A stretch of DNA of 64,000 nucleotides, taken from NCBI GenBank assembly GCA_030426125.1, contig JAUHZB010000001.1:26462-90461 (forward strand), in the 5' to 3' direction. How positions within the stretch are numbered: position 1 is the first letter of the stretch; each line of letters starts with the position of its first letter. Under the pieces are notes generated by a model. The model saw nothing but the letters and a program-made list of their open reading frames with translations, made no database searches and was not told the DNA's origin. The DNA is from a bacterium. GTDB lineage: Bacteria; Patescibacteriota; Saccharimonadia; Saccharimonadales; AWTP1-31. A program made the position numbers and the translations under genes. This document shows, piece after piece, positions 1-64,000 of the stretch.

Positions 1-367
1 AGAGCTCATAGAACTTAGTAGCTAACTCCAAGCAATCCAGCATTTTCTGTTTTTCTTTACTGCCACTGCCAGATTTTGAAGTTTTGTATTTGGATAAATC
101 TATTCCGGCCTGTCGGGCTAGTATCTCCAGAGTTGCCACAAAATCCAGCCCCTCAATTTCCATAACAAAACTAAACATGTCACCACCCTTGCCACTACTA
201 AAGTCATGCCAAATTTGTTTTTCGGGGCTGATCATTAAACTAGGCGTTTTTTCCTGACTAAATGGGCTTAGTGCTTTAAAGTTCCTTCCAGAACGTTTTA
301 GCTCTAGATATTGACTGACAACATCTTCAATACTCAGCCTAGCTTTAATATCGGCAACTGCATCCAT
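1..367 (-). CDS. dnaG: DNA primase DnaG-like, N-terminal part (gene continues beyond window start)
   Basis: Manual translation of minus strand from ATG at 365-367: MDAVADIKARLSIEDVVSQYLELKRSGRNFKALSPFSQEKTPSLMISPEKQIWHDFSSGKGGDMFSFVMEIEGLDFVATLEIL... aligns with the DnaG zinc-binding domain (NF-K/HACCPFH-x-EKTPSF ... YHCFGCG ... FVMEIE), but with the Cys/His ligands replaced. Not in ORF track because it is truncated by the window edge. Confidence 0.55.
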   Translation of the reverse strand, partial: MDAVADIKARLSIEDVVSQYLELKRSGRNFKALSPFSQEKTPSLMISPEKQIWHDFSSGKGGDMFSFVMEIEGLDFVATLEILARQAGIDLSKYKTSKSGSGSKEKQKMLDCLELATKFYEL

Positions 368-474
368 AGTATTAGTTTATATCTATAACTATAAAGTCGA
401 AAGCATAACAGATTAGCCAAGCTACAATAACTAAACTATAAATTTAGTAAGAAACCCGATTAACTGATAAAATA

Positions 475-1146
475 ATGCTTATGCAACCCAATCAAAATCC
501 GCCGTCGCCACCACCGACGCCACCCCTCCAACCAATGCCTCAGCCCTCGCCTACTCCAGAGCAGAATCCTTATGGTTTCATTATGGACGATAAGCCGACA
601 CAGAAACAAAGTCCTTTCAAGCTACCTGGTGGCGGATCCAAAGCTTCCAAGATAGCTATCTTGGTTGGTGGACTGTTTTTCCTGCTAATTATTGGCTGGA
701 TGTTGTTATCGCTTATTGGTGGCGGTTCTAAGGCTCAAACTGAAAAACTTCTAGACATAGCTCAACAACAAACCGAAATAATCCGAGTTGCTAAAATTGC
801 CGATAATTCCAAAGCCATTCGTCAAACTTCAACTAGAAACCTAGCTGTAAGTACCGCTCAGATAGTAGAGTCTGACAATAAACAAATTATTCAAGTAATG
901 GCTAACAACAAGGCTCAGCCCAAAGCTAAAGAGTTAAATGCTACTGCCGATAAAAAAACTGATGCTTTATTAGAATCAGCAACCAGCAACAACACTTTCG
1001 ATGAAAGCTTTGACCAAATATTTACTACACTACTAGTAAACTACCAAAAGACTGTAAAAGACGCCTATGACAGTAGTAGTAGCCAGAGTGAAAAACAGGC
1101 ACTGGAAGTTTCGTTTAATAACATAGCTATCTTAATAAAAGAATAG
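475..1146 (+). CDS. hypothetical membrane-anchored protein, Pro-rich N-terminus then one TM helix
   Basis: ORF track; PSPPPTPPLQPMPQPSPTP low-complexity head, hydrophobic segment IAILVGGLFFLLIIGWMLLSLIGG, soluble C-terminal domain; no recognisable family. Confidence 0.45.
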   Translation: MLMQPNQNPPSPPPTPPLQPMPQPSPTPEQNPYGFIMDDKPTQKQSPFKLPGGGSKASKIAILVGGLFFLLIIGWMLLSLIGGGSKAQTEKLLDIAQQQTEIIRVAKIADNSKAIRQTSTRNLAVSTAQIVESDNKQIIQVMANNKAQPKAKELNATADKKTDALLESATSNNTFDESFDQIFTTLLVNYQKTVKDAYDSSSSQSEKQALEVSFNNIAILIKE

Positions 1147-1223
1147 CCGTAAACAGTTTTTAGTTATATTATTACAGCATTAATTACTAAGATTCATATT
1201 AGCTTAGGCTGGAGATCATTAAT

Positions 1224-2348
1224 TTGGACAAACAACAAAACCTCAATCCAAACATAAACTTTGACAAATTAAATGAATTGGAGCGCAGACCAAACGCAAA
1301 AGTTCTAATAGCAGTTGCTCTTAGTATATTTACAATTTTTCTATTCTCCCCTATTGCAGGGGTTTCTGCTAATAGTGCAGCGATCTGGGTATCACTACAA
1401 CTACTGTCCTTGTTCAGTATATTTGCGGTTTGGCTAATTATTACCATTAATAAACGTAAATTCAATAAACAACGCTCCGTAATTTTTCAATCATTTGCTA
1501 AAGACAATAATTTTAGCTATCTAGAAACAAAAGAACTAACAAGGAGTAGTAGTGGCACCATTTTTCGTATTGGCAGCAATAAGAAAAAACAGCATATAAT
1601 TGACGGTACTTTTAGCAATCTACCATTTAGCACTTATCAGTACAGTTATGTCGTGGGTAGTGGTAAGTCAAGGCGTAAAATAGACCTTCAAGTTTTTGAG
1701 TTAACACTACCCCGCCTAATGCCACATATGGTAATAGACTCCTTGATAGAGCAAGGCAACAACAGAGGATCTACTCTACCAATTAGCTTTGACTCATCCC
1801 AAAAAATAACGCTTGAAGGAGACTTCCATAAGTATTTTGCCCTCTATGCACCAGATAAATACGCCGTTTCTGCCCTAACGATATTAGCACCTGATGCCAT
1901 GGAGGCCCTTATGCAATTTGCTACTATGTGCGATATTGAAATTATTGATAACAAAATATACTTCTATTGGCCAGAAACAGTAAACAAGCGAGATGAATAT
2001 CAAAATATGTTCAATACTGTAGGGTCAGTCATGTTAGAGATACAAAAGAAATTAACCACAGCTGATATCTTCTCCCAAAAATCACAGGTTGAACTTCATG
2101 CTACCACGGCTCAACGTGGCATAAGATTAAAGCAAAATAAATGGGGATCAATAATTTTAATAGGAATTATACTTACTATCTTCGTCACTAACTTCACTAG
2201 CAGTTATACCGACAATACAGCGTTTGACGTAATCTACCTATTTGGATTTGCAGGAATATTTATTTTTTTGGTAATCAAACACTCTTTCAGCCAACGACGA
2301 AAAAGTCGCCTAAAACGTGAACTTAGTAGGCGCAGTTTCGGAGGCTAA
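1224..2348 (+). CDS. hypothetical membrane protein (2 N-terminal and 2 C-terminal TM segments)
   Basis: ORF track; hydrophobic stretches near N- and C-termini, basic C-terminal tail; no confident family assignment. Confidence 0.45.
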   Translation: MDKQQNLNPNINFDKLNELERRPNAKVLIAVALSIFTIFLFSPIAGVSANSAAIWVSLQLLSLFSIFAVWLIITINKRKFNKQRSVIFQSFAKDNNFSYLETKELTRSSSGTIFRIGSNKKKQHIIDGTFSNLPFSTYQYSYVVGSGKSRRKIDLQVFELTLPRLMPHMVIDSLIEQGNNRGSTLPISFDSSQKITLEGDFHKYFALYAPDKYAVSALTILAPDAMEALMQFATMCDIEIIDNKIYFYWPETVNKRDEYQNMFNTVGSVMLEIQKKLTTADIFSQKSQVELHATTAQRGIRLKQNKWGSIILIGIILTIFVTNFTSSYTDNTAFDVIYLFGFAGIFIFLVIKHSFSQRRKSRLKRELSRRSFGG

Positions 2349-2383
2349 TAATAGCCGTATTTAGAATTTACATATTATATAGA

Positions 2384-4240
2384 TTAACTTTCAGAAGCCC
2401 TGCTTTTAACAATGGCCAAGCCGCCTGCCAATACACACACTGCTAGTAGTAGCAGTTGAAGCAAGCGAATTTCCGAACCAGTATCCGCTAACCTGCTACT
2501 AGATTGTAGTAGTTGCGTATCAGATTCTGTTGAGCTATCCGAATCACCGAGCACAGCAGTAGTAAATTGCCAAGTATTAGGTGAACTTATGCCAGCAAAA
2601 TATATACCATTATTGGCTCGAATAGCACTTGAGTCTATAAGGACATAATAAGTAGTGCCAGCCTGTAGACTAACATTCCTGCCTATTGTTAGAGTTGTGG
2701 TGCCGTTGCCGAGAATCGAGCCACCGGCTACGTCTATGGCCTCAACCAACTGGTTGTCACTGGCTCTATAAATATTAATATAGCCGCTTGAAGCACCAGA
2801 GGGAGTGTTAAAATTCATAACAAGATCATCATCTACAGCAATATTGCTGGCATTACTGCTAGGTGAAATACTCAAGATAAGTGGGGTTAATTTTTGTGAT
2901 GTTAGGAACGGATAGCCATCATTGGTAACACCGTCAATCTTCCAATCGTCATCATTTGCTGCGTCATCATTCGGCGTCCCTTCGAAGTCCCAAGCGCTAG
3001 AAAGACCAGTAGTTGCGGTGTTGGTAAAAGTTGCCAAACTTTTCATTTCAGCAGTCGTTTTACCGGTTGCAACAATTAAGTCCGAGCCAGCTAAAGACTG
3101 ACTACTGGTCTGGGTATCATAGAAGTTATTCAAACAACTAGTGCAAGCATCAGCGTCATAAATAAAGCCTCCGTTTGTTTGACCATCTACTGAACCTGTC
3201 GAATATGAATTTGTAACTGTACCCTGTTCCATAGAATTCATAAATGAACCACCAAACCCGGCTACACTAGGAGTAACATCACCTCTTGAATAGCTATCCC
3301 TAATAGTAAAACTACATGTTGGGCCGCGACCAACAAAACCACCTAAAGTTGTGTGGCCACTAACATCGCCAGTAGCAAAAGAGTTTTCTATTACGCCGTT
3401 GCAAAGTTGACCAGCAAATCCACCGGCAATATACTCTGTTCCACTATCGTCTTTGTCTCCAACAACATTGCCTGTTGCCGAAACATTAGTAAAAGTACCG
3501 TAGTTAATTTGTCCTACAAAACCACCTACAGCAGTGGTGCCAGTTACCAAACCACTACTAGATGAATCAGTTACTGTCACGGTATTATCAGCAAATTGTA
3601 AATAACCAAACGCTCCCCCCGTATTGCTGCCATCACCCTCTACTACCACATCGGCATGCACATCAGCGATGTCCTCGCTGTTGTTTAGTGATCCGCCAAT
3701 ACCCCCGCAATCACCGTTGGTACAGGTAACTGTTCCAGATACATCAATATTACTCAGAGCAATAGTACTACTACTATACCCAATAACACTACCAGTAAAT
3801 ACAGCGCCAGAAATGGAAACATCAATCATACTAAAATTACTAAGTTCAATGTTCTGGTAACCATAGCCTATTATACCGTTATAATTCTCGGCTGGCCTGT
3901 TAATAGTAAAGTCTGATATAACATATCCATTTCCTTCTAATGTACCGGAAAACCGGTTGCTGGAATCATAGCCAATAGGGTCAAAACCAGCACCACTATT
4001 CCAGCTAGATGAAACACTACAATCAATATCTGACACTAATTCATACGAGGCCGTTAAGTCCAATTCCATGTCTTGTAAATCAGCGCAGCTACTTATTTCG
4101 TAAGGATCTCCTGGCGACCCATCGCCACCATCAAAAGCTACAGCCGATCTGGTGTCAACTAGCAGCAAAACGGACAGCATCAATACTACACCAACTACTA
4201 ACGTAATCAGCCCGTTAAAAAGTTTTTCTGTTTCCTGCAA
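2384..4240 (-). CDS. large secreted surface protein with repeated GGF(V/A)G (GLUG-like) motifs and C-terminal LADTG (LAxTG) cell-wall sorting signal
   Basis: N-terminal signal/TM; repeated GGFVGQ / GGFAGQ / GGFVGRG motifs; C-terminus ...RLADTGSEIRLLQLLLLAVCVLAGGLAIVKSRASES = sorting motif + hydrophobic helix + basic tail. Confidence 0.6.
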   Translation of the reverse strand: MQETEKLFNGLITLVVGVVLMLSVLLLVDTRSAVAFDGGDGSPGDPYEISSCADLQDMELDLTASYELVSDIDCSVSSSWNSGAGFDPIGYDSSNRFSGTLEGNGYVISDFTINRPAENYNGIIGYGYQNIELSNFSMIDVSISGAVFTGSVIGYSSSTIALSNIDVSGTVTCTNGDCGGIGGSLNNSEDIADVHADVVVEGDGSNTGGAFGYLQFADNTVTVTDSSSSGLVTGTTAVGGFVGQINYGTFTNVSATGNVVGDKDDSGTEYIAGGFAGQLCNGVIENSFATGDVSGHTTLGGFVGRGPTCSFTIRDSYSRGDVTPSVAGFGGSFMNSMEQGTVTNSYSTGSVDGQTNGGFIYDADACTSCLNNFYDTQTSSQSLAGSDLIVATGKTTAEMKSLATFTNTATTGLSSAWDFEGTPNDDAANDDDWKIDGVTNDGYPFLTSQKLTPLILSISPSSNASNIAVDDDLVMNFNTPSGASSGYINIYRASDNQLVEAIDVAGGSILGNGTTTLTIGRNVSLQAGTTYYVLIDSSAIRANNGIYFAGISSPNTWQFTTAVLGDSDSSTESDTQLLQSSSRLADTGSEIRLLQLLLLAVCVLAGGLAIVKSRASES

Positions 4241-4304
4241 AGCTACCTCGCATTAAAATACTTTAACTAAAGTATAATGCTTTAGTTAATAATTACAAAA
4301 TATG

Positions 4305-4646
4305 CTATTGCTTACTGGTCTTGGTAACTAAATCATAAGATAATCTAATAAAGCCCTGAATCTCTTCCCACTCTATTTCCCCGCTGAGTACTATAGTGTT
4401 CCAGTGTTTCTTATTCAGGTGGTATCCGGGCATCACTGATACATACTTTTCTCGCAGTACCTCAGCTAGCTGGGGGTCACACTTTAGACTAATCCTAACT
4501 GGATCTGAGCCTTCAGCGATTATTGCAAACATTTTTTCATCACTACCAACTTTAACTTTGTAGACTGCCGCTTCAGGACCAAAAGGATAATCTAATCTAG
4601 TATCTCCTAGGCTTAATAAATATTTCTCTACTTCCTTATGTTTCAT
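4305..4646 (-). CDS. MmcQ/YjbR-family predicted DNA-binding protein
   Basis: 113 aa; overall resemblance to YjbR/MmcQ family (KYLLSLGDTRLDYPFG...KMFAII...HWNTIVL); family recall only. Confidence 0.5.
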   Translation of the reverse strand: MKHKEVEKYLLSLGDTRLDYPFGPEAAVYKVKVGSDEKMFAIIAEGSDPVRISLKCDPQLAEVLREKYVSVMPGYHLNKKHWNTIVLSGEIEWEEIQGFIRLSYDLVTKTSKQ

Positions 4647-4687
4647 AATCTATTTACGTTTTTTGTTATTTATCTAATTAATTACTA

Positions 4688-5239
4688 CTATTTATTCTTC
4701 AATGAACCCAAGTAATACTTAAGTTCATCAATAGAAGCTAGAATATCTTCCATTGCCCGGTGATTATCCTGCTTAACAAACTCTTCGTTGTATTTAGCCT
4801 GCATGAGTATTTTAAAGCTACTAACATCCAGCATTCGGTAATGAAGTAATTCATCTACTTCTGGCCACCACTGCTTAATAAACAAGCGATCATTATATAT
4901 TGAGTTTCCAGCTAAAATAGCCATCTCACCACTAATATTTTTGTTTATTAACTCAACAACATCTTCAATAACTTGTTTTTCTGTTTTATCGCTACTACGA
5001 ATCTTGGCAGTCAAACCACTGGCAGAGTGCTGTGAAGCTGCCCAAGGATTCATAGACTTTATTACTTCTTCAGATTGACTTATAACTGCCTCATATTTGT
5101 CTAATACTTTAAAGTCAAAGTCGGTCACAATAATTGCAACCTCTACAATACGATCTGTTTTTGCTTCTAGACCAGTCATTTCTAGATCCACCCAGAGTAG
5201 CCTAGTAGGCTTAATGTTCTTATCTAATTGTTTTGTCAT
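4688..5239 (-). CDS. orn: oligoribonuclease (3'-5' exoribonuclease, DEDDh)
   Basis: 183 aa; N-terminal LLWVDLEMTGLEAKTDRIVEVAII matches Orn exo motif I; size typical of Orn. Confidence 0.8.
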   Translation of the reverse strand: MTKQLDKNIKPTRLLWVDLEMTGLEAKTDRIVEVAIIVTDFDFKVLDKYEAVISQSEEVIKSMNPWAASQHSASGLTAKIRSSDKTEKQVIEDVVELINKNISGEMAILAGNSIYNDRLFIKQWWPEVDELLHYRMLDVSSFKILMQAKYNEEFVKQDNHRAMEDILASIDELKYYLGSLKNK

Positions 5240-5276
5240 GATTTAATTGTACAGGAACGTCTCAGCACAGAAAGTC

Positions 5277-6740
5277 TTATAGCTTCCCTTCTAGGGATTG
5301 TCTGGCTTGTTCAGTCAATACTTCAACCCGACTAGTGATTATAAAACTATCGCCTGGGTCTAGAGCACTAAGCTTTTCAACGCTCATATTATTATCTTCA
5401 GCAATAGCTTCAACTATCTTTAGTACTTCTGCATTTACCTCTTGACTGGCGTCAGCCCGTGCTCCGTGCTCGCCAACCAAACGATCTTGAATATCGTTCC
5501 ACGGACGATAACCTACTCCAACTTCGACCTTCTCAAATGTTGCAGCCTGTTCGCTAACCTGAGGCTCAATGTTTACTATTGCTTCTTGGTCATATATAGC
5601 CGGAGCTTGCTGACTTTCATCTACCCGCTCTTGTTCGGTTGTAGTCGTAGACTCAACAGCCACTTCGTCTTGATCCAAAAACTGATAAACCGTTGTTGGA
5701 GTATTATCTGAATTGTAGCTTGAGCTAGGCGAATCAAGCTCATAACTATTTGCGTCTGGTGTAGTGTCTACTGAACTAGAATCTTCATTACTAGCTCCCA
5801 ATAAGCCGAAACCAAGGGCAACAACACTAATTCCAGCCACCGCAACCGCCCCAACTTTGGCAAATCTTGATCTTAACCAACTACGACTTTTCTTTTCTAG
5901 CCGAGCGTTCGGGCTATGGTTCATAAATGCATCAACCTGCCTATCAAGCTCTGGGTCTTCTGTGGTAAGCGAAGCTGCGTCAGCTTCACTAATCGTCTTG
6001 GAGGCACTGGCCATCTGACCAATGCTAGTGTCAGCCGGTTGCTCATCAGCTAATTGTTGGTCTGCTAATTGGCTGTCGCGACGATCAACTATTTCGGTTA
6101 CCCTATCCCAATAATCTCCATTTTTTACAGCCAGTCTGGTTCGCTCAGTCATAACCCCACTCAGCAATATTTGGTTTGGCACAGAGAATAATCCAGCCTG
6201 TTTCCTGACACTATTAAATACATTAACTGGCTGTCCACCTTCGAAGCCCTCGCCGCGTAAACCCTGGTCAATGGCTAGAACTGTCCTTAGTTGGCCTCCC
6301 TCACCTTCATTTTGAACTTCAGCAAGCTTAACAGCATAATAGATACAATCTTCCTTATATGCAGCTTCTTGCCTTCTATCTAAGTCGCTCATGTCAGCTT
6401 TATCAGTACCGTAACTTCCAATAAGATTGTTTATAGAGCGATTTAGTTTATCGAATATTAAAGATTCGCTACCATTAATCGTTTCAGCTGTTTGCCTAAC
6501 CTGATAGGCATTATCTACTGATTGCTGTTCGCTAGTTGGATCGTTGGAGCCAATACTGGCCGGTTCGAGACTAAAAGGCCCTTGCCCGACACCGAAATGC
6601 TGATAGTCATATACTGGATTGTGCGGAGCACCTCCAAACACCTTAGACGCCGCCCTACCAATAAATTGTTTTACTCTTTCAAATCTTCCAAGCTCTGGAG
6701 AGCTGACTGGTAACTGTTCTGGTGTATTTCTCTGGGTCAT
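5277..6740 (-). CDS. hypothetical bitopic membrane protein (central TM, cytoplasmic N-domain, exported C-domain)
   Basis: 487 aa; single hydrophobic helix AVAVAGISVVALGFGLLGA near residue 300; no recognised domain. Confidence 0.4.
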   Translation of the reverse strand: MTQRNTPEQLPVSSPELGRFERVKQFIGRAASKVFGGAPHNPVYDYQHFGVGQGPFSLEPASIGSNDPTSEQQSVDNAYQVRQTAETINGSESLIFDKLNRSINNLIGSYGTDKADMSDLDRRQEAAYKEDCIYYAVKLAEVQNEGEGGQLRTVLAIDQGLRGEGFEGGQPVNVFNSVRKQAGLFSVPNQILLSGVMTERTRLAVKNGDYWDRVTEIVDRRDSQLADQQLADEQPADTSIGQMASASKTISEADAASLTTEDPELDRQVDAFMNHSPNARLEKKSRSWLRSRFAKVGAVAVAGISVVALGFGLLGASNEDSSSVDTTPDANSYELDSPSSSYNSDNTPTTVYQFLDQDEVAVESTTTTEQERVDESQQAPAIYDQEAIVNIEPQVSEQAATFEKVEVGVGYRPWNDIQDRLVGEHGARADASQEVNAEVLKIVEAIAEDNNMSVEKLSALDPGDSFIITSRVEVLTEQARQSLEGKL

Positions 6741-6820
6741 AACTTCCTCTATAAATATAGCTATACCATACTATATAAGTGTATATTTAACAATAAGATG
6801 GCCAGAGATAAAGTTATTAG

Positions 6821-8236
6821 CTAAAACTGTTGTTTGGTATTATTCGCCTTACGGCGCAATACAGCAATAATCGTTAGGCTAGTTATTAGCACCCAGAAGA
6901 ATAAATATTGCTCATTAGAACCGGTATCTGCCAACTCGGCCGATGCTCCTTGCGCCAAATTCACATTAACCGTACCACTAGAACAAAGCTGACTGCTACT
7001 CAATGAACAAACTTGGTAGTTAAAGCTATCTTGATTATTATCGGCATGTACCACCGGGAAAAAGACACGCGATAATCTACTAAGCAAACTTACACTCGAT
7101 TCACTACTCTGCTGATAACTAACTATACCGTTGTCATCCACAGAAACTGTTCCCTGACTTGGATTGGTTGTCACCGATACTGAACTACTATCAACCCCAT
7201 CATAGGAATCTGTATACAGGGCTGGAATATCTATGCTAGCCGAACCATCACTATTTACCGAGATCTCTGGATTGGGTTGAGTGGAGGTTGGCGCAATAGT
7301 TAAAGGCCGGTACACTCCCCAATAATCAACGGTATTTTCGTCCTCAATCAGTAAACTCGGGCTACTGCCATCAATATCCATTATGTAAATATCAAAGTCA
7401 CCGCCGATATTCGACGAATAAATTATCTTTTGTCCATCCGGGGTAACGCTGGGCATTATAAAAGTATTTCCAGAATCACTAGTCAGACTAGTTTCATTGT
7501 CTCCATTTGCATCAATAACGTATATTGCATGATTACTACCAGTTCGTTTGGTATAAACTATCCTCTCTCCGTCTGGAGTCCATGACGGATGATAATCATG
7601 CGAACTATCATCTGTTAGTTTAGTGGGATTTTGACCATCAATATCCATGACATAGATTTCATTGTCTCCATCGGAGTCATTACGATATACAATTTTGGTA
7701 CCATCTGGAGAAATACGAGGAGCGGTATCATTATCTTCGCTGTCAGTTAAGTTTGTAGTAATCCCTTCACTAATATTGTGAATATAGATATCCCAATCCC
7801 CATCTGCTACCGACTGATAAACCAGACTATTACCGTCTGGAGTCCAATCCGGAAATTCATCGTCATCACCATTGTCTTGATCGATGGCTATCTGGTTACT
7901 GCCATCGGCATCCATATACCATATATCCTGCGCTCCTCCACCAGTCTCGGTTCTTTCAAAAGCAATTTTTCTACCATCTGCAGACCATGATGCATTAGTG
8001 TCCGATTGACTTCCATCAGTTATAGGTACAGCTGGATTTGAACCTAATTTGCTATAAATTGTGTAGTTAGCTATATCCCCACCTTGCTTTGAGTACAGTA
8101 AATTACCATTTACACCGGGATAAGTACTGGCCTTCACCGGACTATTAACCCTCAGTACTAATAACGATAAAACTACTCCAAGCATCAACGCTATAGTTAA
8201 AGTTAATGCTGAAATGTTCTTACATCTATAAACCAT
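6821..8236 (-). CDS. TolB-like beta-propeller (PD40 repeat) surface protein with C-terminal LADTG (LAxTG) sorting signal
   Basis: Repeats of the form DIWYMDADGSN..., PDWTPDGNSLVY, IYVMDIDGQNPTKLT, HPSWTPDGERIVY (TolB/PD40-type); C-terminus ...ELADTGSNEQYLFFWVLITSLTIIAVLRRKANNTKQQF = sorting motif + TM + basic tail; N-terminal signal peptide. Confidence 0.65.
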   Translation of the reverse strand: MVYRCKNISALTLTIALMLGVVLSLLVLRVNSPVKASTYPGVNGNLLYSKQGGDIANYTIYSKLGSNPAVPITDGSQSDTNASWSADGRKIAFERTETGGGAQDIWYMDADGSNQIAIDQDNGDDDEFPDWTPDGNSLVYQSVADGDWDIYIHNISEGITTNLTDSEDNDTAPRISPDGTKIVYRNDSDGDNEIYVMDIDGQNPTKLTDDSSHDYHPSWTPDGERIVYTKRTGSNHAIYVIDANGDNETSLTSDSGNTFIMPSVTPDGQKIIYSSNIGGDFDIYIMDIDGSSPSLLIEDENTVDYWGVYRPLTIAPTSTQPNPEISVNSDGSASIDIPALYTDSYDGVDSSSVSVTTNPSQGTVSVDDNGIVSYQQSSESSVSLLSRLSRVFFPVVHADNNQDSFNYQVCSLSSSQLCSSGTVNVNLAQGASAELADTGSNEQYLFFWVLITSLTIIAVLRRKANNTKQQF

Positions 8237-8299
8237 AATTACCCAAAGCTATTCTTACTAGATAGTATAGATGCATAAGCTTTATCAGTAAACAGTAGA

Positions 8300-8890
8300 T
8301 TATTGCCTAGCGTTACATAGAGCCCTGGAATACCAAACTAGCTCTTCAACTCTAGGAACAATCGCTTTATGAGGCCCTTTTTCTTGGCTAGTTATCCTAT
8401 CAGCAAGATTACCCTGTTCATCAATATCTTCGGCCACCCGACCGGTGTAAGTCAGTGGGTCTGGTAGACTAACAGCTTTAAGACCACCAATAACACTTCT
8501 TAGCACCACTACAGCTTGGGTCCCACCAGTACTTCCGTGTGACGCTAATAATACTGGCTTTCGCCTCATCTGGTAATCTACCAAATCCAGTGCGTTCTTT
8601 AATACCCCAGGTATAGAGCGGTTATATTCTGGGCTAACCACCACAAAGCCATCAGCTCGCCCTAAGTCTTCCAACCAGCGTTTAGTGTTTTCACCCAACT
8701 GTCTTTCTGGGTTAGCTTGTGGTGGTAACTCTTCATCGAATAGTGGTAAGTTATACTCCGCTAAATCAATAATTTCGGCCTTAACATCTGTGATTTCTTC
8801 TATTTGTTTAGCAATCCATTTAGCTAGGCGCGGTGTTACCCTGGTTTTTCGGTTACTTCCAATAATGACCGCTATATTAATTGTGTTCAT
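8300..8890 (-). CDS. NADPH-dependent FMN reductase family (flavodoxin-like) oxidoreductase
   Basis: N-terminal INIAVIIGSNRKTRVT... and GFVVVSPEYNRSIPGVLKNALD motifs typical of PF03358-type FMN reductases. Confidence 0.7.
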   Translation of the reverse strand: MNTINIAVIIGSNRKTRVTPRLAKWIAKQIEEITDVKAEIIDLAEYNLPLFDEELPPQANPERQLGENTKRWLEDLGRADGFVVVSPEYNRSIPGVLKNALDLVDYQMRRKPVLLASHGSTGGTQAVVVLRSVIGGLKAVSLPDPLTYTGRVAEDIDEQGNLADRITSQEKGPHKAIVPRVEELVWYSRALCNARQ

Positions 8891-8894
8891 TTAT

Positions 8895-9326
8895 TTACTT
8901 TCCTCCCTTTCCTGGTTGTTGTTGAGTAGGTTTAAAGTCCAAACTAACAGAATTAATGCAATAATGCTTACCGGTAGGTGAATCATCGGCATCGAATACG
9001 TGACCTAAATGACCTCCACAATTCGAACAAACAACTTCAGTTCGCTTCATCATTAATTTATTATCTTCGACAAACTTAACAGCTCCGTCTTTGGCAACTT
9101 CACCGAAACTTGGCCAACCAATAAGGCCTGGTGTTTTAGAATCATACTTACTATCGCTACTAAACAGTTCAGCACCACAGGCTCCACAGACATACATACC
9201 CTTATCGTTAGTGTCTAGGTATTTACCTGAAAAGGGAGCCTCGGTTCCCTTCTCAACCAGTACCTTATACTGTTCCTCGCTTAGTTTGTTTTTGTAGTCT
9301 TTATTTATCATGGGCGCATTAGTCAA
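8895..9326 (-). CDS. msrB: peptide-methionine (R)-S-oxide reductase MsrB
   Basis: YVCGACGAELF ... CSNCGGHLGHVF two CxxC zinc motifs and catalytic region typical of MsrB (SelR). Confidence 0.85.
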   Translation of the reverse strand: MTNAPMINKDYKNKLSEEQYKVLVEKGTEAPFSGKYLDTNDKGMYVCGACGAELFSSDSKYDSKTPGLIGWPSFGEVAKDGAVKFVEDNKLMMKRTEVVCSNCGGHLGHVFDADDSPTGKHYCINSVSLDFKPTQQQPGKGGK

Positions 9327-9327
9327 T

Positions 9328-9654
9328 TTACTTCTTTTCTTTGGTGTCTATCTTGAGTAGCTTAACTGCATAAAATACGACGGCAGCTACACCCAGTAAA
9401 GTTATAAGTGCTGAAAATATTAAGCCCCAACCAATCACTAGTTGTCTATCGGCAAGATCGATCACTGTCCAACTAGCCGACTCTAGCCCACTAGTATCAC
9501 CAACAATAAAAGCAACGATCGGATTAATTAAACCCTCAACTATAGCTGACACAGTATTTCCAACTTGAACACCAATCGCTAGTCCAACCGCCAAGCCAAT
9601 AACGCCTTTGTCTTTAATAAACTGCAGAAAATCTTTGAGTTGTTTATTCACCAT
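9328..9654 (-). CDS. mscL: large-conductance mechanosensitive channel MscL
   Basis: 108 aa; FLQFIKDKGVIGLAVGLAIGVQVGNTVSAIVEGLINPIV matches MscL TM1 region; second TM helix and charged C-terminus. Confidence 0.75.
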   Translation of the reverse strand: MVNKQLKDFLQFIKDKGVIGLAVGLAIGVQVGNTVSAIVEGLINPIVAFIVGDTSGLESASWTVIDLADRQLVIGWGLIFSALITLLGVAAVVFYAVKLLKIDTKEKK

Positions 9655-9683
9655 TACTCCTTATTAGTTAGCTAATATCTTGA

Positions 9684-10088
9684 TTAAAAAAACTTTGTAT
9701 ATGTTAGGTAGGTTAACCCAGCAACTGCAGCACTAAGGACTGTACCCCAAACTAAATCAATAGCCACGATCTTCAGTGGGAAGTGTTTTAGGGTTGCATA
9801 ATTGGTTAAATCGTAGGTGGCGTAGGTCACTAATCCAAACAAAGCACCAGCTAATAGTAAATTATTCATGGCTCCAGATTTAAGTGTTGGCGCAATTACA
9901 AAGTAAATTAACCCACCAACAAAAATAAGATAAAAGATCACCGCAGCCAACCATTTTACCTCGTTTGTCATAACGCTTTTTAATTCACTAGCATATAGAT
10001 TTTTGGCAATAACTCCTAGCCAAAGTGCGTCAAATAATATAAACCAACCAAACGTTATACCGTATAGTGCTAAGTAATTAAGCTCCAT
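9684..10088 (-). CDS. small integral membrane protein (about 4 TM helices), uncharacterised family
   Basis: 134 aa, four hydrophobic helices; no catalytic motifs. Confidence 0.45.
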   Translation of the reverse strand: MELNYLALYGITFGWFILFDALWLGVIAKNLYASELKSVMTNEVKWLAAVIFYLIFVGGLIYFVIAPTLKSGAMNNLLLAGALFGLVTYATYDLTNYATLKHFPLKIVAIDLVWGTVLSAAVAGLTYLTYTKFF

Positions 10089-10157
10089 GTCCGCCCCCTT
10101 TACACTTTAATTTACCTGTCTCCCCTATTTTACCATCTTACCTAGTATTATTTGGTT

Positions 10158-10880
10158 CTACTTCTTCTTTAGATAGTACTGTCTTTGCTGAGCATCTAAT
10201 TTTTCTAGTGAGTAACGAAGCATTATCCTGGGCATTTTCGAGGCATACTTATCTAGAAAATCTATTAAGGTCTGTCTATCTTTCTTGCCAACCTCTCGAA
10301 GCATCCAACCCGTTACTTTCTGAATATAATGATGGTCATCTTCTAGGTATTGTTCGGCTAACCTTAGAGTCCAACTAAAATCGTTCTGTTTAATGAAAGT
10401 GTAGGTAGCCATCATAGCAATTCTACGATCCCATAGGTAATCTGAATTACTTAATCTCTCTAGTACCTTTTTATCTGGGTCATTAGATCGCTGAGGATCA
10501 AGTAGCCAATCGCCTACAATCTTATGGGCACTGCTATCGACTAAATCCCAGTTATTGATAAATTTAGTATTCTTTAGGTACAGCTCATAGATATACTTCT
10601 TAGTATCATCATCCCCTTTTTGATACTGTTTAACCCAAATCAGTACTGCTGTCAGGCGGACCTCGTGAACCTTGGATTTAAGTAACTCCAAGACTTGATC
10701 GGGAGTAATATCCTTATAGTATTTTCCAACAACGGCTCTTTGTTTTGGCACCGTAACCCCAAAGAATTGATCCACTGGTTGGCCCGGCTCAGTAGTAAAA
10801 AACCTTGGAAAAAAATCTGCCTTAACTGGATCAGCTTGCTGTTGAAGTTCGTCAATTATTTGATCTACAACGTCACTCAT
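10158..10880 (-). CDS. DNA alkylation repair enzyme (AlkC/AlkD-like HEAT-repeat glycosylase family)
   Basis: 240 aa; KADFFPRFF...GVTVP...R and helical-repeat character typical of DNA_alkylation family proteins. Confidence 0.6.
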   Translation of the reverse strand: MSDVVDQIIDELQQQADPVKADFFPRFFTTEPGQPVDQFFGVTVPKQRAVVGKYYKDITPDQVLELLKSKVHEVRLTAVLIWVKQYQKGDDDTKKYIYELYLKNTKFINNWDLVDSSAHKIVGDWLLDPQRSNDPDKKVLERLSNSDYLWDRRIAMMATYTFIKQNDFSWTLRLAEQYLEDDHHYIQKVTGWMLREVGKKDRQTLIDFLDKYASKMPRIMLRYSLEKLDAQQRQYYLKKK

Positions 10881-10882
10881 AG

Positions 10883-12571
10883 CTACATCTTTTCAGGAGC
10901 CTCAATACCAAGCAGTCCCAGACCGTCTTTAAGGATATCTGCATATTTTCTAATTAGGCTCAGTCTAAATTCTTCCTTTTTACTGCCAAGAACCGGAGTA
11001 TTCTCATAGAAACGGTTAAACTCTTGGGCTAGTTCATAGATATACAAAGTAATTAAATGGGGAGCCAATTCTCTGGTAGCGGTTTCAAGTACTTCCCTGT
11101 ATTCACTCATCTTAACCACTAAATCACGTTCACCACTATCAAGATCAACTGCTGGTAATTCCGCATTAGATTGTTGGTGATTATCACTATGCTTACTTAA
11201 GATTGAAGTAGCCCGAGCATGAGCATACTGAATATATGGTCCACTATTTCCTTCCAGTGCAATAGATTTTTCTGGATCATAAATAACGTCGCCTCCCATT
11301 TTGTACTTTGCAAAAGCATACTTTATGGCCGCCAACACGCTACTGGACTGCACTTCATTTGCCTGCTTAGAAGCAGCTAACTGAGCCGAAGCAATAATGT
11401 CGTTAGCAGATACTATACTACCCTTCCTAGAACTCATCTTTACACCACCGGTCAACTTCACAAAACCATGAGTTAAGTGAGTTGTACGCTTAACAATTTC
11501 TGGCTGAAACTTAGCTAGACTAGCTAGTACCACCTGCATATATTGGCTCTGTTCATTGGCTGTGATAATGATTGACCTATCGAATTGGTAATCTTGCCAC
11601 TTCAACAGCATCAGGCCTATTTCTTTTGCTTCATAAGTCGGTAGTCCAGCTGAGTTAATAAACACCCTAGTATGCAGATCCTGGTCTTCGCCCTTAAAGA
11701 CAACCGCCCCGTCGGATTTCTGGTAAACCCCATTTTGGAGTTGAGTCTCTACTTCCTTCAGGCCACTACTAAATACTTCACTTTCTGGAATAAAGCGATC
11801 AAACTCTTCAACCTTAAGTTCTGAGTATAGTTGTTTTAGGTAGTCATAACTCCAAGAGCGACATTCCCAGTAAATCTTGGCGAATTCAGACTGTTTGTCC
11901 TGATCTTCATGAACCTGATAAATTTTCTTATTAACTTCAACTATTTCCTGATGCGCAGATTGATCATCCTCATAAGCAGTGCTGCCTTCTACATAACGCT
12001 CACCCAGCCATTCAGCTCGCTGATCTGGGCTAACTTCAGCCAACTTACTGCTATCCTCCGCTCCCAGATAGTTAATTATTGACCACATCGCTTTTGCGGC
12101 ATGTAGTCCTACATCGCCACCATAATTAAGCCTGATTACTTCTGCTCCAGACCTCTCTATTAGTCGGGCAACAACGTCGCCAACTACTGTAGAGTAAAGA
12201 TGCCCAGCATGCAGTGGCTTAAAGGGATTAGGATCCGAGTACTCCACTAAAATTTTCTTACCAGAGTTGGTCTGATCCAACTTACTATTATTAATTTCTT
12301 CAATTAAAACTTTGTCGGTCAGAAAAATATTTATAAAGCCGGGGCCGGCTACTTCGATCTTACTAACTAAATCATTCTTATTATTAGACAAAAGTTCAGC
12401 TATCGACTTAGCAATTTCTCTAGGCGGTTTGGCTGTTTGTTTAGAAATCTGCAGAGCTATGTTGCTGGAGAAATCACCAAACTGTTTATCTGGGCGAGAT
12501 AAATCGACTTCTACCTGAAGGTCGTATATATCTTTTACGGCACCACTAATTAACTGTTTTAATTTGTTCAT
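10883..12571 (-). CDS. argS: arginine--tRNA ligase
   Basis: 562 aa class I aaRS; PNPFKPLHAGHL (HIGH-type motif), anticodon-binding DALR-type C-terminus ending ...EKM as in ArgRS. Confidence 0.9.
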   Translation of the reverse strand: MNKLKQLISGAVKDIYDLQVEVDLSRPDKQFGDFSSNIALQISKQTAKPPREIAKSIAELLSNNKNDLVSKIEVAGPGFINIFLTDKVLIEEINNSKLDQTNSGKKILVEYSDPNPFKPLHAGHLYSTVVGDVVARLIERSGAEVIRLNYGGDVGLHAAKAMWSIINYLGAEDSSKLAEVSPDQRAEWLGERYVEGSTAYEDDQSAHQEIVEVNKKIYQVHEDQDKQSEFAKIYWECRSWSYDYLKQLYSELKVEEFDRFIPESEVFSSGLKEVETQLQNGVYQKSDGAVVFKGEDQDLHTRVFINSAGLPTYEAKEIGLMLLKWQDYQFDRSIIITANEQSQYMQVVLASLAKFQPEIVKRTTHLTHGFVKLTGGVKMSSRKGSIVSANDIIASAQLAASKQANEVQSSSVLAAIKYAFAKYKMGGDVIYDPEKSIALEGNSGPYIQYAHARATSILSKHSDNHQQSNAELPAVDLDSGERDLVVKMSEYREVLETATRELAPHLITLYIYELAQEFNRFYENTPVLGSKKEEFRLSLIRKYADILKDGLGLLGIEAPEKM

Positions 12572-12609
12572 TACCCATATTTTAACCTGTCTAGCTGAGT
12601 AGAGCCAGC

Positions 12610-13323
12610 TTAAGCTTTTTTAGACTTAGTAGTCTTTGCTTGGAGCTTTTTATTATTCGCTGGTTGTTGCTTAAGTCCACTGTAAATTTGCCAAGCAACA
12701 TAGTAAAAACTAGCTATTACTACAAAAAACAAAATTGTAGTGGTGTAAGTTTGCTGGTAACTATTAGGATTAATAATCCGATCCGAGACATCAAACAATA
12801 GTCCAGCTGGATTTAATAAAATGTCCCAAGTGTTCCAGCGTAAGTATCGGCCTAAGTAAATTGCAAAGCTACAAAGCAACAAAACCCCAGCTATTAAGCC
12901 ACTGGAATAACTAGCTTTAATTCGCTTGTTCAGCTGATCGTGAATAGCTATTACACTCAGGTATCCAATTAGAAAACCGTTTAGCGTATAACTAAGAATT
13001 AAGGCTACGTCATATAACAGAGTTAAGGTACTAGCATTTTGCAGGTGAATGAAATCGGTAGCTAGATAAAAGCTATTAGGCAAAAAAACTAGCCATAGAA
13101 AGGTTAATAGCAAACATTGCCAAGATAACCACAGATGCCTCTCTAAACTAGATACTAGCGTCACTGCAAAGAACAGTGGAATCCAGGCTAAAAATAGATT
13201 CCAAGCTAAAAACCAATAATCCAAGTCCTGATACCTAAAAATACGAACCAACAATAACCCTAGACTGACTAGGCTAGAAAAAATAAGTGCTTTATAGATA
13301 CGCTTCATCAACATTACCACCAT
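12610..13323 (-). CDS. polytopic membrane protein, uncharacterised
   Basis: 237 aa with about 6 hydrophobic helices, Lys-rich C-terminal tail. Confidence 0.45.
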   Translation of the reverse strand: MVVMLMKRIYKALIFSSLVSLGLLLVRIFRYQDLDYWFLAWNLFLAWIPLFFAVTLVSSLERHLWLSWQCLLLTFLWLVFLPNSFYLATDFIHLQNASTLTLLYDVALILSYTLNGFLIGYLSVIAIHDQLNKRIKASYSSGLIAGVLLLCSFAIYLGRYLRWNTWDILLNPAGLLFDVSDRIINPNSYQQTYTTTILFFVVIASFYYVAWQIYSGLKQQPANNKKLQAKTTKSKKA

Positions 13324-13407
13324 TATACTACCTTTCGCCTGCTGGGTAATTTAACTTAAATATCCCCAAACAAACAATATTAAAGCGATTCAGGGTATAA
13401 TACGTTT

Positions 13408-14037
13408 ATGAAATTTATTAGCGAAGTAATTAGTGTAATTCGTGACATTGTTCGCAACATCATCTTCCAGCTAGCCAAACGACTAAACAAACTAACTTCT
13501 GGCAACATAACTCCCAATTCAGTAACCTACACCAGTCTCCTAGCCCATATACCAATTGCTGTACTTATAGCTCTAGATTACCTGGTGCTAGCTGGTGTTT
13601 TATTAATAGTATTCGGCCTTTTTGACTCTTTGGATGGTGCCTTGGCTAGAATCCAGAAAAAAGCCAGCGACAAGGGGATGCTGCTTGATGCTTCTACTGA
13701 TCGAATGAAAGAAATTCTGTTGTACTGCGGTAGTGCCTACTACCTAGTTAATAACCAGGAAGCAAACTACGCTGTTTGGGCAGTCGCTGCCTGTGGAGCG
13801 TCTATTCTAGTGAGCTACATTAAAGCCAAGGGCGAAACTGCCATAGCTGGCAAAAAACTGAGCGCCAATGAAGTCAACCGAGCCTTTGCTGATGGCATTA
13901 TGCGCTTTGAAGTCCGAATGGCCGTATTAATAATTGCTCTGTTTAGCGGACAATTAAAATACGCCGTGGTATTTATCGCCATCACTTCGACGTTCACAGC
14001 CTTCGGAAGATTAATCTCTATCTCCAACAAACTATGA
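13408..14037 (+). CDS. CDP-alcohol phosphatidyltransferase family protein
   Basis: Signature D-G-x2-A-R-x8-G-x3-D-x3-D present as DSLDGALARIQKKASDKGMLLDASTDRMKE; multiple TM helices. Confidence 0.75.
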   Translation: MKFISEVISVIRDIVRNIIFQLAKRLNKLTSGNITPNSVTYTSLLAHIPIAVLIALDYLVLAGVLLIVFGLFDSLDGALARIQKKASDKGMLLDASTDRMKEILLYCGSAYYLVNNQEANYAVWAVAACGASILVSYIKAKGETAIAGKKLSANEVNRAFADGIMRFEVRMAVLIIALFSGQLKYAVVFIAITSTFTAFGRLISISNKL

Positions 14038-14687
14038 TAAAACTAGACCTCCATAGTCACTCGGTACTATCGGCTGATGGTAGCTTAAAAGAGTCAGATT
14101 ACCGCCGTCTGTTAGAGGAAAATATCTTAGACGCTATCGCCATAACCGATCATGATCAGATCGAATACGCCTTAGCAATGCATAAAATATTCAAGGACAA
14201 AATAATTATTGGCCAGGAAATATCCACTAAGCAGGGCGAGATAATTGGCCTTTTCTTGGACCAATTAGTAAAGCCAGATCAAGATATCAAGAAGACTATA
14301 GCTGACATCAAAAAACAAAAGGGTCTAGTATACATCCCCCACCCTTTTGAAACAGTCCGTAGTGGCATAACCCAGCAAACTATAGAAACCATTAAAAACG
14401 AGGTCGATATTGTTGAAGTCAACAATGGTCGAGCTTTTTTCCAGAACAAAGGACCTCAAGCAACAACTTGGGCTCGACTAAACAACAAAGTGGTGGCCTC
14501 CAGTAGTGACGCTCATGGACCAACTGGCATTGGTAGTTGCTACACCTTAATAAAGCGTCCCCCAACCAAAGAAAATCTAGTAGACCAACTTAAAATGGGA
14601 CGTCTTTGTGTCGATAAACCACCACTACTCAGTCTGCTCTACCCTAAGTACAACCGCATCCGTGCTAAACTAAAAATATCTAAATAA
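14034..14687 (+). CDS. PHP-domain (polymerase/histidinol phosphatase-like) metal-dependent phosphoesterase
   Basis: N-terminal LDLHSHSVLSADG and ITDHD motifs typical of PHP domain; 4-nt overlap with upstream gene (operon). Confidence 0.7.
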   Translation: MIKLDLHSHSVLSADGSLKESDYRRLLEENILDAIAITDHDQIEYALAMHKIFKDKIIIGQEISTKQGEIIGLFLDQLVKPDQDIKKTIADIKKQKGLVYIPHPFETVRSGITQQTIETIKNEVDIVEVNNGRAFFQNKGPQATTWARLNNKVVASSSDAHGPTGIGSCYTLIKRPPTKENLVDQLKMGRLCVDKPPLLSLLYPKYNRIRAKLKISK

Positions 14688-14689
14688 CT

Positions 14690-15214
14690 ATGAATCATTT
14701 TTTTCTTGTATTAATTTTCTTCCTTCCAGCCGGGTTAGCCAATTTAGCACCGGTAATCGCTAACAAGATTCCAATTCTTAATCAGTGGAAGACTCCTATA
14801 GATTTTGGGATAATGCTAAACGGCAAAAGACTACTTGGGGATAATAAAACTTGGCGAGGGCTGGTATTTGGTATCCTGGTTGGCGCCGTAACCGGATGGC
14901 TAACTTACCAATACATTAGTGATGTTGCCGTCCAGCAATTGTCTCATTTCTGGATTGGCGGACTACTCGGTGGCGGTGCTCTGTTTGGGGATAGCTTAGA
15001 AAGTTTTTTTAAACGACAGCTAAATATTCCATCTGGTAGTAGTTGGTTTCCATACGATCAGATAGATTATGTGCTGGGAGCTATACTATTTAGTCTACCG
15101 ATCGTAAGATTTTCGGTACTCGACTACTTCTCAGTAATTGGATTCTATTTTCTAGCACACCTGCTAACTAGCTTTATTGGCTTCAAACTGAAGCTCAAAG
15201 ATAAACCTATTTAA
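14690..15214 (+). CDS. CarS/CdsA-like CTP:lipid cytidylyltransferase-family membrane protein (CDP-alcohol synthase-like, DUF46-type)
   Basis: 174 aa polytopic; KTWRG motif and degenerate CdsA signature S-x-FKR-x...D-x-ID (SLESFFKRQLNI...DQIDYVLG). Confidence 0.5.
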   Translation: MNHFFLVLIFFLPAGLANLAPVIANKIPILNQWKTPIDFGIMLNGKRLLGDNKTWRGLVFGILVGAVTGWLTYQYISDVAVQQLSHFWIGGLLGGGALFGDSLESFFKRQLNIPSGSSWFPYDQIDYVLGAILFSLPIVRFSVLDYFSVIGFYFLAHLLTSFIGFKLKLKDKPI

Positions 15215-15217
15215 GAC

Positions 15218-16255
15218 TTAAGCCAGCTCTTTCTTCATCTTCTCAACCAGATCAACTGGGGTTGGGTTCACTCCATTTAACAGTGCCATGTAAATAGAAA
15301 CAAAATCGCCATAAAGTACAGTGCCCAGCAACTGATCGAGCTCTGTCTTGCCAGCAACTTTTATGGTGTGGGGGTGAGGTCTGTTGCCAGAAAGAAGTTT
15401 AGCGCTAATTTTTATGCGTTTATTTATTTGTGGGTGATCGAAATCGGAAATTAAATCAATAATACTATAAGGCTTTGTGATAGGATGACTACTCCAACCA
15501 ATGAATTCATTGTGACTAAACTCTGGATATATTCCCTGCCAAGCAACGTTTTTGGCATTTTCATTAAAACTAATCTTCCATTTATAGCCGGCTGGACTTA
15601 GTTTTGGCCCGGAGTAAATTACTGGCGTAGTGCCAATAAGCTCCAGAGATAATTTTTTGGCTGAATTCTTTTTAACTGCTACTGTTGGTAGCCAATCAGT
15701 TTGTAGTTGTTCTAGGAATTTTGCGGTGGCCTTTAGGTCTTGGTCTATACTCTTTGCCTTAGCTAGCCCCAGACTTTGGATAACCCGCACTACAGCTAAA
15801 AAGTTAGAAAAGGTTGCATAGCGAGGCTGACTAATTTTTGGAAGACGTAGCAAACAGAGCTTTTTTTCCTTAGCAATATCCACTAACTTACCGCCTCCAG
15901 CTATTATCACTAGCTGGCATTTCTTAGCCAGTGCCTGCTTAAGACCGCTAAGAGCTTCTTCGGTATTCCCTGAATAACTAGAACAAATTACAAGTGTCTT
16001 CGATCCAACGTAGGCAGGAATGTCATAACCCCTGCAAATGTCCAATGGTTTGATGTAACCCGGCCACGAAGTACTCAAACTAGCACCTAGTGCAGAACCA
16101 CCCATACCAACAAAAACAATATTATCTATATCTCCTTTTATTGTCTTCAGTCCAGATAAATCAAAATCTATTAACAGCTGTTCCCACTGTTTAGAAGCGA
16201 CTCCTAGAGCATCATCAGAGTCTTTGGAGTGAATATACTTTAGATCATCTAGCAC
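15218..16255 (-). CDS. bifunctional phosphoglucose/phosphomannose isomerase (SIS-domain)
   Basis: 345 aa; IVFVGMGGSALGASL SIS nucleotide/sugar-phosphate binding motif; length and architecture typical of archaeal/CPR-type PGI/PMI. Confidence 0.65.
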   Translation of the reverse strand: MLDDLKYIHSKDSDDALGVASKQWEQLLIDFDLSGLKTIKGDIDNIVFVGMGGSALGASLSTSWPGYIKPLDICRGYDIPAYVGSKTLVICSSYSGNTEEALSGLKQALAKKCQLVIIAGGGKLVDIAKEKKLCLLRLPKISQPRYATFSNFLAVVRVIQSLGLAKAKSIDQDLKATAKFLEQLQTDWLPTVAVKKNSAKKLSLELIGTTPVIYSGPKLSPAGYKWKISFNENAKNVAWQGIYPEFSHNEFIGWSSHPITKPYSIIDLISDFDHPQINKRIKISAKLLSGNRPHPHTIKVAGKTELDQLLGTVLYGDFVSIYMALLNGVNPTPVDLVEKMKKELA

Positions 16256-16436
16256 AATAACTACCTTTCCTTGCTTATGCTAATAGTATAGCAATACTAA
16301 AGTCATTAAATAGCTTGAAGTTATTGTTTTAATGCTTATTGTGGTTTAAACTACTAGGGTAATATCTTAATAATTAATCTCTTAGCGTTAGGTCAATAAA
16401 GACTAACCAAGAGACCATAGATCTAAGGGGTGGGAA

Positions 16437-17141
16437 ATGTTCGACAATAATGACCAACAAAATCAACAAGCAGCAAGTCCAGCAGGACAACCTACAGGTA
16501 TTCAAAACACAACAACACCTGACATTGCTGACCCAAATCTGACAAGCACTAATCCCTCAACTGATACAACCGCCAGTGCACCATCTGCGCCAATGCCTCA
16601 GGAGCCTAGCGCTACAACAATTCCAGGAGCCGCATCTACAACTGATCCAGTCTCAACTACCGACCAAGCTAGTAGTAGCCCAATGTCTACCCCGACACCC
16701 GAACCTACATTAAACACAAATACCCCAGCGGATACAGCTAATCCTGACCCTGCCAGTTTAACCAGCGAGGATAAGGCCAGCAGCAATACTGCTCCAGGTG
16801 CAGACCTTCCAGACTTGTCAGCTCCTTCGGCCACTTCAACAGACACATCTACTTCTAGCCCAGCTACTGGTAGCGATGATCTTCTAAGTATTAAAAAGGG
16901 TGCTCTAGAGAATCTAACCCCCTTACTAGATCACTTAGACCAATCTCCTGAAGAAAAATTCAGAACTACTATGATGCTTATCCAAGCTAGCGACGATCAA
17001 AGCCTAGTTCAGTCTGCCTACAAAGCTGCTCAACAAATAACTGATGAAAAAGAAAAAGCTCAGGCCCTACTAGACATTGTTAATGAAATTAACTATTTCA
17101 CTCACAACGACAAGAAAGACCAAGAGCCAAAGATTAGCTAA
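16437..17141 (+). CDS. hypothetical P/T/S-rich low-complexity protein with conserved C-terminal helical domain
   Basis: ORF track; first about 150 aa are Pro/Thr/Ser/Ala-rich repeats; no TM. Confidence 0.4.
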   Translation: MFDNNDQQNQQAASPAGQPTGIQNTTTPDIADPNLTSTNPSTDTTASAPSAPMPQEPSATTIPGAASTTDPVSTTDQASSSPMSTPTPEPTLNTNTPADTANPDPASLTSEDKASSNTAPGADLPDLSAPSATSTDTSTSSPATGSDDLLSIKKGALENLTPLLDHLDQSPEEKFRTTMMLIQASDDQSLVQSAYKAAQQITDEKEKAQALLDIVNEINYFTHNDKKDQEPKIS

Positions 17142-17169
17142 TTTAGCTAAATTGCCAACTATAGATTCA

Positions 17170-17652
17170 CTATAAATCTAATTCAGGACCAGTTCGAGGT
17201 AATGCCTCGGATTGTTCAGCGTCTGCTGGACCAGTTCGCGGAGTGGTTGTTGGAGCATTAGAGCTACCGCTTCCACTCTCATCTTCATCAGCTGAACTAT
17301 TGTTTGAGCTATCGATATTATCATCAGACTGACTAGAATCATCATTGGCACCAGAATTAGCCTGATCCTCATTTTGGTTAGCAGAACTATCATCCTCGGC
17401 AGACTGCTCGGTAGTCTGACTAGTAGGAGTATCAGAATCGTCAGAATCAGTAAGACTGTTGAATAACCACCGTCCACTAAAGAATAAAGCTAGCAGAATA
17501 AGTACAATTACGATCAAAGAAACAATACCAACTACCCAGGCTAACCCGGTACGTTCTCGCTGTTCAGCTTGCGTGAAACTACGAACCTCTGGCGGAAGCT
17601 GACTATCTATATGGTCATTTGATTTGGATTTACGAAAATTAAATAGCTTCAT
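17170..17652 (-). CDS. hypothetical N-terminally anchored protein with acidic Ser/Asp-rich tail
   Basis: One TM helix (LAWVVGIVSLIVIVLILLALFF) then D/S/E-rich low complexity. Confidence 0.4.
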   Translation of the reverse strand: MKLFNFRKSKSNDHIDSQLPPEVRSFTQAEQRERTGLAWVVGIVSLIVIVLILLALFFSGRWLFNSLTDSDDSDTPTSQTTEQSAEDDSSANQNEDQANSGANDDSSQSDDNIDSSNNSSADEDESGSGSSNAPTTTPRTGPADAEQSEALPRTGPELDL

Positions 17653-17770
17653 TGCACTAAACTCCTCAACAATATTAGTTAATAGATATAATAGTACAAT
17701 TTGGCTTATTGTGCAATATACTTACTTAGCATTAGCTAGATAGTTTTTTAATCGCTGTATTGGTAGCGAA

Positions 17771-19429
17771 CTACATACCCATCATGCCGCCACCCATACC
17801 GCCCATTCCACCGGCGCCGGGAGCAGATGCTGATTCTGCTTCAGGGATGTCAGTAACTAGTGCACCCATAGTCATGCTGGTTCCAGCAATTGATACCGCA
17901 TTCTGAATTGCTTCTTTAGTTACTCGAGCTGGGTCAACTACACCACTAGCTTTTAGATCAACTATTTTAGTAGGATTGTTTACATCAACACCACTACCCG
18001 CTTTGGCTTTCTTTACAAGTGGTAGCCATTCGTCAGAATTTACGCCAGCGTTTTCTAGCAATATTCTAAAAGGTTGCTCTAGAGCATTCTGGAGCAGTGA
18101 GGCACCAGCCGATTTAGCGTCATGACCTGTAGTCTTAATTGTGCCTGCTAAGTTAACCAACGTTACGCCACCACCAGGCACAATACCCTCATCAAGAGCC
18201 GCTTTGGTAGCAGCTACGGCATCATCTACCCGGAACTTCTTTTCTTCAATTTCTGTTTCAGTAGCACCACCAACCTTAATTACGGCTACTTTTCCTTCCA
18301 GGCTAGCGCGTCGTTTCTGTCGATCTTCACGATCAAATTCGCTAGTTGATTCTTTTATTTGAGTATTAATCTGGGCAATTCTAGCTTTTACCTCACTAGC
18401 CTTACCGCCACCTTCTATAATGGTTGACTCATCTTTGCCGACAATTACTTTTCTAGCTGATCCGAGAGCGTCTAGTTCGACTTCTTCGAAGCTAACACCA
18501 AGAGCATCACTGACTACCTGACCGCCGGTTAGAACGGCAATATCTTCTAATCTATCGGTTTGTTTGTCGCCATAGCTAGGCGCCTTGATAGCTACCGTAT
18601 TGAATACCCCTTTTAGCTTGTTAAGGATCAAGGTACCAAGAGCTTCACCTTCTACATCTTCAGCAATAATTAGCAGATCTTTTTTACCAGCGTTAGAGAG
18701 TTTTTCTAGTAGTGGTACAAATTCCTGAACTGAACTAATCTTTTTATCGGTAATTAAAATTGCTGGCTTATTAAGTACCGCCTCCATTCGAGCAGCATCG
18801 GAAACCATGTAAGGGCTAACAAAGCCACGATCCATAGTAAAACCCTCTACAACTTCACTTTTTAGTTGCAGACCTTGACCCTCTTCAACAGTTACGACAC
18901 CGTCTTTGCCAACCTTCTCAATAATATCTGAAATTAATTTACCGATCTCAGCATCGCCGGCACTAATAGTAGCTACTTCAGCTACGCGGGATTTCTTATC
19001 TTTAATATCTTCAGCCATTTTATCTAGCGACTTAATCACATCACCAGCTGCAGCTTCCAAGCCTTTTCTTAGTTGCATAGGATTGTGCCCAGCAGTAATT
19101 AATTTATTGGCCTCATTTAAGATATGGTAGGTAAGGACCGTGACAGTGGTTGTACCATCACCCGCTACGTCATTCATCTTAGTAGCAGCCTGTTTTATTA
19201 GTTCAGCGCCAACTTTATAGCCCAATGTTTCATCATCAACATCAGCGATTTCAACCCCTTTGGCAACAGTCACACCGTCATGAGTAACAGTTGGACCACC
19301 GTAACTCTTTCCGATCACCACGTTTCTTCCACGCGGACCCATAGTGGTCTTTACCGCATCGTAAAGAATCTGGGCTCCACCTAATACTCTTCTTCGTGCA
19401 TCATCGTTATAAAATACTTTGTTTGCCAT
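17771..19429 (-). CDS. groL: chaperonin GroEL (Cpn60)
   Basis: 552 aa; canonical GroEL sequence incl. AAVEEGIVPGGG-like core and C-terminal GGM repeat tail (MGGMGGGMMGM). Confidence 0.95.
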   Translation of the reverse strand: MANKVFYNDDARRRVLGGAQILYDAVKTTMGPRGRNVVIGKSYGGPTVTHDGVTVAKGVEIADVDDETLGYKVGAELIKQAATKMNDVAGDGTTTVTVLTYHILNEANKLITAGHNPMQLRKGLEAAAGDVIKSLDKMAEDIKDKKSRVAEVATISAGDAEIGKLISDIIEKVGKDGVVTVEEGQGLQLKSEVVEGFTMDRGFVSPYMVSDAARMEAVLNKPAILITDKKISSVQEFVPLLEKLSNAGKKDLLIIAEDVEGEALGTLILNKLKGVFNTVAIKAPSYGDKQTDRLEDIAVLTGGQVVSDALGVSFEEVELDALGSARKVIVGKDESTIIEGGGKASEVKARIAQINTQIKESTSEFDREDRQKRRASLEGKVAVIKVGGATETEIEEKKFRVDDAVAATKAALDEGIVPGGGVTLVNLAGTIKTTGHDAKSAGASLLQNALEQPFRILLENAGVNSDEWLPLVKKAKAGSGVDVNNPTKIVDLKASGVVDPARVTKEAIQNAVSIAGTSMTMGALVTDIPEAESASAPGAGGMGGMGGGMMGM

Positions 19430-19440
19430 CTAGCTACCTC

Positions 19441-19704
19441 CTATTTAACAGTCGCGATTAAATTTTTTGCTGAAACAATAATATATTCTTGTTTACCAGA
19501 TTTTACTTTAGTAGTTTCATACTCGTTCTTATAAAGCACCTTCTCACCAACTTTAACTTCAGTTACTGCACTACCAACCGCTACAACCTTAGCTGTTTTT
19601 TGCTGGTCTTTAGCATTTTCTGGTAGGTACAACCCACTAGCTGTTTTAGTCTTAGCTTCTTCAGGTTGAACAACAATGTAACCAGGCATTGGTTGTATAT
19701 TCAT
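19441..19704 (-). CDS. groS: co-chaperonin GroES (Cpn10)
   Basis: 87 aa; NIQPMPGYIVV...GLYLPE...GKVVAVG typical GroES; immediately upstream of groEL. Confidence 0.9.
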   Translation of the reverse strand: MNIQPMPGYIVVQPEEAKTKTASGLYLPENAKDQQKTAKVVAVGSAVTEVKVGEKVLYKNEYETTKVKSGKQEYIIVSAKNLIATVK

Positions 19705-19734
19705 AAATTACTCCTCACTTAAAGTTTGTATCCG

Positions 19735-19791
19735 TTAGCACTTAATATGTTTGAGTGCCAACTTTCAGCACTCATAATATCTGAGTGCCAA
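19735..19791. promoter_or_regulatory. two tandem CIRCE (HrcA operator) inverted repeats upstream of groES
   Basis: TTAGCACTT-N9-GAGTGCCAA (19735-19761) and AGCACTC-N9-GAGTGCCAA (19767-19791); consensus CIRCE is TTAGCACTC-N9-GAGTGCTAA. Confidence 0.7.
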
Positions 19792-19819
19792 CTATTGGTC
19801 AAGATTAAGCCGTTATTAT

Positions 19820-20797
19820 CTAGAATTCAGCTGTGACAAAAGCCACGTATAGCGCTTTCATGACATCTTCATGAGGCGCAAATAGATACTCACGGCCATC
19901 CTTTTTTATATATTGCCGTAACCCTTCACGCGTGAGTGTAAACTCAAATTCAGTATCAGTATGTGACACAAATTCATCTGATCCAAGCATCCTAGTGCTC
20001 ATTGAAATCGGACCAGATAATGGCAAAAGGGTTACCTCGAATTCTCTATTAAAATCTTCTACGTCTAGAATATCGCCAATTGAATCAGCGGCATCAACCT
20101 CTTCAGCTAGTACTCTATATAAGCCAGTCCGTCGTTTACCGCCCATAAACCCCTCTGCAGATATTATGGGTTCTGGAACGCAGTCTTCTTGACTAACTAT
20201 TTCATCAAATCGACTACAGAGGTAGGTATAAAGTCGCCCACTTGGTATACGCAGTAAATCTGCGTTTTGCTGAATTTCATAGAATTGATGCAGTGTTCTT
20301 GGTGTATCTAGTTCTGGCAACTCAGGTTCAATAATTGGTGGCTGAACTCGTGAATCATACTCAGAATGAGGATACGGTTTGGTTTGAGGCATATCCAACA
20401 TATGCGCTAACTGTTCAGCGTCACCTGCCAACCACTTGCCATTTCGGGGGTTCTTTAAAAACGGCTGAAAATTACTAGAAATCTGAAACAGTAATTCACA
20501 TTCCTCGATTATTTCTTCGCCCCAACTAATCATAGGTGGATTTTCAACATTTCTGATCTGTACTGTAGCACCCAAAAAGTCTACAGGATCGAATGGTAAT
20601 TCGGTAATTACAATCCTATTACCAGTTCTTTGATCAACAAAAACCGAGCAGTCATCTTGAATACGATCTTCAAATAATGCCCACTCAAGCTGTCGGTCAG
20701 CTATTTCGCGAACAGCCTGAAAATTATATAGAGTATCTTCTAGATACTGCTCTGGGCTAGTTGGACTATATGGTCCGCTAGGTCTATCATTTGACAT
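19820..20797 (-). CDS. hypothetical acidic cytoplasmic protein
   Basis: 325 aa, no TM, no recognised motif; sits upstream of the CIRCE-groESL unit. Confidence 0.4.
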   Translation of the reverse strand: MSNDRPSGPYSPTSPEQYLEDTLYNFQAVREIADRQLEWALFEDRIQDDCSVFVDQRTGNRIVITELPFDPVDFLGATVQIRNVENPPMISWGEEIIEECELLFQISSNFQPFLKNPRNGKWLAGDAEQLAHMLDMPQTKPYPHSEYDSRVQPPIIEPELPELDTPRTLHQFYEIQQNADLLRIPSGRLYTYLCSRFDEIVSQEDCVPEPIISAEGFMGGKRRTGLYRVLAEEVDAADSIGDILDVEDFNREFEVTLLPLSGPISMSTRMLGSDEFVSHTDTEFEFTLTREGLRQYIKKDGREYLFAPHEDVMKALYVAFVTAEF

Positions 20798-20870
20798 AAG
20801 TCATAATTATAACATAATATCTGTACTTTTTCTAAGCTTAATATTTTCTCCTTTGATATACTAATGCTTA

Positions 20871-21668
20871 ATGACAAAAACCATTCTAATGTGCTCACCT
20901 ACCTACTTCGCTGTGGAGTATGAAATTAATCCCTGGATGCATACAGATAATCCAGTTCAGCTGGATATGGCTAAGCAACAATGGCAAAAACTACATGACA
21001 TTTACACCGAGAAGTTAAACTGGGAAGTTAAGTTGGTTGAACCAGTTGAACACCTTCCAGACATGGTCTTTACGGCTAACGGCGCCTTGCTATATCAGGG
21101 CAAAGTAGCTCTACCAAACTTTAGACAGCCCGATCGTCAGCCGGAAACCGCTAAGTTTGAAGCTTGGTTCAAGCAACAAGGTTATGACCAACAATTCTTA
21201 CCAAAATATAACTTTGAGGGTGAAGGAGACGCCCTAATTTGGAATGACCTACTATTCGCAGGTTATCCTTGGCGTACAGATAAACCAGCTCACCGTGAAG
21301 TAGCGGATTTCCTACAAATAAAAACAGTTAGCCTGCAACTAGCTGATGCTCGGTTCTATCACCTAGATACTGCTCTGACAATAGTAGATAAGACAACTGT
21401 GGCAATATATCCTAAAGCCTTCACTAAAGAATCCCAGCAACTAATTCACCAAATAGTGCCTCACGTAATTGAGGCTAGTGATCAAGACGCCGTAGCTTAT
21501 GGTCTGAATGCTATGAGCGATGGGAAAAACATTGTTATCCCAGAGGGAGCTAATAATCTAATTGCTAAGTACCGTGAACATGGCTACAGTGTGCACCCTA
21601 CACCAATATCTGAATTCCAAAAATCTGGTGGTGGCGTTAAATGCTTAACTTTAGAAATCAGAGTCTGA
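20871..21668 (+). CDS. amidinotransferase-superfamily hydrolase, DDAH/arginine-deiminase-like (dimethylarginine dimethylaminohydrolase / citrulline-utilisation type)
   Basis: 265 aa; C-terminal SEFQKSGGGVKCLTLEI parallels DDAH active-site end (..IDGGVSCMSL..); length typical of DDAH-like enzymes. Confidence 0.6.
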   Translation: MTKTILMCSPTYFAVEYEINPWMHTDNPVQLDMAKQQWQKLHDIYTEKLNWEVKLVEPVEHLPDMVFTANGALLYQGKVALPNFRQPDRQPETAKFEAWFKQQGYDQQFLPKYNFEGEGDALIWNDLLFAGYPWRTDKPAHREVADFLQIKTVSLQLADARFYHLDTALTIVDKTTVAIYPKAFTKESQQLIHQIVPHVIEASDQDAVAYGLNAMSDGKNIVIPEGANNLIAKYREHGYSVHPTPISEFQKSGGGVKCLTLEIRV

Positions 21669-22058
21669 TGGACCGTGGTACCATAAGCTATCTGCTAAAT
21701 CTTGTCGAATTACTCTGTTAGTAAATTTTTCATCCAGCACCTGAGTAGTTAATACACTATCATTCAACACATACGGTTCTCTATCCATTAAATCAACGCC
21801 TGGGAAATGTTCCAATACCCTCATTACAGCCTCATCCGTATCCAAAGCTTCATCTATTCCTTCATTCAGGAAATGCGCTTTAGTAGTAACTAATAACGAA
21901 AAGCGTCCTATTGGAGGCACTGCTAGCATCATTTCAGCTCCAACCCAATTTGCGTTGCTATCTAATTCTTTGCCATATACATCAAAAGACTGAATCGTAT
22001 GACCAATCGGATTGTGGTTTTCGGCTCCACCGTCTTTTTCAGCTCCAAGTTCATTCAT
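21651..22058 (-). CDS. hypothetical protein
   Basis: 135 aa ORF, last gene of the murE-containing minus-strand operon; no motif recognised. Confidence 0.35.
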   Translation of the reverse strand: MNELGAEKDGGAENHNPIGHTIQSFDVYGKELDSNANWVGAEMMLAVPPIGRFSLLVTTKAHFLNEGIDEALDTDEAVMRVLEHFPGVDLMDREPYVLNDSVLTTQVLDEKFTNRVIRQDLADSLWYHGPSDSDF

Positions 22059-22089
22059 TAAGTCTTATTATACAACATTGGTGATATAA

Positions 22090-22818
22090 TTACAACTGTT
22101 TTTTAAACAATCTTCGGTACAGATTTTCTTCGGATTTTGGGTTATCTGCGCTATCACCTATGCGGGCAATAATACTATCACTACCATCTTCAAGTTCTAC
22201 CCCCATCCAATAACCACGAATCTTACTTCTGCCGAGTTTAGTATAATTTACGCCCTTTACAGATGTTACAGTATTTTTTGGGTGTCCATGCTCTGCAAAA
22301 AACACTAAATCTTTTAAAAATGCTCTGTCTAACTTACCAACCTGATTATCTTCTGGGCCACCTTTTCGAATTTGACTAGACATAAAGGGACGTAAATCAC
22401 AGTACTGGACTGCAACACCCGAATCACTGACGAGCCTATGAACATCTAAAGACATCTGATCACTTTGTCTGTCTAAGCCAAAAATTCTACCTCTAAATTG
22501 GTCTGTTCTAATACGAGCCCCATTTTGGATTACTACTTCCGATTCAAATCCAGTGGGTGGCGTTACTTCAACCGGTGGAAAAATATCTTCAATCGCAAGA
22601 AGCCTGTATCCTCCTTGGCGAGCTAGTTCATTGGCAGCGTCTAAACCCTCATTAAACTCATGAGAACGCGGATCGAACATACTTAAATCCTCCCATAACT
22701 CCAATGGTAGCTGAGGGAGTTCCGAGGATAGTGTTTTTGAATCTGCCATAGATAATTTTTTATGTTTAATGTTTTTATAACTAACATTAAATGTATCATT
22801 AATTGTTGCTTTTGTCAA
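22090..22818 (-). CDS. hypothetical protein (3-nt gap downstream of murE)
   Basis: 242 aa; tightly coupled to murE; FFAEHGHP motif of unknown significance. Confidence 0.4.
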   Translation of the reverse strand: MTKATINDTFNVSYKNIKHKKLSMADSKTLSSELPQLPLELWEDLSMFDPRSHEFNEGLDAANELARQGGYRLLAIEDIFPPVEVTPPTGFESEVVIQNGARIRTDQFRGRIFGLDRQSDQMSLDVHRLVSDSGVAVQYCDLRPFMSSQIRKGGPEDNQVGKLDRAFLKDLVFFAEHGHPKNTVTSVKGVNYTKLGRSKIRGYWMGVELEDGSDSIIARIGDSADNPKSEENLYRRLFKKQL

Positions 22819-22820
22819 TA

Positions 22821-24227
22821 TTATGTACGCTTAAGTGCTGATCTGGCAACCCGTACTTCATCGTAGTCACGTTTGACTACCCTTTTTGGATCATTATCAT
22901 TCTGAAGTTCATGGCGGTGTTTGGCCGCTTCTGGCCCATTAGTTAGAATAGATTTTTCGTGACCCTTACCGAGTAGTAAAATGACATCGTCTTTCTTAGC
23001 TATCTCGACTGCCTTAGCTACTGCTTCTTCACGTTTATGGATTTTAAATAGATCTTTTCCATCTGTCTTTCCTGACTCGCTAGCTCCACCAGCGATCTGA
23101 TCCAGTATCTCTAGACCGTCAACGTCACGATCATCTTCTTCGGTTACTATTACGATGTCACAGTATTTACCAGCTATTCTTCCCTGCTCTGCTCGCTTAG
23201 CTTCATCACGTCGTCCAGCACTACCAAAAAGAGATATCAGGCGTCCCTTGGTGACTGGTTTAATTTCTTTGAATACTTTCTCAAAACTTTCTGGAGTATG
23301 GGCATAATCTACAATAACTTCAAAGTCTTGTCCTTCATCAACTCTGGTCATCCGACCTTCAACCGTCTTTAGACTAGCAATCCCCTGCTCTACCTGCTCG
23401 GTAGTCAAGCCGATGGCTCTACCGACAGCCACGCAAGCTAGCGAATTATATACATTGAAACTACCTGGCAAATGACACTGTATTGCATAACTATCTTCCT
23501 CAATCTTGGCGGTGTACTTGCTACCAGCCGGCGTGGTTTGAATATCTACAGCCCTAAGTTGCCCGTTTTCTACTCCATAACTAATTGGGTTGGCAACTTC
23601 TTTAGCAAATAGCTCTCCGCTTGGGTCATCAGCATTTGCCACCCCAACCCTTAAACCTGCCTTGTTCTGATTTACCTGCTTAAACAGTAGTTTCTTAGCA
23701 TCTCTATAACGTTCAAAAGTACCGTGGTAGTCCAAATGTTCATGACCAATATTAGTCATCACCCCAATAGATATGGGCACCCCCCAGACTCGGTGCTGGG
23801 CCAAAGCATGGGAGGTAATCTCCATTATTAGCCAATCCACTTCATTGGCTTTTATTGTCTTTACAATGGTCATCAACTCACCGGCACCCATAGTGGTCAT
23901 CCGGGTGGAGTTTGGTTGTTCCCCTTTGCCGTCACCATAGTCAACACTTATGGTAGTAATTACTGCCACCTTAAGTCCGGCGTTTCGAAGCATTTGGGCA
24001 ATAAGTGTGGAAGTGGTGGTCTTCCCATCAGTGCCAGTAACTCCAATAATATTCATGCCTTTAGCTGGAAAGCCGTGCTGATACTGGGCAATTACTGCCT
24101 CTGCTAAGTGGCCAGTCGGTTCTATTCTCTTAAAAATAGCGCTTGGTATTACTTTCTTTACTGTATCTCGCAAATTCATAGCTACATTATTCCACGACCA
24201 AAGCACATTAGCCATTGAATTATGCAA
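22821..24227 (-). CDS. murE: Mur ligase family, probable UDP-N-acetylmuramoyl-L-alanyl-D-glutamate--L-lysine/2,6-diaminopimelate ligase MurE
   Basis: IGVTGTDGKTTTSTLIAQML P-loop, DYAHTPES motif, about 470 aa three-domain Mur ligase layout. Confidence 0.65.
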   Translation of the reverse strand: MHNSMANVLWSWNNVAMNLRDTVKKVIPSAIFKRIEPTGHLAEAVIAQYQHGFPAKGMNIIGVTGTDGKTTTSTLIAQMLRNAGLKVAVITTISVDYGDGKGEQPNSTRMTTMGAGELMTIVKTIKANEVDWLIMEITSHALAQHRVWGVPISIGVMTNIGHEHLDYHGTFERYRDAKKLLFKQVNQNKAGLRVGVANADDPSGELFAKEVANPISYGVENGQLRAVDIQTTPAGSKYTAKIEEDSYAIQCHLPGSFNVYNSLACVAVGRAIGLTTEQVEQGIASLKTVEGRMTRVDEGQDFEVIVDYAHTPESFEKVFKEIKPVTKGRLISLFGSAGRRDEAKRAEQGRIAGKYCDIVIVTEEDDRDVDGLEILDQIAGGASESGKTDGKDLFKIHKREEAVAKAVEIAKKDDVILLLGKGHEKSILTNGPEAAKHRHELQNDNDPKRVVKRDYDEVRVARSALKRT

Positions 24228-24279
24228 TTTAGTCCTTTCTTGGTTATTAGTTCCCTTTTTAAGCTATAATGCAACAGAT

Positions 24280-25446
24280 ATGAGAGTTCTTGGAATTGAA
24301 ACTAGCTGTGATGAAACCAGTGCTTCTGTAGTTGAAGATGGCAATAAATTGTTGTCTCTAGTTACCTCCACTTCACTGGATCTACACGCCCAATATGGCG
24401 GAGTAGTGCCCGAGATTGCTGCTAGAAGCCACATTGAAGCCATTATGCCAGTTATTGAACAAACATTAAGCGAAGCTGGTAATAATGAACCTAAACTCAC
24501 TGAAAACGGCCTAAATATCTGGGATAGCATTGATGCTATTGCCGTTACCTACGGAGCTGGTTTAGGTGGTTGCCTGCTAGTCGGAGTAATGACTGCTCGA
24601 ACTCTTGCCATTACCAAAAACAAGCCCCTATATGCCATTAACCACGTCGAAGCACATGTATATGCCAACTTTCTAACCGAGCTAGCGCCCGGACTAGCTG
24701 ATGCCTACAAACTGCCAAGTAGTCAGCCCGACTTCCCTTGCCTGGCTCTTATTGTCAGTGGTGGTCACAGTCAACTTGTCTATTTTAAAGATCACTTTGA
24801 CTATATCTTACTAGGCCAAACCGTTGATGATGCCATCGGTGAAGCCTTCGATAAAGTAGCTAAAATCTTAGGTCTTCCCTACCCTGGCGGACCAAGTATT
24901 GCCCAGCAAGCAGTCTCTGGTAACCCCAAGGCTTTTGATTTCCCTAAAGCCAAACTTCATACCGAAAATACTGATCTAGAAAAATTCCGAAAAGAAATGG
25001 ACACTAATCCCAGCAATAATAAAACTAACTATGATTATTCTTTTTCTGGCCCCAAAACTGCCGTTTTAAGGACTATTCAAAAGCTTTGCGGGAAAAACCA
25101 CGACTTCCCTTCTTTTAAGCTAGCAGAGCTGCTCAGTGAGTCTCAGAAAGCAGACATAGCAGCCAGCTTCCAACGCGTTGCTGTTGAAACGGTCGTAGAC
25201 AAAACAGTCCAAGCCTATAATGAATTCCAGCCGAAATCGGTGGTGATTGGTGGCGGTGTAGCTGCCAGCCCAGAGCTAAGAAGACAACTGGCTGAAAAAT
25301 TACCTATTAGCATCCAGTACACCGATCCGAAGCTATGCACCGATAACGGTGCCATGGTCGCTACTCTAGGCTGTTTTAAGAGAGAACACCAACAACCAAC
25401 GGCCGATCCTTACAGTTTAGATATCCAGCCGAACTTATCGATGTAG
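24280..25446 (+). CDS. tsaD: tRNA N6-adenosine threonylcarbamoyltransferase TsaD (Kae1/Gcp family)
   Basis: MRVLGIETSCDETSASVV N-terminus and HxEAH metal-binding motif (HVEAHVYAN); contains an internal insertion relative to typical 340-aa TsaD. Confidence 0.85.
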   Translation: MRVLGIETSCDETSASVVEDGNKLLSLVTSTSLDLHAQYGGVVPEIAARSHIEAIMPVIEQTLSEAGNNEPKLTENGLNIWDSIDAIAVTYGAGLGGCLLVGVMTARTLAITKNKPLYAINHVEAHVYANFLTELAPGLADAYKLPSSQPDFPCLALIVSGGHSQLVYFKDHFDYILLGQTVDDAIGEAFDKVAKILGLPYPGGPSIAQQAVSGNPKAFDFPKAKLHTENTDLEKFRKEMDTNPSNNKTNYDYSFSGPKTAVLRTIQKLCGKNHDFPSFKLAELLSESQKADIAASFQRVAVETVVDKTVQAYNEFQPKSVVIGGGVAASPELRRQLAEKLPISIQYTDPKLCTDNGAMVATLGCFKREHQQPTADPYSLDIQPNLSM

Positions 25447-25798
25447 GCCTCTGTTGTAGATATACTTACAACATATATGGTTATGCTTGTCAATGTTGAC
25501 GCTTATGTTTTATAGCGTTACTCTATTATCGAAAACAAACATTTTGTGTAGCTCTAAAAAAACCTTGGAGCTACACACAATTCAGAAAAAATTAGTTAAA
25601 TCGGTCGTGTGGGCGACGTTAAAGAGGACTTCTGCGACAATAAGTCTTGTTTTTGGTTGCCTATTTTTCACGTGAAACGGCTAATGTTTCAACTATTGCA
25701 GTTTCTAACAGAGGTGCTATGATGTAAGCAACATAACTAATGTGTTGATGTGTAAATATTAATCCCCTTGGAGAACAGTTGTACCGACTTATCGAATT

Positions 25799-28348
25799 AT
25801 GAAGTTACCAAAAACCTACGATCCTCAAAAAAGCGAAGCTAATATCTATAAGCTTTGGGAAGAAAATGGAGCTTTTAAGCCAAAAAACAGAGGTTCCAAG
25901 GCTAGCTTTAGCATGGTTGTGCCACCACCAAACGCCAACGGCGATCTACATATGGGCCATGGCCTAACCCTTGGGATTGAAGACATCGCCGTACGCTACC
26001 ACCGGATGAAAGGTGAAGCTTCCCTGCTCTTGCCTGGCGCCGATCACGCCGGCTTTGAAACTTGGGTAGTTTACGAAAAACAACTAGTCAAAGAAGGCAA
26101 AAGTCGTTTCGATTTCTCTCGTGAGGAACTCTACCGTCAGATTTGGGATTTTGTAGCCCTAAATAAAGACAATTACCAAACACAATTCCGCCAACTAGGT
26201 GCCAGTGTCGATTGGTCTAGGTTTGTCTATACCCTAGATGACAAAATTATTAAGCAAGCCTACAAATCTTTCAAGAAGATGTGGGATGATGGATTAATCT
26301 ATCGGGCCAACAAACTGGTGAATTTCTGTACTTACCACGGTACCGGTTTTGCAGATATAGAAGTAGCTCATAAAGACAGTAAAGGACACCTTTGGTACAT
26401 TGAATACCCGCTAACCGATGGTAGTGGAGTTATTGAAGTAGCAACTACCCGTCCAGAAACAATGCTCGGTGACACCGCTGTAGCCGTTAATCCTGAAGAT
26501 GAACGCTACCAGAAGTTTATCGGTAAAACCATAAAATTACCGCTGACCAACAGGGAAATCCCAATCATTGCCGATGACTACGTCGACTCTGATTACGGAA
26601 CCGGCGCCGTCAAGATAACTCCGGCACACGACCCCAACGATTTCGATATGTCTGAACGCCATGATTTAGCCAAAATAACAGTTATTGGTCATGATGGGCT
26701 AATTACTCACCAAGCTCCTGAAGAGTTTGTTGGACTAGACGTGGACCAGGCCAGGGAAGCAGTAATCAAAGCTCTGACTGATCAGAAATTACTAAAGAAA
26801 AGGGAAGAGATCGAACATAGCGTAGCCCATTGCTACAAATGTGACACTGTTATTCAACCCCTACTACGTGAACAGTGGTTTATTGACACTAAACCTCTAG
26901 CGAGTGAGGCTATCAAGGCCTTAAAAGATAAGAAAATTAAATTCTATCCAGACAATAAACGAGTTCAACTTATTAACTACCTAGAAGGTCTTCGGGATTG
27001 GAACATTAGTCGCCAGATTGCTTGGGGAATACCGATTCCAGCCTTCCGCAGTGCTAGCGACCCAGATAAATGGATATTCAACGAACAAGTTGATCAGGAA
27101 ACCATCACTGTTGATGGCCAGCAATACTATCGTGATCCAGACGTATTTGATACTTGGTTTAGTAGCTCCAGCTGGCCCTACGCCACTCTAGATTTTCCGG
27201 GTGGGGAAGACTTCGATAAATTCTATCCATTAAGTACCATGGAGACCGGCGCCGACATTCTCTACCCCTGGGTCAGTCGCATGATAATGTTCGGCCTCTA
27301 TAACACCGGTAAAATTCCTTTCGAAAACGTCTACCTACACGGGCTAATCCAAGACGAAAATGGTCAAAAGATGAGTAAAAGTAAGGGTAATGTTATTAAC
27401 CCAATAATTAAAGTTAAAGAATTCGGCTCTGATGCATTTCGTATGGGCATCATTTCTGGTGAATCAGCTGGCAATAACAGACCCTACGACGAATCTAAAA
27501 TTATTGGAGCTCGAAACTTCTGCAATAAGCTATGGAACATCGCCCGTTTTATTCAGGAAAAAACAACTGATACAAAAACCGACCAAGAACCGCAAGCTGT
27601 CACTATAGCTGATCATTGGATGTTGTCTAAGCTACAACAAGTAACAGAGAAGGTTAGCAAGAATTTAGATGACTACCGCTTCAGTGAGGCCTACGATAGT
27701 ATTTACCACTTCGTGTGGGATGACTTCGCAAGCTGGTACATAGAAGCTTCCAAGACGAAGCCAAATCTAGGGCTTCTAAAGTTTGGGCTACAGTCAATTC
27801 TAAAACTTACCCACCCATTTGCTCCATTTGTAACCGAAACCATCTGGCAAGAGCTAGATTGGAGCGATGAACTACTAATTACCTCCGCCTGGCCAGTAGT
27901 TGATAGCGCCGATAAATCTGCTGCTAAACAATTCGAAGATTTGAAGAATATAGTTACCGAAATTCGGCAACTCAAGAAAGCTATTGGTTTCAAGCAAAGC
28001 AAGCTACTGCACTCCAGTAAACTAATTAGCGAACAATCTGAACTACTAGGCCAACTAGCAAAGATTGACCAGCTCCAGAAAACAGACGAGGGAAGGGGAT
28101 ATCGCTTAAAATCTACCTCGCAACAAGCCTGGCTAGACATCGATGAACAGACTCTAAAGTCCTACCATAAACAACTACGCGAAAAACTAGGTAACACCAA
28201 CCAGCAAATAGATAACCTAGTTGGTCGCTTAGCTAATAAAAGCTACTTAGAAAACGCTCCCGCTAAGTTGGTTGAAGACACTAAACAACAACTGGAAGAA
28301 GCGCGCACTAAAGCTGATCTACTCAAAAAAGAAATCGGGCAACTGTAA
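25799..28348 (+). CDS. valS: valine--tRNA ligase
   Basis: 849 aa; PPPNANGDLHMGHGL (HIGH region as in ValRS PPPNVTGSLHMGH), KMSKSKGNVI, C-terminal coiled coil typical of ValRS. Confidence 0.9.
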   Translation: MKLPKTYDPQKSEANIYKLWEENGAFKPKNRGSKASFSMVVPPPNANGDLHMGHGLTLGIEDIAVRYHRMKGEASLLLPGADHAGFETWVVYEKQLVKEGKSRFDFSREELYRQIWDFVALNKDNYQTQFRQLGASVDWSRFVYTLDDKIIKQAYKSFKKMWDDGLIYRANKLVNFCTYHGTGFADIEVAHKDSKGHLWYIEYPLTDGSGVIEVATTRPETMLGDTAVAVNPEDERYQKFIGKTIKLPLTNREIPIIADDYVDSDYGTGAVKITPAHDPNDFDMSERHDLAKITVIGHDGLITHQAPEEFVGLDVDQAREAVIKALTDQKLLKKREEIEHSVAHCYKCDTVIQPLLREQWFIDTKPLASEAIKALKDKKIKFYPDNKRVQLINYLEGLRDWNISRQIAWGIPIPAFRSASDPDKWIFNEQVDQETITVDGQQYYRDPDVFDTWFSSSSWPYATLDFPGGEDFDKFYPLSTMETGADILYPWVSRMIMFGLYNTGKIPFENVYLHGLIQDENGQKMSKSKGNVINPIIKVKEFGSDAFRMGIISGESAGNNRPYDESKIIGARNFCNKLWNIARFIQEKTTDTKTDQEPQAVTIADHWMLSKLQQVTEKVSKNLDDYRFSEAYDSIYHFVWDDFASWYIEASKTKPNLGLLKFGLQSILKLTHPFAPFVTETIWQELDWSDELLITSAWPVVDSADKSAAKQFEDLKNIVTEIRQLKKAIGFKQSKLLHSSKLISEQSELLGQLAKIDQLQKTDEGRGYRLKSTSQQAWLDIDEQTLKSYHKQLREKLGNTNQQIDNLVGRLANKSYLENAPAKLVEDTKQQLEEARTKADLLKKEIGQL

Positions 28349-28350
28349 CC

Positions 28351-29208
28351 CTAACCTTTGGCCGGCTCTAAAGCGATTCTAGCCCTTTTAGCTGATTCAG
28401 CGCTGTCATAGTCGTTAAACCACATTACATGCCAGCCAGCCTTCTGTGCGGGCATCAGGTTAGCCCTAGTATCGTCAATTAGTAGTATCTCTTCAGCCGC
28501 TACTCCAGCCTTGGCTTCGGCCACCTGGTAAACCTTTGGGTTGGGTTTAATCTCGCCGACTTCGGAAGAGTCGACAATAGCGTCATATTTTACCTCAGGT
28601 AGTAGTCCGGCATTCATCATCTGTTTAATGAAGCCTTGGCCAATATTGCTCATTAGCCCCACTAAGTAATGTTCTGAGGCCCAACGCACTAGATCGTGCA
28701 TTTCTTGAATCGGCTCAACTGCTTTTATGTAGTAGTCTTCCCAATCTATACGCTCAATACCAAGGTCTTTAGCAAACTGTTTGTTGAACTGGCTTATAGT
28801 CATCTCGCCGGTACAAACGTCATCGTTATATTTCCAGAAGGTAGATTCAATTATGTCGGGAGTTAATTGGTAATCCTCAGCTATCGCCGTGAAAGCTCTA
28901 TGGAAGAAGCGCACTAAACAGCCATTAATGTCGAAGTAAATAAAACGGACACCGCTTTTGGTGACTTGCTTTTCACTATTATTGCTTACGGCCTTAAAAC
29001 CGACTAGATCATCTAGCGACACTCCTAAGACTTCGGCAATAGAACGAATGGTAAAGATAGAAGGGGATTTAATAGCCCCTCTCTCTATCTTTGCTAAGGT
29101 AGAGTAGCTAAGATTGGCCTTCTGACACATCGCCTGTTGAGTCAGGCCGGCATTTTGCCGGGCCGACTGCAATCTCTGACCAAGACTCTTTTCGTCCACC
29201 ACACTCAT
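28351..29208 (-). CDS. XRE-family HTH domain fused to HAD-superfamily hydrolase domain
   Basis: N-term LGQRLQSARQNAGLTQQAMCQKANLSYSTLAKIERG (XRE HTH); C-term FDINGCLV (HAD motif I DxDx[TV]), LMSNIG (motif II), K...LLIDDTRANL (motifs III/IV). Confidence 0.65.
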   Translation of the reverse strand: MSVVDEKSLGQRLQSARQNAGLTQQAMCQKANLSYSTLAKIERGAIKSPSIFTIRSIAEVLGVSLDDLVGFKAVSNNSEKQVTKSGVRFIYFDINGCLVRFFHRAFTAIAEDYQLTPDIIESTFWKYNDDVCTGEMTISQFNKQFAKDLGIERIDWEDYYIKAVEPIQEMHDLVRWASEHYLVGLMSNIGQGFIKQMMNAGLLPEVKYDAIVDSSEVGEIKPNPKVYQVAEAKAGVAAEEILLIDDTRANLMPAQKAGWHVMWFNDYDSAESAKRARIALEPAKG

Positions 29209-29295
29209 TAGCCATATAATACCAATTCGTGACCAAAAAACCTAGTGTTTTATGTACTATGTGGCTATCTGAATTAAAGCCTAGATCAAGGTCGT

Positions 29296-29481
29296 TTAGC
29301 TCTCGATTAGGTTTGTTATGAAAATCAATATGCTATAGAAGAGAATAAAGGCCATAACGCCAACAACGCCAGCACCAATTAGTGAGCGCTGGGTTATGCC
29401 ACCACTGCGACGCTGGAATTTACTATAGACCCAAACAGATACGCTAATCGAGAAAATAAAAGAGGTTAAAAAGTTGCCCAT
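29296..29481 (-). CDS. small two-TM membrane protein (hypothetical)
   Basis: 61 aa, two hydrophobic helices; upstream of HIT gene on same strand. Confidence 0.3.
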   Translation of the reverse strand: MGNFLTSFIFSISVSVWVYSKFQRRSGGITQRSLIGAGVVGVMAFILFYSILIFITNLIES

Positions 29482-29486
29482 GTTAC

Positions 29487-29891
29487 TTAAATTATAGCAC
29501 TTTCGGTAATTTTTTTAGCAACTTCTTCTAGAGCTGACAAGTCTGGCTGATTTTCCGGATCGGGAACAAACAGGTATTCCTCTAAGGTGTCGAATGGCAA
29601 CACATGAACGTGAGCATGTGGCACTTCAATTCCAACAACTTGAATACCGATTCTTTTTCGCTTAAAGACTTCTTTTAGTTTTTTAGAGACCTTGTGTACC
29701 GTACTCCAAACCGCTTGATAGTCTTCAGGTTCTAGATCATCAATATGGTCAATCTGTTTTTTGGGAATTACTAGGGTGTGTCCCGGTTGTGAAGGGTTAA
29801 TAGTTAAAATGGCGATTGTTTTATCGTCTTCATAGAGTTTAAAACTCGGTAACTCATCTTTAATAATCTTGGTAAATACTGAATCAGTCAT
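29487..29891 (-). CDS. HIT (histidine triad) family nucleotide hydrolase
   Basis: 134 aa; histidine triad VPHAHVHVLPF. Confidence 0.8.
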   Translation of the reverse strand: MTDSVFTKIIKDELPSFKLYEDDKTIAILTINPSQPGHTLVIPKKQIDHIDDLEPEDYQAVWSTVHKVSKKLKEVFKRKRIGIQVVGIEVPHAHVHVLPFDTLEEYLFVPDPENQPDLSALEEVAKKITESAII

Positions 29892-30013
29892 AATATAATT
29901 ATCCTTAATTTACTGCTAACTACTGCTATTATATCGCAGCCTAAAGACTAGAGTTATACAAATACAATAGTTACGCTTATGTATATAGCCTGAAATTTAG
30001 ATATACTTCTACA

Positions 30014-31597
30014 GTGAATAGTCTCAAACAACCAGAGTGTCTGAACGAATTAATACCTGAAATACCCGCACCAAACGAAGATCACAGTCGACTAGAAACA
30101 ACAACTAGACTACTAAAGACAATTGGCCGCGGCACAGTAGCCCTATTTATTGGCATTGCTGGAGCTAGCTTGGTTGGTGATACAACCGTTGAAACTGAGC
30201 ACCTAGAAGCACAAATTAGTACTGAAGTTACTAGCAATTTCTCTGGAGATTCTAGCATTAACACTCCTGGATTTAATGTAGATTATCCAACTCATAGTGG
30301 ACCTCTAGGTTTAGAGCTCACAGTCGAAGACTTATACATGGATAAGGTAATCTCAACTCTAGCTGACGGGGCAGACGACAACCCAGAAAAGACAGCCAGC
30401 CCATCAAGCGCTATTGAAGAGGAGGGCCAACAAATAAAGCAGGCTGCATCTGAGCATAGCATTAAGTACTTGTCACTTCTAGGAGTGTTTACAGCCGCTG
30501 GCTACATTGCTACTTCCAAGCGTGGTCGACTAATGTCAAAAGATAAAATATTGCAAGGCGTATTGGCAGGTGGTCTAGCAGTAAGCATTCCACTTGGCAT
30601 CGGTTTTACTACTTGGGATTCAGACGCCTTTGACAAACCAACTTACTCTGGCAATCTAGCCACCGCATTTAAAAATGCCGACATTATTAACGAACTCGAT
30701 GAACATGATGAGAGAATATCTGAACAAGCCCAGTATTTAATCAAACTAGTTGAGACCATCGAACAACAGAACTCTAATCCCAGCGAAGACATTGCGGTTA
30801 GGGGTTTAGTGGTTAGTGATATTCACCAACGCAATCCCTATCCAATCGTTAAACAAATAATAGACAACTACGACGCCTCATTTGTGATCGACAGTGGCGA
30901 TATTGTTGATTGGGGTAGCCCATTTGAAAACGGTTTTTTCTTAGGAACACCGACCTCCATATTAAGAGAGAACAAAGTCGGAATACCAGATTTAGGAGTG
31001 CCATACTATTTCGCTGCCGGAAACCACGATAGCCCCCAAAGAACAGTCTTACCCCTTAGTCGACTAGCTAATGTTCGAATTCTTGAGCTTGGGGATTCCT
31101 TCCAACAAAACGGCTTAGTAATAACTGGTGCTAAAGATCCAGTATTTACACCCTCCTCAAGTCTGAGTAAAGATGAGCGTAGACAAGCCCAGATTGAAAC
31201 TGGAACCGCCCTCCAACAACAGCTAAAGGAAAATCCAGCAGATATCGCGGTAGTCCATAATCCAACCGCTGGGGAACAAATCACGGAAGGCACACAACTA
31301 AGAATTAGTGGCGATACTCATGAATTTAAGTACTTAGACCCCTTACCGATAAACCATCCTGCTTATCTAAACACTGCCTCTAGCGGTGGCGTTGGTTTAC
31401 GTAATTTTAATAACCCGCTTGGTGAGGAGACACCACAGACTTTTACACTAATTAACTTTGGGTCTAACTGCAGGTTAGTCTCAATAGATAAAATAACCAT
31501 AACTTCGCTAGAAGATGATCCTGAATTCAACGTCCGCCACATCCCAGTAAACGGAAGTGTTGACCCCGGGCTTTACGAAGGTCGTAGTTGCCAATAA
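30014..31597 (+). CDS. membrane-anchored calcineurin-like metallophosphoesterase
   Basis: VVSDIHQ, DSGDIVDWG, AAGNHD metallophosphoesterase motifs; N-terminal TM helix. Confidence 0.6.
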   Translation: MNSLKQPECLNELIPEIPAPNEDHSRLETTTRLLKTIGRGTVALFIGIAGASLVGDTTVETEHLEAQISTEVTSNFSGDSSINTPGFNVDYPTHSGPLGLELTVEDLYMDKVISTLADGADDNPEKTASPSSAIEEEGQQIKQAASEHSIKYLSLLGVFTAAGYIATSKRGRLMSKDKILQGVLAGGLAVSIPLGIGFTTWDSDAFDKPTYSGNLATAFKNADIINELDEHDERISEQAQYLIKLVETIEQQNSNPSEDIAVRGLVVSDIHQRNPYPIVKQIIDNYDASFVIDSGDIVDWGSPFENGFFLGTPTSILRENKVGIPDLGVPYYFAAGNHDSPQRTVLPLSRLANVRILELGDSFQQNGLVITGAKDPVFTPSSSLSKDERRQAQIETGTALQQQLKENPADIAVVHNPTAGEQITEGTQLRISGDTHEFKYLDPLPINHPAYLNTASSGGVGLRNFNNPLGEETPQTFTLINFGSNCRLVSIDKITITSLEDDPEFNVRHIPVNGSVDPGLYEGRSCQ

Positions 31598-31684
31598 CTG
31601 TGACTGCACCTAGTAATATCTCCACTTTTTGAATTATTAGCTTAACTGGATTAGTATAGAAGCAGTAATAAACTGAAGTAAAAA

Positions 31685-33154
31685 ATGGCAAAAACTAAAT
31701 CCAAAATAGAATCCGACGATCAACAGCCAGTCGGAGAGGGAACAACCAAACAGAGTATAATTCGTAGGCTCGTCGGACACCACAACGCCCACTGGTGGCT
31801 ACTTACCATAACTAGCCTTATCCTATTTCTACTACTAACCACTTGGTTGGTTGGCTCTCTAAACTACAAACAAACAGTTGTCGGAAATAGCCGTTTAGCC
31901 CATGGGCAACTAGATTCTCAACTTCAAACTACACTTAGCGGTGAAATAGAGGAATACAGATTACAAATAGCGTCCTTGAAAGAAGAGGAAGAAATAAAAT
32001 CCTACAAGTTATCCGAACTAGGGATTGAAATTGATGAATCCGCCACCGTTAACAGCACCAAAAACAATTCTAATTATTGGCGTAATAGATTGCTTTGGTG
32101 GAAGCCACTAAAGGCCGACATTTCACTAAAGATAGATAAAAACAAACTAATTAACTTTGTTAACGATAATACTAGATCAATATCTAAACCCGTAAAAAAT
32201 GCTAGTCTGAGCGTCGGACCAGAAGGAGAAATTGTAGTAACAGCCGAATCTACGGGTGCTGAAAAATCACTTGGCAATGGTCAGCTAGTCATAACCCAGG
32301 CTGTAAAAAGCTTGGATAGTAGCGTACTCGAACCTAGCGAAAGGGAGGTTAAACCAACAATTACCACAGAGTCTATTAGCGATAGTCGGCAACAGCTAGA
32401 AAAACTGCTAGCAAAACCAGTAATATTTAAGGTAGCTGAAAATACTATAAAACCAAGCGCTCACGACATTGCTTCTTGGCTGAATATAACTCCTGATGAA
32501 GACACAAAGTCATATAAAATATCAGTTGAAAAAACTAAACTGTCTGACTATATAAATGGTCAAGTAGCTAGATTTATCACTAGACCGGTTAATCAAGTAG
32601 AAGTAGTACTGCCTAGTGGCCAAAAGAGTATTTTAGTAACTGGGAAAAACGGCAGTGATGTAACCAATATCGATGAGGTGATCGCTTCAGTTCAAGAACG
32701 ACTCATGAAAGATAAATCTCTGTCATTAGAACTAACTGTCGCCTACACACCCTTCAAAACTATTAGTGCACCGGCTGGTAATAAGCTAATTGAAGTAGAT
32801 ACCACCAATAAAGTAATGTACGCCTATGAGAATAAAGTATTACTCAGAACAATGTATATATCAGCTGGAGCAGCAGCTACCCCAACAGTAACTGGAACAT
32901 TTTCAATTTATTCCAAACTACCATCACAAAATATGTCGGGCTTTAACGCCGATGGCTCTACCTATTACCAACCAAATGTACCTTATGTTAATTACTTCTA
33001 CCGTGACTACGCCATCCATGGTAACTACTGGAGACCAACTAGCTATTTTGGTAGCGTTAATAGTTCACACGGCTGCGTTGGTATCCTAGATGCTGATGCA
33101 AAATGGATATACGACTGGGCACCTATTGGGACTCCGGTGGTAGTCCATAATTAG
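31685..33154 (+). CDS. L,D-transpeptidase (YkuD-domain) protein with N-terminal TM anchor and large extracytoplasmic region
   Basis: C-terminal catalytic domain with ...HGNYW... and SHGCVG (catalytic Cys) motifs. Confidence 0.7.
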   Translation: MAKTKSKIESDDQQPVGEGTTKQSIIRRLVGHHNAHWWLLTITSLILFLLLTTWLVGSLNYKQTVVGNSRLAHGQLDSQLQTTLSGEIEEYRLQIASLKEEEEIKSYKLSELGIEIDESATVNSTKNNSNYWRNRLLWWKPLKADISLKIDKNKLINFVNDNTRSISKPVKNASLSVGPEGEIVVTAESTGAEKSLGNGQLVITQAVKSLDSSVLEPSEREVKPTITTESISDSRQQLEKLLAKPVIFKVAENTIKPSAHDIASWLNITPDEDTKSYKISVEKTKLSDYINGQVARFITRPVNQVEVVLPSGQKSILVTGKNGSDVTNIDEVIASVQERLMKDKSLSLELTVAYTPFKTISAPAGNKLIEVDTTNKVMYAYENKVLLRTMYISAGAAATPTVTGTFSIYSKLPSQNMSGFNADGSTYYQPNVPYVNYFYRDYAIHGNYWRPTSYFGSVNSSHGCVGILDADAKWIYDWAPIGTPVVVHN

Positions 33155-34574
33155 AATCTAAAGGGTGAACAGCTTTAAGCTCATCACCAACCCTAACTGA
33201 ATTCCAGTCAATAAAATACCCTTCAGCTTTGCCTAAAATACTATCTCCTCTAACTTTCGCTCTCGTATCTTGCGGCGGTGTTACTATACGGTGATTTTTA
33301 TCAGTATCACTGTTTGGCATAGTGAACCCATCCCAACCGACATTCTTCACATTACGAAGTGTCTCAGCAACCCCACCTTGAAGCATATCCCAGTAGTAGT
33401 CGTACCGGCATATTTTTTCAGAATCTATGCCGTAGCCACTAGCCTCCATCTTTCGCTCAAGTGCCATTTTTCGAGCTATTGATTCCACTTGAGTTGCCAC
33501 CGACGTCTCGTCTCTAACCATTCTATCGATTACATCAATTATTTCAGGTATAACCTGCTTCTCTTCGTCATCAAGAAAATCGTACAAACTATCCGACTCA
33601 AGAATATCGTAACAAATCGCCGATAACTGTTCCGCAGGTGTTAAGGCTAAATTTTCGTTATCTCTATTATAAGCATCTAATAATGTGTTATTCCCATGTC
33701 GTCCAACCAACTGTGCTTGCATCTCAGGAGTATGCAAAACCGGAAAATTGTAATCACCATCCCGCTCTAAAAGTCCAATAAATGCATTGGTTAGAACCAT
33801 ACTTGCTCGCATCGGCCAGGCAAAATTTAGTGCATCTGCAGTTATTGTCTCAACTCTGGTATACTGGCCATCATCTTTCCCAATATCTCTAACTAAAGCT
33901 TTTTTTGCATGTCCATCTGAATTCAACATAGATGAAACAGATAAGCGCGGAGAGTGATGGTATTCGGTCTCACCTTCCGAATTTATTAACAAACCCCCTG
34001 AGCCGAATATAGCTCCTTTTGCAACATTCAGAGTCGCGAGAAGTAGCGTGGTTTCAACTAACCTCCCATCATAGACTATACTTTTATCCGCATTGTTATT
34101 TAAATGAATACCTCTCGTTTGTCGATTATGATCAACGATTCTTCTATTGACTTGGTAACCCCTGATAACTTCTGAGCGTCTTAAACCCTCCAGAAGGCTT
34201 AACATAATAGTATCCCCGTCAAAACACCTCAAGACCGCTTCTTCGGCTGTCCTGGTCTCGGGAGTACAGTACTCTAAGCCACTTTCGTCTGTATATAGCC
34301 TTCCTCCATTGGATAATAAACTGTACCTATCACTACGCACGAGACCAATTCGCGCGAGTTCATTGTTTATCTCTTGGTTAGTCAGGCTACCACTACCGCT
34401 AAAATTAGCTGTACTTCGTAGTGAATCACCAGCAAATCCATCAACTGAATGGCACTCACCCACCAACTCGTAATATTCATCCTGACTTGGGTCTGAAGTG
34501 ATAGGAAAACCGATTAGACAATTATACTCTGTCTCTATCCCATAGACGTTGGGGGATCTATAAATTTCATGCAT
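33123..34574 (-). CDS. Pup-ligase family protein (PafA/Dop homolog, carboxylate-amine ligase fold)
   Basis: N-terminal NVYGIETEYN (cf. PafA IMGIETEFG), SNGGRLYTDESGLEYCTPE (cf. [20 protein letters not shown]), C-terminal TPPQDTRAKVRGDSI (cf. PPQTTRARLRGEFI); 483 aa. Confidence 0.7.
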   Translation of the reverse strand: MHEIYRSPNVYGIETEYNCLIGFPITSDPSQDEYYELVGECHSVDGFAGDSLRSTANFSGSGSLTNQEINNELARIGLVRSDRYSLLSNGGRLYTDESGLEYCTPETRTAEEAVLRCFDGDTIMLSLLEGLRRSEVIRGYQVNRRIVDHNRQTRGIHLNNNADKSIVYDGRLVETTLLLATLNVAKGAIFGSGGLLINSEGETEYHHSPRLSVSSMLNSDGHAKKALVRDIGKDDGQYTRVETITADALNFAWPMRASMVLTNAFIGLLERDGDYNFPVLHTPEMQAQLVGRHGNNTLLDAYNRDNENLALTPAEQLSAICYDILESDSLYDFLDDEEKQVIPEIIDVIDRMVRDETSVATQVESIARKMALERKMEASGYGIDSEKICRYDYYWDMLQGGVAETLRNVKNVGWDGFTMPNSDTDKNHRIVTPPQDTRAKVRGDSILGKAEGYFIDWNSVRVGDELKAVHPLDSNYGLPPESQ

Positions 34575-34622
34575 AGCTATAATAGTGCTTCAAACAGGGG
34601 TAACATGCAAGCATGAGCAAGA

Positions 34623-34712
34623 TTGGCGGAGAGGAAGGGATTCGAACCCTCGATACTGTTGCCAGCATACTGCTTTTCGAGAGCAGCTCCTTCAACCACT
34701 CGGACACCTCTC
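34623..34712 (-). tRNA. tRNA-Ser (anticodon CGA), 90 nt with long variable arm, CCA encoded
   Basis: Reverse complement GGAGAGGTGTCCGAGTGGTTGAAGGAGCTGCTCTCGAAAAGCAGT...GGTTCGAATCCCTTCCTCTCCGCCA; anticodon loop CUCGAAA. Confidence 0.85.
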
Positions 34713-34740
34713 CATATTTACTGTAACAGATGCCTGGGTG

Positions 34741-35217
34741 TTATTTCTTGCGTTTATATATCGTAAATCTATAGTTTATAGAATTGTCGGTTTTAGTTTC
34801 CGTTTGGCTAGCTAGTTCAAAATCTTCGCTATAATCCGGGAAAAACTTAGTGCAATTAAAATCACCCTCGATTTTAGTAATATACAGCTCATCAGCATTG
34901 TCTAGCAGTGAGTCGAACAAACCGGCTCCACCAATTACCCAAATATCTTTAGTCTGATCAAATTCGTCCAAGAACTTAGCTGGGTGAGTTACCGCCGTAA
35001 AACCTTCCTTAAGTAGCTTATCTGTTCTAGTGGCCACATAGTTTGCTTTATCGTTCATTGGCGAATCATGCTCAATGTAGGTGTTGTAACCCATTAATAT
35101 TGGGGCTGTTTTTATCTTTTCCCGGTAATACCTTTTGTCTTCCGGTAAATTCCAGGGGATGCCTTTATCATCTGCCAGGCCACGTTTACTATCAATAGCT
35201 ACTATAAATCTAATCAT
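34741..35217 (-). CDS. folA: dihydrofolate reductase (DHFR-like)
   Basis: 158 aa; IVAIDSKRGLADDKGIPWNLPEDKRYYREKI...ILMGYNTY resembles DHFR N-terminal substrate/NADPH region. Confidence 0.65.
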   Translation of the reverse strand: MIRFIVAIDSKRGLADDKGIPWNLPEDKRYYREKIKTAPILMGYNTYIEHDSPMNDKANYVATRTDKLLKEGFTAVTHPAKFLDEFDQTKDIWVIGGAGLFDSLLDNADELYITKIEGDFNCTKFFPDYSEDFELASQTETKTDNSINYRFTIYKRKK

Positions 35218-35285
35218 GAATATATTTTAACAGTTTAAACAAAGAGAACAGACAACGCTTTAAATAAATCCTGTATAGTAAGCTC

Positions 35286-35936
35286 ATGTTATCCATTGCT
35301 AAGCCACAAATTCCTAATGACCTAAATACCGTTACCAAGCCTGAAAACGAATTAAAGACTGAAGTAAGTATAGTAGAAGCAACCTTAGAAAACACCGACG
35401 CTTCCAATAAGATCATTACTAACCTGGGTGTTAAAGAATCACGCCTTATTAAAATTAACTTCGCTAACTCTAAGCTGCATAAACTAGACTTTTTAGACAT
35501 TGAGCTCAGCAACAGTCAATTTACCGCTAGTAATTGTAGCGAAGCCTCCTGGCAACGAGTTAAACTTAGCAATATCCAAGGTAGTGGTTTATTACTACAT
35601 GAAAGTACCTTAAAAGATATCGTATTTGAAAACTGTAAATTAGACTTCGCTAACTTTAGATACGCTAAGCTAAAAAACGTTAAGTTCATAGACTGCAACC
35701 TCATTGAAGCAGACTTCTATATGGCCCAATTAAACAATGTGTCTTTTTCAAATTGCGAAATTGAAAAGGTTGAATTCTCCGGAGTTAAAGCCAGTAAAAT
35801 AGATTTACGAACTTCAACCCTAAGTCAGCTAAAAGGTATTGATGGACTTCATGGAGCAAAAATTGATTCCATACAACTTGTCTCCCTAGCCCCTCAGCTA
35901 GCCCATAATGTTGGCCTAATTATAGAAGACTCTTAG
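35286..35936 (+). CDS. pentapeptide-repeat protein (Qnr/McbG-sized, 216 aa)
   Basis: Tandem A(D/N)LxX-type pentapeptides e.g. ANFRYAKLKNVKFIDCNLIEADFYMAQLNNVSFSNCEIEKVEFSG. Confidence 0.7.
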   Translation: MLSIAKPQIPNDLNTVTKPENELKTEVSIVEATLENTDASNKIITNLGVKESRLIKINFANSKLHKLDFLDIELSNSQFTASNCSEASWQRVKLSNIQGSGLLLHESTLKDIVFENCKLDFANFRYAKLKNVKFIDCNLIEADFYMAQLNNVSFSNCEIEKVEFSGVKASKIDLRTSTLSQLKGIDGLHGAKIDSIQLVSLAPQLAHNVGLIIEDS

Positions 35937-36138
35937 ATTTATAAAGAAAGACCCTAACATATTATTCAGGGAATTATTCACAGGTTTGCTATTATATAAG
36001 CAGGCTATCAAACTACGGTCCCTGTGCGCCTACAATCATATACAAGTTACTTCCTGTAACGGCTAACTGGCGAACGGCCAGAGCACCTAACAGGCAGTAA
36101 AAACCATAAAATCCGTTCGACTGTTATTAACCTTTTGT

Positions 36139-36441
36139 ATGCTATGGAGCTTGTATATGGATCCAACCATTGTCTTGAATGAAGCCGTCGATGTTATTGC
36201 CCTCTACAAAAAAGAGGCTAGTTTAGAGACTCTAGCTTTTCCCTGCAAAATGAAATACCAGGGCAGGGAGATCACTTTTACCAAGCTTGGCATGCGACAC
36301 CCTACCGCTCAGGGCAAGCGGATGATTCACGTTTTTGACGTAACTGATGGTAGTAATGACTATCGTCTAGAATTTAATGCTGAAACTCTGCGCTGGACTT
36401 TAGTAGCCATAATACCAGGAGGCGCGTCACGTGAGCTATAA
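36139..36441 (+). CDS. hypothetical small protein overlapping (11 nt) the start of the Y-family polymerase gene; possible accessory subunit
   Basis: 100 aa ORF translationally coupled to dinB-like gene; no motif recognised. Confidence 0.4.
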   Translation: MLWSLYMDPTIVLNEAVDVIALYKKEASLETLAFPCKMKYQGREITFTKLGMRHPTAQGKRMIHVFDVTDGSNDYRLEFNAETLRWTLVAIIPGGASREL

Positions 36442-37687
36442 CCTAAACAAAGCCAAACCAGAAATAATGTGGATTGATCTAAACAGCGCTTTTGCTACTG
36501 CCGAACAACAAGCTCATCACTCACTACGCGGAAAACCGATGGGAGTGACTAATAGACTATCTAAAGAATGCTGCGTTATTGCTGCCTCCTACGAAGCTAA
36601 AGCTCTAGGTATTAAAGTTGGCTGTCGCCGAACTGAAGCCCTGGCCCTTTGCCCAGATTTTATACTGCTAGAAAGCGATCCACCTAAGTACCATACTGTT
36701 TACCAGAAGTTACTTAGCATCATGAAAGACTACTCTCCTAACGTAAAAATGAAGAGCATTGATGAGGGAATTATAGATTTTCAAAACAGCAGGTCACTTA
36801 CAAAAGGTAGGTCCTTAAGCGACATTGGAAGGGAAATCAAACAAAGGGTAAGAACCGAAATAGGTGACTACACTAAAATAAATATCGGTATTGCTCCTAA
36901 CCGTTTTCTAGCCAAAACTGCTGCCGGACTTAATAAGCCCGATGGACTAGATGTCATAGATCACCATAGTCTAATTGATGTTTATGGTTCACTAGAACTA
37001 GAAGACCTCAACGGTATAGCTGAGGGTTACGGCAGTAGACTAAGAGCCCATAATATATCTACGCCGATAGAATTCTTGGGAGCTTCCGAACAACTACTAA
37101 CCAAAAGGGTGTTTAAAAGTATTAACGGGCGACATTGGTATAACCGACTCAGAGGCTTTGAAGTAGATGACTACCAAACTAATCTAGGAATGGTTGGTAG
37201 GCAATGGGTAGTCAAAAAGCCAACTAGTGACGAAGATTACCTAAGATCTTGTCTACACTTTCTAAGCGAGACAACAGCCATGAAACTGCGCTACCGTAAC
37301 GTTGAAGCCAGAGGTGTTTGCGTTTGGTTGGCTTTTAATAACGGTGAATTTTTTACAGATAAGAAAATGTATAAAACAAATTGCTACACCAACCAAGACA
37401 TCTGGCTACGAGTATCTAGACTATTCAATAATCGCCCTAAGCATCTAATAGTTAGAACTATGGGGCTATACTTGTATAAACTAACGCCTTCCAGTCGCAA
37501 CCAACAAAGCCTGTTTAGCGAAGTACAGAAGGCCGACTTTTTAACTAAAGCGATGGATGAAATAAACGACTACTACGGTACTTTCACTGTATATTCAGCT
37601 GACACACTGGAAGGAACTAAAAACGTAAAACAAAAAATACCTTTCGGTGGCACTGAATACTTCAACTTACTATTAAAACGAGCCTAG
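36431..37687 (+). CDS. dinB: Y-family DNA polymerase (Pol IV / DinB-UmuC type)
   Basis: MWIDLNSAFATAEQQAHHSLRGKPMGV matches the Y-family N-terminal catalytic motif (DxDxFFAxVE...RGKPxxV); 418 aa. Confidence 0.8.
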   Translation: MSYNLNKAKPEIMWIDLNSAFATAEQQAHHSLRGKPMGVTNRLSKECCVIAASYEAKALGIKVGCRRTEALALCPDFILLESDPPKYHTVYQKLLSIMKDYSPNVKMKSIDEGIIDFQNSRSLTKGRSLSDIGREIKQRVRTEIGDYTKINIGIAPNRFLAKTAAGLNKPDGLDVIDHHSLIDVYGSLELEDLNGIAEGYGSRLRAHNISTPIEFLGASEQLLTKRVFKSINGRHWYNRLRGFEVDDYQTNLGMVGRQWVVKKPTSDEDYLRSCLHFLSETTAMKLRYRNVEARGVCVWLAFNNGEFFTDKKMYKTNCYTNQDIWLRVSRLFNNRPKHLIVRTMGLYLYKLTPSSRNQQSLFSEVQKADFLTKAMDEINDYYGTFTVYSADTLEGTKNVKQKIPFGGTEYFNLLLKRA

Positions 37688-37704
37688 GTGTTATAGTAAA
37701 CAAT

Positions 37705-38271
37705 GTGAAAAGTCTAATATTCTGTACCGGAAATAATATGAAGTTTAATACTGCAAAGGATGTTTGCAGTAAAAGGAATATTGAACTAGTCCAAAAAAAC
37801 ATAGATATTACTGAGATACAAGAAGAAGATGCCAAGAAAGTAGCAATAGATAAAGCCAATAAAGCCTACGATATCATACAAAAACCAGTAGTAATAACCG
37901 ATGATTCATGGGGATTCACGGGCTTAAATGGCTTCCCCGGCGTCTATATGCACTCCGTTAATGAATGGTTTAGTGCTGAAGATTTTCTAAGACTAACCTT
38001 GCCTCTAAAAAACAGGGAGGTAATATTTACCCAACACCTGATATACAGCGACGGCCAACAACAAAAAGTCTTCAAACGAACGAGCAAGGGAACTCTTTTA
38101 AAAGAAATTCGAGGTGAATCTTCACACCCCTGCTTGACTATAATTTCCCTAGATAGGGAAAGCGGCAAAAGTATAGCTGAAAGTTATGATCCTAAAAAGG
38201 ATAAGTCTGGTCGGATAGCAGCTAATATCTGGAGGGAATTTCTGGATTGGTATCAAGACGTTGCAACATAA
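37705..38271 (+). CDS. Ham1/RdgB-like non-canonical purine NTP pyrophosphatase, divergent paralog
   Basis: IFCTGNNMKFNTAK...KPVVITDDSWGFTGLNGFPGVYMHS parallels RdgB (ATGNxGK...DDSGLxVDALNGAPGVYSAR) but lacks clear SHR motif. Confidence 0.55.
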   Translation: MKSLIFCTGNNMKFNTAKDVCSKRNIELVQKNIDITEIQEEDAKKVAIDKANKAYDIIQKPVVITDDSWGFTGLNGFPGVYMHSVNEWFSAEDFLRLTLPLKNREVIFTQHLIYSDGQQQKVFKRTSKGTLLKEIRGESSHPCLTIISLDRESGKSIAESYDPKKDKSGRIAANIWREFLDWYQDVAT

Positions 38272-38275
38272 GATG

Positions 38276-38476
38276 CTAGTTTTCGCCGAGGATAATCTTA
38301 TCTGAAATATCTAAGGTATTATCATCTTCTAAGGCAGCAGATTGGTCTGCTCCTTCAGGTGAAGCAGGTTCACCATGTTCAGTACCACTAACCGGTCCAT
38401 CATCTAACGGAGCTGGAAGATCATATTCTAATCCTGATTCCGGATGATCTGCTGTATTCATGGCTCCATTAAACAC
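38276..38476 (-). CDS. small acidic intrinsically-disordered-type protein (61-66 aa), hypothetical
   Basis: ORF track (GTG start; first ATG at codon 6); D/E-rich, ends ...LEDDNTLDISDKIILGEN. Confidence 0.25.
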   Translation of the reverse strand: MFNGAMNTADHPESGLEYDLPAPLDDGPVSGTEHGEPASPEGADQSAALEDDNTLDISDKIILGEN

Positions 38477-38542
38477 CTTTGATAATGATATTGCAAGGTA
38501 CGCAAGTATTTCATTGACGATTTTAAATTTTTATACTATAAT

Positions 38543-39382
38543 TTGCACATTATGTCAGAGGTTTCAGTCGGAGCTTGGAACGCTCAAAATTCATTTGGTG
38601 ATCAACGCGTTAGTGATGCTCTTGAAGTTGTCAAAGAAATGGATAGCGACGTCCTCTATCTTAGTGAAACGACTACAACTACTGGAGCTAATACAGAGTA
38701 TTTCGCTGAAGCAAGCTGTGAACTAGAAAGTTTAGGCTACAGACACCAGCTAATAACAAATTATGGGGCTAGGCCGGAAACTAGAGATGAACACACAATG
38801 TCGCTTTGGAGTAGAGTTGGTGGTGATGACTCTATATCCCGCCAAACCCTCGGATCAAGATATGGCACTAAACTTTCCCTAGACAGCTTAGGAGTGGACA
38901 TTTACGGTGTTCATTTCGATGATGCTAGTACAGCTAGTCGTCTAGAATCAGCTGACATCTTACTAGGTAACGTTTCTTCAAGTCAGCATGAAGCAGTAGT
39001 TATGGGGGATCTTAACTCCATGAATCGAGCAGACCCTAAGTCATTTCTACCCAGAGCACTCGGCTTAGCTGTGGCCAGATTCGAGCCCAAAGACTTCTAC
39101 AATGACGAAAATAAAGTTCAGCGATTTGTCGGAAAAGTAGTCAGAGTCTGTCGTATGGCTGGCGGGCAAACCGTTCAACGTTTATTAGATGCTGGCTTTA
39201 TGGAAGCTGATGACTCTTTTCAGGACACTATCTCTGTGGGTCGAATAGCTTTCCAGATTGATCACATCCTAACCACTGCAAGGTTAGAGGTTAGTGATTT
39301 TGCTAGACACGATCAAACAAGACTAGGACGTCGAACTGCCGTTTCTGATCATCACCCAATATCCGCAACTGTACGCAGATAG
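38543..39382 (+). CDS. endonuclease/exonuclease/phosphatase (EEP) family protein
   Basis: LYLSETT, GDLNSM, C-terminal SDHHPISATV motifs typical of EEP (DNase I-like) fold. Confidence 0.7.
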   Translation: MHIMSEVSVGAWNAQNSFGDQRVSDALEVVKEMDSDVLYLSETTTTTGANTEYFAEASCELESLGYRHQLITNYGARPETRDEHTMSLWSRVGGDDSISRQTLGSRYGTKLSLDSLGVDIYGVHFDDASTASRLESADILLGNVSSSQHEAVVMGDLNSMNRADPKSFLPRALGLAVARFEPKDFYNDENKVQRFVGKVVRVCRMAGGQTVQRLLDAGFMEADDSFQDTISVGRIAFQIDHILTTARLEVSDFARHDQTRLGRRTAVSDHHPISATVRR

Positions 39383-39389
39383 CATTCTC

Positions 39390-39418
39390 TTGCATACATT
39401 AGCTTTTTATACTATTAT
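39390..39418 (+). promoter_or_regulatory. sigma70-like promoter TTGCAT-N17-TATTAT
   Basis: TTGCAT at 39390-39395, 17-nt spacer, TATTAT at 39413-39418. Confidence 0.45.
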
Positions 39419-39532
39419 ATAGCAATGCTAATTCAGTTTATTGCAATTAACCAGACCAATACTGTTCGCCGAAGCCACCGTATTCACGGGGGTTGTTCTT
39501 GAATTTGTAAATAAATATTAGTAAGCCTTAAC

Positions 39533-39560
39533 AGCCCCTGACAACCCAGGGGCTTTTTAT
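39533..39560 (+). terminator. intrinsic terminator-like hairpin 16 nt upstream of racemase start codon
   Basis: AGCCCCTG-acaaccc-CAGGGGCT followed by TTTTT. Confidence 0.6.
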
Positions 39561-39575
39561 ATTTAAGGAATACTC

Positions 39576-40295
39576 ATGTTAAACCAACCACCAAAAATAG
39601 GAATAGTATCTGGCATCGGACCCTTAGCTGGGGCTGATGTACTTACAAAAGTAATTAAAAATGCTGCTAAGTATTTTAACGCAGTCGAAGACTACGAATA
39701 CCCCGATGTAGTGTTGATCAATCATGGAATAAAAGGAGTCGATAGCAGCGCTAAGCTAAGCGATGTTTTTGAAGAAGAATTAATAACCATGGTTAGTCAG
39801 TTAGAATCTCAGGGAGCCAATATTATTGGCATTGCCTGCAACACCGCTCATCTATACCTGGATAAGATCCCGATTAAACCAAACACAAAATTACTAAACC
39901 TAATAGATCTAGTAGCAAAATGCGCAAGCGGAACAAACAACAACCTGCTACTAACCTCAAGAACCACTAAAGAAAAAGGGTTATATAGCAAATACCTAAG
40001 TAAGTATGGTTGTTCATACTCAGGGACTAACTTCACCCAACAACAGTTAGTTGATCAGGCAATAGCTGCAATTATGGCTCATGATTTAGAGAAGGCAGGG
40101 AAGCTCGTAGCAAATATATTTGATTCTGTTAAACCTTCAGAAGTATCTACAATAATCGCCGGATGTACCGAGTTACCAATCGCAATTGACAATTGTTTGA
40201 GCAAAAAAAGATTTAAAGTAATTGATTCTAATGATGTTCTAGCCAGAAATTTAGTTGAAGAATATTACAGGTCTAAGCTCCAGGCTGACTACTAA
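39576..40295 (+). CDS. Asp/Glu racemase family (aspartate racemase-like)
   Basis: IGIVSGIGPLAGADV, GIACNTAHLYLD, IAGCTELPIA motifs with the two catalytic Cys positions. Confidence 0.75.
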   Translation: MLNQPPKIGIVSGIGPLAGADVLTKVIKNAAKYFNAVEDYEYPDVVLINHGIKGVDSSAKLSDVFEEELITMVSQLESQGANIIGIACNTAHLYLDKIPIKPNTKLLNLIDLVAKCASGTNNNLLLTSRTTKEKGLYSKYLSKYGCSYSGTNFTQQQLVDQAIAAIMAHDLEKAGKLVANIFDSVKPSEVSTIIAGCTELPIAIDNCLSKKRFKVIDSNDVLARNLVEEYYRSKLQADY

Positions 40296-40866
40296 CTTTA
40301 ACTACGTGTGCTTCCCGCCATGAATCAAAAACCCCGGGCCTTCCTACCACCTTCTTTGACTCAAAAACAAAACCATTCTGGCGTTTAGATCTGTAAAAAT
40401 CCAAGAAACATATACTGTCTTCAAGCAGATAAGGGAAATCTGGAGATTCTTTTAGATCATCAGGCATGCCTAGTAGCCAGTCTATCTTGGCTTCCAATAA
40501 TTCAATATTGGCCTCTAGCAACCAACTCATAGTCTGATGGTCGTCTTCGAACTCCGGAGCTTTTTTCCATCTATCTATTGGCCACCAAGTAGGAAACAGG
40601 TTGCCCTTGTCAGTGTAATATTCTGTGAAAAGACGATCTTCGCCATTAGCTTCACCGTTTCCCTCAAAACGAACCGTACCGTCACTAGCCAACCCTCGGC
40701 AAATCGCAACCTCTCCAATACTACTGCTGTGTCCATAGTAGAGGTAACCTTCCTCGCAATCTTCCATAGCTACGTTAACCGTGTCGGTCTGCCAGAACTC
40801 ACGAAAATAGTCTGTAGCTAAATCTTTATTCACTTCTGGTGAAAGTGATGAATCTAACTGTTTCAT
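40273..40866 (-). CDS. hypothetical protein
   Basis: 197 aa, no motif recognised; 23-nt overlap with convergent racemase gene. Confidence 0.4.
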   Translation of the reverse strand: MKQLDSSLSPEVNKDLATDYFREFWQTDTVNVAMEDCEEGYLYYGHSSSIGEVAICRGLASDGTVRFEGNGEANGEDRLFTEYYTDKGNLFPTWWPIDRWKKAPEFEDDHQTMSWLLEANIELLEAKIDWLLGMPDDLKESPDFPYLLEDSICFLDFYRSKRQNGFVFESKKVVGRPGVFDSWREAHVVKVSSQPGA

Positions 40867-40907
40867 AAAGTATATTATGAATTAAAAGTAATTGTTTAGC
40901 AAATTCT

Positions 40908-41915
40908 CTACTTCTTCCAAACCCTAACATAATCTATCTTAACGTCTGATGCTGGACCAGCTTTAGGTGTCTTACCGCTTTTATATCCAACATTAAATAT
41001 TAGATATTCTTCAGCTCCACCATCATAAGTTGGGTATCTTGTAACCTCCTGGCCGTCGACATAAATAACATTCAGTCCTTGACGACGATCAACACCATAA
41101 ATATGGTAGGTATCACACCAATCACTGCCAGGACCTATAGTAAACTGAGTAATTTCACGGCCATTCCCACGATCAAAATGATAGTTACTAGTCATCCGTC
41201 CAGTTCCACCAATTTCAGCTACATCTATCTCGCCATCGCCAAAACCGCTCTGATTACCATTAATCCACCAGGCTGGCCAGTTATAGCAATTAGTTCCATT
41301 GCCAGGGAAGTGAACCCTCGCTTCTGCAAAATGACCATCAGTCATGACGAATCCTTGACCCTCAACTTCAGAAGGTAGGGACATGATTAATGCACCTTTA
41401 TCGGTGGAGTCATTCTCCGCAACCGTCGATTGCCTCAACACTGCATTGCCCGACTCAACTCGTACATTAGACTTCAAAGTCTGTGAATCATTCATCTTTC
41501 CACAAACATCTGAGCCGGGAAACGCTCGAGGAAAAAAGCAGGGCGCCCATTTATTGGTATTTAAGGTTGTTCCATTAAATTCATCACTAAAAACCATGTT
41601 CGTCCAACTTGTCCCCGTGCCATTGTCCACGCAGGGAACAAAAGAATCTCCACTTTTACAGCCCTGATCAGAAGAAACGCTCTCTTGTTTAAACTCCACA
41701 GCTTCGCCACTAGATGCACTTGCATCAATAAATTGCATTGCCGGTAATCGAACATCACCTGTCTCGGCCTCAGTAGCAATAAAGTTACCACTAGCACCTG
41801 AGATACCGAGTATTATTATTCCAACAAGCGCAACTATTACTGAAGAAATTAGAATAATTGTTTTTCTTGAATAATATTTTCTTTTTATAGCGAGAAGTTT
41901 ATTAAACATAACCAA
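40908..41915 (-). CDS. glycoside hydrolase family 16 (beta-glucanase/laminarinase-like) with N-terminal membrane anchor
   Basis: FSDEFNG, WPAWW and catalytic E-x-D-x-x-E as GEIDVAEIGG. Confidence 0.65.
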   Translation of the reverse strand: MVMFNKLLAIKRKYYSRKTIILISSVIVALVGIIILGISGASGNFIATEAETGDVRLPAMQFIDASASSGEAVEFKQESVSSDQGCKSGDSFVPCVDNGTGTSWTNMVFSDEFNGTTLNTNKWAPCFFPRAFPGSDVCGKMNDSQTLKSNVRVESGNAVLRQSTVAENDSTDKGALIMSLPSEVEGQGFVMTDGHFAEARVHFPGNGTNCYNWPAWWINGNQSGFGDGEIDVAEIGGTGRMTSNYHFDRGNGREITQFTIGPGSDWCDTYHIYGVDRRQGLNVIYVDGQEVTRYPTYDGGAEEYLIFNVGYKSGKTPKAGPASDVKIDYVRVWKK

Positions 41916-41937
41916 AGTATAGCAAAATATCTAAATG

Positions 41938-42498
41938 TTAAGTCAGCTCTGAATACTTTTTAGCAAACAATTTAATAGCCTTGGATCTATGACTAACTGC
42001 GTCCTTTTCGGCGGTATTCATTTCTCCGTAAGTCTTACTGCTGCCTTCAGGAATAAAAACCTTGTCAAAACCAAAGCCATTATCTCCACGCGGCGCCACA
42101 ACAACTCCTTTATTTTTGCCAACTACTGAGAAAGACCGTTGGCCATCGTAGTAAGCTATAGCGCAAGCAACTCTAGCGGGTTCGTTTTCTCTTCCAGCCA
42201 GTAGATGTAGTGCGTTTTCACCGATTGTTTTTAAAAAGAACTTAATAAAAGGACCAGGGAGCCAACCTAACTTCTCAATTCCAGCGCTAACGTCTTCTAC
42301 GATTACTGGTGTTTTTAGGATATTGTAAGCACGTTTTGCTTTATCTAAAACAATTTCTTCAGGATCAAGGGACTGTATTTCAGGGATATCTAAATCATGG
42401 ATATCAATGTCCAATCCTAATTCCGAGTCCAGTATTCTGCGCCATTCCGCTAGCTTACCTGTATTACCGGATACTAAAGTTAGCTTCATTGGGCACAT
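41938..42498 (-). CDS. rdgB: non-canonical purine NTP pyrophosphatase RdgB/Ham1 (dITP/XTP pyrophosphatase)
   Basis: LVSGNTGKLAEW, TPVIVEDVSAGIEKLGWLPGPF, FGFDKVFIP, SHRSKA motifs. Confidence 0.8.
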   Translation of the reverse strand: MCPMKLTLVSGNTGKLAEWRRILDSELGLDIDIHDLDIPEIQSLDPEEIVLDKAKRAYNILKTPVIVEDVSAGIEKLGWLPGPFIKFFLKTIGENALHLLAGRENEPARVACAIAYYDGQRSFSVVGKNKGVVVAPRGDNGFGFDKVFIPEGSSKTYGEMNTAEKDAVSHRSKAIKLFAKKYSELT

Positions 42499-42545
42499 TT
42501 TATCATAAGCATAAGCGGTACAACATTATTGCATAGATTAGAACC

Positions 42546-42929
42546 TTAATCTTTGTCAGTTTCTACACACACATTCCTCAGGGCGGGTGATCCAATTAAG
42601 TTTGGACATTCTTCACATCTACGAAATCGAGGACAGTTAATTCTAGTATAATCAAAAGATATGTCGCTGATAGCCATACCATGCTCAGCTATTGGCTGAA
42701 CAACTTCACTGTAGGCGTGGTACTCTCCATCTCTGTCTGGTATACATCGCTTGGTCTTAAATATACCTGAAGCTAAAACATCATCGGCAACCTCTAAAGG
42801 CTCTTTTAACCAAACAACCCTATCATCGCCTATGACGTGCTGAGATCTGTCAGCTGATCTTTGCTCATCGATTCTTCTTAGCTCTTGAATCCATTGTTTT
42901 TCGCGTTCATTTAGCCACTCTACCGACAT
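42546..42929 (-). CDS. hypothetical Cys-containing protein (CPRFRRCEECPN)
   Basis: 127 aa; no family recognised. Confidence 0.4.
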   Translation of the reverse strand: MSVEWLNEREKQWIQELRRIDEQRSADRSQHVIGDDRVVWLKEPLEVADDVLASGIFKTKRCIPDRDGEYHAYSEVVQPIAEHGMAISDISFDYTRINCPRFRRCEECPNLIGSPALRNVCVETDKD

Positions 42930-43121
42930 ATACAGCCGCCATCACTATCACTCTTCTGTTCGAAATTTACCATAGATAAATTATCTCAGACTTTGAAGTA
43001 ATTAAAAGCAGAAACGAAATAGTACAGCATCTTGATCGATACTAGAACGTTATTGGTGTAACTATTTACTAGACAATTATTATAATTTTGTTATAATACA
43101 ACTGAGAAAGGTTGTTAAATT

Positions 43122-43334
43122 ATGGCACAAAAAGTTATAAAAATCGGAAGTTCTTTAGGCGTTACTATTCCAAAAAAAGAACTTAGCGAACTCAACATCA
43201 TAGCTGGAGATGAAGTTGAAGTAGCAATAAAGAAAAAGTCTAGTAAAGCTATTAAGCACGAACAGTTACTAAAAAATCTCGAGGGTTTTATGGATACATA
43301 TGACCAAGATCTCAAGAATTTAGCAAAAAGGTAA
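43122..43334 (+). CDS. AbrB/MazE (SpoVT-AbrB) type antitoxin
   Basis: 70 aa; MAQKVIKIGSSLGVTIPKKELSELNIIAGDEVEV swapped-hairpin motif; 1-nt overlap (TAATG) with doc. Confidence 0.7.
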   Translation: MAQKVIKIGSSLGVTIPKKELSELNIIAGDEVEVAIKKKSSKAIKHEQLLKNLEGFMDTYDQDLKNLAKR

Positions 43335-43720
43335 TGAAATATTTGACGGCCGAGGAAATCTTGTTGATTCACCACCAACTCATCGAGCGATATGGTGGAT
43401 CGCACGGTACTCGTGATTTATCCAGAATTAAATCCGTGGCTATCGCGCCGTCTCAATTTGTTTTTGGTGAAGAGCAATACAAAACAATTTTTAAAAAAGC
43501 AGCCGTTTACGCACGCAATATAATTACTGATCACCCGTTTCATGATGGAAATAAGCGAACAGGAATTACAACTGCTGCAATGTTCTTAGCTAAAAATGGA
43601 TATAATCTAAAAACAGGTGTAGGTGAAATAGAAAACTTCGCCGTAAAAATTGCGACTAAAAAGCTGAGTGTTGACGATATTGCCAACTGGCTTAAGCAAC
43701 ACACAAGCACAATCAATTAG
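43334..43720 (+). CDS. doc: Doc (death-on-curing) Fic-family toxin
   Basis: HPFHDGNKRTG = Doc/Fic core motif HxFx(D/N)GNKR. Confidence 0.8.
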   Translation: MKYLTAEEILLIHHQLIERYGGSHGTRDLSRIKSVAIAPSQFVFGEEQYKTIFKKAAVYARNIITDHPFHDGNKRTGITTAAMFLAKNGYNLKTGVGEIENFAVKIATKKLSVDDIANWLKQHTSTIN

Positions 43721-43760
43721 CTATAAGTGGTATGGTGCAGCATTGTTGCTGAGGTTAGAA

Positions 43761-44162
43761 CTAATCTTCAACATAATAGCTATATATATCCACAGCAGCC
43801 AATGAGCCAGCAAACCTAACAATAATACCGTCTTCGGGTAGAAGTGATTTAAAGTGTTCTAAGTGATCTTCTCCAGCCCTGCCAATTATTGCGTCTTTAG
43901 GAAAATGCAAACCAACTATACGTACATCTTTTAGCCTTGTTTCATCTACAAAGATATTAATATCATTATCACCGTCAACTTCCAGTGTATGCTCATCTCT
44001 AATACCCGCATTAAATTGATCACTAACTGGGTGTATATTAATCTTGCCAGAAATCCCAAAGGGGTTTTTTCTATCACCGCCTAGATGACCGTCAATAAGA
44101 CTGAATACTTCAGGCTCTGAAAGGTCCAGGAATAAAGCTTTTTCGCCAACAGTTACATCCAT
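43761..44162 (-). CDS. hypothetical protein
   Basis: 133 aa; no motif recognised. Confidence 0.35.
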   Translation of the reverse strand: MDVTVGEKALFLDLSEPEVFSLIDGHLGGDRKNPFGISGKINIHPVSDQFNAGIRDEHTLEVDGDNDINIFVDETRLKDVRIVGLHFPKDAIIGRAGEDHLEHFKSLLPEDGIIVRFAGSLAAVDIYSYYVED

Positions 44163-44209
44163 TCCTAAAATCTAATATCTGTTAACTATTAATGCAAGCA
44201 TAAGCGATA

Positions 44210-44286
44210 TGGTACACCCGACAGGATTCGAACCTACGACCTTTGGCTCCGCAAGCCAACGCTCTATCCAGCTGAGCTACGGGTGC
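44210..44286 (-). tRNA. tRNA-Arg (anticodon read as GCG), 77 nt, CCA encoded
   Basis: Reverse complement GCACCCGTAGCTCAGCTGGATAGAGCGTTGGCTTGCGGAGCCAAAGGTCGTAGGTTCGAATCCTGTCGGGTGTACCA; closely resembles bacterial tRNA-Arg; anticodon loop UUGCGGA. Confidence 0.75.
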
Positions 44287-44348
44287 ATACTGTGTTGTGC
44301 TCTAATTATTAGAACAGGGGTTATCTTAACATATTTAATCTGTTAGCG

Positions 44349-44972
44349 CTAGAATCTAATCTTGTGCATTAGGGTGTCAACAAAATCAGGTTTTCGTTCT
44401 TCTATCGGTAAATAGCCACTTAATATGTCCACTATTTTATCTCTGTCATTAGGGTCAAAGTAAATACTAAGTCCAGGAGCAAAGCGCTGCAGGGGAAGTA
44501 ACCAGATAGCCTCCACACCTCCTTCATTTACGACTGAAAAAGACTTGAAAGAAGCAAATGGGTATAGCTTCTTATCTACGGTTAGACCATTATTATCTAT
44601 TAAATAGGGAAGTTCTCTAGGCTTCCGAGCCGCTGTATAACCAAAGATTACAGATATTATTACTATTACCCCAACAATAAATAAGTCTCCACTTAAGAAA
44701 AAGGCGCCAACAGCAGTAATGGCCGTTATTACCATTAGGCCTAGATACCATAGGAATGTTTTTGAGTGAGCAATAAACTCTGAGGCCGTCCAACCAATAG
44801 ACTCAGAAGGCTGGGGGTTACCATCAACAACAGCCGGCTGATCGGTTGAATCATCTCCGCCATTATAGGTCCAGCCCGCTTGTTGATCAGTAGCTTGACT
44901 CTGGTCATTACTCTGGTCATTATTGGATGGTTGCATAAGCATATTGTAACCTAATAACTTAATCCTATACAA
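44349..44972 (-). CDS. hypothetical membrane protein (2 TM helices)
   Basis: 207 aa; N-terminal Q/D/N-rich region, two hydrophobic helices. Confidence 0.4.
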   Translation of the reverse strand: MYRIKLLGYNMLMQPSNNDQSNDQSQATDQQAGWTYNGGDDSTDQPAVVDGNPQPSESIGWTASEFIAHSKTFLWYLGLMVITAITAVGAFFLSGDLFIVGVIVIISVIFGYTAARKPRELPYLIDNNGLTVDKKLYPFASFKSFSVVNEGGVEAIWLLPLQRFAPGLSIYFDPNDRDKIVDILSGYLPIEERKPDFVDTLMHKIRF

Positions 44973-45089
44973 CGAATATTAAGCACCTTTGTAGCAAACA
45001 ACAAACAACACTACACTTCTTAAAGAAATGTGCTATAATTTACCTCTGTTAATATATCAATTAACATTGCTGCTACAACAAATGTGCCT

Positions 45090-45182
45090 GGAGGGGTACC
45101 CAAGTGGCTTAAGGGGACGGTTTGCTAAATCGTTAGTGGGGCGCAAGCTCCAGCGAGGGTTCGAATCCCTCCTCCTCCGCCA
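45090..45182 (+). tRNA. tRNA-Ser (anticodon GCT), 93 nt, CCA encoded
   Basis: GGAGGGGTACCCAAGTGGCTTAAGGGGACGGTTTGCTAAATCGTT...GGTTCGAATCCCTCCTCCTCCGCCA; long variable arm. Confidence 0.85.
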
Positions 45183-45207
45183 GATTCAATCAAATTTCAC
45201 CTTATAC

Positions 45208-45297
<90 letters not shown>

Positions 45298-45347
45298 TTT
45301 ATTATTACGTTTCTTTTTATCCCTAATCTTATAGTTACATTTATCAG

Positions 45348-46076
45348 CTAAGCCCTAGCAAAAACCAGAGCGTCTACTCTTCTAGCTCCTGAATTCAATA
45401 GACAACTGGCAGCAGCTTCTAGCGAAGCGCCGGTGGTTAGCACATCATCCACTAGCAACACATCTTTATCTTTAACCTGAGCACCAAACTTTATCCGAAA
45501 AGCACCCTCCATTTGACTAAGTCGGTCAATCTTTTTAGAACCAACCTGCCTGGCTTGCCCTAGTCTGGTCAGAGCAGGGCGATAAGGAACACCCAAAGAA
45601 CTAGCTAATCTTCTTGCTATTAGTTGTGAGTGATCATAGCCTCGCTGACGCCTACGACTACTGGCCGTTGGCAAGGGTACTAATATTTGCTCTTGGTTAA
45701 CCGACTTTTGGTCGATAACCAACTCCAGCATACTATCAGCAATTATACTCGATGCAGCTTTGGCTCTTTCAAACTTCAATCTACGTACTAGTTCTTTAGC
45801 TATGCCTTGGTATTTAGTTCTAAGCCTTACAGAATTAAGTGAACTAATCGACTTGCAACTACTACAGGTAGTAAAATCGTCGGTCGTTCGAGCGCACAGA
45901 TAACAACAACTCGCTAGAGGGCTACCAAGTTTGGGCCAGCAACTGCGACATAGCAACTGACCCTCGTCACCACAGCTCAAACAACTATGGGGAGCAAATA
46001 AAGCTATAACAGATTCAATCATATTCATGTTGTACATATAGTGTTGTAAATAGTCCTTATGGGGTTGAAGCCTCAA
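45348..46076 (-). CDS. comF: ComF-family protein (Zn-ribbon plus phosphoribosyltransferase domain)
   Basis: N-terminal CLSCG...CRSCW, C-terminal PRTase motif VLLVDDVLTTGASL. Confidence 0.75.
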   Translation of the reverse strand: MRLQPHKDYLQHYMYNMNMIESVIALFAPHSCLSCGDEGQLLCRSCWPKLGSPLASCCYLCARTTDDFTTCSSCKSISSLNSVRLRTKYQGIAKELVRRLKFERAKAASSIIADSMLELVIDQKSVNQEQILVPLPTASSRRRQRGYDHSQLIARRLASSLGVPYRPALTRLGQARQVGSKKIDRLSQMEGAFRIKFGAQVKDKDVLLVDDVLTTGASLEAAASCLLNSGARRVDALVFARA

Positions 46077-46151
46077 TTTAGCTAAGTTATACTACTTTTA
46101 AGATAAAAATGCTATTATAAAAATACAATTAGTACCTGGAGGGTAACAACT

Positions 46152-46631
46152 ATGGCGCGACGTGACCGCGATGAAGATTTATTGATGGAAGATGAGCTAA
46201 CCGCAGCTTTTCTGGGTGATGATGAACCAACTACTAAGGCTCCACCTGCCAAACAACCAGAAGTAGAAGAGCAAATCGAAGAAGAGTGGGATGAAGAAGA
46301 AACAGTACCAGGACAACTGGCTGTAGATGTTTATGAGACAAAAGAGAAGCTAGTTGTAAAAGCTCGAACTGCTGGAGTGAATAAAAGTGAACTAGACGTA
46401 AGTATCGCAGATAATACTCTTAGTATCCGGGGCACCCTATCTGCCGGTAACGAAGATGACGTTGAAAACTACTTTGTTCAAGAATGTTACTGGGGTGAAT
46501 TCTCTAGAAGCATTACTCTACCAGTACCAGTAAAGGAAGAAGAGATTGAAGCTGTTCTAAAAGACGGCGTTCTAACTATTAGCTTCACTAAGCTAAAACA
46601 AGACACCGTTAAGAAGATCCAAGTCCTATAA
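46152..46631 (+). CDS. Hsp20/alpha-crystallin family small heat-shock protein
   Basis: 159 aa; alpha-crystallin domain, C-terminal GVLTI motif. Confidence 0.85.
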   Translation: MARRDRDEDLLMEDELTAAFLGDDEPTTKAPPAKQPEVEEQIEEEWDEEETVPGQLAVDVYETKEKLVVKARTAGVNKSELDVSIADNTLSIRGTLSAGNEDDVENYFVQECYWGEFSRSITLPVPVKEEEIEAVLKDGVLTISFTKLKQDTVKKIQVL

Positions 46632-46697
46632 TTTCCTATATAGGTACTGGCTAGATTTACTAACTGTATAGTTACAGTGTAGCGCTAACAAAAAAAA

Positions 46698-46722
46698 CAC
46701 CCTTCCGAAGAGGGGTGTTTTT
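46698..46722. terminator. bidirectional intrinsic terminator between convergent hsp20 and pilin-array genes
   Basis: A-run, CACCCTTC-cgaa-GAGGGGTG stem-loop, TTTTT. Confidence 0.7.
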
Positions 46723-46761
46723 AATTACCTAAGCTAATCGCTAGTTAGCGTACTGGACTGT

Positions 46762-47181
46762 TTATCCGCTTTGGCCAACAAATCGTTCTAGTACGAAACG
46801 TACAATGATCTGGGCAAGTGCTACTACTACAAGGCCAATTACAGCGTATAGAATAGTATTCTTGGCGGCTGTAATGTTAGAACTTTCACCTTGAGAGGTA
46901 ATGTATTTAACACCACCGACAATGATCATTACTACAGCGATGATACCAACTACTGCACTAAATAGGTTAAGGCCTAGGGTTACAGTTTCGTTTACTTGGG
47001 TTCCAGCTGATTCGTCAGTTACACAAGTTCCATCAGCGCCAAGTAATTCACCGTCTGTTCCAGAACAAACACTGTCTTGAAGCTCAAAAGCGGCATTTGC
47101 CACTGGAGCCATTGCAAATGGAGTAACTAGCGCTGCTGAAGCTAGAACTGTTATTAACATTTGTTTAATTGTTTTTATCAT
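46762..47181 (-). CDS. VirB2/TrbC-like T4SS pilin-family protein, paralog 1 (last in array)
   Basis: Signal peptide ...PVANA, Cys pair (CSGTDGELLGADGTC), two C-terminal hydrophobic helices with GGVKYITSQGES...AKNTILYAVIGLVVV motif. Confidence 0.55.
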   Translation of the reverse strand: MIKTIKQMLITVLASAALVTPFAMAPVANAAFELQDSVCSGTDGELLGADGTCVTDESAGTQVNETVTLGLNLFSAVVGIIAVVMIIVGGVKYITSQGESSNITAAKNTILYAVIGLVVVALAQIIVRFVLERFVGQSG

Positions 47182-47254
47182 TTTAAATTTTAACCTTTCT
47201 TTATTCTCTATTGTTTATACCATAACTTGCTTGGGCTTATCAAGTTGTTTGTCC

Positions 47255-47659
47255 TTATGTAAACTGCGTCAATACAAACCTAACAATAATCTGAGCTAGA
47301 GCAACTATTACAAGACCTATAAGGGCATACATCACACTATTTTTTGCTTCGTTTATTTTACCGCTCTCACCCTGTGATGTCATGTACTTTACCCCACCGA
47401 TCATAACCATAACTATGGCTATTATTCCAATAATAGCACTAAATAGATTTAGGCCAGTCTGGATAATACCGTCCACAGAAGTTGAGTCTGGATTTTCGCA
47501 ACCGTCTCCACTAGCCGAACTCACCCCAGCTCCTGCACAAACCGCTTTCTTGGCTGTTTCATCTGCAGCTGAGGCCATTGACGGAAAAAGAGATATTGCA
47601 AACATGCTACCGAAAAACATAATTAAGGCTATAGTGGTTAATTGAATTTTTCTTATCAT
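47255..47659 (-). CDS. VirB2/TrbC-like pilin-family protein, paralog 2
   Basis: Signal ...MASA, Cys pair, GGVKYMTSQGESGKINEAKNSVMYALIGLVIVALAQ motif. Confidence 0.55.
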   Translation of the reverse strand: MIRKIQLTTIALIMFFGSMFAISLFPSMASAADETAKKAVCAGAGVSSASGDGCENPDSTSVDGIIQTGLNLFSAIIGIIAIVMVMIGGVKYMTSQGESGKINEAKNSVMYALIGLVIVALAQIIVRFVLTQFT

Positions 47660-48066
47660 AATCTACTCTGTATAAAATACACTATTGTGCGAGCTAAAAC
47701 CAGTACCACAATACCTACTGCAGTATAAATCAAACCAGTCCTTGCTTTAGTAACTTTTGCGCTATCTCCTGACGACATAATTAGTTGTAGTCCATTGTAC
47801 ATAACCATGACAACAGCGATAATTCCACCGACTGCAGCAACTAGATTAGCGATAGTAGATATCAAATTATCTTCACCAGCTAATAGATCAGTGTCTGTTG
47901 GAGTCTGACATACGGCAGAATCGCTTGCAGATCCAGCAGAACCGTCACGACAACCAGGGAATGGATCAACAGCACTAACAGTATCCATATTCACCAATGA
48001 AAAAGTTAAGAATAAGAAACTTATTAGTGTGAATAGCTGTAGGAACAAAGGAATTTTTTTAATCAT
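47656..48066 (-). CDS. VirB2/TrbC-like pilin-family protein, paralog 3
   Basis: Signal ...VSA, Cys pair, NGLQLIMSSGDSAKVTKARTGLIYTAVGIVVL motif; 4-nt overlap with paralog 2. Confidence 0.5.
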   Translation of the reverse strand: MIKKIPLFLQLFTLISFLFLTFSLVNMDTVSAVDPFPGCRDGSAGSASDSAVCQTPTDTDLLAGEDNLISTIANLVAAVGGIIAVVMVMYNGLQLIMSSGDSAKVTKARTGLIYTAVGIVVLVLARTIVYFIQSRL

Positions 48067-48347
48067 ACACGATTCACCACAAAGTTAAGGATAGTAGAAG
48101 CCGATACTGCCACAGCTAAACCTAGAGCGGCATAAATTATAGACTTTCGTGCCTTGGATAAAGCTTGTGGGTCATCTTGGGCTAACATAAACTTAATGCC
48201 TGATATCATAATAACTATCAGGGAAACTCCACCTATAATTACAAATACTATGTACAAAATTGTCTGAAATGGATCACGTGTTGTTGTATCTATATTTGGC
48301 AGTGGGCTTGTATCCACAGCAAGCAGCCTGGCTAAACTACTAAACAT
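48063..48347 (-). CDS. VirB2/TrbC-like pilin-family protein, paralog 4 (short, 94 aa, no clear signal peptide)
   Basis: ISGIKFMLAQDDPQALSKARKSIIYAALGLAVAV motif; 4-nt overlap with paralog 3. Confidence 0.45.
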   Translation of the reverse strand: MFSSLARLLAVDTSPLPNIDTTTRDPFQTILYIVFVIIGGVSLIVIMISGIKFMLAQDDPQALSKARKSIIYAALGLAVAVSASTILNFVVNRV

Positions 48348-48349
48348 AA

Positions 48350-48739
48350 CTAAAACCTCCCTGCAACATAAACCACAATACCTGATGCCAGAGTCACAAT
48401 AACCACTCCAATTAGAGCATTCATTATAGTAGTCTTAGCATCTTTCACACCCTCAGGTTCACCCTGGCTGGTAATAAATTTAAAACCGCCATAAATGATA
48501 AAGCCAAAGGCCACTAGTCCACCGAATCGAAGCAATATATCGATAATTGCTAAGCCAATTTTTAACAGATCGGCTGGGTTTGAAGCAAAATCTATATCTA
48601 CCTTACAGCTTTCGGTGAAATCCAAATACTTATACCAAGTAGGGAAAATACCAAGGAATAATGAATTCTTGCCACATTCGGGACCTGCTGCGAAAAGAAC
48701 AGGAAGATAACTGTTTAAGCTTGCTATGGTAAGCCACAT
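48350..48739 (-). CDS. VirB2/TrbC-like pilin-family protein, paralog 5
   Basis: Cys pair (CGK...C), GGFKFITSQGEPEGVKDAKTTIMNALIGVVIVTLA motif. Confidence 0.5.
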   Translation of the reverse strand: MWLTIASLNSYLPVLFAAGPECGKNSLFLGIFPTWYKYLDFTESCKVDIDFASNPADLLKIGLAIIDILLRFGGLVAFGFIIYGGFKFITSQGEPEGVKDAKTTIMNALIGVVIVTLASGIVVYVAGRF

Positions 48740-48740
48740 T

Positions 48741-49139
48741 TTATATTACCCCTCCTGGCCACAACCATTGTAGTAACCCTAAGAAAAATATATAAGTAAC
48801 AAGCGCCAATATAGCATTATTTATTTTGCTTTTGGCAGCCGAGACTTTCTGAGGGTCACTACCAGCAGAAGTATACTGAATTCCAGCAATAATTATCATA
48901 GCGGTTACTACTATACCAATGGTGTAGGTCAAGAGCTTTATAGCCGGATCTATTAGTTTCTCGGTAATATCACAGTCTTCAGTGCTATCACACCGACTAA
49001 AGCTTGGTTCTTCGTCAGCAGCTAATACTGTCTGTGAAGGAACAACCGCAACACTTAGCAGAAAGCTTGAAAAAATAGCTAAAAATATTAGTTTTATGTT
49101 TATTAGATTAAATGTTGGTTTTTTGAGTATTGTAAACAT
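48741..49139 (-). CDS. VirB2/TrbC-like pilin-family protein, paralog 6 (first in array)
   Basis: Signal ...VLAA, Cys pair (CDSTEDC), AGIQYTSAGSDPQKVSAAKSKINNAILALV motif. Confidence 0.5.
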   Translation of the reverse strand: MFTILKKPTFNLINIKLIFLAIFSSFLLSVAVVPSQTVLAADEEPSFSRCDSTEDCDITEKLIDPAIKLLTYTIGIVVTAMIIIAGIQYTSAGSDPQKVSAAKSKINNAILALVTYIFFLGLLQWLWPGGVI

Positions 49140-49400
49140 TATGTTTTGGTTTCCTGAACTTAGCAGGTGATAGTAATTACAGGCAGTAATTATACTACTA
49201 ATTCAAATTATACATCAATAAACAATAATTACAGCCAGCAACCCTATATTGGACTTATTGTTTTTCATGGTTTTAGATATGAATCTAGATTTGCGATATT
49301 ACCCTATCAAGACTATAGTAAATGTAAGTCATGTTAAGACAAATTTTATACAGATATTTAAGTATTGAATCAAAACTTAGGTTACGGTGAAAACATTTAA

Positions 49401-52400
49401 ATGAAAAAAATCAATCTAAAATTAATCAACTGGGCATTACTTTTTGTGTTTGCAATACAAATAACACTGCCTGTTATTTTACCCCCAACCAAGGTTAGCG
49501 CAGCAGAAAGTGTCGAAAGCTTAAAATCTAAAGTTAAACACATACAGAAACTCCGAGGACTTCGAAAGTGCATTGACGATAAACTAGCCACTGGAGGTAT
49601 CGGATTAGAAAGTGGTCCATTTACCCTAAAATTTATTGCTGGTAGAGCAGTGAATGCGTACGATACCCCCGTTGGCCATGGTGTTGATACTGGTGATGGT
49701 AAGTGGGACTGCGCTAGCGCGAGTGGCGACAGGGAGAACACTTGGTTCAAATTAATCCTAAAAAATGGTAGCGATAGTGAATACTACTCAGGTTGGAGTA
49801 GTGGCGGCGATAATTCCTATAAATCCGTTGCAAGCAAGAACCTAGCCGAAGAAGGGGGATATCTATACTTTATTAATCGGGATAATTTAGCTTCCCACTC
49901 TGGAGGTGGAAAGCTAACCGAAGGCCCTGCTAAAGGGAAAGTCAAAGATCAGCTAGGTAGAACAATAGCCGTGCTAGAAAGAGACTTAACTCAAGATGAA
50001 AAAGATGCCATGGCTTACCTTAACCTTTCATGGACTTTTGCTGATTCAAATGCCTGCAAAGCTCAGGAAGTTGACGCCAATAGCGGTGGAAAGAAAGTTA
50101 AAATTGGCAACAAATTATTCAGAGTAGGAAATCCTGGTGGTAAAAATTCAGTTGGTTTTGGCTTTTATGGTGATAACGGTCAAGGTATTGGAGATGGTAA
50201 TTTAACCTGTGAGCAAATAGCAGACAGGATGGCTTCCTTGGCTTCATCATATGAAAAAGCCACCGGTGACACATCCACAATACCCGAAGGATCAAACCGC
50301 GCCGTAGAAGCAGATGGCGACACCGAAGGAGACATAGAAGCACAATGCGATATCACCCCGAATCCGATCACTTGGATAATGTGTGCCTTAATTACTGGTT
50401 TTATAGAGGCCATTAACGCTCTTGATGAAGGAGTTACAAACCTACTAAACATTCGCGCCGCTGAATTCTTCGGCGAAGGCCAAGTAGGCGACAGCTTCAA
50501 TAGCGTTTGGGTAAGTGTTCGGACCATAGCTCTAGGTTTCCTGATAATTGTCGCTCTAGTTATGATAATCAGTACAGCTATAGGTGTTGGCCCCTTTGAT
50601 GCCTATACCGTTAAAAAGGTGATGCCTAGATTAGTAGCAGTTATTATATTAATACCGCTATCTTGGTCTATTGTTTATTTCATGATTGACATGACTAGTG
50701 TTATTGGATTTGGTGTGAGAAATCTAATTCAGGCACCTTTCGCTGCAAATATTGAAGGTATTGGCTTCGGTAGTACTGTATCTACAACTGCTGCAACAGG
50801 ACTACTTGTTGGAGGTTTATTCCTTGGATTACCTGGCCTTCTAAGCTTCTTGGTAGGTGGTTTTTTAGCAGTGCTAATTGCATATGTAGTACTTGTTCTT
50901 CGGCAAATATTCATAATACTTCTTGCTGTATTAGCACCCGTCGCACTGGTTGCAGCCATTCTGCCAAATACACAAAAAGCTTGGAAATTTTGGTGGGAAT
51001 CTTTTTGGAAGGCGCTCATAGTATTCCCAATTATTGCGGCATTTATTGCTGCAGGCCGAATATTTGCCCAAGTCGCCGAAACAACACAAGGTGGAGGTGT
51101 AGGTGACCTTATCGCGTTCGTGGCCTACTTTGCTCCGTATTTCCTAATACCTCAGGCCTTCAAAATGGCAGGAGGTCTACTAGGCAACCTAACTGGTGCT
51201 GTTAATGATCGAGGTCGTGGAGCCTTCGATAGACTTCGGAAGTTCCGCCAAGGGCAAATGCAACAGAATATGCAAAAAATTGATGAGGGGTCGAGATTTA
51301 GCGACAGAACTAAACTTGGCAGTAAGGTTAACTCGGGACTCCGCAAAACCAGTAAATTAAATGAGGCTGGTTTTCGACCAAGTAAAATGCGATCAAACAT
51401 CAATTCTGCAATATCGGCACAAGACCTAAGATTAGCCGATGAAAAAGGCGAAAAAGACGATGCAGTCCGTGCAATAATTAATGATGATGATATGCTAGAT
51501 TCATTTAAATTTGATGATACAGATGATCAAATTCGACAAAGACTACTTGATAGTGGAAGATTCGGCGAGGCCGGATCTAAAGAACTCAATGCCGCAGTTG
51601 CAACAGTGCGACGAGCAAAACGTACGGCTAATAGTAGCGTAAGAAGTCAAATTGCTGCCGTTGGTTCAACCGCAACAGGTACGGGAATAAAAACACATGC
51701 TGATATGTATCAAGCTGCCATTGATGCCTCAGATGGTAATCCATCAACCAGGAACGCTGTATTTGCCAAAATGCGTGCTGCGGCTGAACGCGCCGGTAAC
51801 TACTCATTGTCTGGCCCAGGCCATGCAGAATCAGTAGATGCAATGGAAAGCATGGCGAGAGGAGAGTCGGCATCGAGTATTAATGCCCGAATGCTTGCAA
51901 GATCCATGGAGGTACAAGGGGCGGGTAAAATCCTACAAGGAAAACCTACGGATGTTGAAAACTTAACCGCACAACTAGCAACAGACTATCAGTCCGCTAT
52001 GGCTGATGGAGATCTCGATAAAGCAACCTCACTTGCCGCACAAATGAAATCATTGCGAGATGCAGATAACGGAGCATCGCCTGAAAATACTAAACATGTT
52101 AATGCTATGCTTGCAGCTTCAGAGATAGATGAGGGTATGGTCAACCCCGAAACAGGTGCACCTTTGTCGATCGACGAACAATTCGCAAGGAAAATATCCG
52201 GGCGAATGGGCTCTTCGCTAACAACCGAAGTGAAGGACAAGTATGCCACCGAGCTAGCTGCGGAACATCAACGTCGTGTTAATTCTGAAAACATAGTTCG
52301 AGCTAGAAGCGGACAACCACAACTCACTGGAGCTGAGAGTTTAGCAAAATTTGACAAACTCGTAGATGAGACAGCTCTAAACGTCATTAATCAAAGGATT

Positions 52401-52496
52401 CGTACTCGTGCTGGATCGTACGACGTTGGAGGTGGTAATAGGAACGTTCCAGAAGAACTCAGGAGACAACAAGCCTTAAGTCAAGACGATAATTAA
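49401..52496 (+). CDS. VirB6/TrbL-like polytopic T4SS membrane protein with large N-terminal exported and C-terminal soluble domains
   Basis: 1031 aa; signal peptide, then at least 6 consecutive TM helices (residues about 375-610), divergently transcribed from pilin array. Confidence 0.55.
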   Translation: MKKINLKLINWALLFVFAIQITLPVILPPTKVSAAESVESLKSKVKHIQKLRGLRKCIDDKLATGGIGLESGPFTLKFIAGRAVNAYDTPVGHGVDTGDGKWDCASASGDRENTWFKLILKNGSDSEYYSGWSSGGDNSYKSVASKNLAEEGGYLYFINRDNLASHSGGGKLTEGPAKGKVKDQLGRTIAVLERDLTQDEKDAMAYLNLSWTFADSNACKAQEVDANSGGKKVKIGNKLFRVGNPGGKNSVGFGFYGDNGQGIGDGNLTCEQIADRMASLASSYEKATGDTSTIPEGSNRAVEADGDTEGDIEAQCDITPNPITWIMCALITGFIEAINALDEGVTNLLNIRAAEFFGEGQVGDSFNSVWVSVRTIALGFLIIVALVMIISTAIGVGPFDAYTVKKVMPRLVAVIILIPLSWSIVYFMIDMTSVIGFGVRNLIQAPFAANIEGIGFGSTVSTTAATGLLVGGLFLGLPGLLSFLVGGFLAVLIAYVVLVLRQIFIILLAVLAPVALVAAILPNTQKAWKFWWESFWKALIVFPIIAAFIAAGRIFAQVAETTQGGGVGDLIAFVAYFAPYFLIPQAFKMAGGLLGNLTGAVNDRGRGAFDRLRKFRQGQMQQNMQKIDEGSRFSDRTKLGSKVNSGLRKTSKLNEAGFRPSKMRSNINSAISAQDLRLADEKGEKDDAVRAIINDDDMLDSFKFDDTDDQIRQRLLDSGRFGEAGSKELNAAVATVRRAKRTANSSVRSQIAAVGSTATGTGIKTHADMYQAAIDASDGNPSTRNAVFAKMRAAAERAGNYSLSGPGHAESVDAMESMARGESASSINARMLARSMEVQGAGKILQGKPTDVENLTAQLATDYQSAMADGDLDKATSLAAQMKSLRDADNGASPENTKHVNAMLAASEIDEGMVNPETGAPLSIDEQFARKISGRMGSSLTTEVKDKYATELAAEHQRRVNSENIVRARSGQPQLTGAESLAKFDKLVDETALNVINQRIRTRAGSYDVGGGNRNVPEELRRQQALSQDDN

Positions 52497-52521
52497 TGCG
52501 CATTGACATAGTGATATATAT

Positions 52522-53670
52522 GTGATAATATATAAAATAGACATGAAAACAAAAAACCACCCTCCTACAAACACAATCAACTCTAGCCCTGAAACACAAC
52601 CGCAACCTATAGAGATCCAAGAAGAAGAAGTTGCCTATAGTGGCTTGCGTCGTGAACTTTTTCAACGTGTCTCGGATGCAGCCTCAAACAGCATAGAAAA
52701 AACCTCGCAAACAGACCATGTAATCAGGACTGCTCCAAGTGGTGCAGAAAGAACCAGAGGCTTCTATAGCGCTCCTGAGCCTAACGACGTTAAGCCGGTC
52801 GGAATTTTCGAAAAAGCAGCAAGCCATATCAGACAAAGACAAGCTGCAAAAAAGCGTCGCCTAGAGTATGAACGTCGGCGGCTGCACAGTAGTCACGGAG
52901 GAGTCCCAGAGGACACAATAGACTACTCTAATCCAGAAAAACCCAAAAACCCAGTTTTTACGCTGGAAAGAGAATTCTCTCCAACAGCCCCAAGCGTCAA
53001 AAAAAGTGTTGAAAAATTAGAAAAAAACAGAGAAGATCAAGGGGTACCTAAAGCCAGCAAACTAGGTGTAAAGCCGATGAATGACTATGGTGAAGTCTAC
53101 AAAAAAAGAAGATCTTGGAGAGAGCGTAGAATAGAAAAAACCCAAACCAGAAAAGATCGGCGATTAAAAAAAGCTATTGATAGGCTAGACAGAAAACTCG
53201 AACGGGGCGAAGACGGTAAGACCTTGCATGGTAAATATCGAGATAAAAAAATTCATTTACTTGAATCTCTTAAACAATATTCCGATAAAAGAGTCGCTCA
53301 TGAAGACAGTAAACTTGTTAAAGTTGCACGGCAGAAAAACAAGCAAGAGTTAGCTAAATTTCTTGCAACGCACCCACCACTAGCTATGATGAGTCGAGCT
53401 GAAGCACAACAGCTGTCCGATTTACAGCGAGCAGGCGAAGCTCGTGTACTAGAAGCTGAAATGGAACTATGGATGAGGAGGTCGGGCGCAATTTCTGAAA
53501 ATGAGCGTAGGAAGTTAATTAGACAGCGTCGAGAAGCATCCTTTAGGGGAGATCAGCATAATCGACGATTGATGAAAACCGCAGCAGGCAGGCAACAACT
53601 AAAGCGACAATTCAATATAGACAATGGTGTATACGGAAGATTGCCCGAAGAAGACCAAAGTAGGAAATAA
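52522..53670 (+). CDS. hypothetical highly basic K/R/E-rich coiled-coil protein within T4SS locus
   Basis: 382 aa, runs of KKRR / RRRL, no TM; possibly nucleic-acid binding (inference only). Confidence 0.4.
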   Translation: MIIYKIDMKTKNHPPTNTINSSPETQPQPIEIQEEEVAYSGLRRELFQRVSDAASNSIEKTSQTDHVIRTAPSGAERTRGFYSAPEPNDVKPVGIFEKAASHIRQRQAAKKRRLEYERRRLHSSHGGVPEDTIDYSNPEKPKNPVFTLEREFSPTAPSVKKSVEKLEKNREDQGVPKASKLGVKPMNDYGEVYKKRRSWRERRIEKTQTRKDRRLKKAIDRLDRKLERGEDGKTLHGKYRDKKIHLLESLKQYSDKRVAHEDSKLVKVARQKNKQELAKFLATHPPLAMMSRAEAQQLSDLQRAGEARVLEAEMELWMRRSGAISENERRKLIRQRREASFRGDQHNRRLMKTAAGRQQLKRQFNIDNGVYGRLPEEDQSRK

Positions 53671-53717
53671 TTTAACAATACTGTACACAGCGACAATTAC
53701 TTTGTACCATATAGGTT

Positions 53718-54782
53718 ATGGCAACCTACAAAGTACTCCAGGATATAGAAGCTGAAGACACCTTTCTAGGTCCTCTCACTCTAAAACAGTTCATCTTCGG
53801 GGCTGTGGCTATTGTTAGCTCATATGTTGCATTTTTGTTAATGACCAAAGGTCTATGGGTGTTAGCTATCCCACTACTGCCGGTAATCTTTGTGCTTGGC
53901 TTTCTAGCTTTCCCGTGGGGAAGAGATCAACCAACCGAAACATGGTTGCTAGCAAAAATTCGCTTTATGTTTAAACCCAGAATTCGTATCTGGAATCAGA
54001 CTGGTATTCAAGAACTAGTAAAGATTACGGCGCCACCACCAAAACTAGAATATACCGGAGATAACCTATCACAAACTGAGGTAAAAAGTCGCCTTAAAGC
54101 CTTGGCAGAAACCATCGACAGTCGTGGCTGGGTGGTTAAAAACGTCTCCGCTCAACAATACGCCAGCCCTAGCTACGGTCTGCTCTCTAAAAAGAATCAA
54201 TCTGATAGATTGGTTGAAGTATCTACTTTACCAAAAACCGAATCTCCAATAAATGACAATGGTATCGAAGACATGTTTGATAGCAGTAGGGCCGATCAAC
54301 TAACTAGTCAAATAGATCAAAGAAATCAAGATCACCGCAAGGAAACTGTCAGTCAGCTAAAAAGTGCCGCCAAAAAAGACAGCCAACCAGCCCCAGATCT
54401 ATGGTTCATGAATGAAGGTCCAGCCCCCAGCAAACCCGGCATGGCTAGCTTTGGAACCTCTACTGTCGCTCCTGGACAAAGTAGCTCTTCACTACCTAAT
54501 AGTTTTAGGTCAAAAAAACAGACTAAAGATCCAGACGAAAAAGCCATCTCTGAAAAACTAAAAGCTAAAAAAGATAAACCCGGGCAAGCATTCAGGAATC
54601 ACAAAACCATAGTTCCAGCCGACCAACAAAAACCATTAACACAACCGATGACAAGCGTGCCTGACCCTGTTACAATTGAACTAGCCAGAAACAACGATCG
54701 CAACATCGACAGTTTAGCTAGGGAGAGTACTAGAGCCCATAAACCACCTGAAGATGATGAAGTAGTTGTATCTCTGCATTAG
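53718..54782 (+). CDS. PrgI/VirB3-like two-TM T4SS protein with long S/P/K-rich C-terminal extension
   Basis: N-terminus DTFLGPLTLKQFIFGAVAIVSSYVAF (cf. PrgI-family F-GLT-RQ motif) followed by second TM; located immediately upstream of VirB4. Confidence 0.5.
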   Translation: MATYKVLQDIEAEDTFLGPLTLKQFIFGAVAIVSSYVAFLLMTKGLWVLAIPLLPVIFVLGFLAFPWGRDQPTETWLLAKIRFMFKPRIRIWNQTGIQELVKITAPPPKLEYTGDNLSQTEVKSRLKALAETIDSRGWVVKNVSAQQYASPSYGLLSKKNQSDRLVEVSTLPKTESPINDNGIEDMFDSSRADQLTSQIDQRNQDHRKETVSQLKSAAKKDSQPAPDLWFMNEGPAPSKPGMASFGTSTVAPGQSSSSLPNSFRSKKQTKDPDEKAISEKLKAKKDKPGQAFRNHKTIVPADQQKPLTQPMTSVPDPVTIELARNNDRNIDSLARESTRAHKPPEDDEVVVSLH

Positions 54783-54805
54783 AATAAAGTGGGTAAAACA
54801 GATAT

Positions 54806-55822
54806 ATGAATCCAACGCAGAACCAACCAGCTTCGGCTATGCCGCCTCAAGGACCTGGCGCTAACCCCTACGCAAATAATGCTCTACCAAACACCGCACC
54901 TCCAGCCGGAGGTATCCCAAACAACCAAGGTGTATCTTCTCAGGCTAATCCAATGCCTGGATCAGTTCCTTATACTGCCGCCTCCTTGCCGGGCAATAGT
55001 TTTAACCCACAATACAATCAGGCTCAACAACAGAACCAACAACCAAGTCAGCAACCTGGCGTTTCCCAGCCAAAAACAGTAGCTCCAAAATCTAACCCCA
55101 ACAGTACTCAAAACACTTTAAACATTGCCGAAATACGCGATGGTATCGTAATAATGAACGATGGTAGTTTTCGTTCTGTAGTGATGGTTAAGTCGGTAAA
55201 CTTCGATCTAATGAGCCCTCAGGAGCAGGAAGCTGTAGAGTATAGCTACCAAGGTTTTCTAAACTCGCTATATTTTCCAATTCAAATAAATATGCGTTCT
55301 CAAAAAGTTGATCTATCTCCGTATATCGAAAAATTAGACAAGATCAGAACCGAGCACGACAATATGCTTTTAGCTCTGCTAATGGAAGATTACATTAACT
55401 TCATGGGAGACCTCAGTCAGCAAACCAACATTATGGATAAAAAGTTCTACGTTGTTATACCCTACTTCCCAACCGTGGACATCCAAAATGCTCTTAGTAA
55501 CAGCAAGGGTCTAGTTAAGGGTCTCGGGGCACTATTTAGCAAAAGTCCTCAAACCCAAGTTACTATCAACGAAGTTGATCTAAACAAAGCTAAGGACGAA
55601 CTCAGAAACCGCGTACAAGCAGTCCTAGGTGGACTAATGCAATGTGGGGTACAAGGCTTACCGCTAGACACTCAAGAACTTATTGAGCTCTACTATGACA
55701 GCTACAACCCTGACACCGCCACCCGCCAGCAGCTAAAGAACTTCGACAACCTCACTGCACCTGTAATAACCAAGGGTCAAGGTCAAGCCCATAATCCAAA
55801 CCTAGACAGGGAGATGAACTAA
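54806..55822 (+). CDS. VirB4-like ATPase, N-terminal segment (Q/N/P-rich extension plus VirB4 N-domain), separate ORF
   Basis: Residues about 110-338: LNIAEIRDGIVIMNDGSFRSVVMVKSVNFDLMSPQEQEAV resembles the N-terminus of Gram-positive VirB4/TraE proteins; stops in TAATG overlapping next ORF. Confidence 0.5.
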   Translation: MNPTQNQPASAMPPQGPGANPYANNALPNTAPPAGGIPNNQGVSSQANPMPGSVPYTAASLPGNSFNPQYNQAQQQNQQPSQQPGVSQPKTVAPKSNPNSTQNTLNIAEIRDGIVIMNDGSFRSVVMVKSVNFDLMSPQEQEAVEYSYQGFLNSLYFPIQINMRSQKVDLSPYIEKLDKIRTEHDNMLLALLMEDYINFMGDLSQQTNIMDKKFYVVIPYFPTVDIQNALSNSKGLVKGLGALFSKSPQTQVTINEVDLNKAKDELRNRVQAVLGGLMQCGVQGLPLDTQELIELYYDSYNPDTATRQQLKNFDNLTAPVITKGQGQAHNPNLDREMN

Positions 55823-57738
55823 TGCTCGGTAAAAAGAAAAAAGTAGAGAATGATCCAGTAGCTCTTGCCCAACAACAAAGAGCCCGCGAGGAACAAGAAG
55901 TAAACGCTGCCTTTAATAAAGGTGTCACTGCTCTTCGTGACTTTATTGCTCCAAGCTCCATCGAATACCAAAACAACTTCTTCCACCTAGGAACTAGGAT
56001 TGCCAGAACCTTCTATGTTTTTGGTTATCCTCGGCAAATCTTCACCGGCTGGCTTAGTAGTATGATTAACCTCGATGAAGTCCTGGATCTATCTATCTAC
56101 ATCTACCCTGTAGAGAGTCAGGTGGTGCTAGAAAATCTTCGGAAGAAGGTAACCCAACTTGAAGCTGGACTTCAGATTGATGCTGAAAAGGGAAGAACCA
56201 GAGATCCAGGTAAGCAAGCAGCAATTCAAGATGCCGAAGAAATGCGCGACAAACTACAAGTGGGTGAAGAGAGATTCTTTAGATTTGGCCTATACTTTAC
56301 AATTTATGCTTCCAGTATGGATGAAATGGAGTTCGTAACCCATAAGATTGAATCAATACTCGGTCAGCAGCTAGTCTACTCCAAGGTAGCCACCTCTCAG
56401 CAAGAACAAGGTTTTAACAGCACCGTCCCCCAATTCACCGACCAGCTTCAAATCAGGCGCAACATGAACACCGGTGCTATTAGTACTAGCTTCCCATTTA
56501 CCAGCGCTGATCTTAGTCAAGACAACGGTATTTTATACGGCATCAACATGCACAACTCTGGTCTGGTAATATTCGATCGGTTTACCCTAGAAAACAGCAA
56601 CTCAGTGGTCTTCGCTAAGTCTGGTGCTGGTAAGTCATTTGCTGTAAAACTAGAAGCTCTTCGAAGCCTAATGTTTGGCACCGAGATTTTCATAATTGAC
56701 CCCGAAAACGAATACCAGAGAATGGCTGAAGCGGTTGGGGGAGCCTACGTTAGACTTAGTCTTAGTTCGGCCACTCGAATTAATCCATTTGACCTGCCAA
56801 AAGTAGTAGACACCGAAGAAGCTGACAATGCTCTCAGAAGCAACATAATTACCCTTCACGGTCTCTTGCGACTGATGATGGGTGGTGCCCAGGCTCAGAT
56901 GGCTGGCAGTGGAACAGCTGCCATGCCAGCCCTAAATCCAGTAGAAGAATCCGATCTTGATGCAGCCTTAATTGAAACTTACGCTAAAGCTGGAATCACC
57001 AACGATCCACTAACCCATAACTCCCAACCACCGACCATAATGGACCTATACGACACCTTACTTCATATGGGTGGTACCGGACCACAATTGGCTCAACGAA
57101 TCAGAAAATATACCACCGGTACCTTTGCTGGGATTTTCAGCCAACAATCCAATACAAACATAAACAACCCGCTAGTGGTCTTTAATATTCGTGACCTAGA
57201 AGATGAGCTCCGACCAGTAGCTATGTATATAGTCCTAAACTACATCTGGAACAAAACTAAAAGTGACCAGAAAAGACGCATGCTTGTCATTGACGAGGCC
57301 TGGCAGTTAATGAAATACGAAGATTCAGCCAACTTTATGTTTAGCCTTGCTAAACGAGCTAGGAAATATAACCTAGGCATCACCACCATCAGCCAAGACG
57401 TTGAAGACTTCATGGGTAGCCGAATGGGAAGGGCGATTGTAGCTAACGCTAGTATGCAACTACTACTAAAACAATCTTCTTCAGCTGTCGACGTATTAGC
57501 CGATGTCTTCAAGCTTACTAGTGAAGAAAAGAAAAGACTTAGCCAATTCCCAGTCGGTCAAGGTTTGTTCTTCGCTGGCCAAAGCCACGTGCATGTTCAA
57601 ATCCAAGCTAGCCCTACTGAGATGAATCTAATAACCACTAATCCTGACCAGATGCAAGAAATTAGTCAAAGTGGAGACCTAGACAAACCACAAGGCACTA
57701 TTGATTTACAAAACCGCTTAACACCAGGATCAGGATAA
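55822..57738 (+). CDS. virB4: VirB4/TraE/CagE-family T4SS ATPase, C-terminal segment
   Basis: Walker A AKSGAGKS, Walker B/DEAW (RMLVIDEAWQLM), upstream ...IEYQNNFFHLGTRIARTFYVFGYP conserved VirB4 region. Confidence 0.8.
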   Translation: MLGKKKKVENDPVALAQQQRAREEQEVNAAFNKGVTALRDFIAPSSIEYQNNFFHLGTRIARTFYVFGYPRQIFTGWLSSMINLDEVLDLSIYIYPVESQVVLENLRKKVTQLEAGLQIDAEKGRTRDPGKQAAIQDAEEMRDKLQVGEERFFRFGLYFTIYASSMDEMEFVTHKIESILGQQLVYSKVATSQQEQGFNSTVPQFTDQLQIRRNMNTGAISTSFPFTSADLSQDNGILYGINMHNSGLVIFDRFTLENSNSVVFAKSGAGKSFAVKLEALRSLMFGTEIFIIDPENEYQRMAEAVGGAYVRLSLSSATRINPFDLPKVVDTEEADNALRSNIITLHGLLRLMMGGAQAQMAGSGTAAMPALNPVEESDLDAALIETYAKAGITNDPLTHNSQPPTIMDLYDTLLHMGGTGPQLAQRIRKYTTGTFAGIFSQQSNTNINNPLVVFNIRDLEDELRPVAMYIVLNYIWNKTKSDQKRRMLVIDEAWQLMKYEDSANFMFSLAKRARKYNLGITTISQDVEDFMGSRMGRAIVANASMQLLLKQSSSAVDVLADVFKLTSEEKKRLSQFPVGQGLFFAGQSHVHVQIQASPTEMNLITTNPDQMQEISQSGDLDKPQGTIDLQNRLTPGSG

Positions 57739-57754
57739 GGTTGAGGTATAGCTT

Positions 57755-60736
57755 GTGAGTACAGACCTAAAAGACAAGCCTTCCGGCATATACGATGACG
57801 AACAAAATAGCCACATAGATCGCATCCGTGATCTAGAAGCTCAAGAGGCAGCTGAAGCTCAAGAAGGCACCCATCAAACCAACGAAGATGGAAGCCCGCT
57901 AAGCGGATCCGCGATTAAAGCTAGTGAGTCAAAAAAACCAGCTTCCGGCAAAGATACTACAGATAAATCCTCAACTCCAAAATCCGGGGGATTATACAAC
58001 CCGGATGGAGACAAAAGCACTTCTAGATTCGGAAAACTAAAGTCCAAGTTGGGCAATATTGAAAACAAACGAAGAAAACTACTAGTTGTTGGTGGTAGTA
58101 TTGGTGGAGTCACCGCATTTATGCTAATACTGATATTACTAGCATCATTGAAGCTACCTCACTTCGGCCAAGTTTTAACAGCCACTGGCTACGCCAGATT
58201 AAATGGAATCATGCGTGAGCGAATGGCCCAAAACCTATTCGATAACGCTGCCACTACCGGTGATGGCCAGATATCTCTGCGTGCTAGAACGATGCGCGAA
58301 AGAATAACCGGCCAAAATTTAAACAAACAGATAACTAAACTAGGTCAGGAAAATAGGCTTATATTTGAATTGGACGGAGAAAATGTAACCGGCATCAAGC
58401 TTCCACAAGAAGGTAAAACCATATCTCTTGATACAGTTTCACAGGAACTATTCGATAAAGATTATTCGGAGATAAAAAGAATCCGAGGAGTTAGAGAGCG
58501 TATGACAGTTCGAGCAGAATACGTTAAGCAAGTAAAAGCTGGTGTGAGCGAAGGACTAGCGACTGAAACCCGGGCAGTGAGAGGAAGAGCTACCGCAACT
58601 GCTCTAAAAAACAGCGGATTTAAATATAATCGCTGGGCCAACAAAGCAAGGGAGTATTTAGGTAAAACACCGAAAGAAGCAGCTATAAAAAATACCGTTG
58701 AGACCATTGAACAGGTTGGAGGTGATAAGTTTGTTGAAACGGGAATAAAACAATATGACGATTTATCCGAAGAGCTCAAAAAAAATGGCAGTCGAATCGA
58801 GAAGTTTATGGAAAAAAACGGTGGGGTATTCGATAAAGAAGCCTATGTAAAGCAAGTGAGCACTGACTTCACCACTGGTCAAAAAATTACGGAAGCAGCC
58901 AATAAAGTGGGTGTTGGCCTGATGATAGGAACACTAGCTTGTATGGCTAACCAAGCATTTTCTAATGTAGATGAAATAGCCGAAAATAACGAACTGGCGG
59001 CCTCAAGAGCTGCTGCCGCATTACCAGCGGCTCAAGATCAGCAAATACGCGGTGAGGCTAACGATGAGGCGATTGGCGCAGAAGCAAACACCCTAACAGG
59101 TGCTGAAAATTCACAGTACTACCAATACGCAACCGGGCAAGAAATTACCGCAGAAGAGGTTGAGGTACCCAATACTAAACCAAAATACGGTAATATGGCA
59201 GATATTATCTCTCTTGCTACCAGTCCAACAACTTTTATACCTGGAGGCTTTGCCATACCAGAGCCAGCTAAAGACGCCATTAACAATGGTTTTTGTTCTG
59301 CCCTACTAGACCCCAAGGGTGCTGTCGTTGCTGCAGCTGCCGAAATAGTAGTAACTGCAGCTGCCTCGGTATTTACCGGAGGTGGTGCAGCTGTTGCCAG
59401 GGAAACCGGTGGTAGAGGCGCACTACTAGTAATATCTAGAGAGTTAGCTAGCGCAACACTAGCGACCGGAAGAGGTGTTGTTAGTAAGAAAAGCGCCGCA
59501 ACACTCCTAGGCTTTGCCGCCTTCCAGCAGGGACTAGAAATGGTCACCAGGCAGTTAGCTGGAGTTGAATTCATGGGGGGTGAAACCGGTCCACAAAAAT
59601 TCGAGATAGCAGCAGTTGGTAATAATGTACTACAATCAAAGAGAATGCGTGGGATAGGTGGTGCTCCACTAACCAATGAAGAGGCTAAGCAAGTAGACCA
59701 ACCACTCATAAAACAAAAAACTGCTGAATACCAAAACCAGAATGTTTTTGCTAGATATCTATCAATTGAAAATCCATATTCATTAATTGGAAAACTAAGC
59801 GCTATTGTACCTGGGGATATTGTTAGCCTAAAACAATCTAGCTTAACTATGGTTAATAGCTTCGCTTCAGTATTTAATATAAAAAATATACTTAATCCTG
59901 TAATGTCAATTGCGGGCCTAAACACCAAAGCTCAGGCAGTGGATAACTACAACCCGTATTATGACGTCACTCAATGGGGCTTCTCGCCATCCGAACTAAA
60001 GAAAATGCGCGAAGACCCCACCTACAACTACTACACCAATCTTGATTACATTAGCGAAGAAACTATAGCCGAATACGACGAAAAATATGGTGATTGCTTT
60101 GACACATCTAAGACCAATTATGAAGTCGAGAAAATGTCAAAATGCAGCAAAGATGAGCTAAGGGGAAACGATCAAATCTTCCGCTATAGGTTAACTTTAT
60201 TAGATGAAGAAACCGTATCGATGCTAGAACAAAAACCAGAAGATATAGGAAAAGACCCTGTAGATGATGGTGGTCAAAACATTAACTCAACTGGAAAAAT
60301 TGCGCCAAGTGGTGGAAGTGGATCTGTAGGTATTGAACAAACCTCACCAATCCCCGGAACCAACAAACGCATCCACACAGACGTTCTTCCTCAATTCCTA
60401 GACATGATTGATGCTGCCCGAGCAGATGGCATAGACCTAATGCCTATTAGTTCAGCTTGGAGAGATCCACAGAAACAAATAGAACTAAGGAAGAGTAACT
60501 GCCCAGATTGGCGTAATTCACCATCCGGGGATTGCAATCCACCAACAGCCAGACCCGGAACCTCAAAACATGAAAGTGGTAGGGCGGTAGATTTTAGCAA
60601 TATGTGCTTCTCTAGAAACGGATCAAGCTCATGTAAGGGAAATCCTAGGTGGGAATGGCTCAAAGCAAACGCCGCAACCTACGGATTCTACCCGTTAAAA
60701 AGTGAGGCCTGGCACTGGTCAACCACAGGTACCTAA
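57755..60736 (+). CDS. large N-terminally anchored protein with C-terminal M15 (LAS/VanY-like) zinc D-Ala-D-Ala carboxypeptidase domain
   Basis: Single TM near residue 120; C-terminal SKHESGRAVDF (H-x6-D zinc site) and EAWHWS motifs typical of peptidase M15/VanY. Confidence 0.6.
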   Translation: MSTDLKDKPSGIYDDEQNSHIDRIRDLEAQEAAEAQEGTHQTNEDGSPLSGSAIKASESKKPASGKDTTDKSSTPKSGGLYNPDGDKSTSRFGKLKSKLGNIENKRRKLLVVGGSIGGVTAFMLILILLASLKLPHFGQVLTATGYARLNGIMRERMAQNLFDNAATTGDGQISLRARTMRERITGQNLNKQITKLGQENRLIFELDGENVTGIKLPQEGKTISLDTVSQELFDKDYSEIKRIRGVRERMTVRAEYVKQVKAGVSEGLATETRAVRGRATATALKNSGFKYNRWANKAREYLGKTPKEAAIKNTVETIEQVGGDKFVETGIKQYDDLSEELKKNGSRIEKFMEKNGGVFDKEAYVKQVSTDFTTGQKITEAANKVGVGLMIGTLACMANQAFSNVDEIAENNELAASRAAAALPAAQDQQIRGEANDEAIGAEANTLTGAENSQYYQYATGQEITAEEVEVPNTKPKYGNMADIISLATSPTTFIPGGFAIPEPAKDAINNGFCSALLDPKGAVVAAAAEIVVTAAASVFTGGGAAVARETGGRGALLVISRELASATLATGRGVVSKKSAATLLGFAAFQQGLEMVTRQLAGVEFMGGETGPQKFEIAAVGNNVLQSKRMRGIGGAPLTNEEAKQVDQPLIKQKTAEYQNQNVFARYLSIENPYSLIGKLSAIVPGDIVSLKQSSLTMVNSFASVFNIKNILNPVMSIAGLNTKAQAVDNYNPYYDVTQWGFSPSELKKMREDPTYNYYTNLDYISEETIAEYDEKYGDCFDTSKTNYEVEKMSKCSKDELRGNDQIFRYRLTLLDEETVSMLEQKPEDIGKDPVDDGGQNINSTGKIAPSGGSGSVGIEQTSPIPGTNKRIHTDVLPQFLDMIDAARADGIDLMPISSAWRDPQKQIELRKSNCPDWRNSPSGDCNPPTARPGTSKHESGRAVDFSNMCFSRNGSSSCKGNPRWEWLKANAATYGFYPLKSEAWHWSTTGT

Positions 60737-60739
60737 ACT

Positions 60740-62566
60740 ATGAAAAATATTCCGCTACTTAAACCATTATTAAACTACACACTAGGATTTCTAATAATTC
60801 TAATTCTAGTATTTATTAATGTAGCTAACGCCTACGCAGTAAGCGTGGAAGAAATATTTACGCCATATTATAATCCAAACTTAAATAACTGCCAGCCCAC
60901 TAGTACTGGATTCACTAAAGTGCCTGACGGTGGAAAACTTTACGTGCTAGGTGATTCAATCACGGTTGGAATCGAAGACACCCTCAGGAATAAACTGCAA
61001 GAAAAAGACATAACCCCCTACATAAATGCATCTGTATCTAGGTCATGGAACGGAGCTGGAAATAGCGTTGTATCAACTCAAGGAACACCACTTCCCGGCA
61101 AAGACGCCATTAAAGAAGATGAAGCAAAGCAGGCTGGAGTTGTGTCGGGGGCTAGCGGTATAGTTATCGCCCTTGGCACTAACGGTGGCGCCTCCAGCAA
61201 CCCAATAGAAAGCGCTATTGATGAAATTAGAAGAATAAACTCCAGCGCTCCTATATGGTGGGTAAATACCGTTGGATCTTCAGCTTGGCCAAACAATATC
61301 AGTAACCTCGGATCATTCAATGAACAGCTAGTCGATCTATCCGCTACAAAAAACTTTCAAATTATTAATTGGTTTTCCGCGGTCAATCCAACCGGAGACC
61401 CCACAACAACCCCCACCAACGACCCAACACGCCTGCTAAGTGACGGCATCCATCCTAACGCTGCTGGTATTCAGAAGCTATCTACTAAAATTGTTACAGA
61501 TATTAGTGGTGGCGACTCCAGTGGCTCAACCACCGCTAGTGAAACCGGGGTTGCATGTTGCTCTGGGGCAGGAACTACAGTAGCCGGGAACAACAACGAA
61601 GAAAAAGTATGGAATTATCTTGTTGGTAACCTACAGCTTAGCGCTATTCAAGCTGCTGGAATTATGGGTAATATTCAACAGGAATCGGGATTCAGCACCA
61701 CAATAGTTAACAAAAGCAGTGGTGCTTATGGACTAATTCAGTGGCTTGGCGGTAGAAAAACCGCCCTGCAAAATTTTGCCAGGGGGCAGGGAAAGGATAT
61801 GGGTGACATATCGGTACAATTAGAATTCATGAAACAAGAGCTGGAATCTGACTACTATAGACGTCGAGTATTCGACCCAATAAAAGCCTCGCAGTCCCTA
61901 GAGGAAAGCACTAGAATATGGCTGGAAAAATTCGAAATTCCTTGTACACCAGGGTCGGCTGCTTGCGCGGAGGAAATGAATGTACGTTTACCGTTCGCTC
62001 AAAACTGGCTAACTAGGTTTGGTTCAAACACTGCCACCGCAGTAGGCAACTCACCCTCATCAACTTGCGCATCGCAAGAAGGTGGCACAGGGGTTAGCGC
62101 CGATGGTTTCGTCTTCCCGCTCAGGACTAATCAGCAAACTATTAAATCTAAGGGTTGGTGCTTCGAAAGTCAATCTAACTGCCACCATGACTACAACGCA
62201 GCAGATATTTTTGCCCCAACCGGAACCGAGGTTATTGCAGCTAGAGGTGGGCAAGTTATCCTTGTTAAATCAGGCCCAACTCGAATAGCTATCAAGGCGG
62301 ATGATGGCAATATATACTACTACACACATATGGGCGCTGGTACCGCAGTCGTCAGTAAAGGACAAACCGTTGCAGCGGGTGCTACCCTCGGTAGGGTAGG
62401 CACAAAAGCCGATGCCGCCGGAACACCCGAACACCTACATATTGATATATTGCCAGGTGATAGATATGACAATAGGCCAGGATGTGCTGGATCAGCTTGC
62501 AGTAGTTTACCCTTCATTAATATCCAACCACCACTCACCGAAGCATTTAAGAATCTACCGGAGTAA
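60740..62566 (+). CDS. tri-domain cell-wall hydrolase: SGNH/GDSL esterase, lysozyme-like (phage-tail-lysozyme/SLT-type) and M23 (LytM) peptidase
   Basis: LYVLGDSITVG (GDS block I) and ALGTNG; AIQAAGIMGNIQQESGF...GAYGLIQW (catalytic Glu region of CwlT/phage tail lysozyme-type muramidases); C-terminal HMGAG...TPEHLHIDI (M23 HxxxD ... HxH). Confidence 0.65.
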   Translation: MKNIPLLKPLLNYTLGFLIILILVFINVANAYAVSVEEIFTPYYNPNLNNCQPTSTGFTKVPDGGKLYVLGDSITVGIEDTLRNKLQEKDITPYINASVSRSWNGAGNSVVSTQGTPLPGKDAIKEDEAKQAGVVSGASGIVIALGTNGGASSNPIESAIDEIRRINSSAPIWWVNTVGSSAWPNNISNLGSFNEQLVDLSATKNFQIINWFSAVNPTGDPTTTPTNDPTRLLSDGIHPNAAGIQKLSTKIVTDISGGDSSGSTTASETGVACCSGAGTTVAGNNNEEKVWNYLVGNLQLSAIQAAGIMGNIQQESGFSTTIVNKSSGAYGLIQWLGGRKTALQNFARGQGKDMGDISVQLEFMKQELESDYYRRRVFDPIKASQSLEESTRIWLEKFEIPCTPGSAACAEEMNVRLPFAQNWLTRFGSNTATAVGNSPSSTCASQEGGTGVSADGFVFPLRTNQQTIKSKGWCFESQSNCHHDYNAADIFAPTGTEVIAARGGQVILVKSGPTRIAIKADDGNIYYYTHMGAGTAVVSKGQTVAAGATLGRVGTKADAAGTPEHLHIDILPGDRYDNRPGCAGSACSSLPFINIQPPLTEAFKNLPE

Positions 62567-62577
62567 AGGAGGAGTTT

Positions 62578-64000
62578 ATGCAGCCACAGCAACCACAATA
62601 CAGAGTCACCAGGAAACAGGTAATCTTCGGTGCGCTACTACTAATTGTGACACTTATTGCCTGGATGATATCTAGATATTCTTACATTGAAGTTAAAGTC
62701 CCAAGTGACAATAAATCATCAGAAATAACCTATCGAATATCGAAAAACGGGGAGATAGTCGACACTACATCCAATACAAGCAACTCCTACAAAAAACTAG
62801 TTACAAAAGGTGATTATGAGGTTGTTGTTGAGTCAAATAATCAGACTAGTATCAACTTAGCAACTACGACCGGCTTCTTGCAGACTACTGAGGTTACAGC
62901 CAATTTACAACCCAAAAAACGCATTGAATTTGTAGGCGACGAGCCAAGACCCTGCATGTATCTTACTAAGGTTGGGTTATTGTCTTATGGTTGTGGAGAT
63001 CAAGTTGTTGACGCCTATTACCACACTCCAGCCACAACAAATCTTCCTACCTATACCAGGCAACTGGAAAGCATCTATGACGGAAGGATTGAAGGCTCAT
63101 TTGGGCTAGAAGGTAAAGACTACATTGCGATTCAAGGTCCTTCATTAGCAGACGGAAACGAACAACCACCACAAGCTGCCTATCAACTATCTGGGTCGCT
63201 TGAGACCGGGAAAGCGCTTCCCTTAAAAGGATTGAAAGAAGACACGTCATATAACATCACTAACTACAAGACAGGTCTTTTGGCTGTGAGCGACAACGTA
63301 AGTGAGGCGCTGTATCTACCAAACCTTGAAGCTACAGCTGAACCCATAGATATAAGCGACCCCAACACCACAAGAGATAGCTTCCCTTACGACATAGCTG
63401 TTAATGACAATACAATAATAGTCGGTTTTGTCCATGATGATAGTCGTAATATTACCTACGAAGACTCAGAAGAAACCCCAAAACTAGATAGCAGCATCGT
63501 AGTAATATCCAATGACCAGAAACGAACCTTCAATTTCGACAAATTGTATGACGAAATAAAGATATGTGGACCAAATACTATCTGCTTACTAGCAGATCAA
63601 AGAATCCACATTTACGATATCTCAGAAGAAAAACCCAAACTAAAAGGGGTTATTGGCCAGGTGGATGAATTCGATACCCATAATTCAACTATTACAGCCA
63701 ATCGTGTAAGTGATGTTATTAGCTTCAATACTGAAACTATGAGCGGCCACCAAGACTACTCTTATGGTGCGCTTCAGCCCTGTGGCCTAGGTGGTATAAA
63801 CGACGATGGTAATTATTACTTACTATGCGTGACCAACCGTCGAGGTGAACAGTCAGCCATAAAGGTAACCAGCGGAATAATAAACCCGATAGATGGCTAT
63901 GTAGACAAAATTCTAGAAATCCCCGAAGTGGAAAAAGTTTCCGCATTCGGTAATATAATCTATATATCGCCAAATCTTGGAGAATATAAATACAACCCTA
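62578..64000 (+). CDS. large N-terminally anchored exported protein, partial (runs off window end)
   Basis: Manual translation from ATG 62578 (MQPQQPQYRVTRKQVIFGALLLIVTLIAWMI...) stays open in frame to position 64000; not in ORF track because no stop inside window. Confidence 0.5.
   Translation, partial: MQPQQPQYRVTRKQVIFGALLLIVTLIAWMISRYSYIEVKVPSDNKSSEITYRISKNGEIVDTTSNTSNSYKKLVTKGDYEVVVESNNQTSINLATTTGFLQTTEVTANLQPKKRIEFVGDEPRPCMYLTKVGLLSYGCGDQVVDAYYHTPATTNLPTYTRQLESIYDGRIEGSFGLEGKDYIAIQGPSLADGNEQPPQAAYQLSGSLETGKALPLKGLKEDTSYNITNYKTGLLAVSDNVSEALYLPNLEATAEPIDISDPNTTRDSFPYDIAVNDNTIIVGFVHDDSRNITYEDSEETPKLDSSIVVISNDQKRTFNFDKLYDEIKICGPNTICLLADQRIHIYDISEEKPKLKGVIGQVDEFDTHNSTITANRVSDVISFNTETMSGHQDYSYGALQPCGLGGINDDGNYYLLCVTNRRGEQSAIKVTSGIINPIDGYVDKILEIPEVEKVSAFGNIIYISPNLGEYKYNP

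What the first reader, a model, noticed from the sequence alone, without database searches (positions are those of the whole stretch)
54806..57738. VirB4 ATPase encoded as two overlapping ORFs (TAATG) with a Q/N/P-rich prion-like N-terminal extension
ORF 54806-55822 carries the N-terminal VirB4 domain and ORF 55822-57738 carries the remaining VirB4 core with the Walker A/B ATPase motifs. They are in different frames and share only the A of TAA/ATG. Together they approximate a full-length Gram-positive VirB4. This could be a genuine split, a frameshift pseudogene, or a sequencing/assembly indel. The first ORF also begins with about 110 aa of Q/N/P-rich low complexity that is unusual for VirB4.
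Basis: partly seen in the sequence, partly recalled or inferred. Interest (0 to 1): 0.55.

Follow-up and report, generated by a model that had tools for sequence, protein, structure and literature searches.

The report
Two-gene VirB4 secretion ATPase in Saccharibacteria
The two overlapping genes are a genuine, conserved split of the type IV secretion motor VirB4 into a small N-terminal subunit (TrsD-like) and the ATPase body; this arrangement is already described for Patescibacteria and staphylococcal plasmids, so it is real but ordinary.

Summary
ORF1 (54806-55822, 338 aa) and ORF2 (55822-57738, 638 aa) share one base in TAATG, and ORF1 starts with about 100 aa of P/N/Q-rich low complexity.

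ORF1's globular part (aa 101-338) is a TrsD/"TraC-like" domain, remotely homologous to the first ~170 positions of VirB4. ORF2 covers the rest and carries Walker A and B. NCBIfam profile coordinates, a Foldseek match to R388 TrwK/VirB4 and natural 860-910 aa fusion proteins support this.

It is not a frameshift pseudogene or an assembly error. All 80 related Saccharibacteria species keep two genes, and 51 keep the same 1-nt stop/start overlap. Plasmid pSK41 has the same trsC-trsD-trsE order and the same split point.

TrsD homologues next to VirB4 in Patescibacteria, and their homology to the VirB4 N-terminus, were published in 2025. The homologue is reported essential in Ca. Southlakia epibionticum.

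The N-terminal tail is a lineage-wide disordered region of 41-130 aa. It is rich in proline (about 23%) and almost uncharged, so "prion-like" is not supported.

Verdict: a real, translationally coupled two-subunit VirB4. Already known, low interest. Minor extras: a fused clade, and "bridge ORFs" across inserts in some relatives.

The parts
54789..54794 (+). GTGGGT, a Shine-Dalgarno-like motif upstream of the ORF1 start
   Evidence: One search gives the position. A GTGGG-type motif lies 15-21 nt upstream of the start in 71/78 related loci.
54806..55105 (+). N-terminal P/N/Q/A-rich disordered extension of ORF1 (aa 1-100)
   Evidence: Composition. An extension of 41-130 aa (median 77.5) is present in 80/80 species, with P 23%, A 13.5%, Q 12%, and D+E+K+R about 4%. 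The start M[D/N/E]P is conserved in 74/78, and the NPNSTQ motif before the domain in 69/80.
55106..55822 (+). TrsD / TraC-like domain of ORF1 (aa 101-338), equivalent to the first ~170-200 residues of the VirB4 N-terminal domain. The last ~20 aa are disordered.
   Evidence: NCBIfam: TrsD NF041427 at 1.6e-6; VirB4_plasma profile positions 92-234/894; CD1110 positions 2-103/752; TIGR00929 positions 5-167/792. Precomputed PF26593 TraC-like. AF2 pLDDT 84. The top 14 Foldseek hits are all R388 TrwK/VirB4. hhalign against pSK41 TrsD gives probability 87%, E 3.7e-6.
55808..55813 (+). AGGGAG Shine-Dalgarno for ORF2, embedded in the 3' end of ORF1, 8 nt before the ATG
   Evidence: One search gives the position. 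GGAG/GAGG occurs in the last 18 nt of the ORF1 homologue in 51/78 loci. Junction sequences are listed.
55820..55824 (+). TAATG stop/start overlap (1 shared nt)
   Evidence: Among 80 species loci, 46 have TAATG, 4 TAGTG and 1 TGATG.
55822..57738 (+). VirB4 body (TrsE-like): the second half of the N-terminal domain (aa ~30-228) plus the RecA-type ATPase C-terminal domain
   Evidence: NCBIfam CD1110 family: 351.7 bits against a cut-off of 325, aa 32-591 on profile positions 182-733/752. Pfam P-loop_TraG, AAA_10 and DUF87. Weak CagE_TrbE_VirB hit on aa 69-206. 4AG5 at 2e-47. 23% identity to pSK41 TrsE over aa 15-603 versus 3-626, E 2e-36.
56617..56637 (+). Walker A (KSGAGKS)
57280..57303 (+). Walker B (MLVIDEAW)
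53718..54782 (+). PrgI/VirB3-like protein (aa 5-91) with a ~260-aa low-complexity C-terminal tail, immediately upstream
   Evidence: Pfam PrgI PF12666 at 2.2e-11, above the cut-off.
49401..52496 (+). First gene of the operon: a 1031-aa protein with several hydrophobic segments, in the position where VirB6/PrgH-like genes sit. The assignment is inferred, not tested.
   Evidence: Translation. No Pfam or NCBIfam hit. VirB6 homologues near virB4 are reported in PMC12102498.
46762..49139 (-). Divergently oriented array of six VirB2-like pilin genes
   Evidence: All six hit Pfam T4SS_pilin PF18895 above the cut-off. This matches the six-pilin array described for Ca. Southlakia.
57755..62566 (+). Two large cell-wall hydrolase genes downstream (993 aa with a VanY domain; 608 aa with M23, lysozyme and GDSL domains)

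Best explanation
The locus encodes the VirB4 motor of a Saccharibacteria (Patescibacteria) monoderm-type type IV secretion system as two separate polypeptides. ORF1 is a TrsD/TraC-like protein that carries the first sub-domain of the VirB4 N-terminal domain, preceded by a disordered P/Q/N/A-rich tail. ORF2 is a TrsE-like protein that carries the rest of the N-terminal domain and the Walker A/B ATPase domain.

Shown: the split is ancient and under selection. ORF2 has its own Shine-Dalgarno (AGGGAG) inside the end of ORF1, and its ATG overlaps ORF1's stop by one base.

Inferred: ribosomes terminating on ORF1 re-initiate on ORF2 (translational coupling), which would give matched amounts of the two proteins. 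The two proteins would then assemble non-covalently into a VirB4-like N-terminal domain. By analogy with R388 TrwK, this domain binds the VirB3/PrgI protein encoded just upstream and mediates VirB4-VirB4 contacts at the membrane. The disordered tail is probably a flexible cytoplasmic tether or interaction arm; its function is unknown.
For: - **Collinear, complementary profile matches.** ORF1 aa ~98-263 falls on positions 2-167 of full-length VirB4 models (CD1110, TIGR00929) and 92-234 of VirB4_plasma. ORF2 aa 26-604 falls on positions 182-733/752, 292-893/894 and 249-734/792.
- **Structure.** The AF2 model of ORF1 aa 101-338 has pLDDT 84. Its top 14 PDB matches are all R388 TrwK/VirB4, best E 2e-4, TMq 0.52 over 212 columns.
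- **Natural fusions.** P0220 (898 aa) aligns with ORF1 at aa 13-228 (41% identity) and with ORF2 at aa 310-889 (50%). It occurs on 5 contigs from at least 3 sequencing runs, directly after a PrgI gene. At least 65 further fused clusters of 860-910 aa exist in Berkelbacteria and other Patescibacteria. A Clostridium plasmid has a fused 869-aa form.
- **Conserved split.** It is found in 80/80 species loci, and 51/80 have the 1-nt overlap. VirB4 there is 624-702 aa and 80-95% identical to ORF2. More than 7,800 ORF1 homologues scored E <= 0.001; the best 120 listed are 222-357 aa.
- **Same arrangement elsewhere.** pSK41 has trsC-trsD-trsE, and TrsE aligns with ORF2 from its residue 3. A Pontibacillus megaplasmid has the same layout.
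- **Literature.** TrsD homologues with remote homology to the VirB4 N-terminus are the most abundant T4SS component in Patescibacteria. Of these, 1,664 are associated with VirB4, and the homologue is essential in Ca. Southlakia epibionticum ML1 (PMC12102498). In R388, VirB3 wraps the VirB4 N-terminal domain (residues 15-400) and VirB4 dimer contacts are made by N-terminal domains (PMC9259494).
Against: - The sequence homology of ORF1 to VirB4 or TrsD is remote. All NCBIfam scores are far below the curated whole-protein cut-offs.
- The local Pfam scan found nothing for ORF1.
- hhalign of the ORF1 family against a single TrwK sequence was not significant.
- Physical association of ORF1 with ORF2, and translational coupling itself, were not tested.
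- The only whole-chain model (of the fused homologue) was of low confidence (pLDDT 62.7, pTM 0.43). No docking geometry can be claimed.
- The role of the disordered tail is pure inference.
Confidence: 0.85

Rival explanations
1. Frameshift pseudogene or 1-nt sequencing/assembly error in a gene that is normally one continuous virB4.
For: Fused 860-910 aa versions exist in other Patescibacteria. The two ORFs differ by one frame and touch at a single base.
Against: All 80 related species-level genomes, assembled independently, have two ORFs, and 51 have the same T(A/G)(A/G)TG junction. An identical ORF1 protein is on record from NCBI and from an independent Logan assembly. Both proteins are strongly conserved: ORF1 domain ~76-96%, VirB4 80-95% identity. 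A dedicated SD precedes the ORF2 ATG. The ORF2 frame has a stop only 27 nt upstream of its ATG. Junction frames differ between species, with gaps of 2-6 nt and one same-frame case.
Confidence: 0.02
2. Programmed -1 ribosomal frameshifting near the end of ORF1 produces a fused full-length VirB4 in addition to the two separate products.
For: ORF2 is in the -1 frame relative to ORF1.
Against: The ORF2 frame is open for only 27 nt before the ATG, and that stretch (AACCTAGACAGGGAGATGAAC) has no X XXY YYZ slippery heptamer. In relatives the relative frame and spacing vary, with gaps of 2-6 nt or 43-489 nt. That variation is incompatible with a conserved frameshift site.
Confidence: 0.02
3. ORF1 is an independent accessory protein that resembles the VirB4 N-terminus but does not complete ORF2. 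For example, it could be a regulator or adaptor that acts separately, and ORF2 alone would be a sufficient minimal VirB4.
For: [quoted passage not shown] In the class Gracilibacteria, TrsD homologues are mostly not next to virB4. ORF2 alone passes the NCBIfam CD1110 VirB4 cut-off, and PGAP names such 621-aa proteins VirB4-like.
Against: ORF2 lacks the first ~180 positions of every full-length VirB4 profile, and ORF1 supplies exactly those. Recurrent natural fusions keep the same order. The gene pair is tightly coupled in 80/80 species. Open 'bridge' frames are retained across inserts in 12/12 relatives, P ~9e-8.
Confidence: 0.1
4. The Q/N/P-rich extension is a prion-like, amyloid- or condensate-forming domain that drives clustering of the secretion ATPase.
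For: In the window's protein Q+N is about 30% and charged residues are nearly absent. A tail is present in 80/80 species.
Against: Proline is the commonest residue: 20% here and 23% across relatives. From general knowledge of prion-propensity scales, this strongly disfavours amyloid. Length (41-130 aa) and sequence are poorly conserved apart from the termini. More distant TrsD homologues and pSK41 TrsD lack the tail. No prion-prediction program was available.
Confidence: 0.05

Closest known systems
TrsD-TrsE of staphylococcal conjugative plasmids pSK41/pGO1 (MPF-FATA, pGO1 subclass)
   Same: The gene order is the same: VirB3-like (trsC / PrgI), then a ~230-aa soluble TrsD domain, then a 640-670-aa VirB4. 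The split point is the same, because TrsE aligns with ORF2 from its residue 3. The ORF1 family matches TrsD by profile (hhalign probability 87%, E 3.7e-6; NF041427 at 1.6e-6).
   Different: Sequence identity is very low (~19-23%). pSK41 trsD and trsE are separated by 14 nt rather than overlapping. TrsD has no P/Q/N-rich N-terminal tail. The pSK41 system is a plasmid conjugation machine with a relaxase and a coupling protein, whereas this one is chromosomal with a six-pilin array.
Patescibacteria T4SS with a TrsD homologue (Quinonero-Coronel et al. 2025, PMC12102498; Ca. Southlakia epibionticum ML1 T4SS, Wang et al. 2023, PMC10633639)
   Same: This is the same system. It has a pilin array, a large membrane protein, PrgI, TrsD, VirB4 and cell-wall hydrolases, and it lies close to dnaN/recF.
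   Different: Nothing of substance differs. Neither 'split' nor 'disordered' occurs in PMC12102498. I did not search the papers for the 1-nt overlap or for TrsD-VirB4 fusions, so I cannot say those details are unreported.
Single-chain VirB4 ATPases (R388 TrwK; CD1110 family; mycoplasma Mbov_0397 family; fused Berkelbacteria clade)
   Same: Domain content and order are the same when ORF1's domain and ORF2 are concatenated (238 + 638 = 876 aa, against 750-910 aa). The fold of ORF1's domain matches TrwK.
   Different: Here the chain is broken after the first N-terminal sub-domain. In the fused Patescibacteria clade, a ~80-aa P/A-rich linker occupies the position of the break.

Membership tests
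TrsD/TraD family (NCBIfam NF041427) / Pfam TraC-like PF26593 | Match to the family profile at the curated threshold | tested here: inconclusive
   NF041427 gives E 1.6e-6 but only 28 bits against a cut-off of 200. PF26593 is listed as a precomputed hit for ORF1 and for all of the listed homologues, yet the local Pfam scan returned no hit. hhalign against pSK41 TrsD gives probability 87%.
TrsD/TraD family (NCBIfam NF041427) / Pfam TraC-like PF26593 | Gene sits between the VirB3-like gene and virB4 | tested here: met
   The order is PrgI (53718-54782), ORF1, ORF2. pSK41 has the same trsC-trsD-trsE order.
TrsD/TraD family (NCBIfam NF041427) / Pfam TraC-like PF26593 | Soluble ~200-230 aa domain with remote homology to the VirB4 N-terminus | tested here: met
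   No hydrophobic segment is present (maximum KD19 0.95). VirB4 profile positions 2-167 are matched. Foldseek matches TrwK.
VirB4 family T4SS ATPase (ORF2) | Walker A and Walker B motifs, and a RecA-type C-terminal domain like 4AG5 | tested here: met
   (E 2e-47).
VirB4 family T4SS ATPase (ORF2) | Curated family HMM passed | tested here: met
   NF045971 CD1110 family: 351.7 bits against a cut-off of 325.
VirB4 family T4SS ATPase (ORF2) | Complete N-terminal domain in one chain | tested here: not met
   ORF2 begins at profile position ~182 (CD1110), 292 (VirB4_plasma) and 249 (TIGR00929). ORF1 carries the missing part.
Frameshift pseudogene | Close relatives carry the intact single ORF, and the break is idiosyncratic | tested here: not met
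   80/80 species are split, and 51 share the same overlap.
Programmed -1 frameshift gene | Slippery heptamer, with an open overlap region conserved in frame | tested here: not met
   Only 27 nt are open, there is no slippery site, and the frame varies in relatives.
Prion-like (Q/N-rich) domain | High Q/N content with low proline and low charge, scored positive by PLAAC/PAPA | tested here: inconclusive
   Q+N is 30% and charge is low, but P is 20-23%. PLAAC and PAPA were not available.

The most novel reading that the evidence does not exclude
The split is functional, not neutral. On this reading a dissociable TrsD-like subunit, carrying a lineage-specific proline/glutamine-rich disordered arm, acts as a regulated adaptor. 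It would control assembly of the VirB4 hexamer on PrgI, or recruit cargo, in the essential and still function-unknown Saccharibacteria T4SS. Selection for strict co-translation would be strong enough to keep 'bridge' reading frames open across palindromic inserts in relatives.
Probability: 0.15. Interest if true: 0.5.

Novelty: already known. Interest (0 to 1): 0.2.

Why it matters
The T4SS of Saccharibacteria is essential for their epibiotic growth, and what it transports is unknown. A correct parts list for its motor therefore matters for anyone modelling or engineering the system.

This finding shows that automated annotation labels the N-terminal sub-domain gene "hypothetical protein", although the VirB4 motor is really two chains. 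A natural split next to natural fusions gives a convenient handle for testing what the first VirB4 N-terminal sub-domain does. It adds no new kind of system.

Tried and rejected
- **Pfam on ORF1.** The local scan gave no hit even at E <= 10. The precomputed PF26593 label could not be reproduced locally.
- **PDB sequence search with ORF1.** Nothing significant was found.
- **hhalign of the ORF1 family against a single TrwK sequence.** Not significant (probability 1.6%), although the weak alignment falls at TrwK residues 94-141.
- **Internal duplication test (ORF1 domain against the ORF2 N-terminus).** No signal, probability 0.6%. Rejected.
- **Modelling an ORF1+ORF2 chain.** Three alignments (A2-A4) were unusable because MAFFT spread the short ORF1-only rows over the long query (checked). 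Abandoned.
- **Modelling the natural fusion P0220.** With 63 fused homologues the model reached only pLDDT 62.7 and pTM 0.43. Its Foldseek alignment to TrwK runs end to end (~930-990 columns, E down to 3e-17) but with RMSD ~26 Å. No inter-domain geometry is claimed.
- **The search for related loci with the diverse alignment A1.** Failed for lack of a conserved stretch. The single-protein query was used instead, so the 80 loci are all close relatives (76-96% identity).
- **Frameshift-pseudogene, assembly-error and programmed-frameshift readings.** Considered and rejected, as set out under the rival explanations.
Full report
**Observation**

ORF1 (54806-55822, 338 aa) and ORF2 (55822-57738, 638 aa) lie on the + strand in different frames. 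The TAA stop of ORF1 and the ATG of ORF2 share one A, giving TAATG at 55820-55824.

ORF2 has Walker A (aa 266-272) and Walker B (aa 487-494). It hits Pfam P-loop_TraG, AAA_10 and DUF87. Residues 229-605 match the crystallised C-terminal domain of Thermoanaerobacter VirB4 (4AG5, E 2e-47).

The first 100 residues of ORF1 are P 20%, N 15%, Q 15%, A 12% and S 10%. The description is therefore accurate.

**What ORF1 is**

Pfam scanned locally gives nothing for ORF1, and the PDB sequence search gives nothing either. NCBIfam, however, places ORF1 aa ~98-263 on several models:

| Model | Profile positions matched | E-value |
|---|---|---|
| TrsD/TraD family NF041427 | 13-142/201 | 1.6e-6 |
| VirB4_plasma | 92-234/894 | 6.7e-6 |
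| CD1110 family | 2-103/752 | 1.6e-4 |
| TIGR00929 VirB4_CagE | 5-167/792 | 3e-3 |

ORF2 aa 32-591 covers the complementary positions 182-733/752 of the CD1110 model, at 351.7 bits against a cut-off of 325. The two ORFs are thus collinear and complementary on every full-length VirB4 profile.

Structure prediction points the same way. An AlphaFold2 model of ORF1 aa 101-338 reaches pLDDT 84 and pTM 0.73. Its 14 best PDB matches are all chains of R388 TrwK/VirB4 (best E 2e-4, probability 1.00, TMq 0.52 over 212 columns); the next hits are noise.

The protein collection's precomputed annotation calls the domain PF26593 "TraC-like".

**Split, not broken**

The globular part of ORF1 has more than 7,800 homologues with E <= 0.001. 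The best 120 listed are 222-357 aa, ~77-100% identical, and come from Saccharibacteria/Patescibacteria.

Against 1.84 billion cluster representatives there are 2,259 hits. Of the top 150, 149 are short standalone proteins.

In 80 loci from different Saccharibacteria species, every one has a stop after the ORF1 homologue and a separate VirB4 gene.
- 46 have TAATG, 4 TAGTG and 1 TGATG, so 51 share the 1-nt overlap.
- Most of the rest have gaps of 2-6 nt.
- VirB4 there is 624-702 aa and 80-95% identical to ORF2.

An SD-like AGGGAG lies 8 nt before the ORF2 ATG, inside ORF1's last codons. A similar motif occurs in 51/78 relatives.

The ORF2 frame is closed 27 nt upstream of its ATG and there is no slippery heptamer. 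The relative frame also varies between species, so programmed frameshifting is excluded.

A pseudogene or a 1-nt assembly error is not tenable either.

**Fused counterparts**

One representative, P0220 (898 aa), aligns with ORF1 aa 100-321 at its residues 13-228 (41% identity). It aligns with ORF2 aa 17-611 at residues 310-889 (50% identity). A P/A-rich linker of about 80 aa lies between the two parts.

P0220 is found on five contigs from at least three sequencing runs, directly after a PrgI gene.

A search with P0220 found at least 65 further clusters of 860-910 aa with the same TraC-like + DUF87 + P-loop_TraG architecture. They are labelled Berkelbacteria or Patescibacteria, and one is labelled Saccharimonadales. 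They sit next to split VirB4s of 578-630 aa in other Berkelbacteria.

Both forms also occur in Bacillota. A Pontibacillus megaplasmid is split: a 274-aa hypothetical protein is followed by a 621-aa "CD1110 family VirB4". A Clostridium argentinense plasmid is fused: PrgI is followed by an 869-aa ATPase.

**Precedent and literature**

pSK41 carries trsC (VirB3-like), trsD (227 aa) and trsE (672 aa) in the same order.
- ORF2 aligns with TrsE from TrsE residue 3 (23% identity, E 2e-36).
- The ORF1 family profile matches TrsD (hhalign probability 87%, E 3.7e-6).

Quinonero-Coronel et al. [quoted passage not shown] They describe it as the most abundant T4SS component in Patescibacteria, with 2,272 homologues, 1,664 of them associated with VirB4. 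They note that the homologue in Ca. Southlakia epibionticum ML1 is essential.

The rest of the window fits that published system:
- six T4SS_pilin genes on the opposite strand (compare);
- PrgI upstream;
- two cell-wall hydrolases downstream;
- recF and dnaN nearby.

**How it most likely works**

Shown: there are two conserved genes, ORF2 has its own SD, and stop and start overlap.

Inferred: terminating ribosomes re-initiate on ORF2, giving matched amounts of the two proteins. The proteins then associate to rebuild a VirB4 N-terminal domain.

In R388 that domain (residues 15-400) is wrapped by VirB3 and makes the VirB4 dimer contacts (PMC9259494). ORF1 is therefore expected to sit at the PrgI/membrane-proximal face.

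I could not obtain a reliable model of the assembly. The fused-homologue model had pLDDT 62.7. It aligned to TrwK end to end, but with a large RMSD.

**The N-terminal tail**

All 80 relatives have a tail of 41-130 aa (median 77.5). Its composition is P 23%, A 13.5%, Q 12%, N 9% and G 8%, with D+E+K+R about 4%.

Only the ends of the tail are conserved:
- the start M(D/N/E)P in 74/78 relatives, preceded by a GTGGG-type motif in 71/78;
- NPNSTQ just before the domain in 69/80.

The tail is therefore translated and is lineage-typical. More distant homologues and pSK41 TrsD lack it. In the fused clade, similar P/A-rich sequence forms the linker instead.

The high proline content argues against a prion-like amyloid domain. 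A flexible disordered arm is the better description, and its function is unknown.

**Side observation in relatives**

In 12 of the 80 species, a hairpin-forming insert of 43-289 nt built of short tandem repeats separates the two genes. All 12 keep a reading frame open across the insert (expected 4.1; P ~9e-8).

These frames usually start at an ATGA overlapping the trsD-like stop and end at the virB4 start. The peptides they encode are not conserved. This is what selection for uninterrupted translational coupling would produce.

**Verdict**

This is a real, conserved, two-gene VirB4 (TrsD-like plus TrsE-like) in the known Saccharibacteria T4SS. Already known; low interest.

Noticed in passing
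Relatives: L021, L022, L041, L045, L047, L050, L060, L063, L065, L066, L075, L078, between the trsD-like stop and the virB4 start: Hairpin-forming inserts of 43-289 nt, built of short tandem repeats, separate the two genes. All 12 keep one frame open across the insert (shuffle expectation 4.1, P ~9e-8). The frame usually starts at an ATGA/GTGA on the trsD-like stop and ends on the virB4 ATG, and the peptides are not conserved. This looks like a 'bridge ORF' that preserves translational coupling.
   Followed up: partly
L084:6001-8697 (P0220) and proteins P0271-P0339: A whole clade of Patescibacteria (mostly labelled Berkelbacteria) encodes the fused TraC-like+VirB4 protein of 860-910 aa, with a P/A-rich linker at the position of the break. 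Other Berkelbacteria have 578-630 aa VirB4, so fission or fusion has happened more than once.
   Followed up: partly
window 46762-49139 (-): Array of six divergent VirB2-like pilin genes (all Pfam T4SS_pilin, above the cut-off), divergently transcribed from the T4SS operon. It matches the essential six-pilin array described for Ca. Southlakia.
   Followed up: yes
window 53718-54782, 52522-53670, 57755-58100: Neighbouring T4SS proteins also carry long low-complexity regions. PrgI has a ~260-aa S/P/K/Q-rich C-terminal tail. A 382-aa K/R/E-rich protein has no family hit. The 993-aa VanY-domain hydrolase has a ~110-aa polar N-terminus. Disordered decoration seems general in this operon.
   Followed up: no
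window 54806-55822 (ORF1): The protein collection lists PF26593 (TraC-like) for ORF1 and all its listed homologues. The local Pfam-A hmmscan returns no hit even at E <= 10, so the two Pfam copies or thresholds disagree.
   Followed up: partly
Plasmid hits H14, H19, H35 (Haloarcula, Haloprofundus, Haladaptatus): tblastn with the ORF1 domain also finds weak matches (23-26% identity over ~80-90% of the query) on haloarchaeal plasmids, one of them annotated as a conjugal transfer protein. The TrsD-like domain may therefore extend to archaeal conjugation systems.
   Followed up: no
L042:5712-6201: In one relative, a 133-aa ORF resembling (from memory) the four-helix-bundle '23S rRNA intervening-sequence protein' type is inserted between the trsD-like gene and virB4.
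   Followed up: no
L081:13908-15591 (just beyond the window's 3' side): recF-like (SMC_N/AAA_23) and dnaN genes follow the T4SS operon. The locus is therefore likely origin-proximal, as reported for Patescibacteria T4SS.
   Followed up: no

Follow-up and report, generated by a model that had tools for sequence, protein, structure and literature searches.

Two predicted cell-wall enzyme genes follow VirB4 in a chromosomal T4SS locus of a Saccharibacterium

The locus of interest is contained in a 64,000 nt stretch of bacterial DNA (GCA_030426125.1 JAUHZB010000001.1:26462-90461; all of it is referred to as the window, and positions are counted from its first letter). A sequence-only reading of the window had proposed that two adjacent genes for multi-domain peptidoglycan hydrolases lie downstream of VirB4. 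Both open reading frames are present on the plus strand, were called identically by an independent gene caller on the public contig, and are found in the protein collection. The genes of the locus are:

46762-49139, minus strand: array of five pilin genes (T4SS, VirB2-like), oriented away from the operon (Pfam T4SS_pilin PF18895 in 5/5)
49401-52496, plus strand: 1031-aa polytopic membrane protein in a VirB6-like position (ORF and sequence; position only)
53718-54782, plus strand: PrgI family (VirB3-like) protein (Pfam PrgI, 2e-11)
54806-55822, plus strand: separate TrsD-like protein resembling the VirB4 N-terminus (NCBIfam TrsD, 1.6e-6; Pfam TraC-like on the public contig)
55822-57738, plus strand: VirB4-like ATPase (NCBIfam conju_CD1110, 351.7 bits against a cut-off of 325, 8e-105)
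57755-60736, plus strand: ORF A, 993 aa, GTG start; T4SS-associated bitopic membrane protein with a C-terminal M15B peptidase
60740-62566, plus strand: ORF B, 608 aa, ATG start; predicted exported three-domain cell-wall enzyme
62563-64000, plus strand, running off the window: final gene of the operon, complete length 514 aa; open frame, TM-anchored

The operon is tight: 16 nt separate the VirB4 stop codon from ORF A, and 3 nt separate ORF A from ORF B, a spacing that suggests coupled expression. The last gene is complete on the public contig (11839-13383), where it is followed by recF and dnaN on the opposite strand; it belongs to no known family, with no match in Pfam or PHROG searches. The 1031-aa membrane protein likewise has no Pfam match, and was assigned as VirB6-like from its position, by analogy with SEML1_0013 and SEML1_0011 of Ca. 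Southlakia epibionticum (S. epibionticum). The pilin array is arranged as in SEML1_0014-0019. The idea that VirB4 is split over two ORFs was rejected: the 338-aa protein upstream is a homologue of TrsD, which according to the literature is the commonest Patescibacterial T4SS component and is encoded separately.

Taken together, the window and contig contain the gene set of a Patescibacterial (Saccharimonadia) chromosomal T4SS locus: pilins, a VirB6-like protein, PrgI, TrsD, VirB4, two large exported proteins and recF-dnaN-dnaA, without a relaxase nearby. This is a chromosomal, origin-proximal, Gram-positive-type (MPF-FATA) T4SS/pilus system of a Saccharibacterium. The earlier guess at an epibiont phylum is borne out in that the named homologues and all 80 related loci belong to Candidatus Saccharibacteria / Saccharimonadales.

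An arrangement of this kind is already known from the same phylum. In S. epibionticum the two genes after virB4, SEML1_0007 and SEML1_0006, are essential for epibiotic growth by Tn-seq (Wang et al. 2023, PMC10633639; Quinonero-Coronel et al. 2025, PMC12102498). The ML1 locus of that species shares with the window (i) the layout Hsp20, pilin array, VirB6-like, PrgI, TrsD and VirB4, and (ii) after VirB4, a large protein with a C-terminal M15 fold, a multi-domain PF18013 lysozyme protein, small exported proteins and recF-dnaN-dnaA. ORF A stands where SEML1_0007 does in that locus, and ORF B where SEML1_0006 does. SEML1_0007 (1113 aa) ends in a DD-peptidase fold, and its orthology to ORF A is indirect, being drawn from position, similar size and C-terminal fold rather than from direct alignment; its AFDB matches are named after differing C-terminal enzymes (M15B, M23), as expected for the ORF A family. 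The loci differ in two respects. Firstly, SEML1_0006 combines a Glucosaminidase domain, PF18013 and a cysteine-peptidase fold, whereas ORF B combines SGNH, PF18013 and M23. Secondly, S. epibionticum has two large membrane proteins in the VirB6-like position, while the window has one. What is new here is the gp13-like lysozyme plus M23 core of ORF B, its H(x)6D motif, the helical module of ORF A with an optional M15 domain, and the turnover of both genes across species.

ORF A divides into four parts (AF2 model: pLDDT 78.7, pTM 0.72):

57755-58078, plus strand: aa 1-108, disordered S/K/D-rich tail, predicted cytoplasmic
58079-58150, plus strand: aa 109-132, single transmembrane helix (Kyte-Doolittle maximum 2.35)
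58151-60262, plus strand: aa 133-836, conserved all-alpha module, predicted extracytoplasmic, helical in the AF2 model
60350-60733, plus strand: aa 866-993, M15B (VanY/LdcB-like) zinc peptidase domain (Pfam, PDB sequence and Foldseek)

The C-terminal domain is matched by Pfam VanY PF02557 over aa 871-989 (52.4 bits against a cut-off of 25, 6e-14; profile positions 2-128 of 132), by VanYB among PDB sequences (9e-7), and by VanYB, LdcB and Ply500 in Foldseek. Aligned to VanYB, it carries R903, S937-x-H939-x2-G-x-A-x-D946 (with G942 and A944) and E984-x2-H987; the Zn ligands, catalytic base and substrate-binding Arg are conserved among homologues that bear the domain. With VanY/LdcB M15B carboxypeptidases it shares the fold and the SxHxxGxAxD and ExxH motifs, but it is fused to an 865-aa T4SS protein and reaches only 17-21 bits against the NCBIfam VanY/LdcB exception models (cut-offs 275-425). 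By score, then, the domain belongs to the superfamily only and is no orthologue of VanY or LdcB.

The remainder of ORF A is of a different character. The N-terminal tail is mostly modelled at pLDDT below 55, has a KRRK stretch immediately ahead of the transmembrane segment, and is detectable in none of the related loci. The transmembrane helix itself is hydrophobic in 71/71 aligned family members (minimum 2.0). Beyond it, the all-alpha module matches no family in Pfam, NCBIfam or PHROGs, and Foldseek against the PDB returns matches to the VanY domain and none to the helical module. Four Cys are invariant in this module (C396, C514, C781, C797). A candidate second transmembrane segment (aa 521-543) is moderately hydrophobic and conserved, has an invariant Cys on either side, and is modelled within the helical bundle. 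A word-indexed search with full-length ORF A gave five matches only, and an exhaustive HMMER search with the N-terminal module was used instead; the family so defined comprises 290 cluster representatives. In 64 of 153 members the protein stops directly after the helical module (~40% without an enzyme tail). The M15 domain is an optional C-terminal add-on. The description of ORF A as a multi-domain hydrolase therefore holds for its M15 domain and fails for the rest: ~85% of the protein is a conserved, membrane-anchored, non-enzymatic module (~720 aa) that often comes without any hydrolase domain.

ORF B is modelled with greater confidence (AF2 pLDDT 84.3; every domain above 90), and consists of a signal peptide and three enzyme domains:

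60740-60838, plus strand: aa 1-33, Sec-type signal peptide ending ANAYA|VS, without a lipobox Cys
60920-61507, plus strand: aa 61-256, SGNH/GDSL esterase domain (Pfam, residues and Foldseek)
61592-62029, plus strand: aa 285-430, gp13/PrgK-MUR-type lysozyme-like domain, a putative muramidase (PF18013 and PDB profile)
62114-62563, plus strand: aa 459-608, zinc endopeptidase domain of the M23 family, its first motif being H(x)6D (Pfam, PDB sequence and fold matches)

Residues 4-40 are hydrophobic (KD 2.39), and in the model a disordered linker comes after a helix spanning aa 7-31; the cleavage site was read off the sequence itself. Together with the ORF A transmembrane helix and the conserved Cys pairs, the signal peptide is a sign of export, and ORF B appears to be freely secreted, without a tether. 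The SGNH domain is matched by Pfam Lipase_GDSL_2 (PF13472) over aa 69-243 (35.5 bits against a cut-off of 32.9) and contains G71-D-S73, G107, G-T-N148 and D235-x2-H238. Of these, S73, N148, D235 and H238 are conserved, and the block II Gly is the least certain (G107, alternatively G105). Its best PDB fold match is 8gr2, the C. jejuni GDSL esterase Cj0610c (TM 0.62, 17% identity); a Gordonia phage lipase also matches in Foldseek. A possible identity of 8gr2 (Cj0610c) with the O-acetyl-peptidoglycan esterase Ape1 was looked up, and none of the papers searched mentions Cj0610c.

The lysozyme-like domain is matched by Pfam Phage_lysozyme2 PF18013 (aa 286-427, 117.4 bits against a cut-off of 28.2, 7e-34), and its profile matches phi29 gp13 in the PDB (3CSR/3CSQ, E 5e-23). 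In the alignment, E315 of the GNxxxES motif is paired with chain position 45 of gp13, a Glu reported to be catalytic in that protein. Both E315 and E399 are invariant in 36/36 sequences. The muramidase chemistry of the domain is inferred from the gp13-like MUR domain of PrgK.

The M23 domain (Pfam Peptidase_M23, PF01551, aa 486-571, 50.7 bits against a cut-off of 28.7, 2e-13) departs from the canonical form at one point. D489, H530, H565 and H567 (H565-L-H567 forming the HxH motif) are present in 64/64 sequences, while the position of the canonical HxxxD His is occupied by Y485, and H482 sits seven residues ahead of D489. H482 occurs in 57 of 64 homologues, alternating strictly with the canonical His (57:6, never both). 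Variants of H(x)nD spacing are documented (n=7 in gp13, n=12 in LasA). With H482 conserved in place, a spacing variant is likelier than loss, and the reading of a degenerate site was rejected as the less likely of the two. All four domain assignments (VanY/M15B, SGNH, Phage_lysozyme2 and M23), as first proposed, score above the Pfam gathering thresholds, and the catalytic residues, whose absence would have spoken against them, are present and conserved in homologues. Among homologues of the same architecture, conservation is 65-82% in the lysozyme domain and 60-76% in M23, against 15-45% in the linkers of all but the closest homologue, indicating purifying selection on the enzymes. Given their intact catalytic motifs, the ORF A and ORF B enzymes are likely to be active.

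ORF A and ORF B have the attributes of monoderm T4SS cell-wall hydrolases, as predicted from sequence: a T4SS operon, a place next to VirB4, export or anchoring, and at least one peptidoglycan-cleaving domain. Like PrgK (E. faecalis pCF10) and TraG (pIP501)/TrsG, they are encoded next to VirB4 in an MPF-FATA-type operon, with an N-terminal anchor or export signal and several extracellular wall-enzyme domains. The likeness to PrgK, CwlT and TcpG had been put forward as an analogy, and proves closer than that. PrgK MUR is an experimentally active muramidase whose only PDB homologue is gp13, the protein that the ORF B lysozyme domain matches; by transitivity through gp13, the latter domain is related to the active PrgK muramidase. 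The PF18013-type domain also occurs on 220 predicted-conjugative Gram-positive plasmids, and in the one region inspected it lies within a T4SS-type cluster. PrgK also has a LytM/M23-fold domain; its LytM site is degenerate and metal-free, whereas the ORF B M23 domain keeps all five catalytic residues. Two of the three predicted hydrolase domains of PrgK are inactive regulators, and PrgK interacts with PrgL. Further differences are that PrgK is a single protein (LytM, MUR and CHAP), while here the functions are split over two proteins with the addition of SGNH and M15, and that the T4SS of the window is chromosomal, has pilins, and lacks a relaxase or coupling protein nearby.

The second point of comparison is phi29 gp13 itself (tail-tip morphogenesis protein 1; 3CSQ/3CSR), whose two-domain core has the order seen in ORF B, lysozyme-like and then M23. 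Both have a lengthened H(x)nD in M23 (n=7 in gp13, n=6 in ORF B), and gp13-like phage 'morphogenesis proteins' align with ORF B across both domains in the fold search; direct similarity between the two M23 domains was not detected in the PDB sequence search. Unlike ORF B, gp13 is a virion protein without a signal peptide or SGNH domain.

The two genes differ sharply from their surroundings in how they vary between species. Single-sequence phmmer and tblastn searches failed to recognise the ORF A module in most related loci, though a gene of the right size was always present; the genes at positions A and B were thus taken by position and then analysed with Pfam. Among 80 species, in nearly all loci of sufficient length VirB4 is followed by a gene A of 800-1300 aa and a gene B of 365-1044 aa, and these by small genes and then recF, dnaN and dnaA. 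VirB4 is 81-88% identical among these Saccharimonadales species, while ORF A and ORF B can hardly be aligned and have shuffled enzyme domains. Conservation falls from VirB4 (84%) through TrsD (73%), DnaN (65%) and RecF (48%) to the A module (24%, where detected, in 20/47 loci). Position B holds at least 12 different wall-enzyme families in 61 species, and the tails at position A include M15, M23, CHAP, SGNH, amidase, EEP and GDPD, with alginate lyase elsewhere in the A family. The three closest relatives by DnaN/RecF have differing B architectures and no detectable A-module similarity. In relatives with 87-88% VirB4 and 72-75% DnaN identity, position B encodes lysozyme plus C39-like, lysozyme alone, or GH73 plus amidase_2, versus SGNH, lysozyme and M23 here. 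Against housekeeping similarity, Spearman rho is -0.35 for the A module and +0.55 for VirB4 (one reference genome; bit scores close to noise). By these comparisons the similarity of ORF A and ORF B across species is decoupled from housekeeping relatedness, and within a T4SS that is conserved in its other parts, these two genes change fastest and have had their domains shuffled most. The hypervariability could reflect relaxed constraint on extracytoplasmic proteins.

We consider ORF A and ORF B to be, probably, the wall-opening components of the Saccharibacterial chromosomal T4SS/pilus system. In the proposed mechanism, ORF B would be exported by Sec. Its SGNH esterase would remove an ester substituent, most simply the O-acetyl group on MurNAc, that otherwise blocks the muramidase; the gp13/PrgK-type muramidase (Glu315) would then cut glycan strands, and M23 (Zn ligands H482, D489 and H567; catalytic H530 and H565) peptide cross-links. 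ORF A, held by its one-helix anchor in the epibiont membrane, would project the helical module (~720 aa) bearing an M15B carboxy/endopeptidase, which would trim or cleave stem peptides. The result would be a local breach in the peptidoglycan, through which the T4SS channel and pilus may assemble and reach the partner cell.

The module would be needed in the epibiont's own wall at least. That it also, or mainly, acts on the host envelope is a closely balanced call that we do not quite favour; it is proposed on account of the hypervariability and domain shuffling of the A-B cassette and of its evolution out of step with the conserved T4SS core. The likeness of the fold to virion-associated phage lysins, which attack from outside, was also counted for a host-directed role, and the tethering of ORF A to the epibiont membrane and the action of PrgK-type enzymes on the donor's own wall were counted against it.

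The main alternative is a strictly self-directed, VirB1/PrgK-like role, in which the enzymes open the cell's own peptidoglycan for T4SS/pilus assembly and the variability results from neutral drift and modular reshuffling. This has a real chance of being right, although on balance we doubt it. The kinship with the PrgK muramidase by way of gp13, the equivalent place of such genes in the conjugation operons of Gram-positive bacteria and the anchoring of ORF A in the epibiont membrane all fit. The genome also has peptidoglycan machinery of its own, a Mur ligase and an L,D-transpeptidase (YkuD, 31685-33151) being encoded in the window; self-directed action alone therefore accounts for essentiality just as well, with the S. 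epibionticum phenotype attributed to lost T4SS assembly. However, close relatives should share one wall chemistry, yet their enzyme sets at position B differ; the A-family tails include some directed at polymers other than peptidoglycan (GDPD, EEP, alginate lyase); and ORF B appears to be secreted rather than tethered.

A more far-reaching version of the preferred wall-opening reading is speculative, and we regard it as rather unlikely as a whole: the A-B(-C) genes may be a hypervariable, laterally exchanged 'can-opener' cassette within the conserved, essential T4SS. The ORF A module would be a new structural element presenting interchangeable warheads (M15, M23, CHAP, SGNH, amidase, EEP, GDPD, alginate lyase) across the epibiont-host gap, ORF B a phage-tail-like drill, and the domain set would match host envelope chemistry and help determine host range. 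The A/B pair bears on how Saccharibacteria and other Patescibacteria breach the thick host wall, and on the function of their essential, relaxase-less T4SS. It is the part of that T4SS with readable biochemistry, offering four intact predicted catalytic sites, each mutable, and it is the part most divergent between species. If domain content tracks host wall chemistry, host range could be predicted from sequence in a group that is largely uncultured, and a collection of enzymes against Actinobacterial walls would be gained. Should the pair act on the wall of the epibiont alone, it would be an ordinary PrgK-type component whose interest lies solely in its unusual turnover rate.

Of the remaining explanations, the best is that ORF B, and perhaps ORF A, are T4SS-independent secreted lysins or scavengers that digest the host wall, either to kill the host or to supply an auxotrophic epibiont with muropeptides, amino sugars and D-amino acids, their co-transcription with the T4SS being incidental. 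ORF B has its own Sec signal, allowing export without the T4SS, and resembles phage lysins, and an inability to make UDP-GlcNAc has been reported for Saccharibacteria. This is nonetheless improbable: the place right after VirB4 is retained in nearly all long-enough loci despite complete domain turnover, the stop-start gaps suggest coupled expression, and the relatives of the ORF B lysozyme domain in Gram-positive plasmids are T4SS components.

It is more improbable still that the two proteins are general growth and division autolysins, with the M15 domain supplying tetrapeptide donors for the L,D-transpeptidase. VanY/LdcB-type enzymes yield tetra- or tripeptide stems, and the YkuD gene is at hand in the window, but a housekeeping role would not tolerate an A family in which many members have no enzyme tail or carry unrelated enzymes, and the T4SS linkage is fixed. 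Finally, an origin as a prophage or integrative conjugative element remnant with no role in the cell's biology, suggested by the phage-like domain families, was rejected on synteny and is effectively refuted: neither phage structural genes nor an integrase or relaxase gene flanks the locus, its recF/dnaN neighbourhood recurs in nearly all of the 80 species, the catalytic domains are under purifying selection, and the S. epibionticum counterparts are essential.

Directly behind the VirB4-like ATPase gene lie two adjacent genes, ORF A and ORF B, in the position where the sequence-only reading had placed a pair of peptidoglycan hydrolases. Both were called identically by an independent gene caller on a public contig that encodes identical proteins (L001). 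They belong to a type IV secretion system (T4SS) operon with the following genes:

46762-49139, upstream and divergent from the operon: five T4SS pilin genes
49401-52496 (+): polytopic protein in the VirB6 position
52522-53670 (+): orphan protein of 382 aa, between the VirB6-position gene and PrgI
53718-54782 (+): PrgI (VirB3-like)
54806-55822 (+): TrsD-like protein, 338 aa
55822-57738 (+): VirB4-like ATPase, which passes the NCBIfam CD1110-family cut-off
57755-60736 (+): ORF A, 993 aa, GTG start
60740-62566 (+): ORF B, 608 aa
62563-64000 (+), continuing beyond the window edge (11839-13383 in L001): last operon gene, 514 aa, TM-anchored

The VirB4 stop codon is separated from the ORF A start by 16 nt, and ORF A from ORF B by 3 nt. 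An Hsp20 gene accompanies the divergent pilin genes upstream, while the public contig shows recF and dnaN downstream, on the other strand. The operon agrees with what is generally seen at T4SS loci of Patescibacteria, which are of the MPF-FATA type, commonly encode TrsD, lie near the origin and lack a relaxase. The TrsD-like protein aligns with VirB4 profiles over their N-terminal part alone, and its stop codon overlaps the VirB4 start; one half of a split VirB4 was nevertheless ruled out, the gene being a homologue of TrsD, the most abundant T4SS component reported in Patescibacteria.

ORF B carries three Pfam domains, each above its gathering score: Lipase_GDSL_2 (SGNH; aa 69-243), Phage_lysozyme2 (the lysozyme-like domain; aa 286-427) and Peptidase_M23 (aa 486-571). 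Together with the M15 domain of ORF A, all four domain assignments of the sequence-only reading are thus borne out, and the catalytic residues on which they depend are present and conserved, provided that M23 is read as a spacing variant. The SGNH domain retains G71-D-S73, G-T-N148 and D235-G-I-H238, and the lysozyme-like domain has E315 within a GNIQQES motif, invariant in 36/36 aligned sequences. In the M23 domain, HMMER alignments against solved enzymes place Tyr485 at the first zinc-binding His of the HxxxD motif. However, D489, H530, H565 and H567 are invariant in 64/64 homologous domains, and 57 of these 64 carry His482, six the canonical His, none both and one neither. According to a family review, the H(x)nD spacing varies among M23 enzymes (n=7 in phi29 gp13, n=12 in LasA), and we read the ORF B domain as a probable H(x)6D variant. 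A dead, LytM-type regulatory domain is made less likely by the invariant residues, the alternation of His482 with the canonical His, and the documented spacing variants.

The N-terminus of ORF B is a hydrophobic signal sequence ending in ANAYA|VS, with no lipobox. In an AF2 model the three domains are well folded (each pLDDT >90) and connected by disordered linkers. Among homologues that share this architecture, the catalytic domains are far better conserved than the linkers, as expected for working enzymes. Conserved cysteine pairs (aa 474, 481, 582 and 587; window 62153-62500) flank the M23 active-site motif as WC...NCHHD and C-x4-C.

The likeness to T4SS hydrolases such as PrgK, originally proposed as an analogy, goes further than that. 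The profile of the ORF B lysozyme-like domain matches phi29 gp13 (PDB 3CSR/3CSQ) with an E value of 5e-23. At the tail tip of the phage, gp13 combines a lysozyme-like domain (N-terminal) with an M23 D,D-endopeptidase (C-terminal), the same architecture as the corresponding core of ORF B, lengthened first M23 motif included. Glu315 of ORF B aligns with the Glu at gp13 chain position 45, which we take to be the catalytic residue. The wall-degrading domain of PrgK, from pCF10, is a muramidase whose sole PDB homologue is gp13. In addition, the lysozyme-like domain matches 325 plasmids by tblastn, mostly from Lactobacillales and 220 of them predicted to be conjugative; in one example, a VirB2-like and a weakly VirB4-like gene are followed by a gene for a PF18013 plus NlpC/CHAP protein. 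The gp13 match, the homology of gp13 to the PrgK muramidase and the plasmid matches argue that ORF B is related to the T4SS hydrolases of Gram-positive systems and is more than their analogue. Other matches are to M23 enzymes and GDSL esterases (PDB folds), gp13-like "morphogenesis proteins", tape-measure proteins and tail lysins (viral folds), and tail proteins and endolysins (PHROGs).

ORF A had likewise been described as a multi-domain hydrolase. Its M15 domain is real, but the hydrolase occupies only the last 128 residues. From its N-terminus, the protein consists of (i) a disordered 108-aa tail, predicted to be cytoplasmic, (ii) a TM helix (aa 109-132), (iii) an all-helical module of ~720 aa, (iv) a linker, and (v) the M15 domain. 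The last of these scores above the Pfam gathering threshold for VanY/M15B (aa 871-989) and contains R903, S937-K-H939-E-S-G942-R-A944-V-D946 and E984-A-W-H987; these residues align to VanYB and are kept in those homologues that carry it. In the fold search it matches VanYB, LdcB and the Ply500 endolysin. With scores far under the NCBIfam cut-offs for VanY and LdcB proper, it is a member of the superfamily rather than of either family.

Neither Pfam, NCBIfam nor PHROGs contains a family that matches the helical module, and no fold in the PDB matches it. With aa 100-870 as the query, HMMER run exhaustively recovered 290 cluster representatives. In a domain-sequence search of 153 family members, 64 end directly after the module; tails carry VanY (46), SGNH (9) or M23 (3), and 35 are longer tails with no assigned domain. 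Pfam analysis of eight of the latter revealed further VanY and M23 domains, as well as Exo_endo_phos with GDPD or with alginate lyase. In the metagenomic members P0138 and P0139, such combinations replace the peptidoglycan peptidase; the targets of these enzymes are phosphodiester-linked polymers or lipids, and exopolysaccharide. The most fitting description of ORF A is that of a T4SS component, conserved but uncharacterised, with an interchangeable enzyme optional at its tip. No description of a module of this kind (large, conserved, an orphan in fold, its enzyme tip optional) was found in the literature examined.

Four cysteines of ORF A are invariant (aa 396, 514, 781 and 797), which fits an extracytoplasmic location of the module. 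The conserved cysteines of both proteins probably form disulfides or, in ORF B, a second metal site. A conserved, moderately hydrophobic Ala/Gly/Val-rich stretch of ORF A (aa ~501-605; window 59255-59570; KD up to 1.96) has a conserved acidic residue mid-helix and pLDDT <50 at aa 531-577; it is either a buried helical-bundle core or a membrane-active hairpin.

The same layout is seen in the T4SS cluster of Southlakia epibionticum ML1, SEML1_0006-0019, a cluster that according to Tn-seq is essential for epibiotic growth (PMC10633639, PMC12102498). The first gene after virB4, SEML1_0007, encodes 1113 aa with a Hedgehog/DD-peptidase (M15) fold at aa 951-1105; the second, SEML1_0006, encodes 643 aa with Glucosaminidase, Phage tail lysozyme and a cysteine-peptidase fold, and each of the two genes is scored essential. 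With both genes on record, this kind of pair is already known: the window pair is no new system, but represents the hydrolase pair that Saccharibacteria encode with their T4SS and that is related to PrgK and gp13.

All named homologues, and all loci in the best-matching 80 species-level genomes recovered by VirB4, are from Candidatus Saccharibacteria/Saccharimonadales. In nearly all of the loci that are long enough, VirB4 is followed by A (800-1300 aa) and B (365-1044 aa), then by one to three small genes, and finally by recF, dnaN and dnaA. In two loci (L030 and L057) small or opposite-strand genes come first after VirB4, with no large same-strand A-type gene; L030 has a lysozyme-bearing 1106-aa protein 3.4 kb downstream. 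Both cases point to local rearrangement.

The enzymes filling the two positions vary. At position B, Pfam domains in 61 species are Phage_lysozyme2 (41), SGNH (11), M23, Amidase_3 and CHAP (10 each), Peptidase_C39_2, SLT_2 and NlpC/P60 (7 each), SLT (4), and GH3, Glucosaminidase and Amidase_2 (3 each). The last 450 aa at position A, in 70 species, contain VanY (18), M23 (6), CHAP, EEP and SGNH (3 each), Amidase_2 (1) or GDPD (1), and no Pfam family in about half.

Median identity to the window, and detection, in 47 long related loci
VirB4: 84%, 47/47
TrsD: 73%, 47/47
DnaN: 65%, 45/47
RecF: 48%, 46/47
Pilins: about 42%, 43-45/47
PrgI: 38%, 47/47
ORF B domains: about 30%, 7-31/47
ORF A module: 24%, 20/47

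In the three genomes closest by DnaN/RecF (L002, L003 and L005), no similarity to the ORF A module is detectable, and the proteins at position B have lysozyme-like plus C39-like domains, the lysozyme-like domain alone, and Glucosaminidase plus Amidase_2. The best ORF A match, along with the same domains as ORF B, comes from a more distant genome, L035. Across 38 loci, Spearman's rho against housekeeping similarity is -0.35 for the A module, +0.55 for VirB4 and +0.44 for TrsD, as calculated from similarity scores rather than trees, with a single reference genome and near-noise scores. The A-B cassette is apparently hypervariable, shuffled and decoupled from its surroundings, a pattern not found described in the literature examined. 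The neighbouring VirB4 keeps 81-88% identity across the 80 genomes, exceeding DnaN and RecF in the same loci; this constraint is unusually strong for a T4SS ATPase. The 514-aa last operon gene, of no known family and recognisable in just 9/47 loci, appears to share the hypervariable block. The highly charged 382-aa protein has no family match and no detectable counterpart in the related loci (0/47), making it the most lineage-specific gene of the operon.

What is directly observed is where the genes lie, which domains, catalytic residues and export signals they encode, and their synteny with a system that is essential. On this basis we consider it likely that ORF A and ORF B jointly open the wall locally for the T4SS and its pilus. 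The ORF B muramidase would cut glycan strands and its M23 domain the cross-links, while SGNH would strip an ester group that hinders both. O-acetyl on MurNAc is the simplest guess for that group; given a fold match to a Gordonia phage lipase, a lipid or mycolyl ester is equally possible. The M15 domain of ORF A would trim or cleave stem peptides.

Which wall is cut is a separate question. A host-directed component of the cutting is given a little less than an even chance. In its favour are the way domains turn over and are shuffled among species that should be alike in their own wall chemistry, A-family tails aimed at non-peptidoglycan polymers, the apparently free secretion of ORF B, and the phage-tail architecture. 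The pair may also act on the epibiont's own wall, to which the relatedness to PrgK, the anchoring of ORF A in the epibiont membrane and peptidoglycan genes of the same bacterium within the window all point. The sequence-only reading was right in its observations, and its interpretation is supported with corrections.

The peptidoglycan genes in question are an L,D-transpeptidase (YkuD plus PG_binding_4; 31685-33151, +) and a Mur ligase (22824-24227, -), and the epibiont accordingly makes peptidoglycan of its own, in which 3-3 cross-links may occur. Such cross-links need tetrapeptide donors, which a VanY/LdcB-type enzyme could supply. The window also encodes a Pup-ligase family protein (PafA/Dop-like; 483 aa; 33126-34574, -; Pfam E 8e-27). 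Since pupylation enzymes are typical of Actinobacteria, the host phylum of cultivated Saccharibacteria, this gene may have been transferred from a host.
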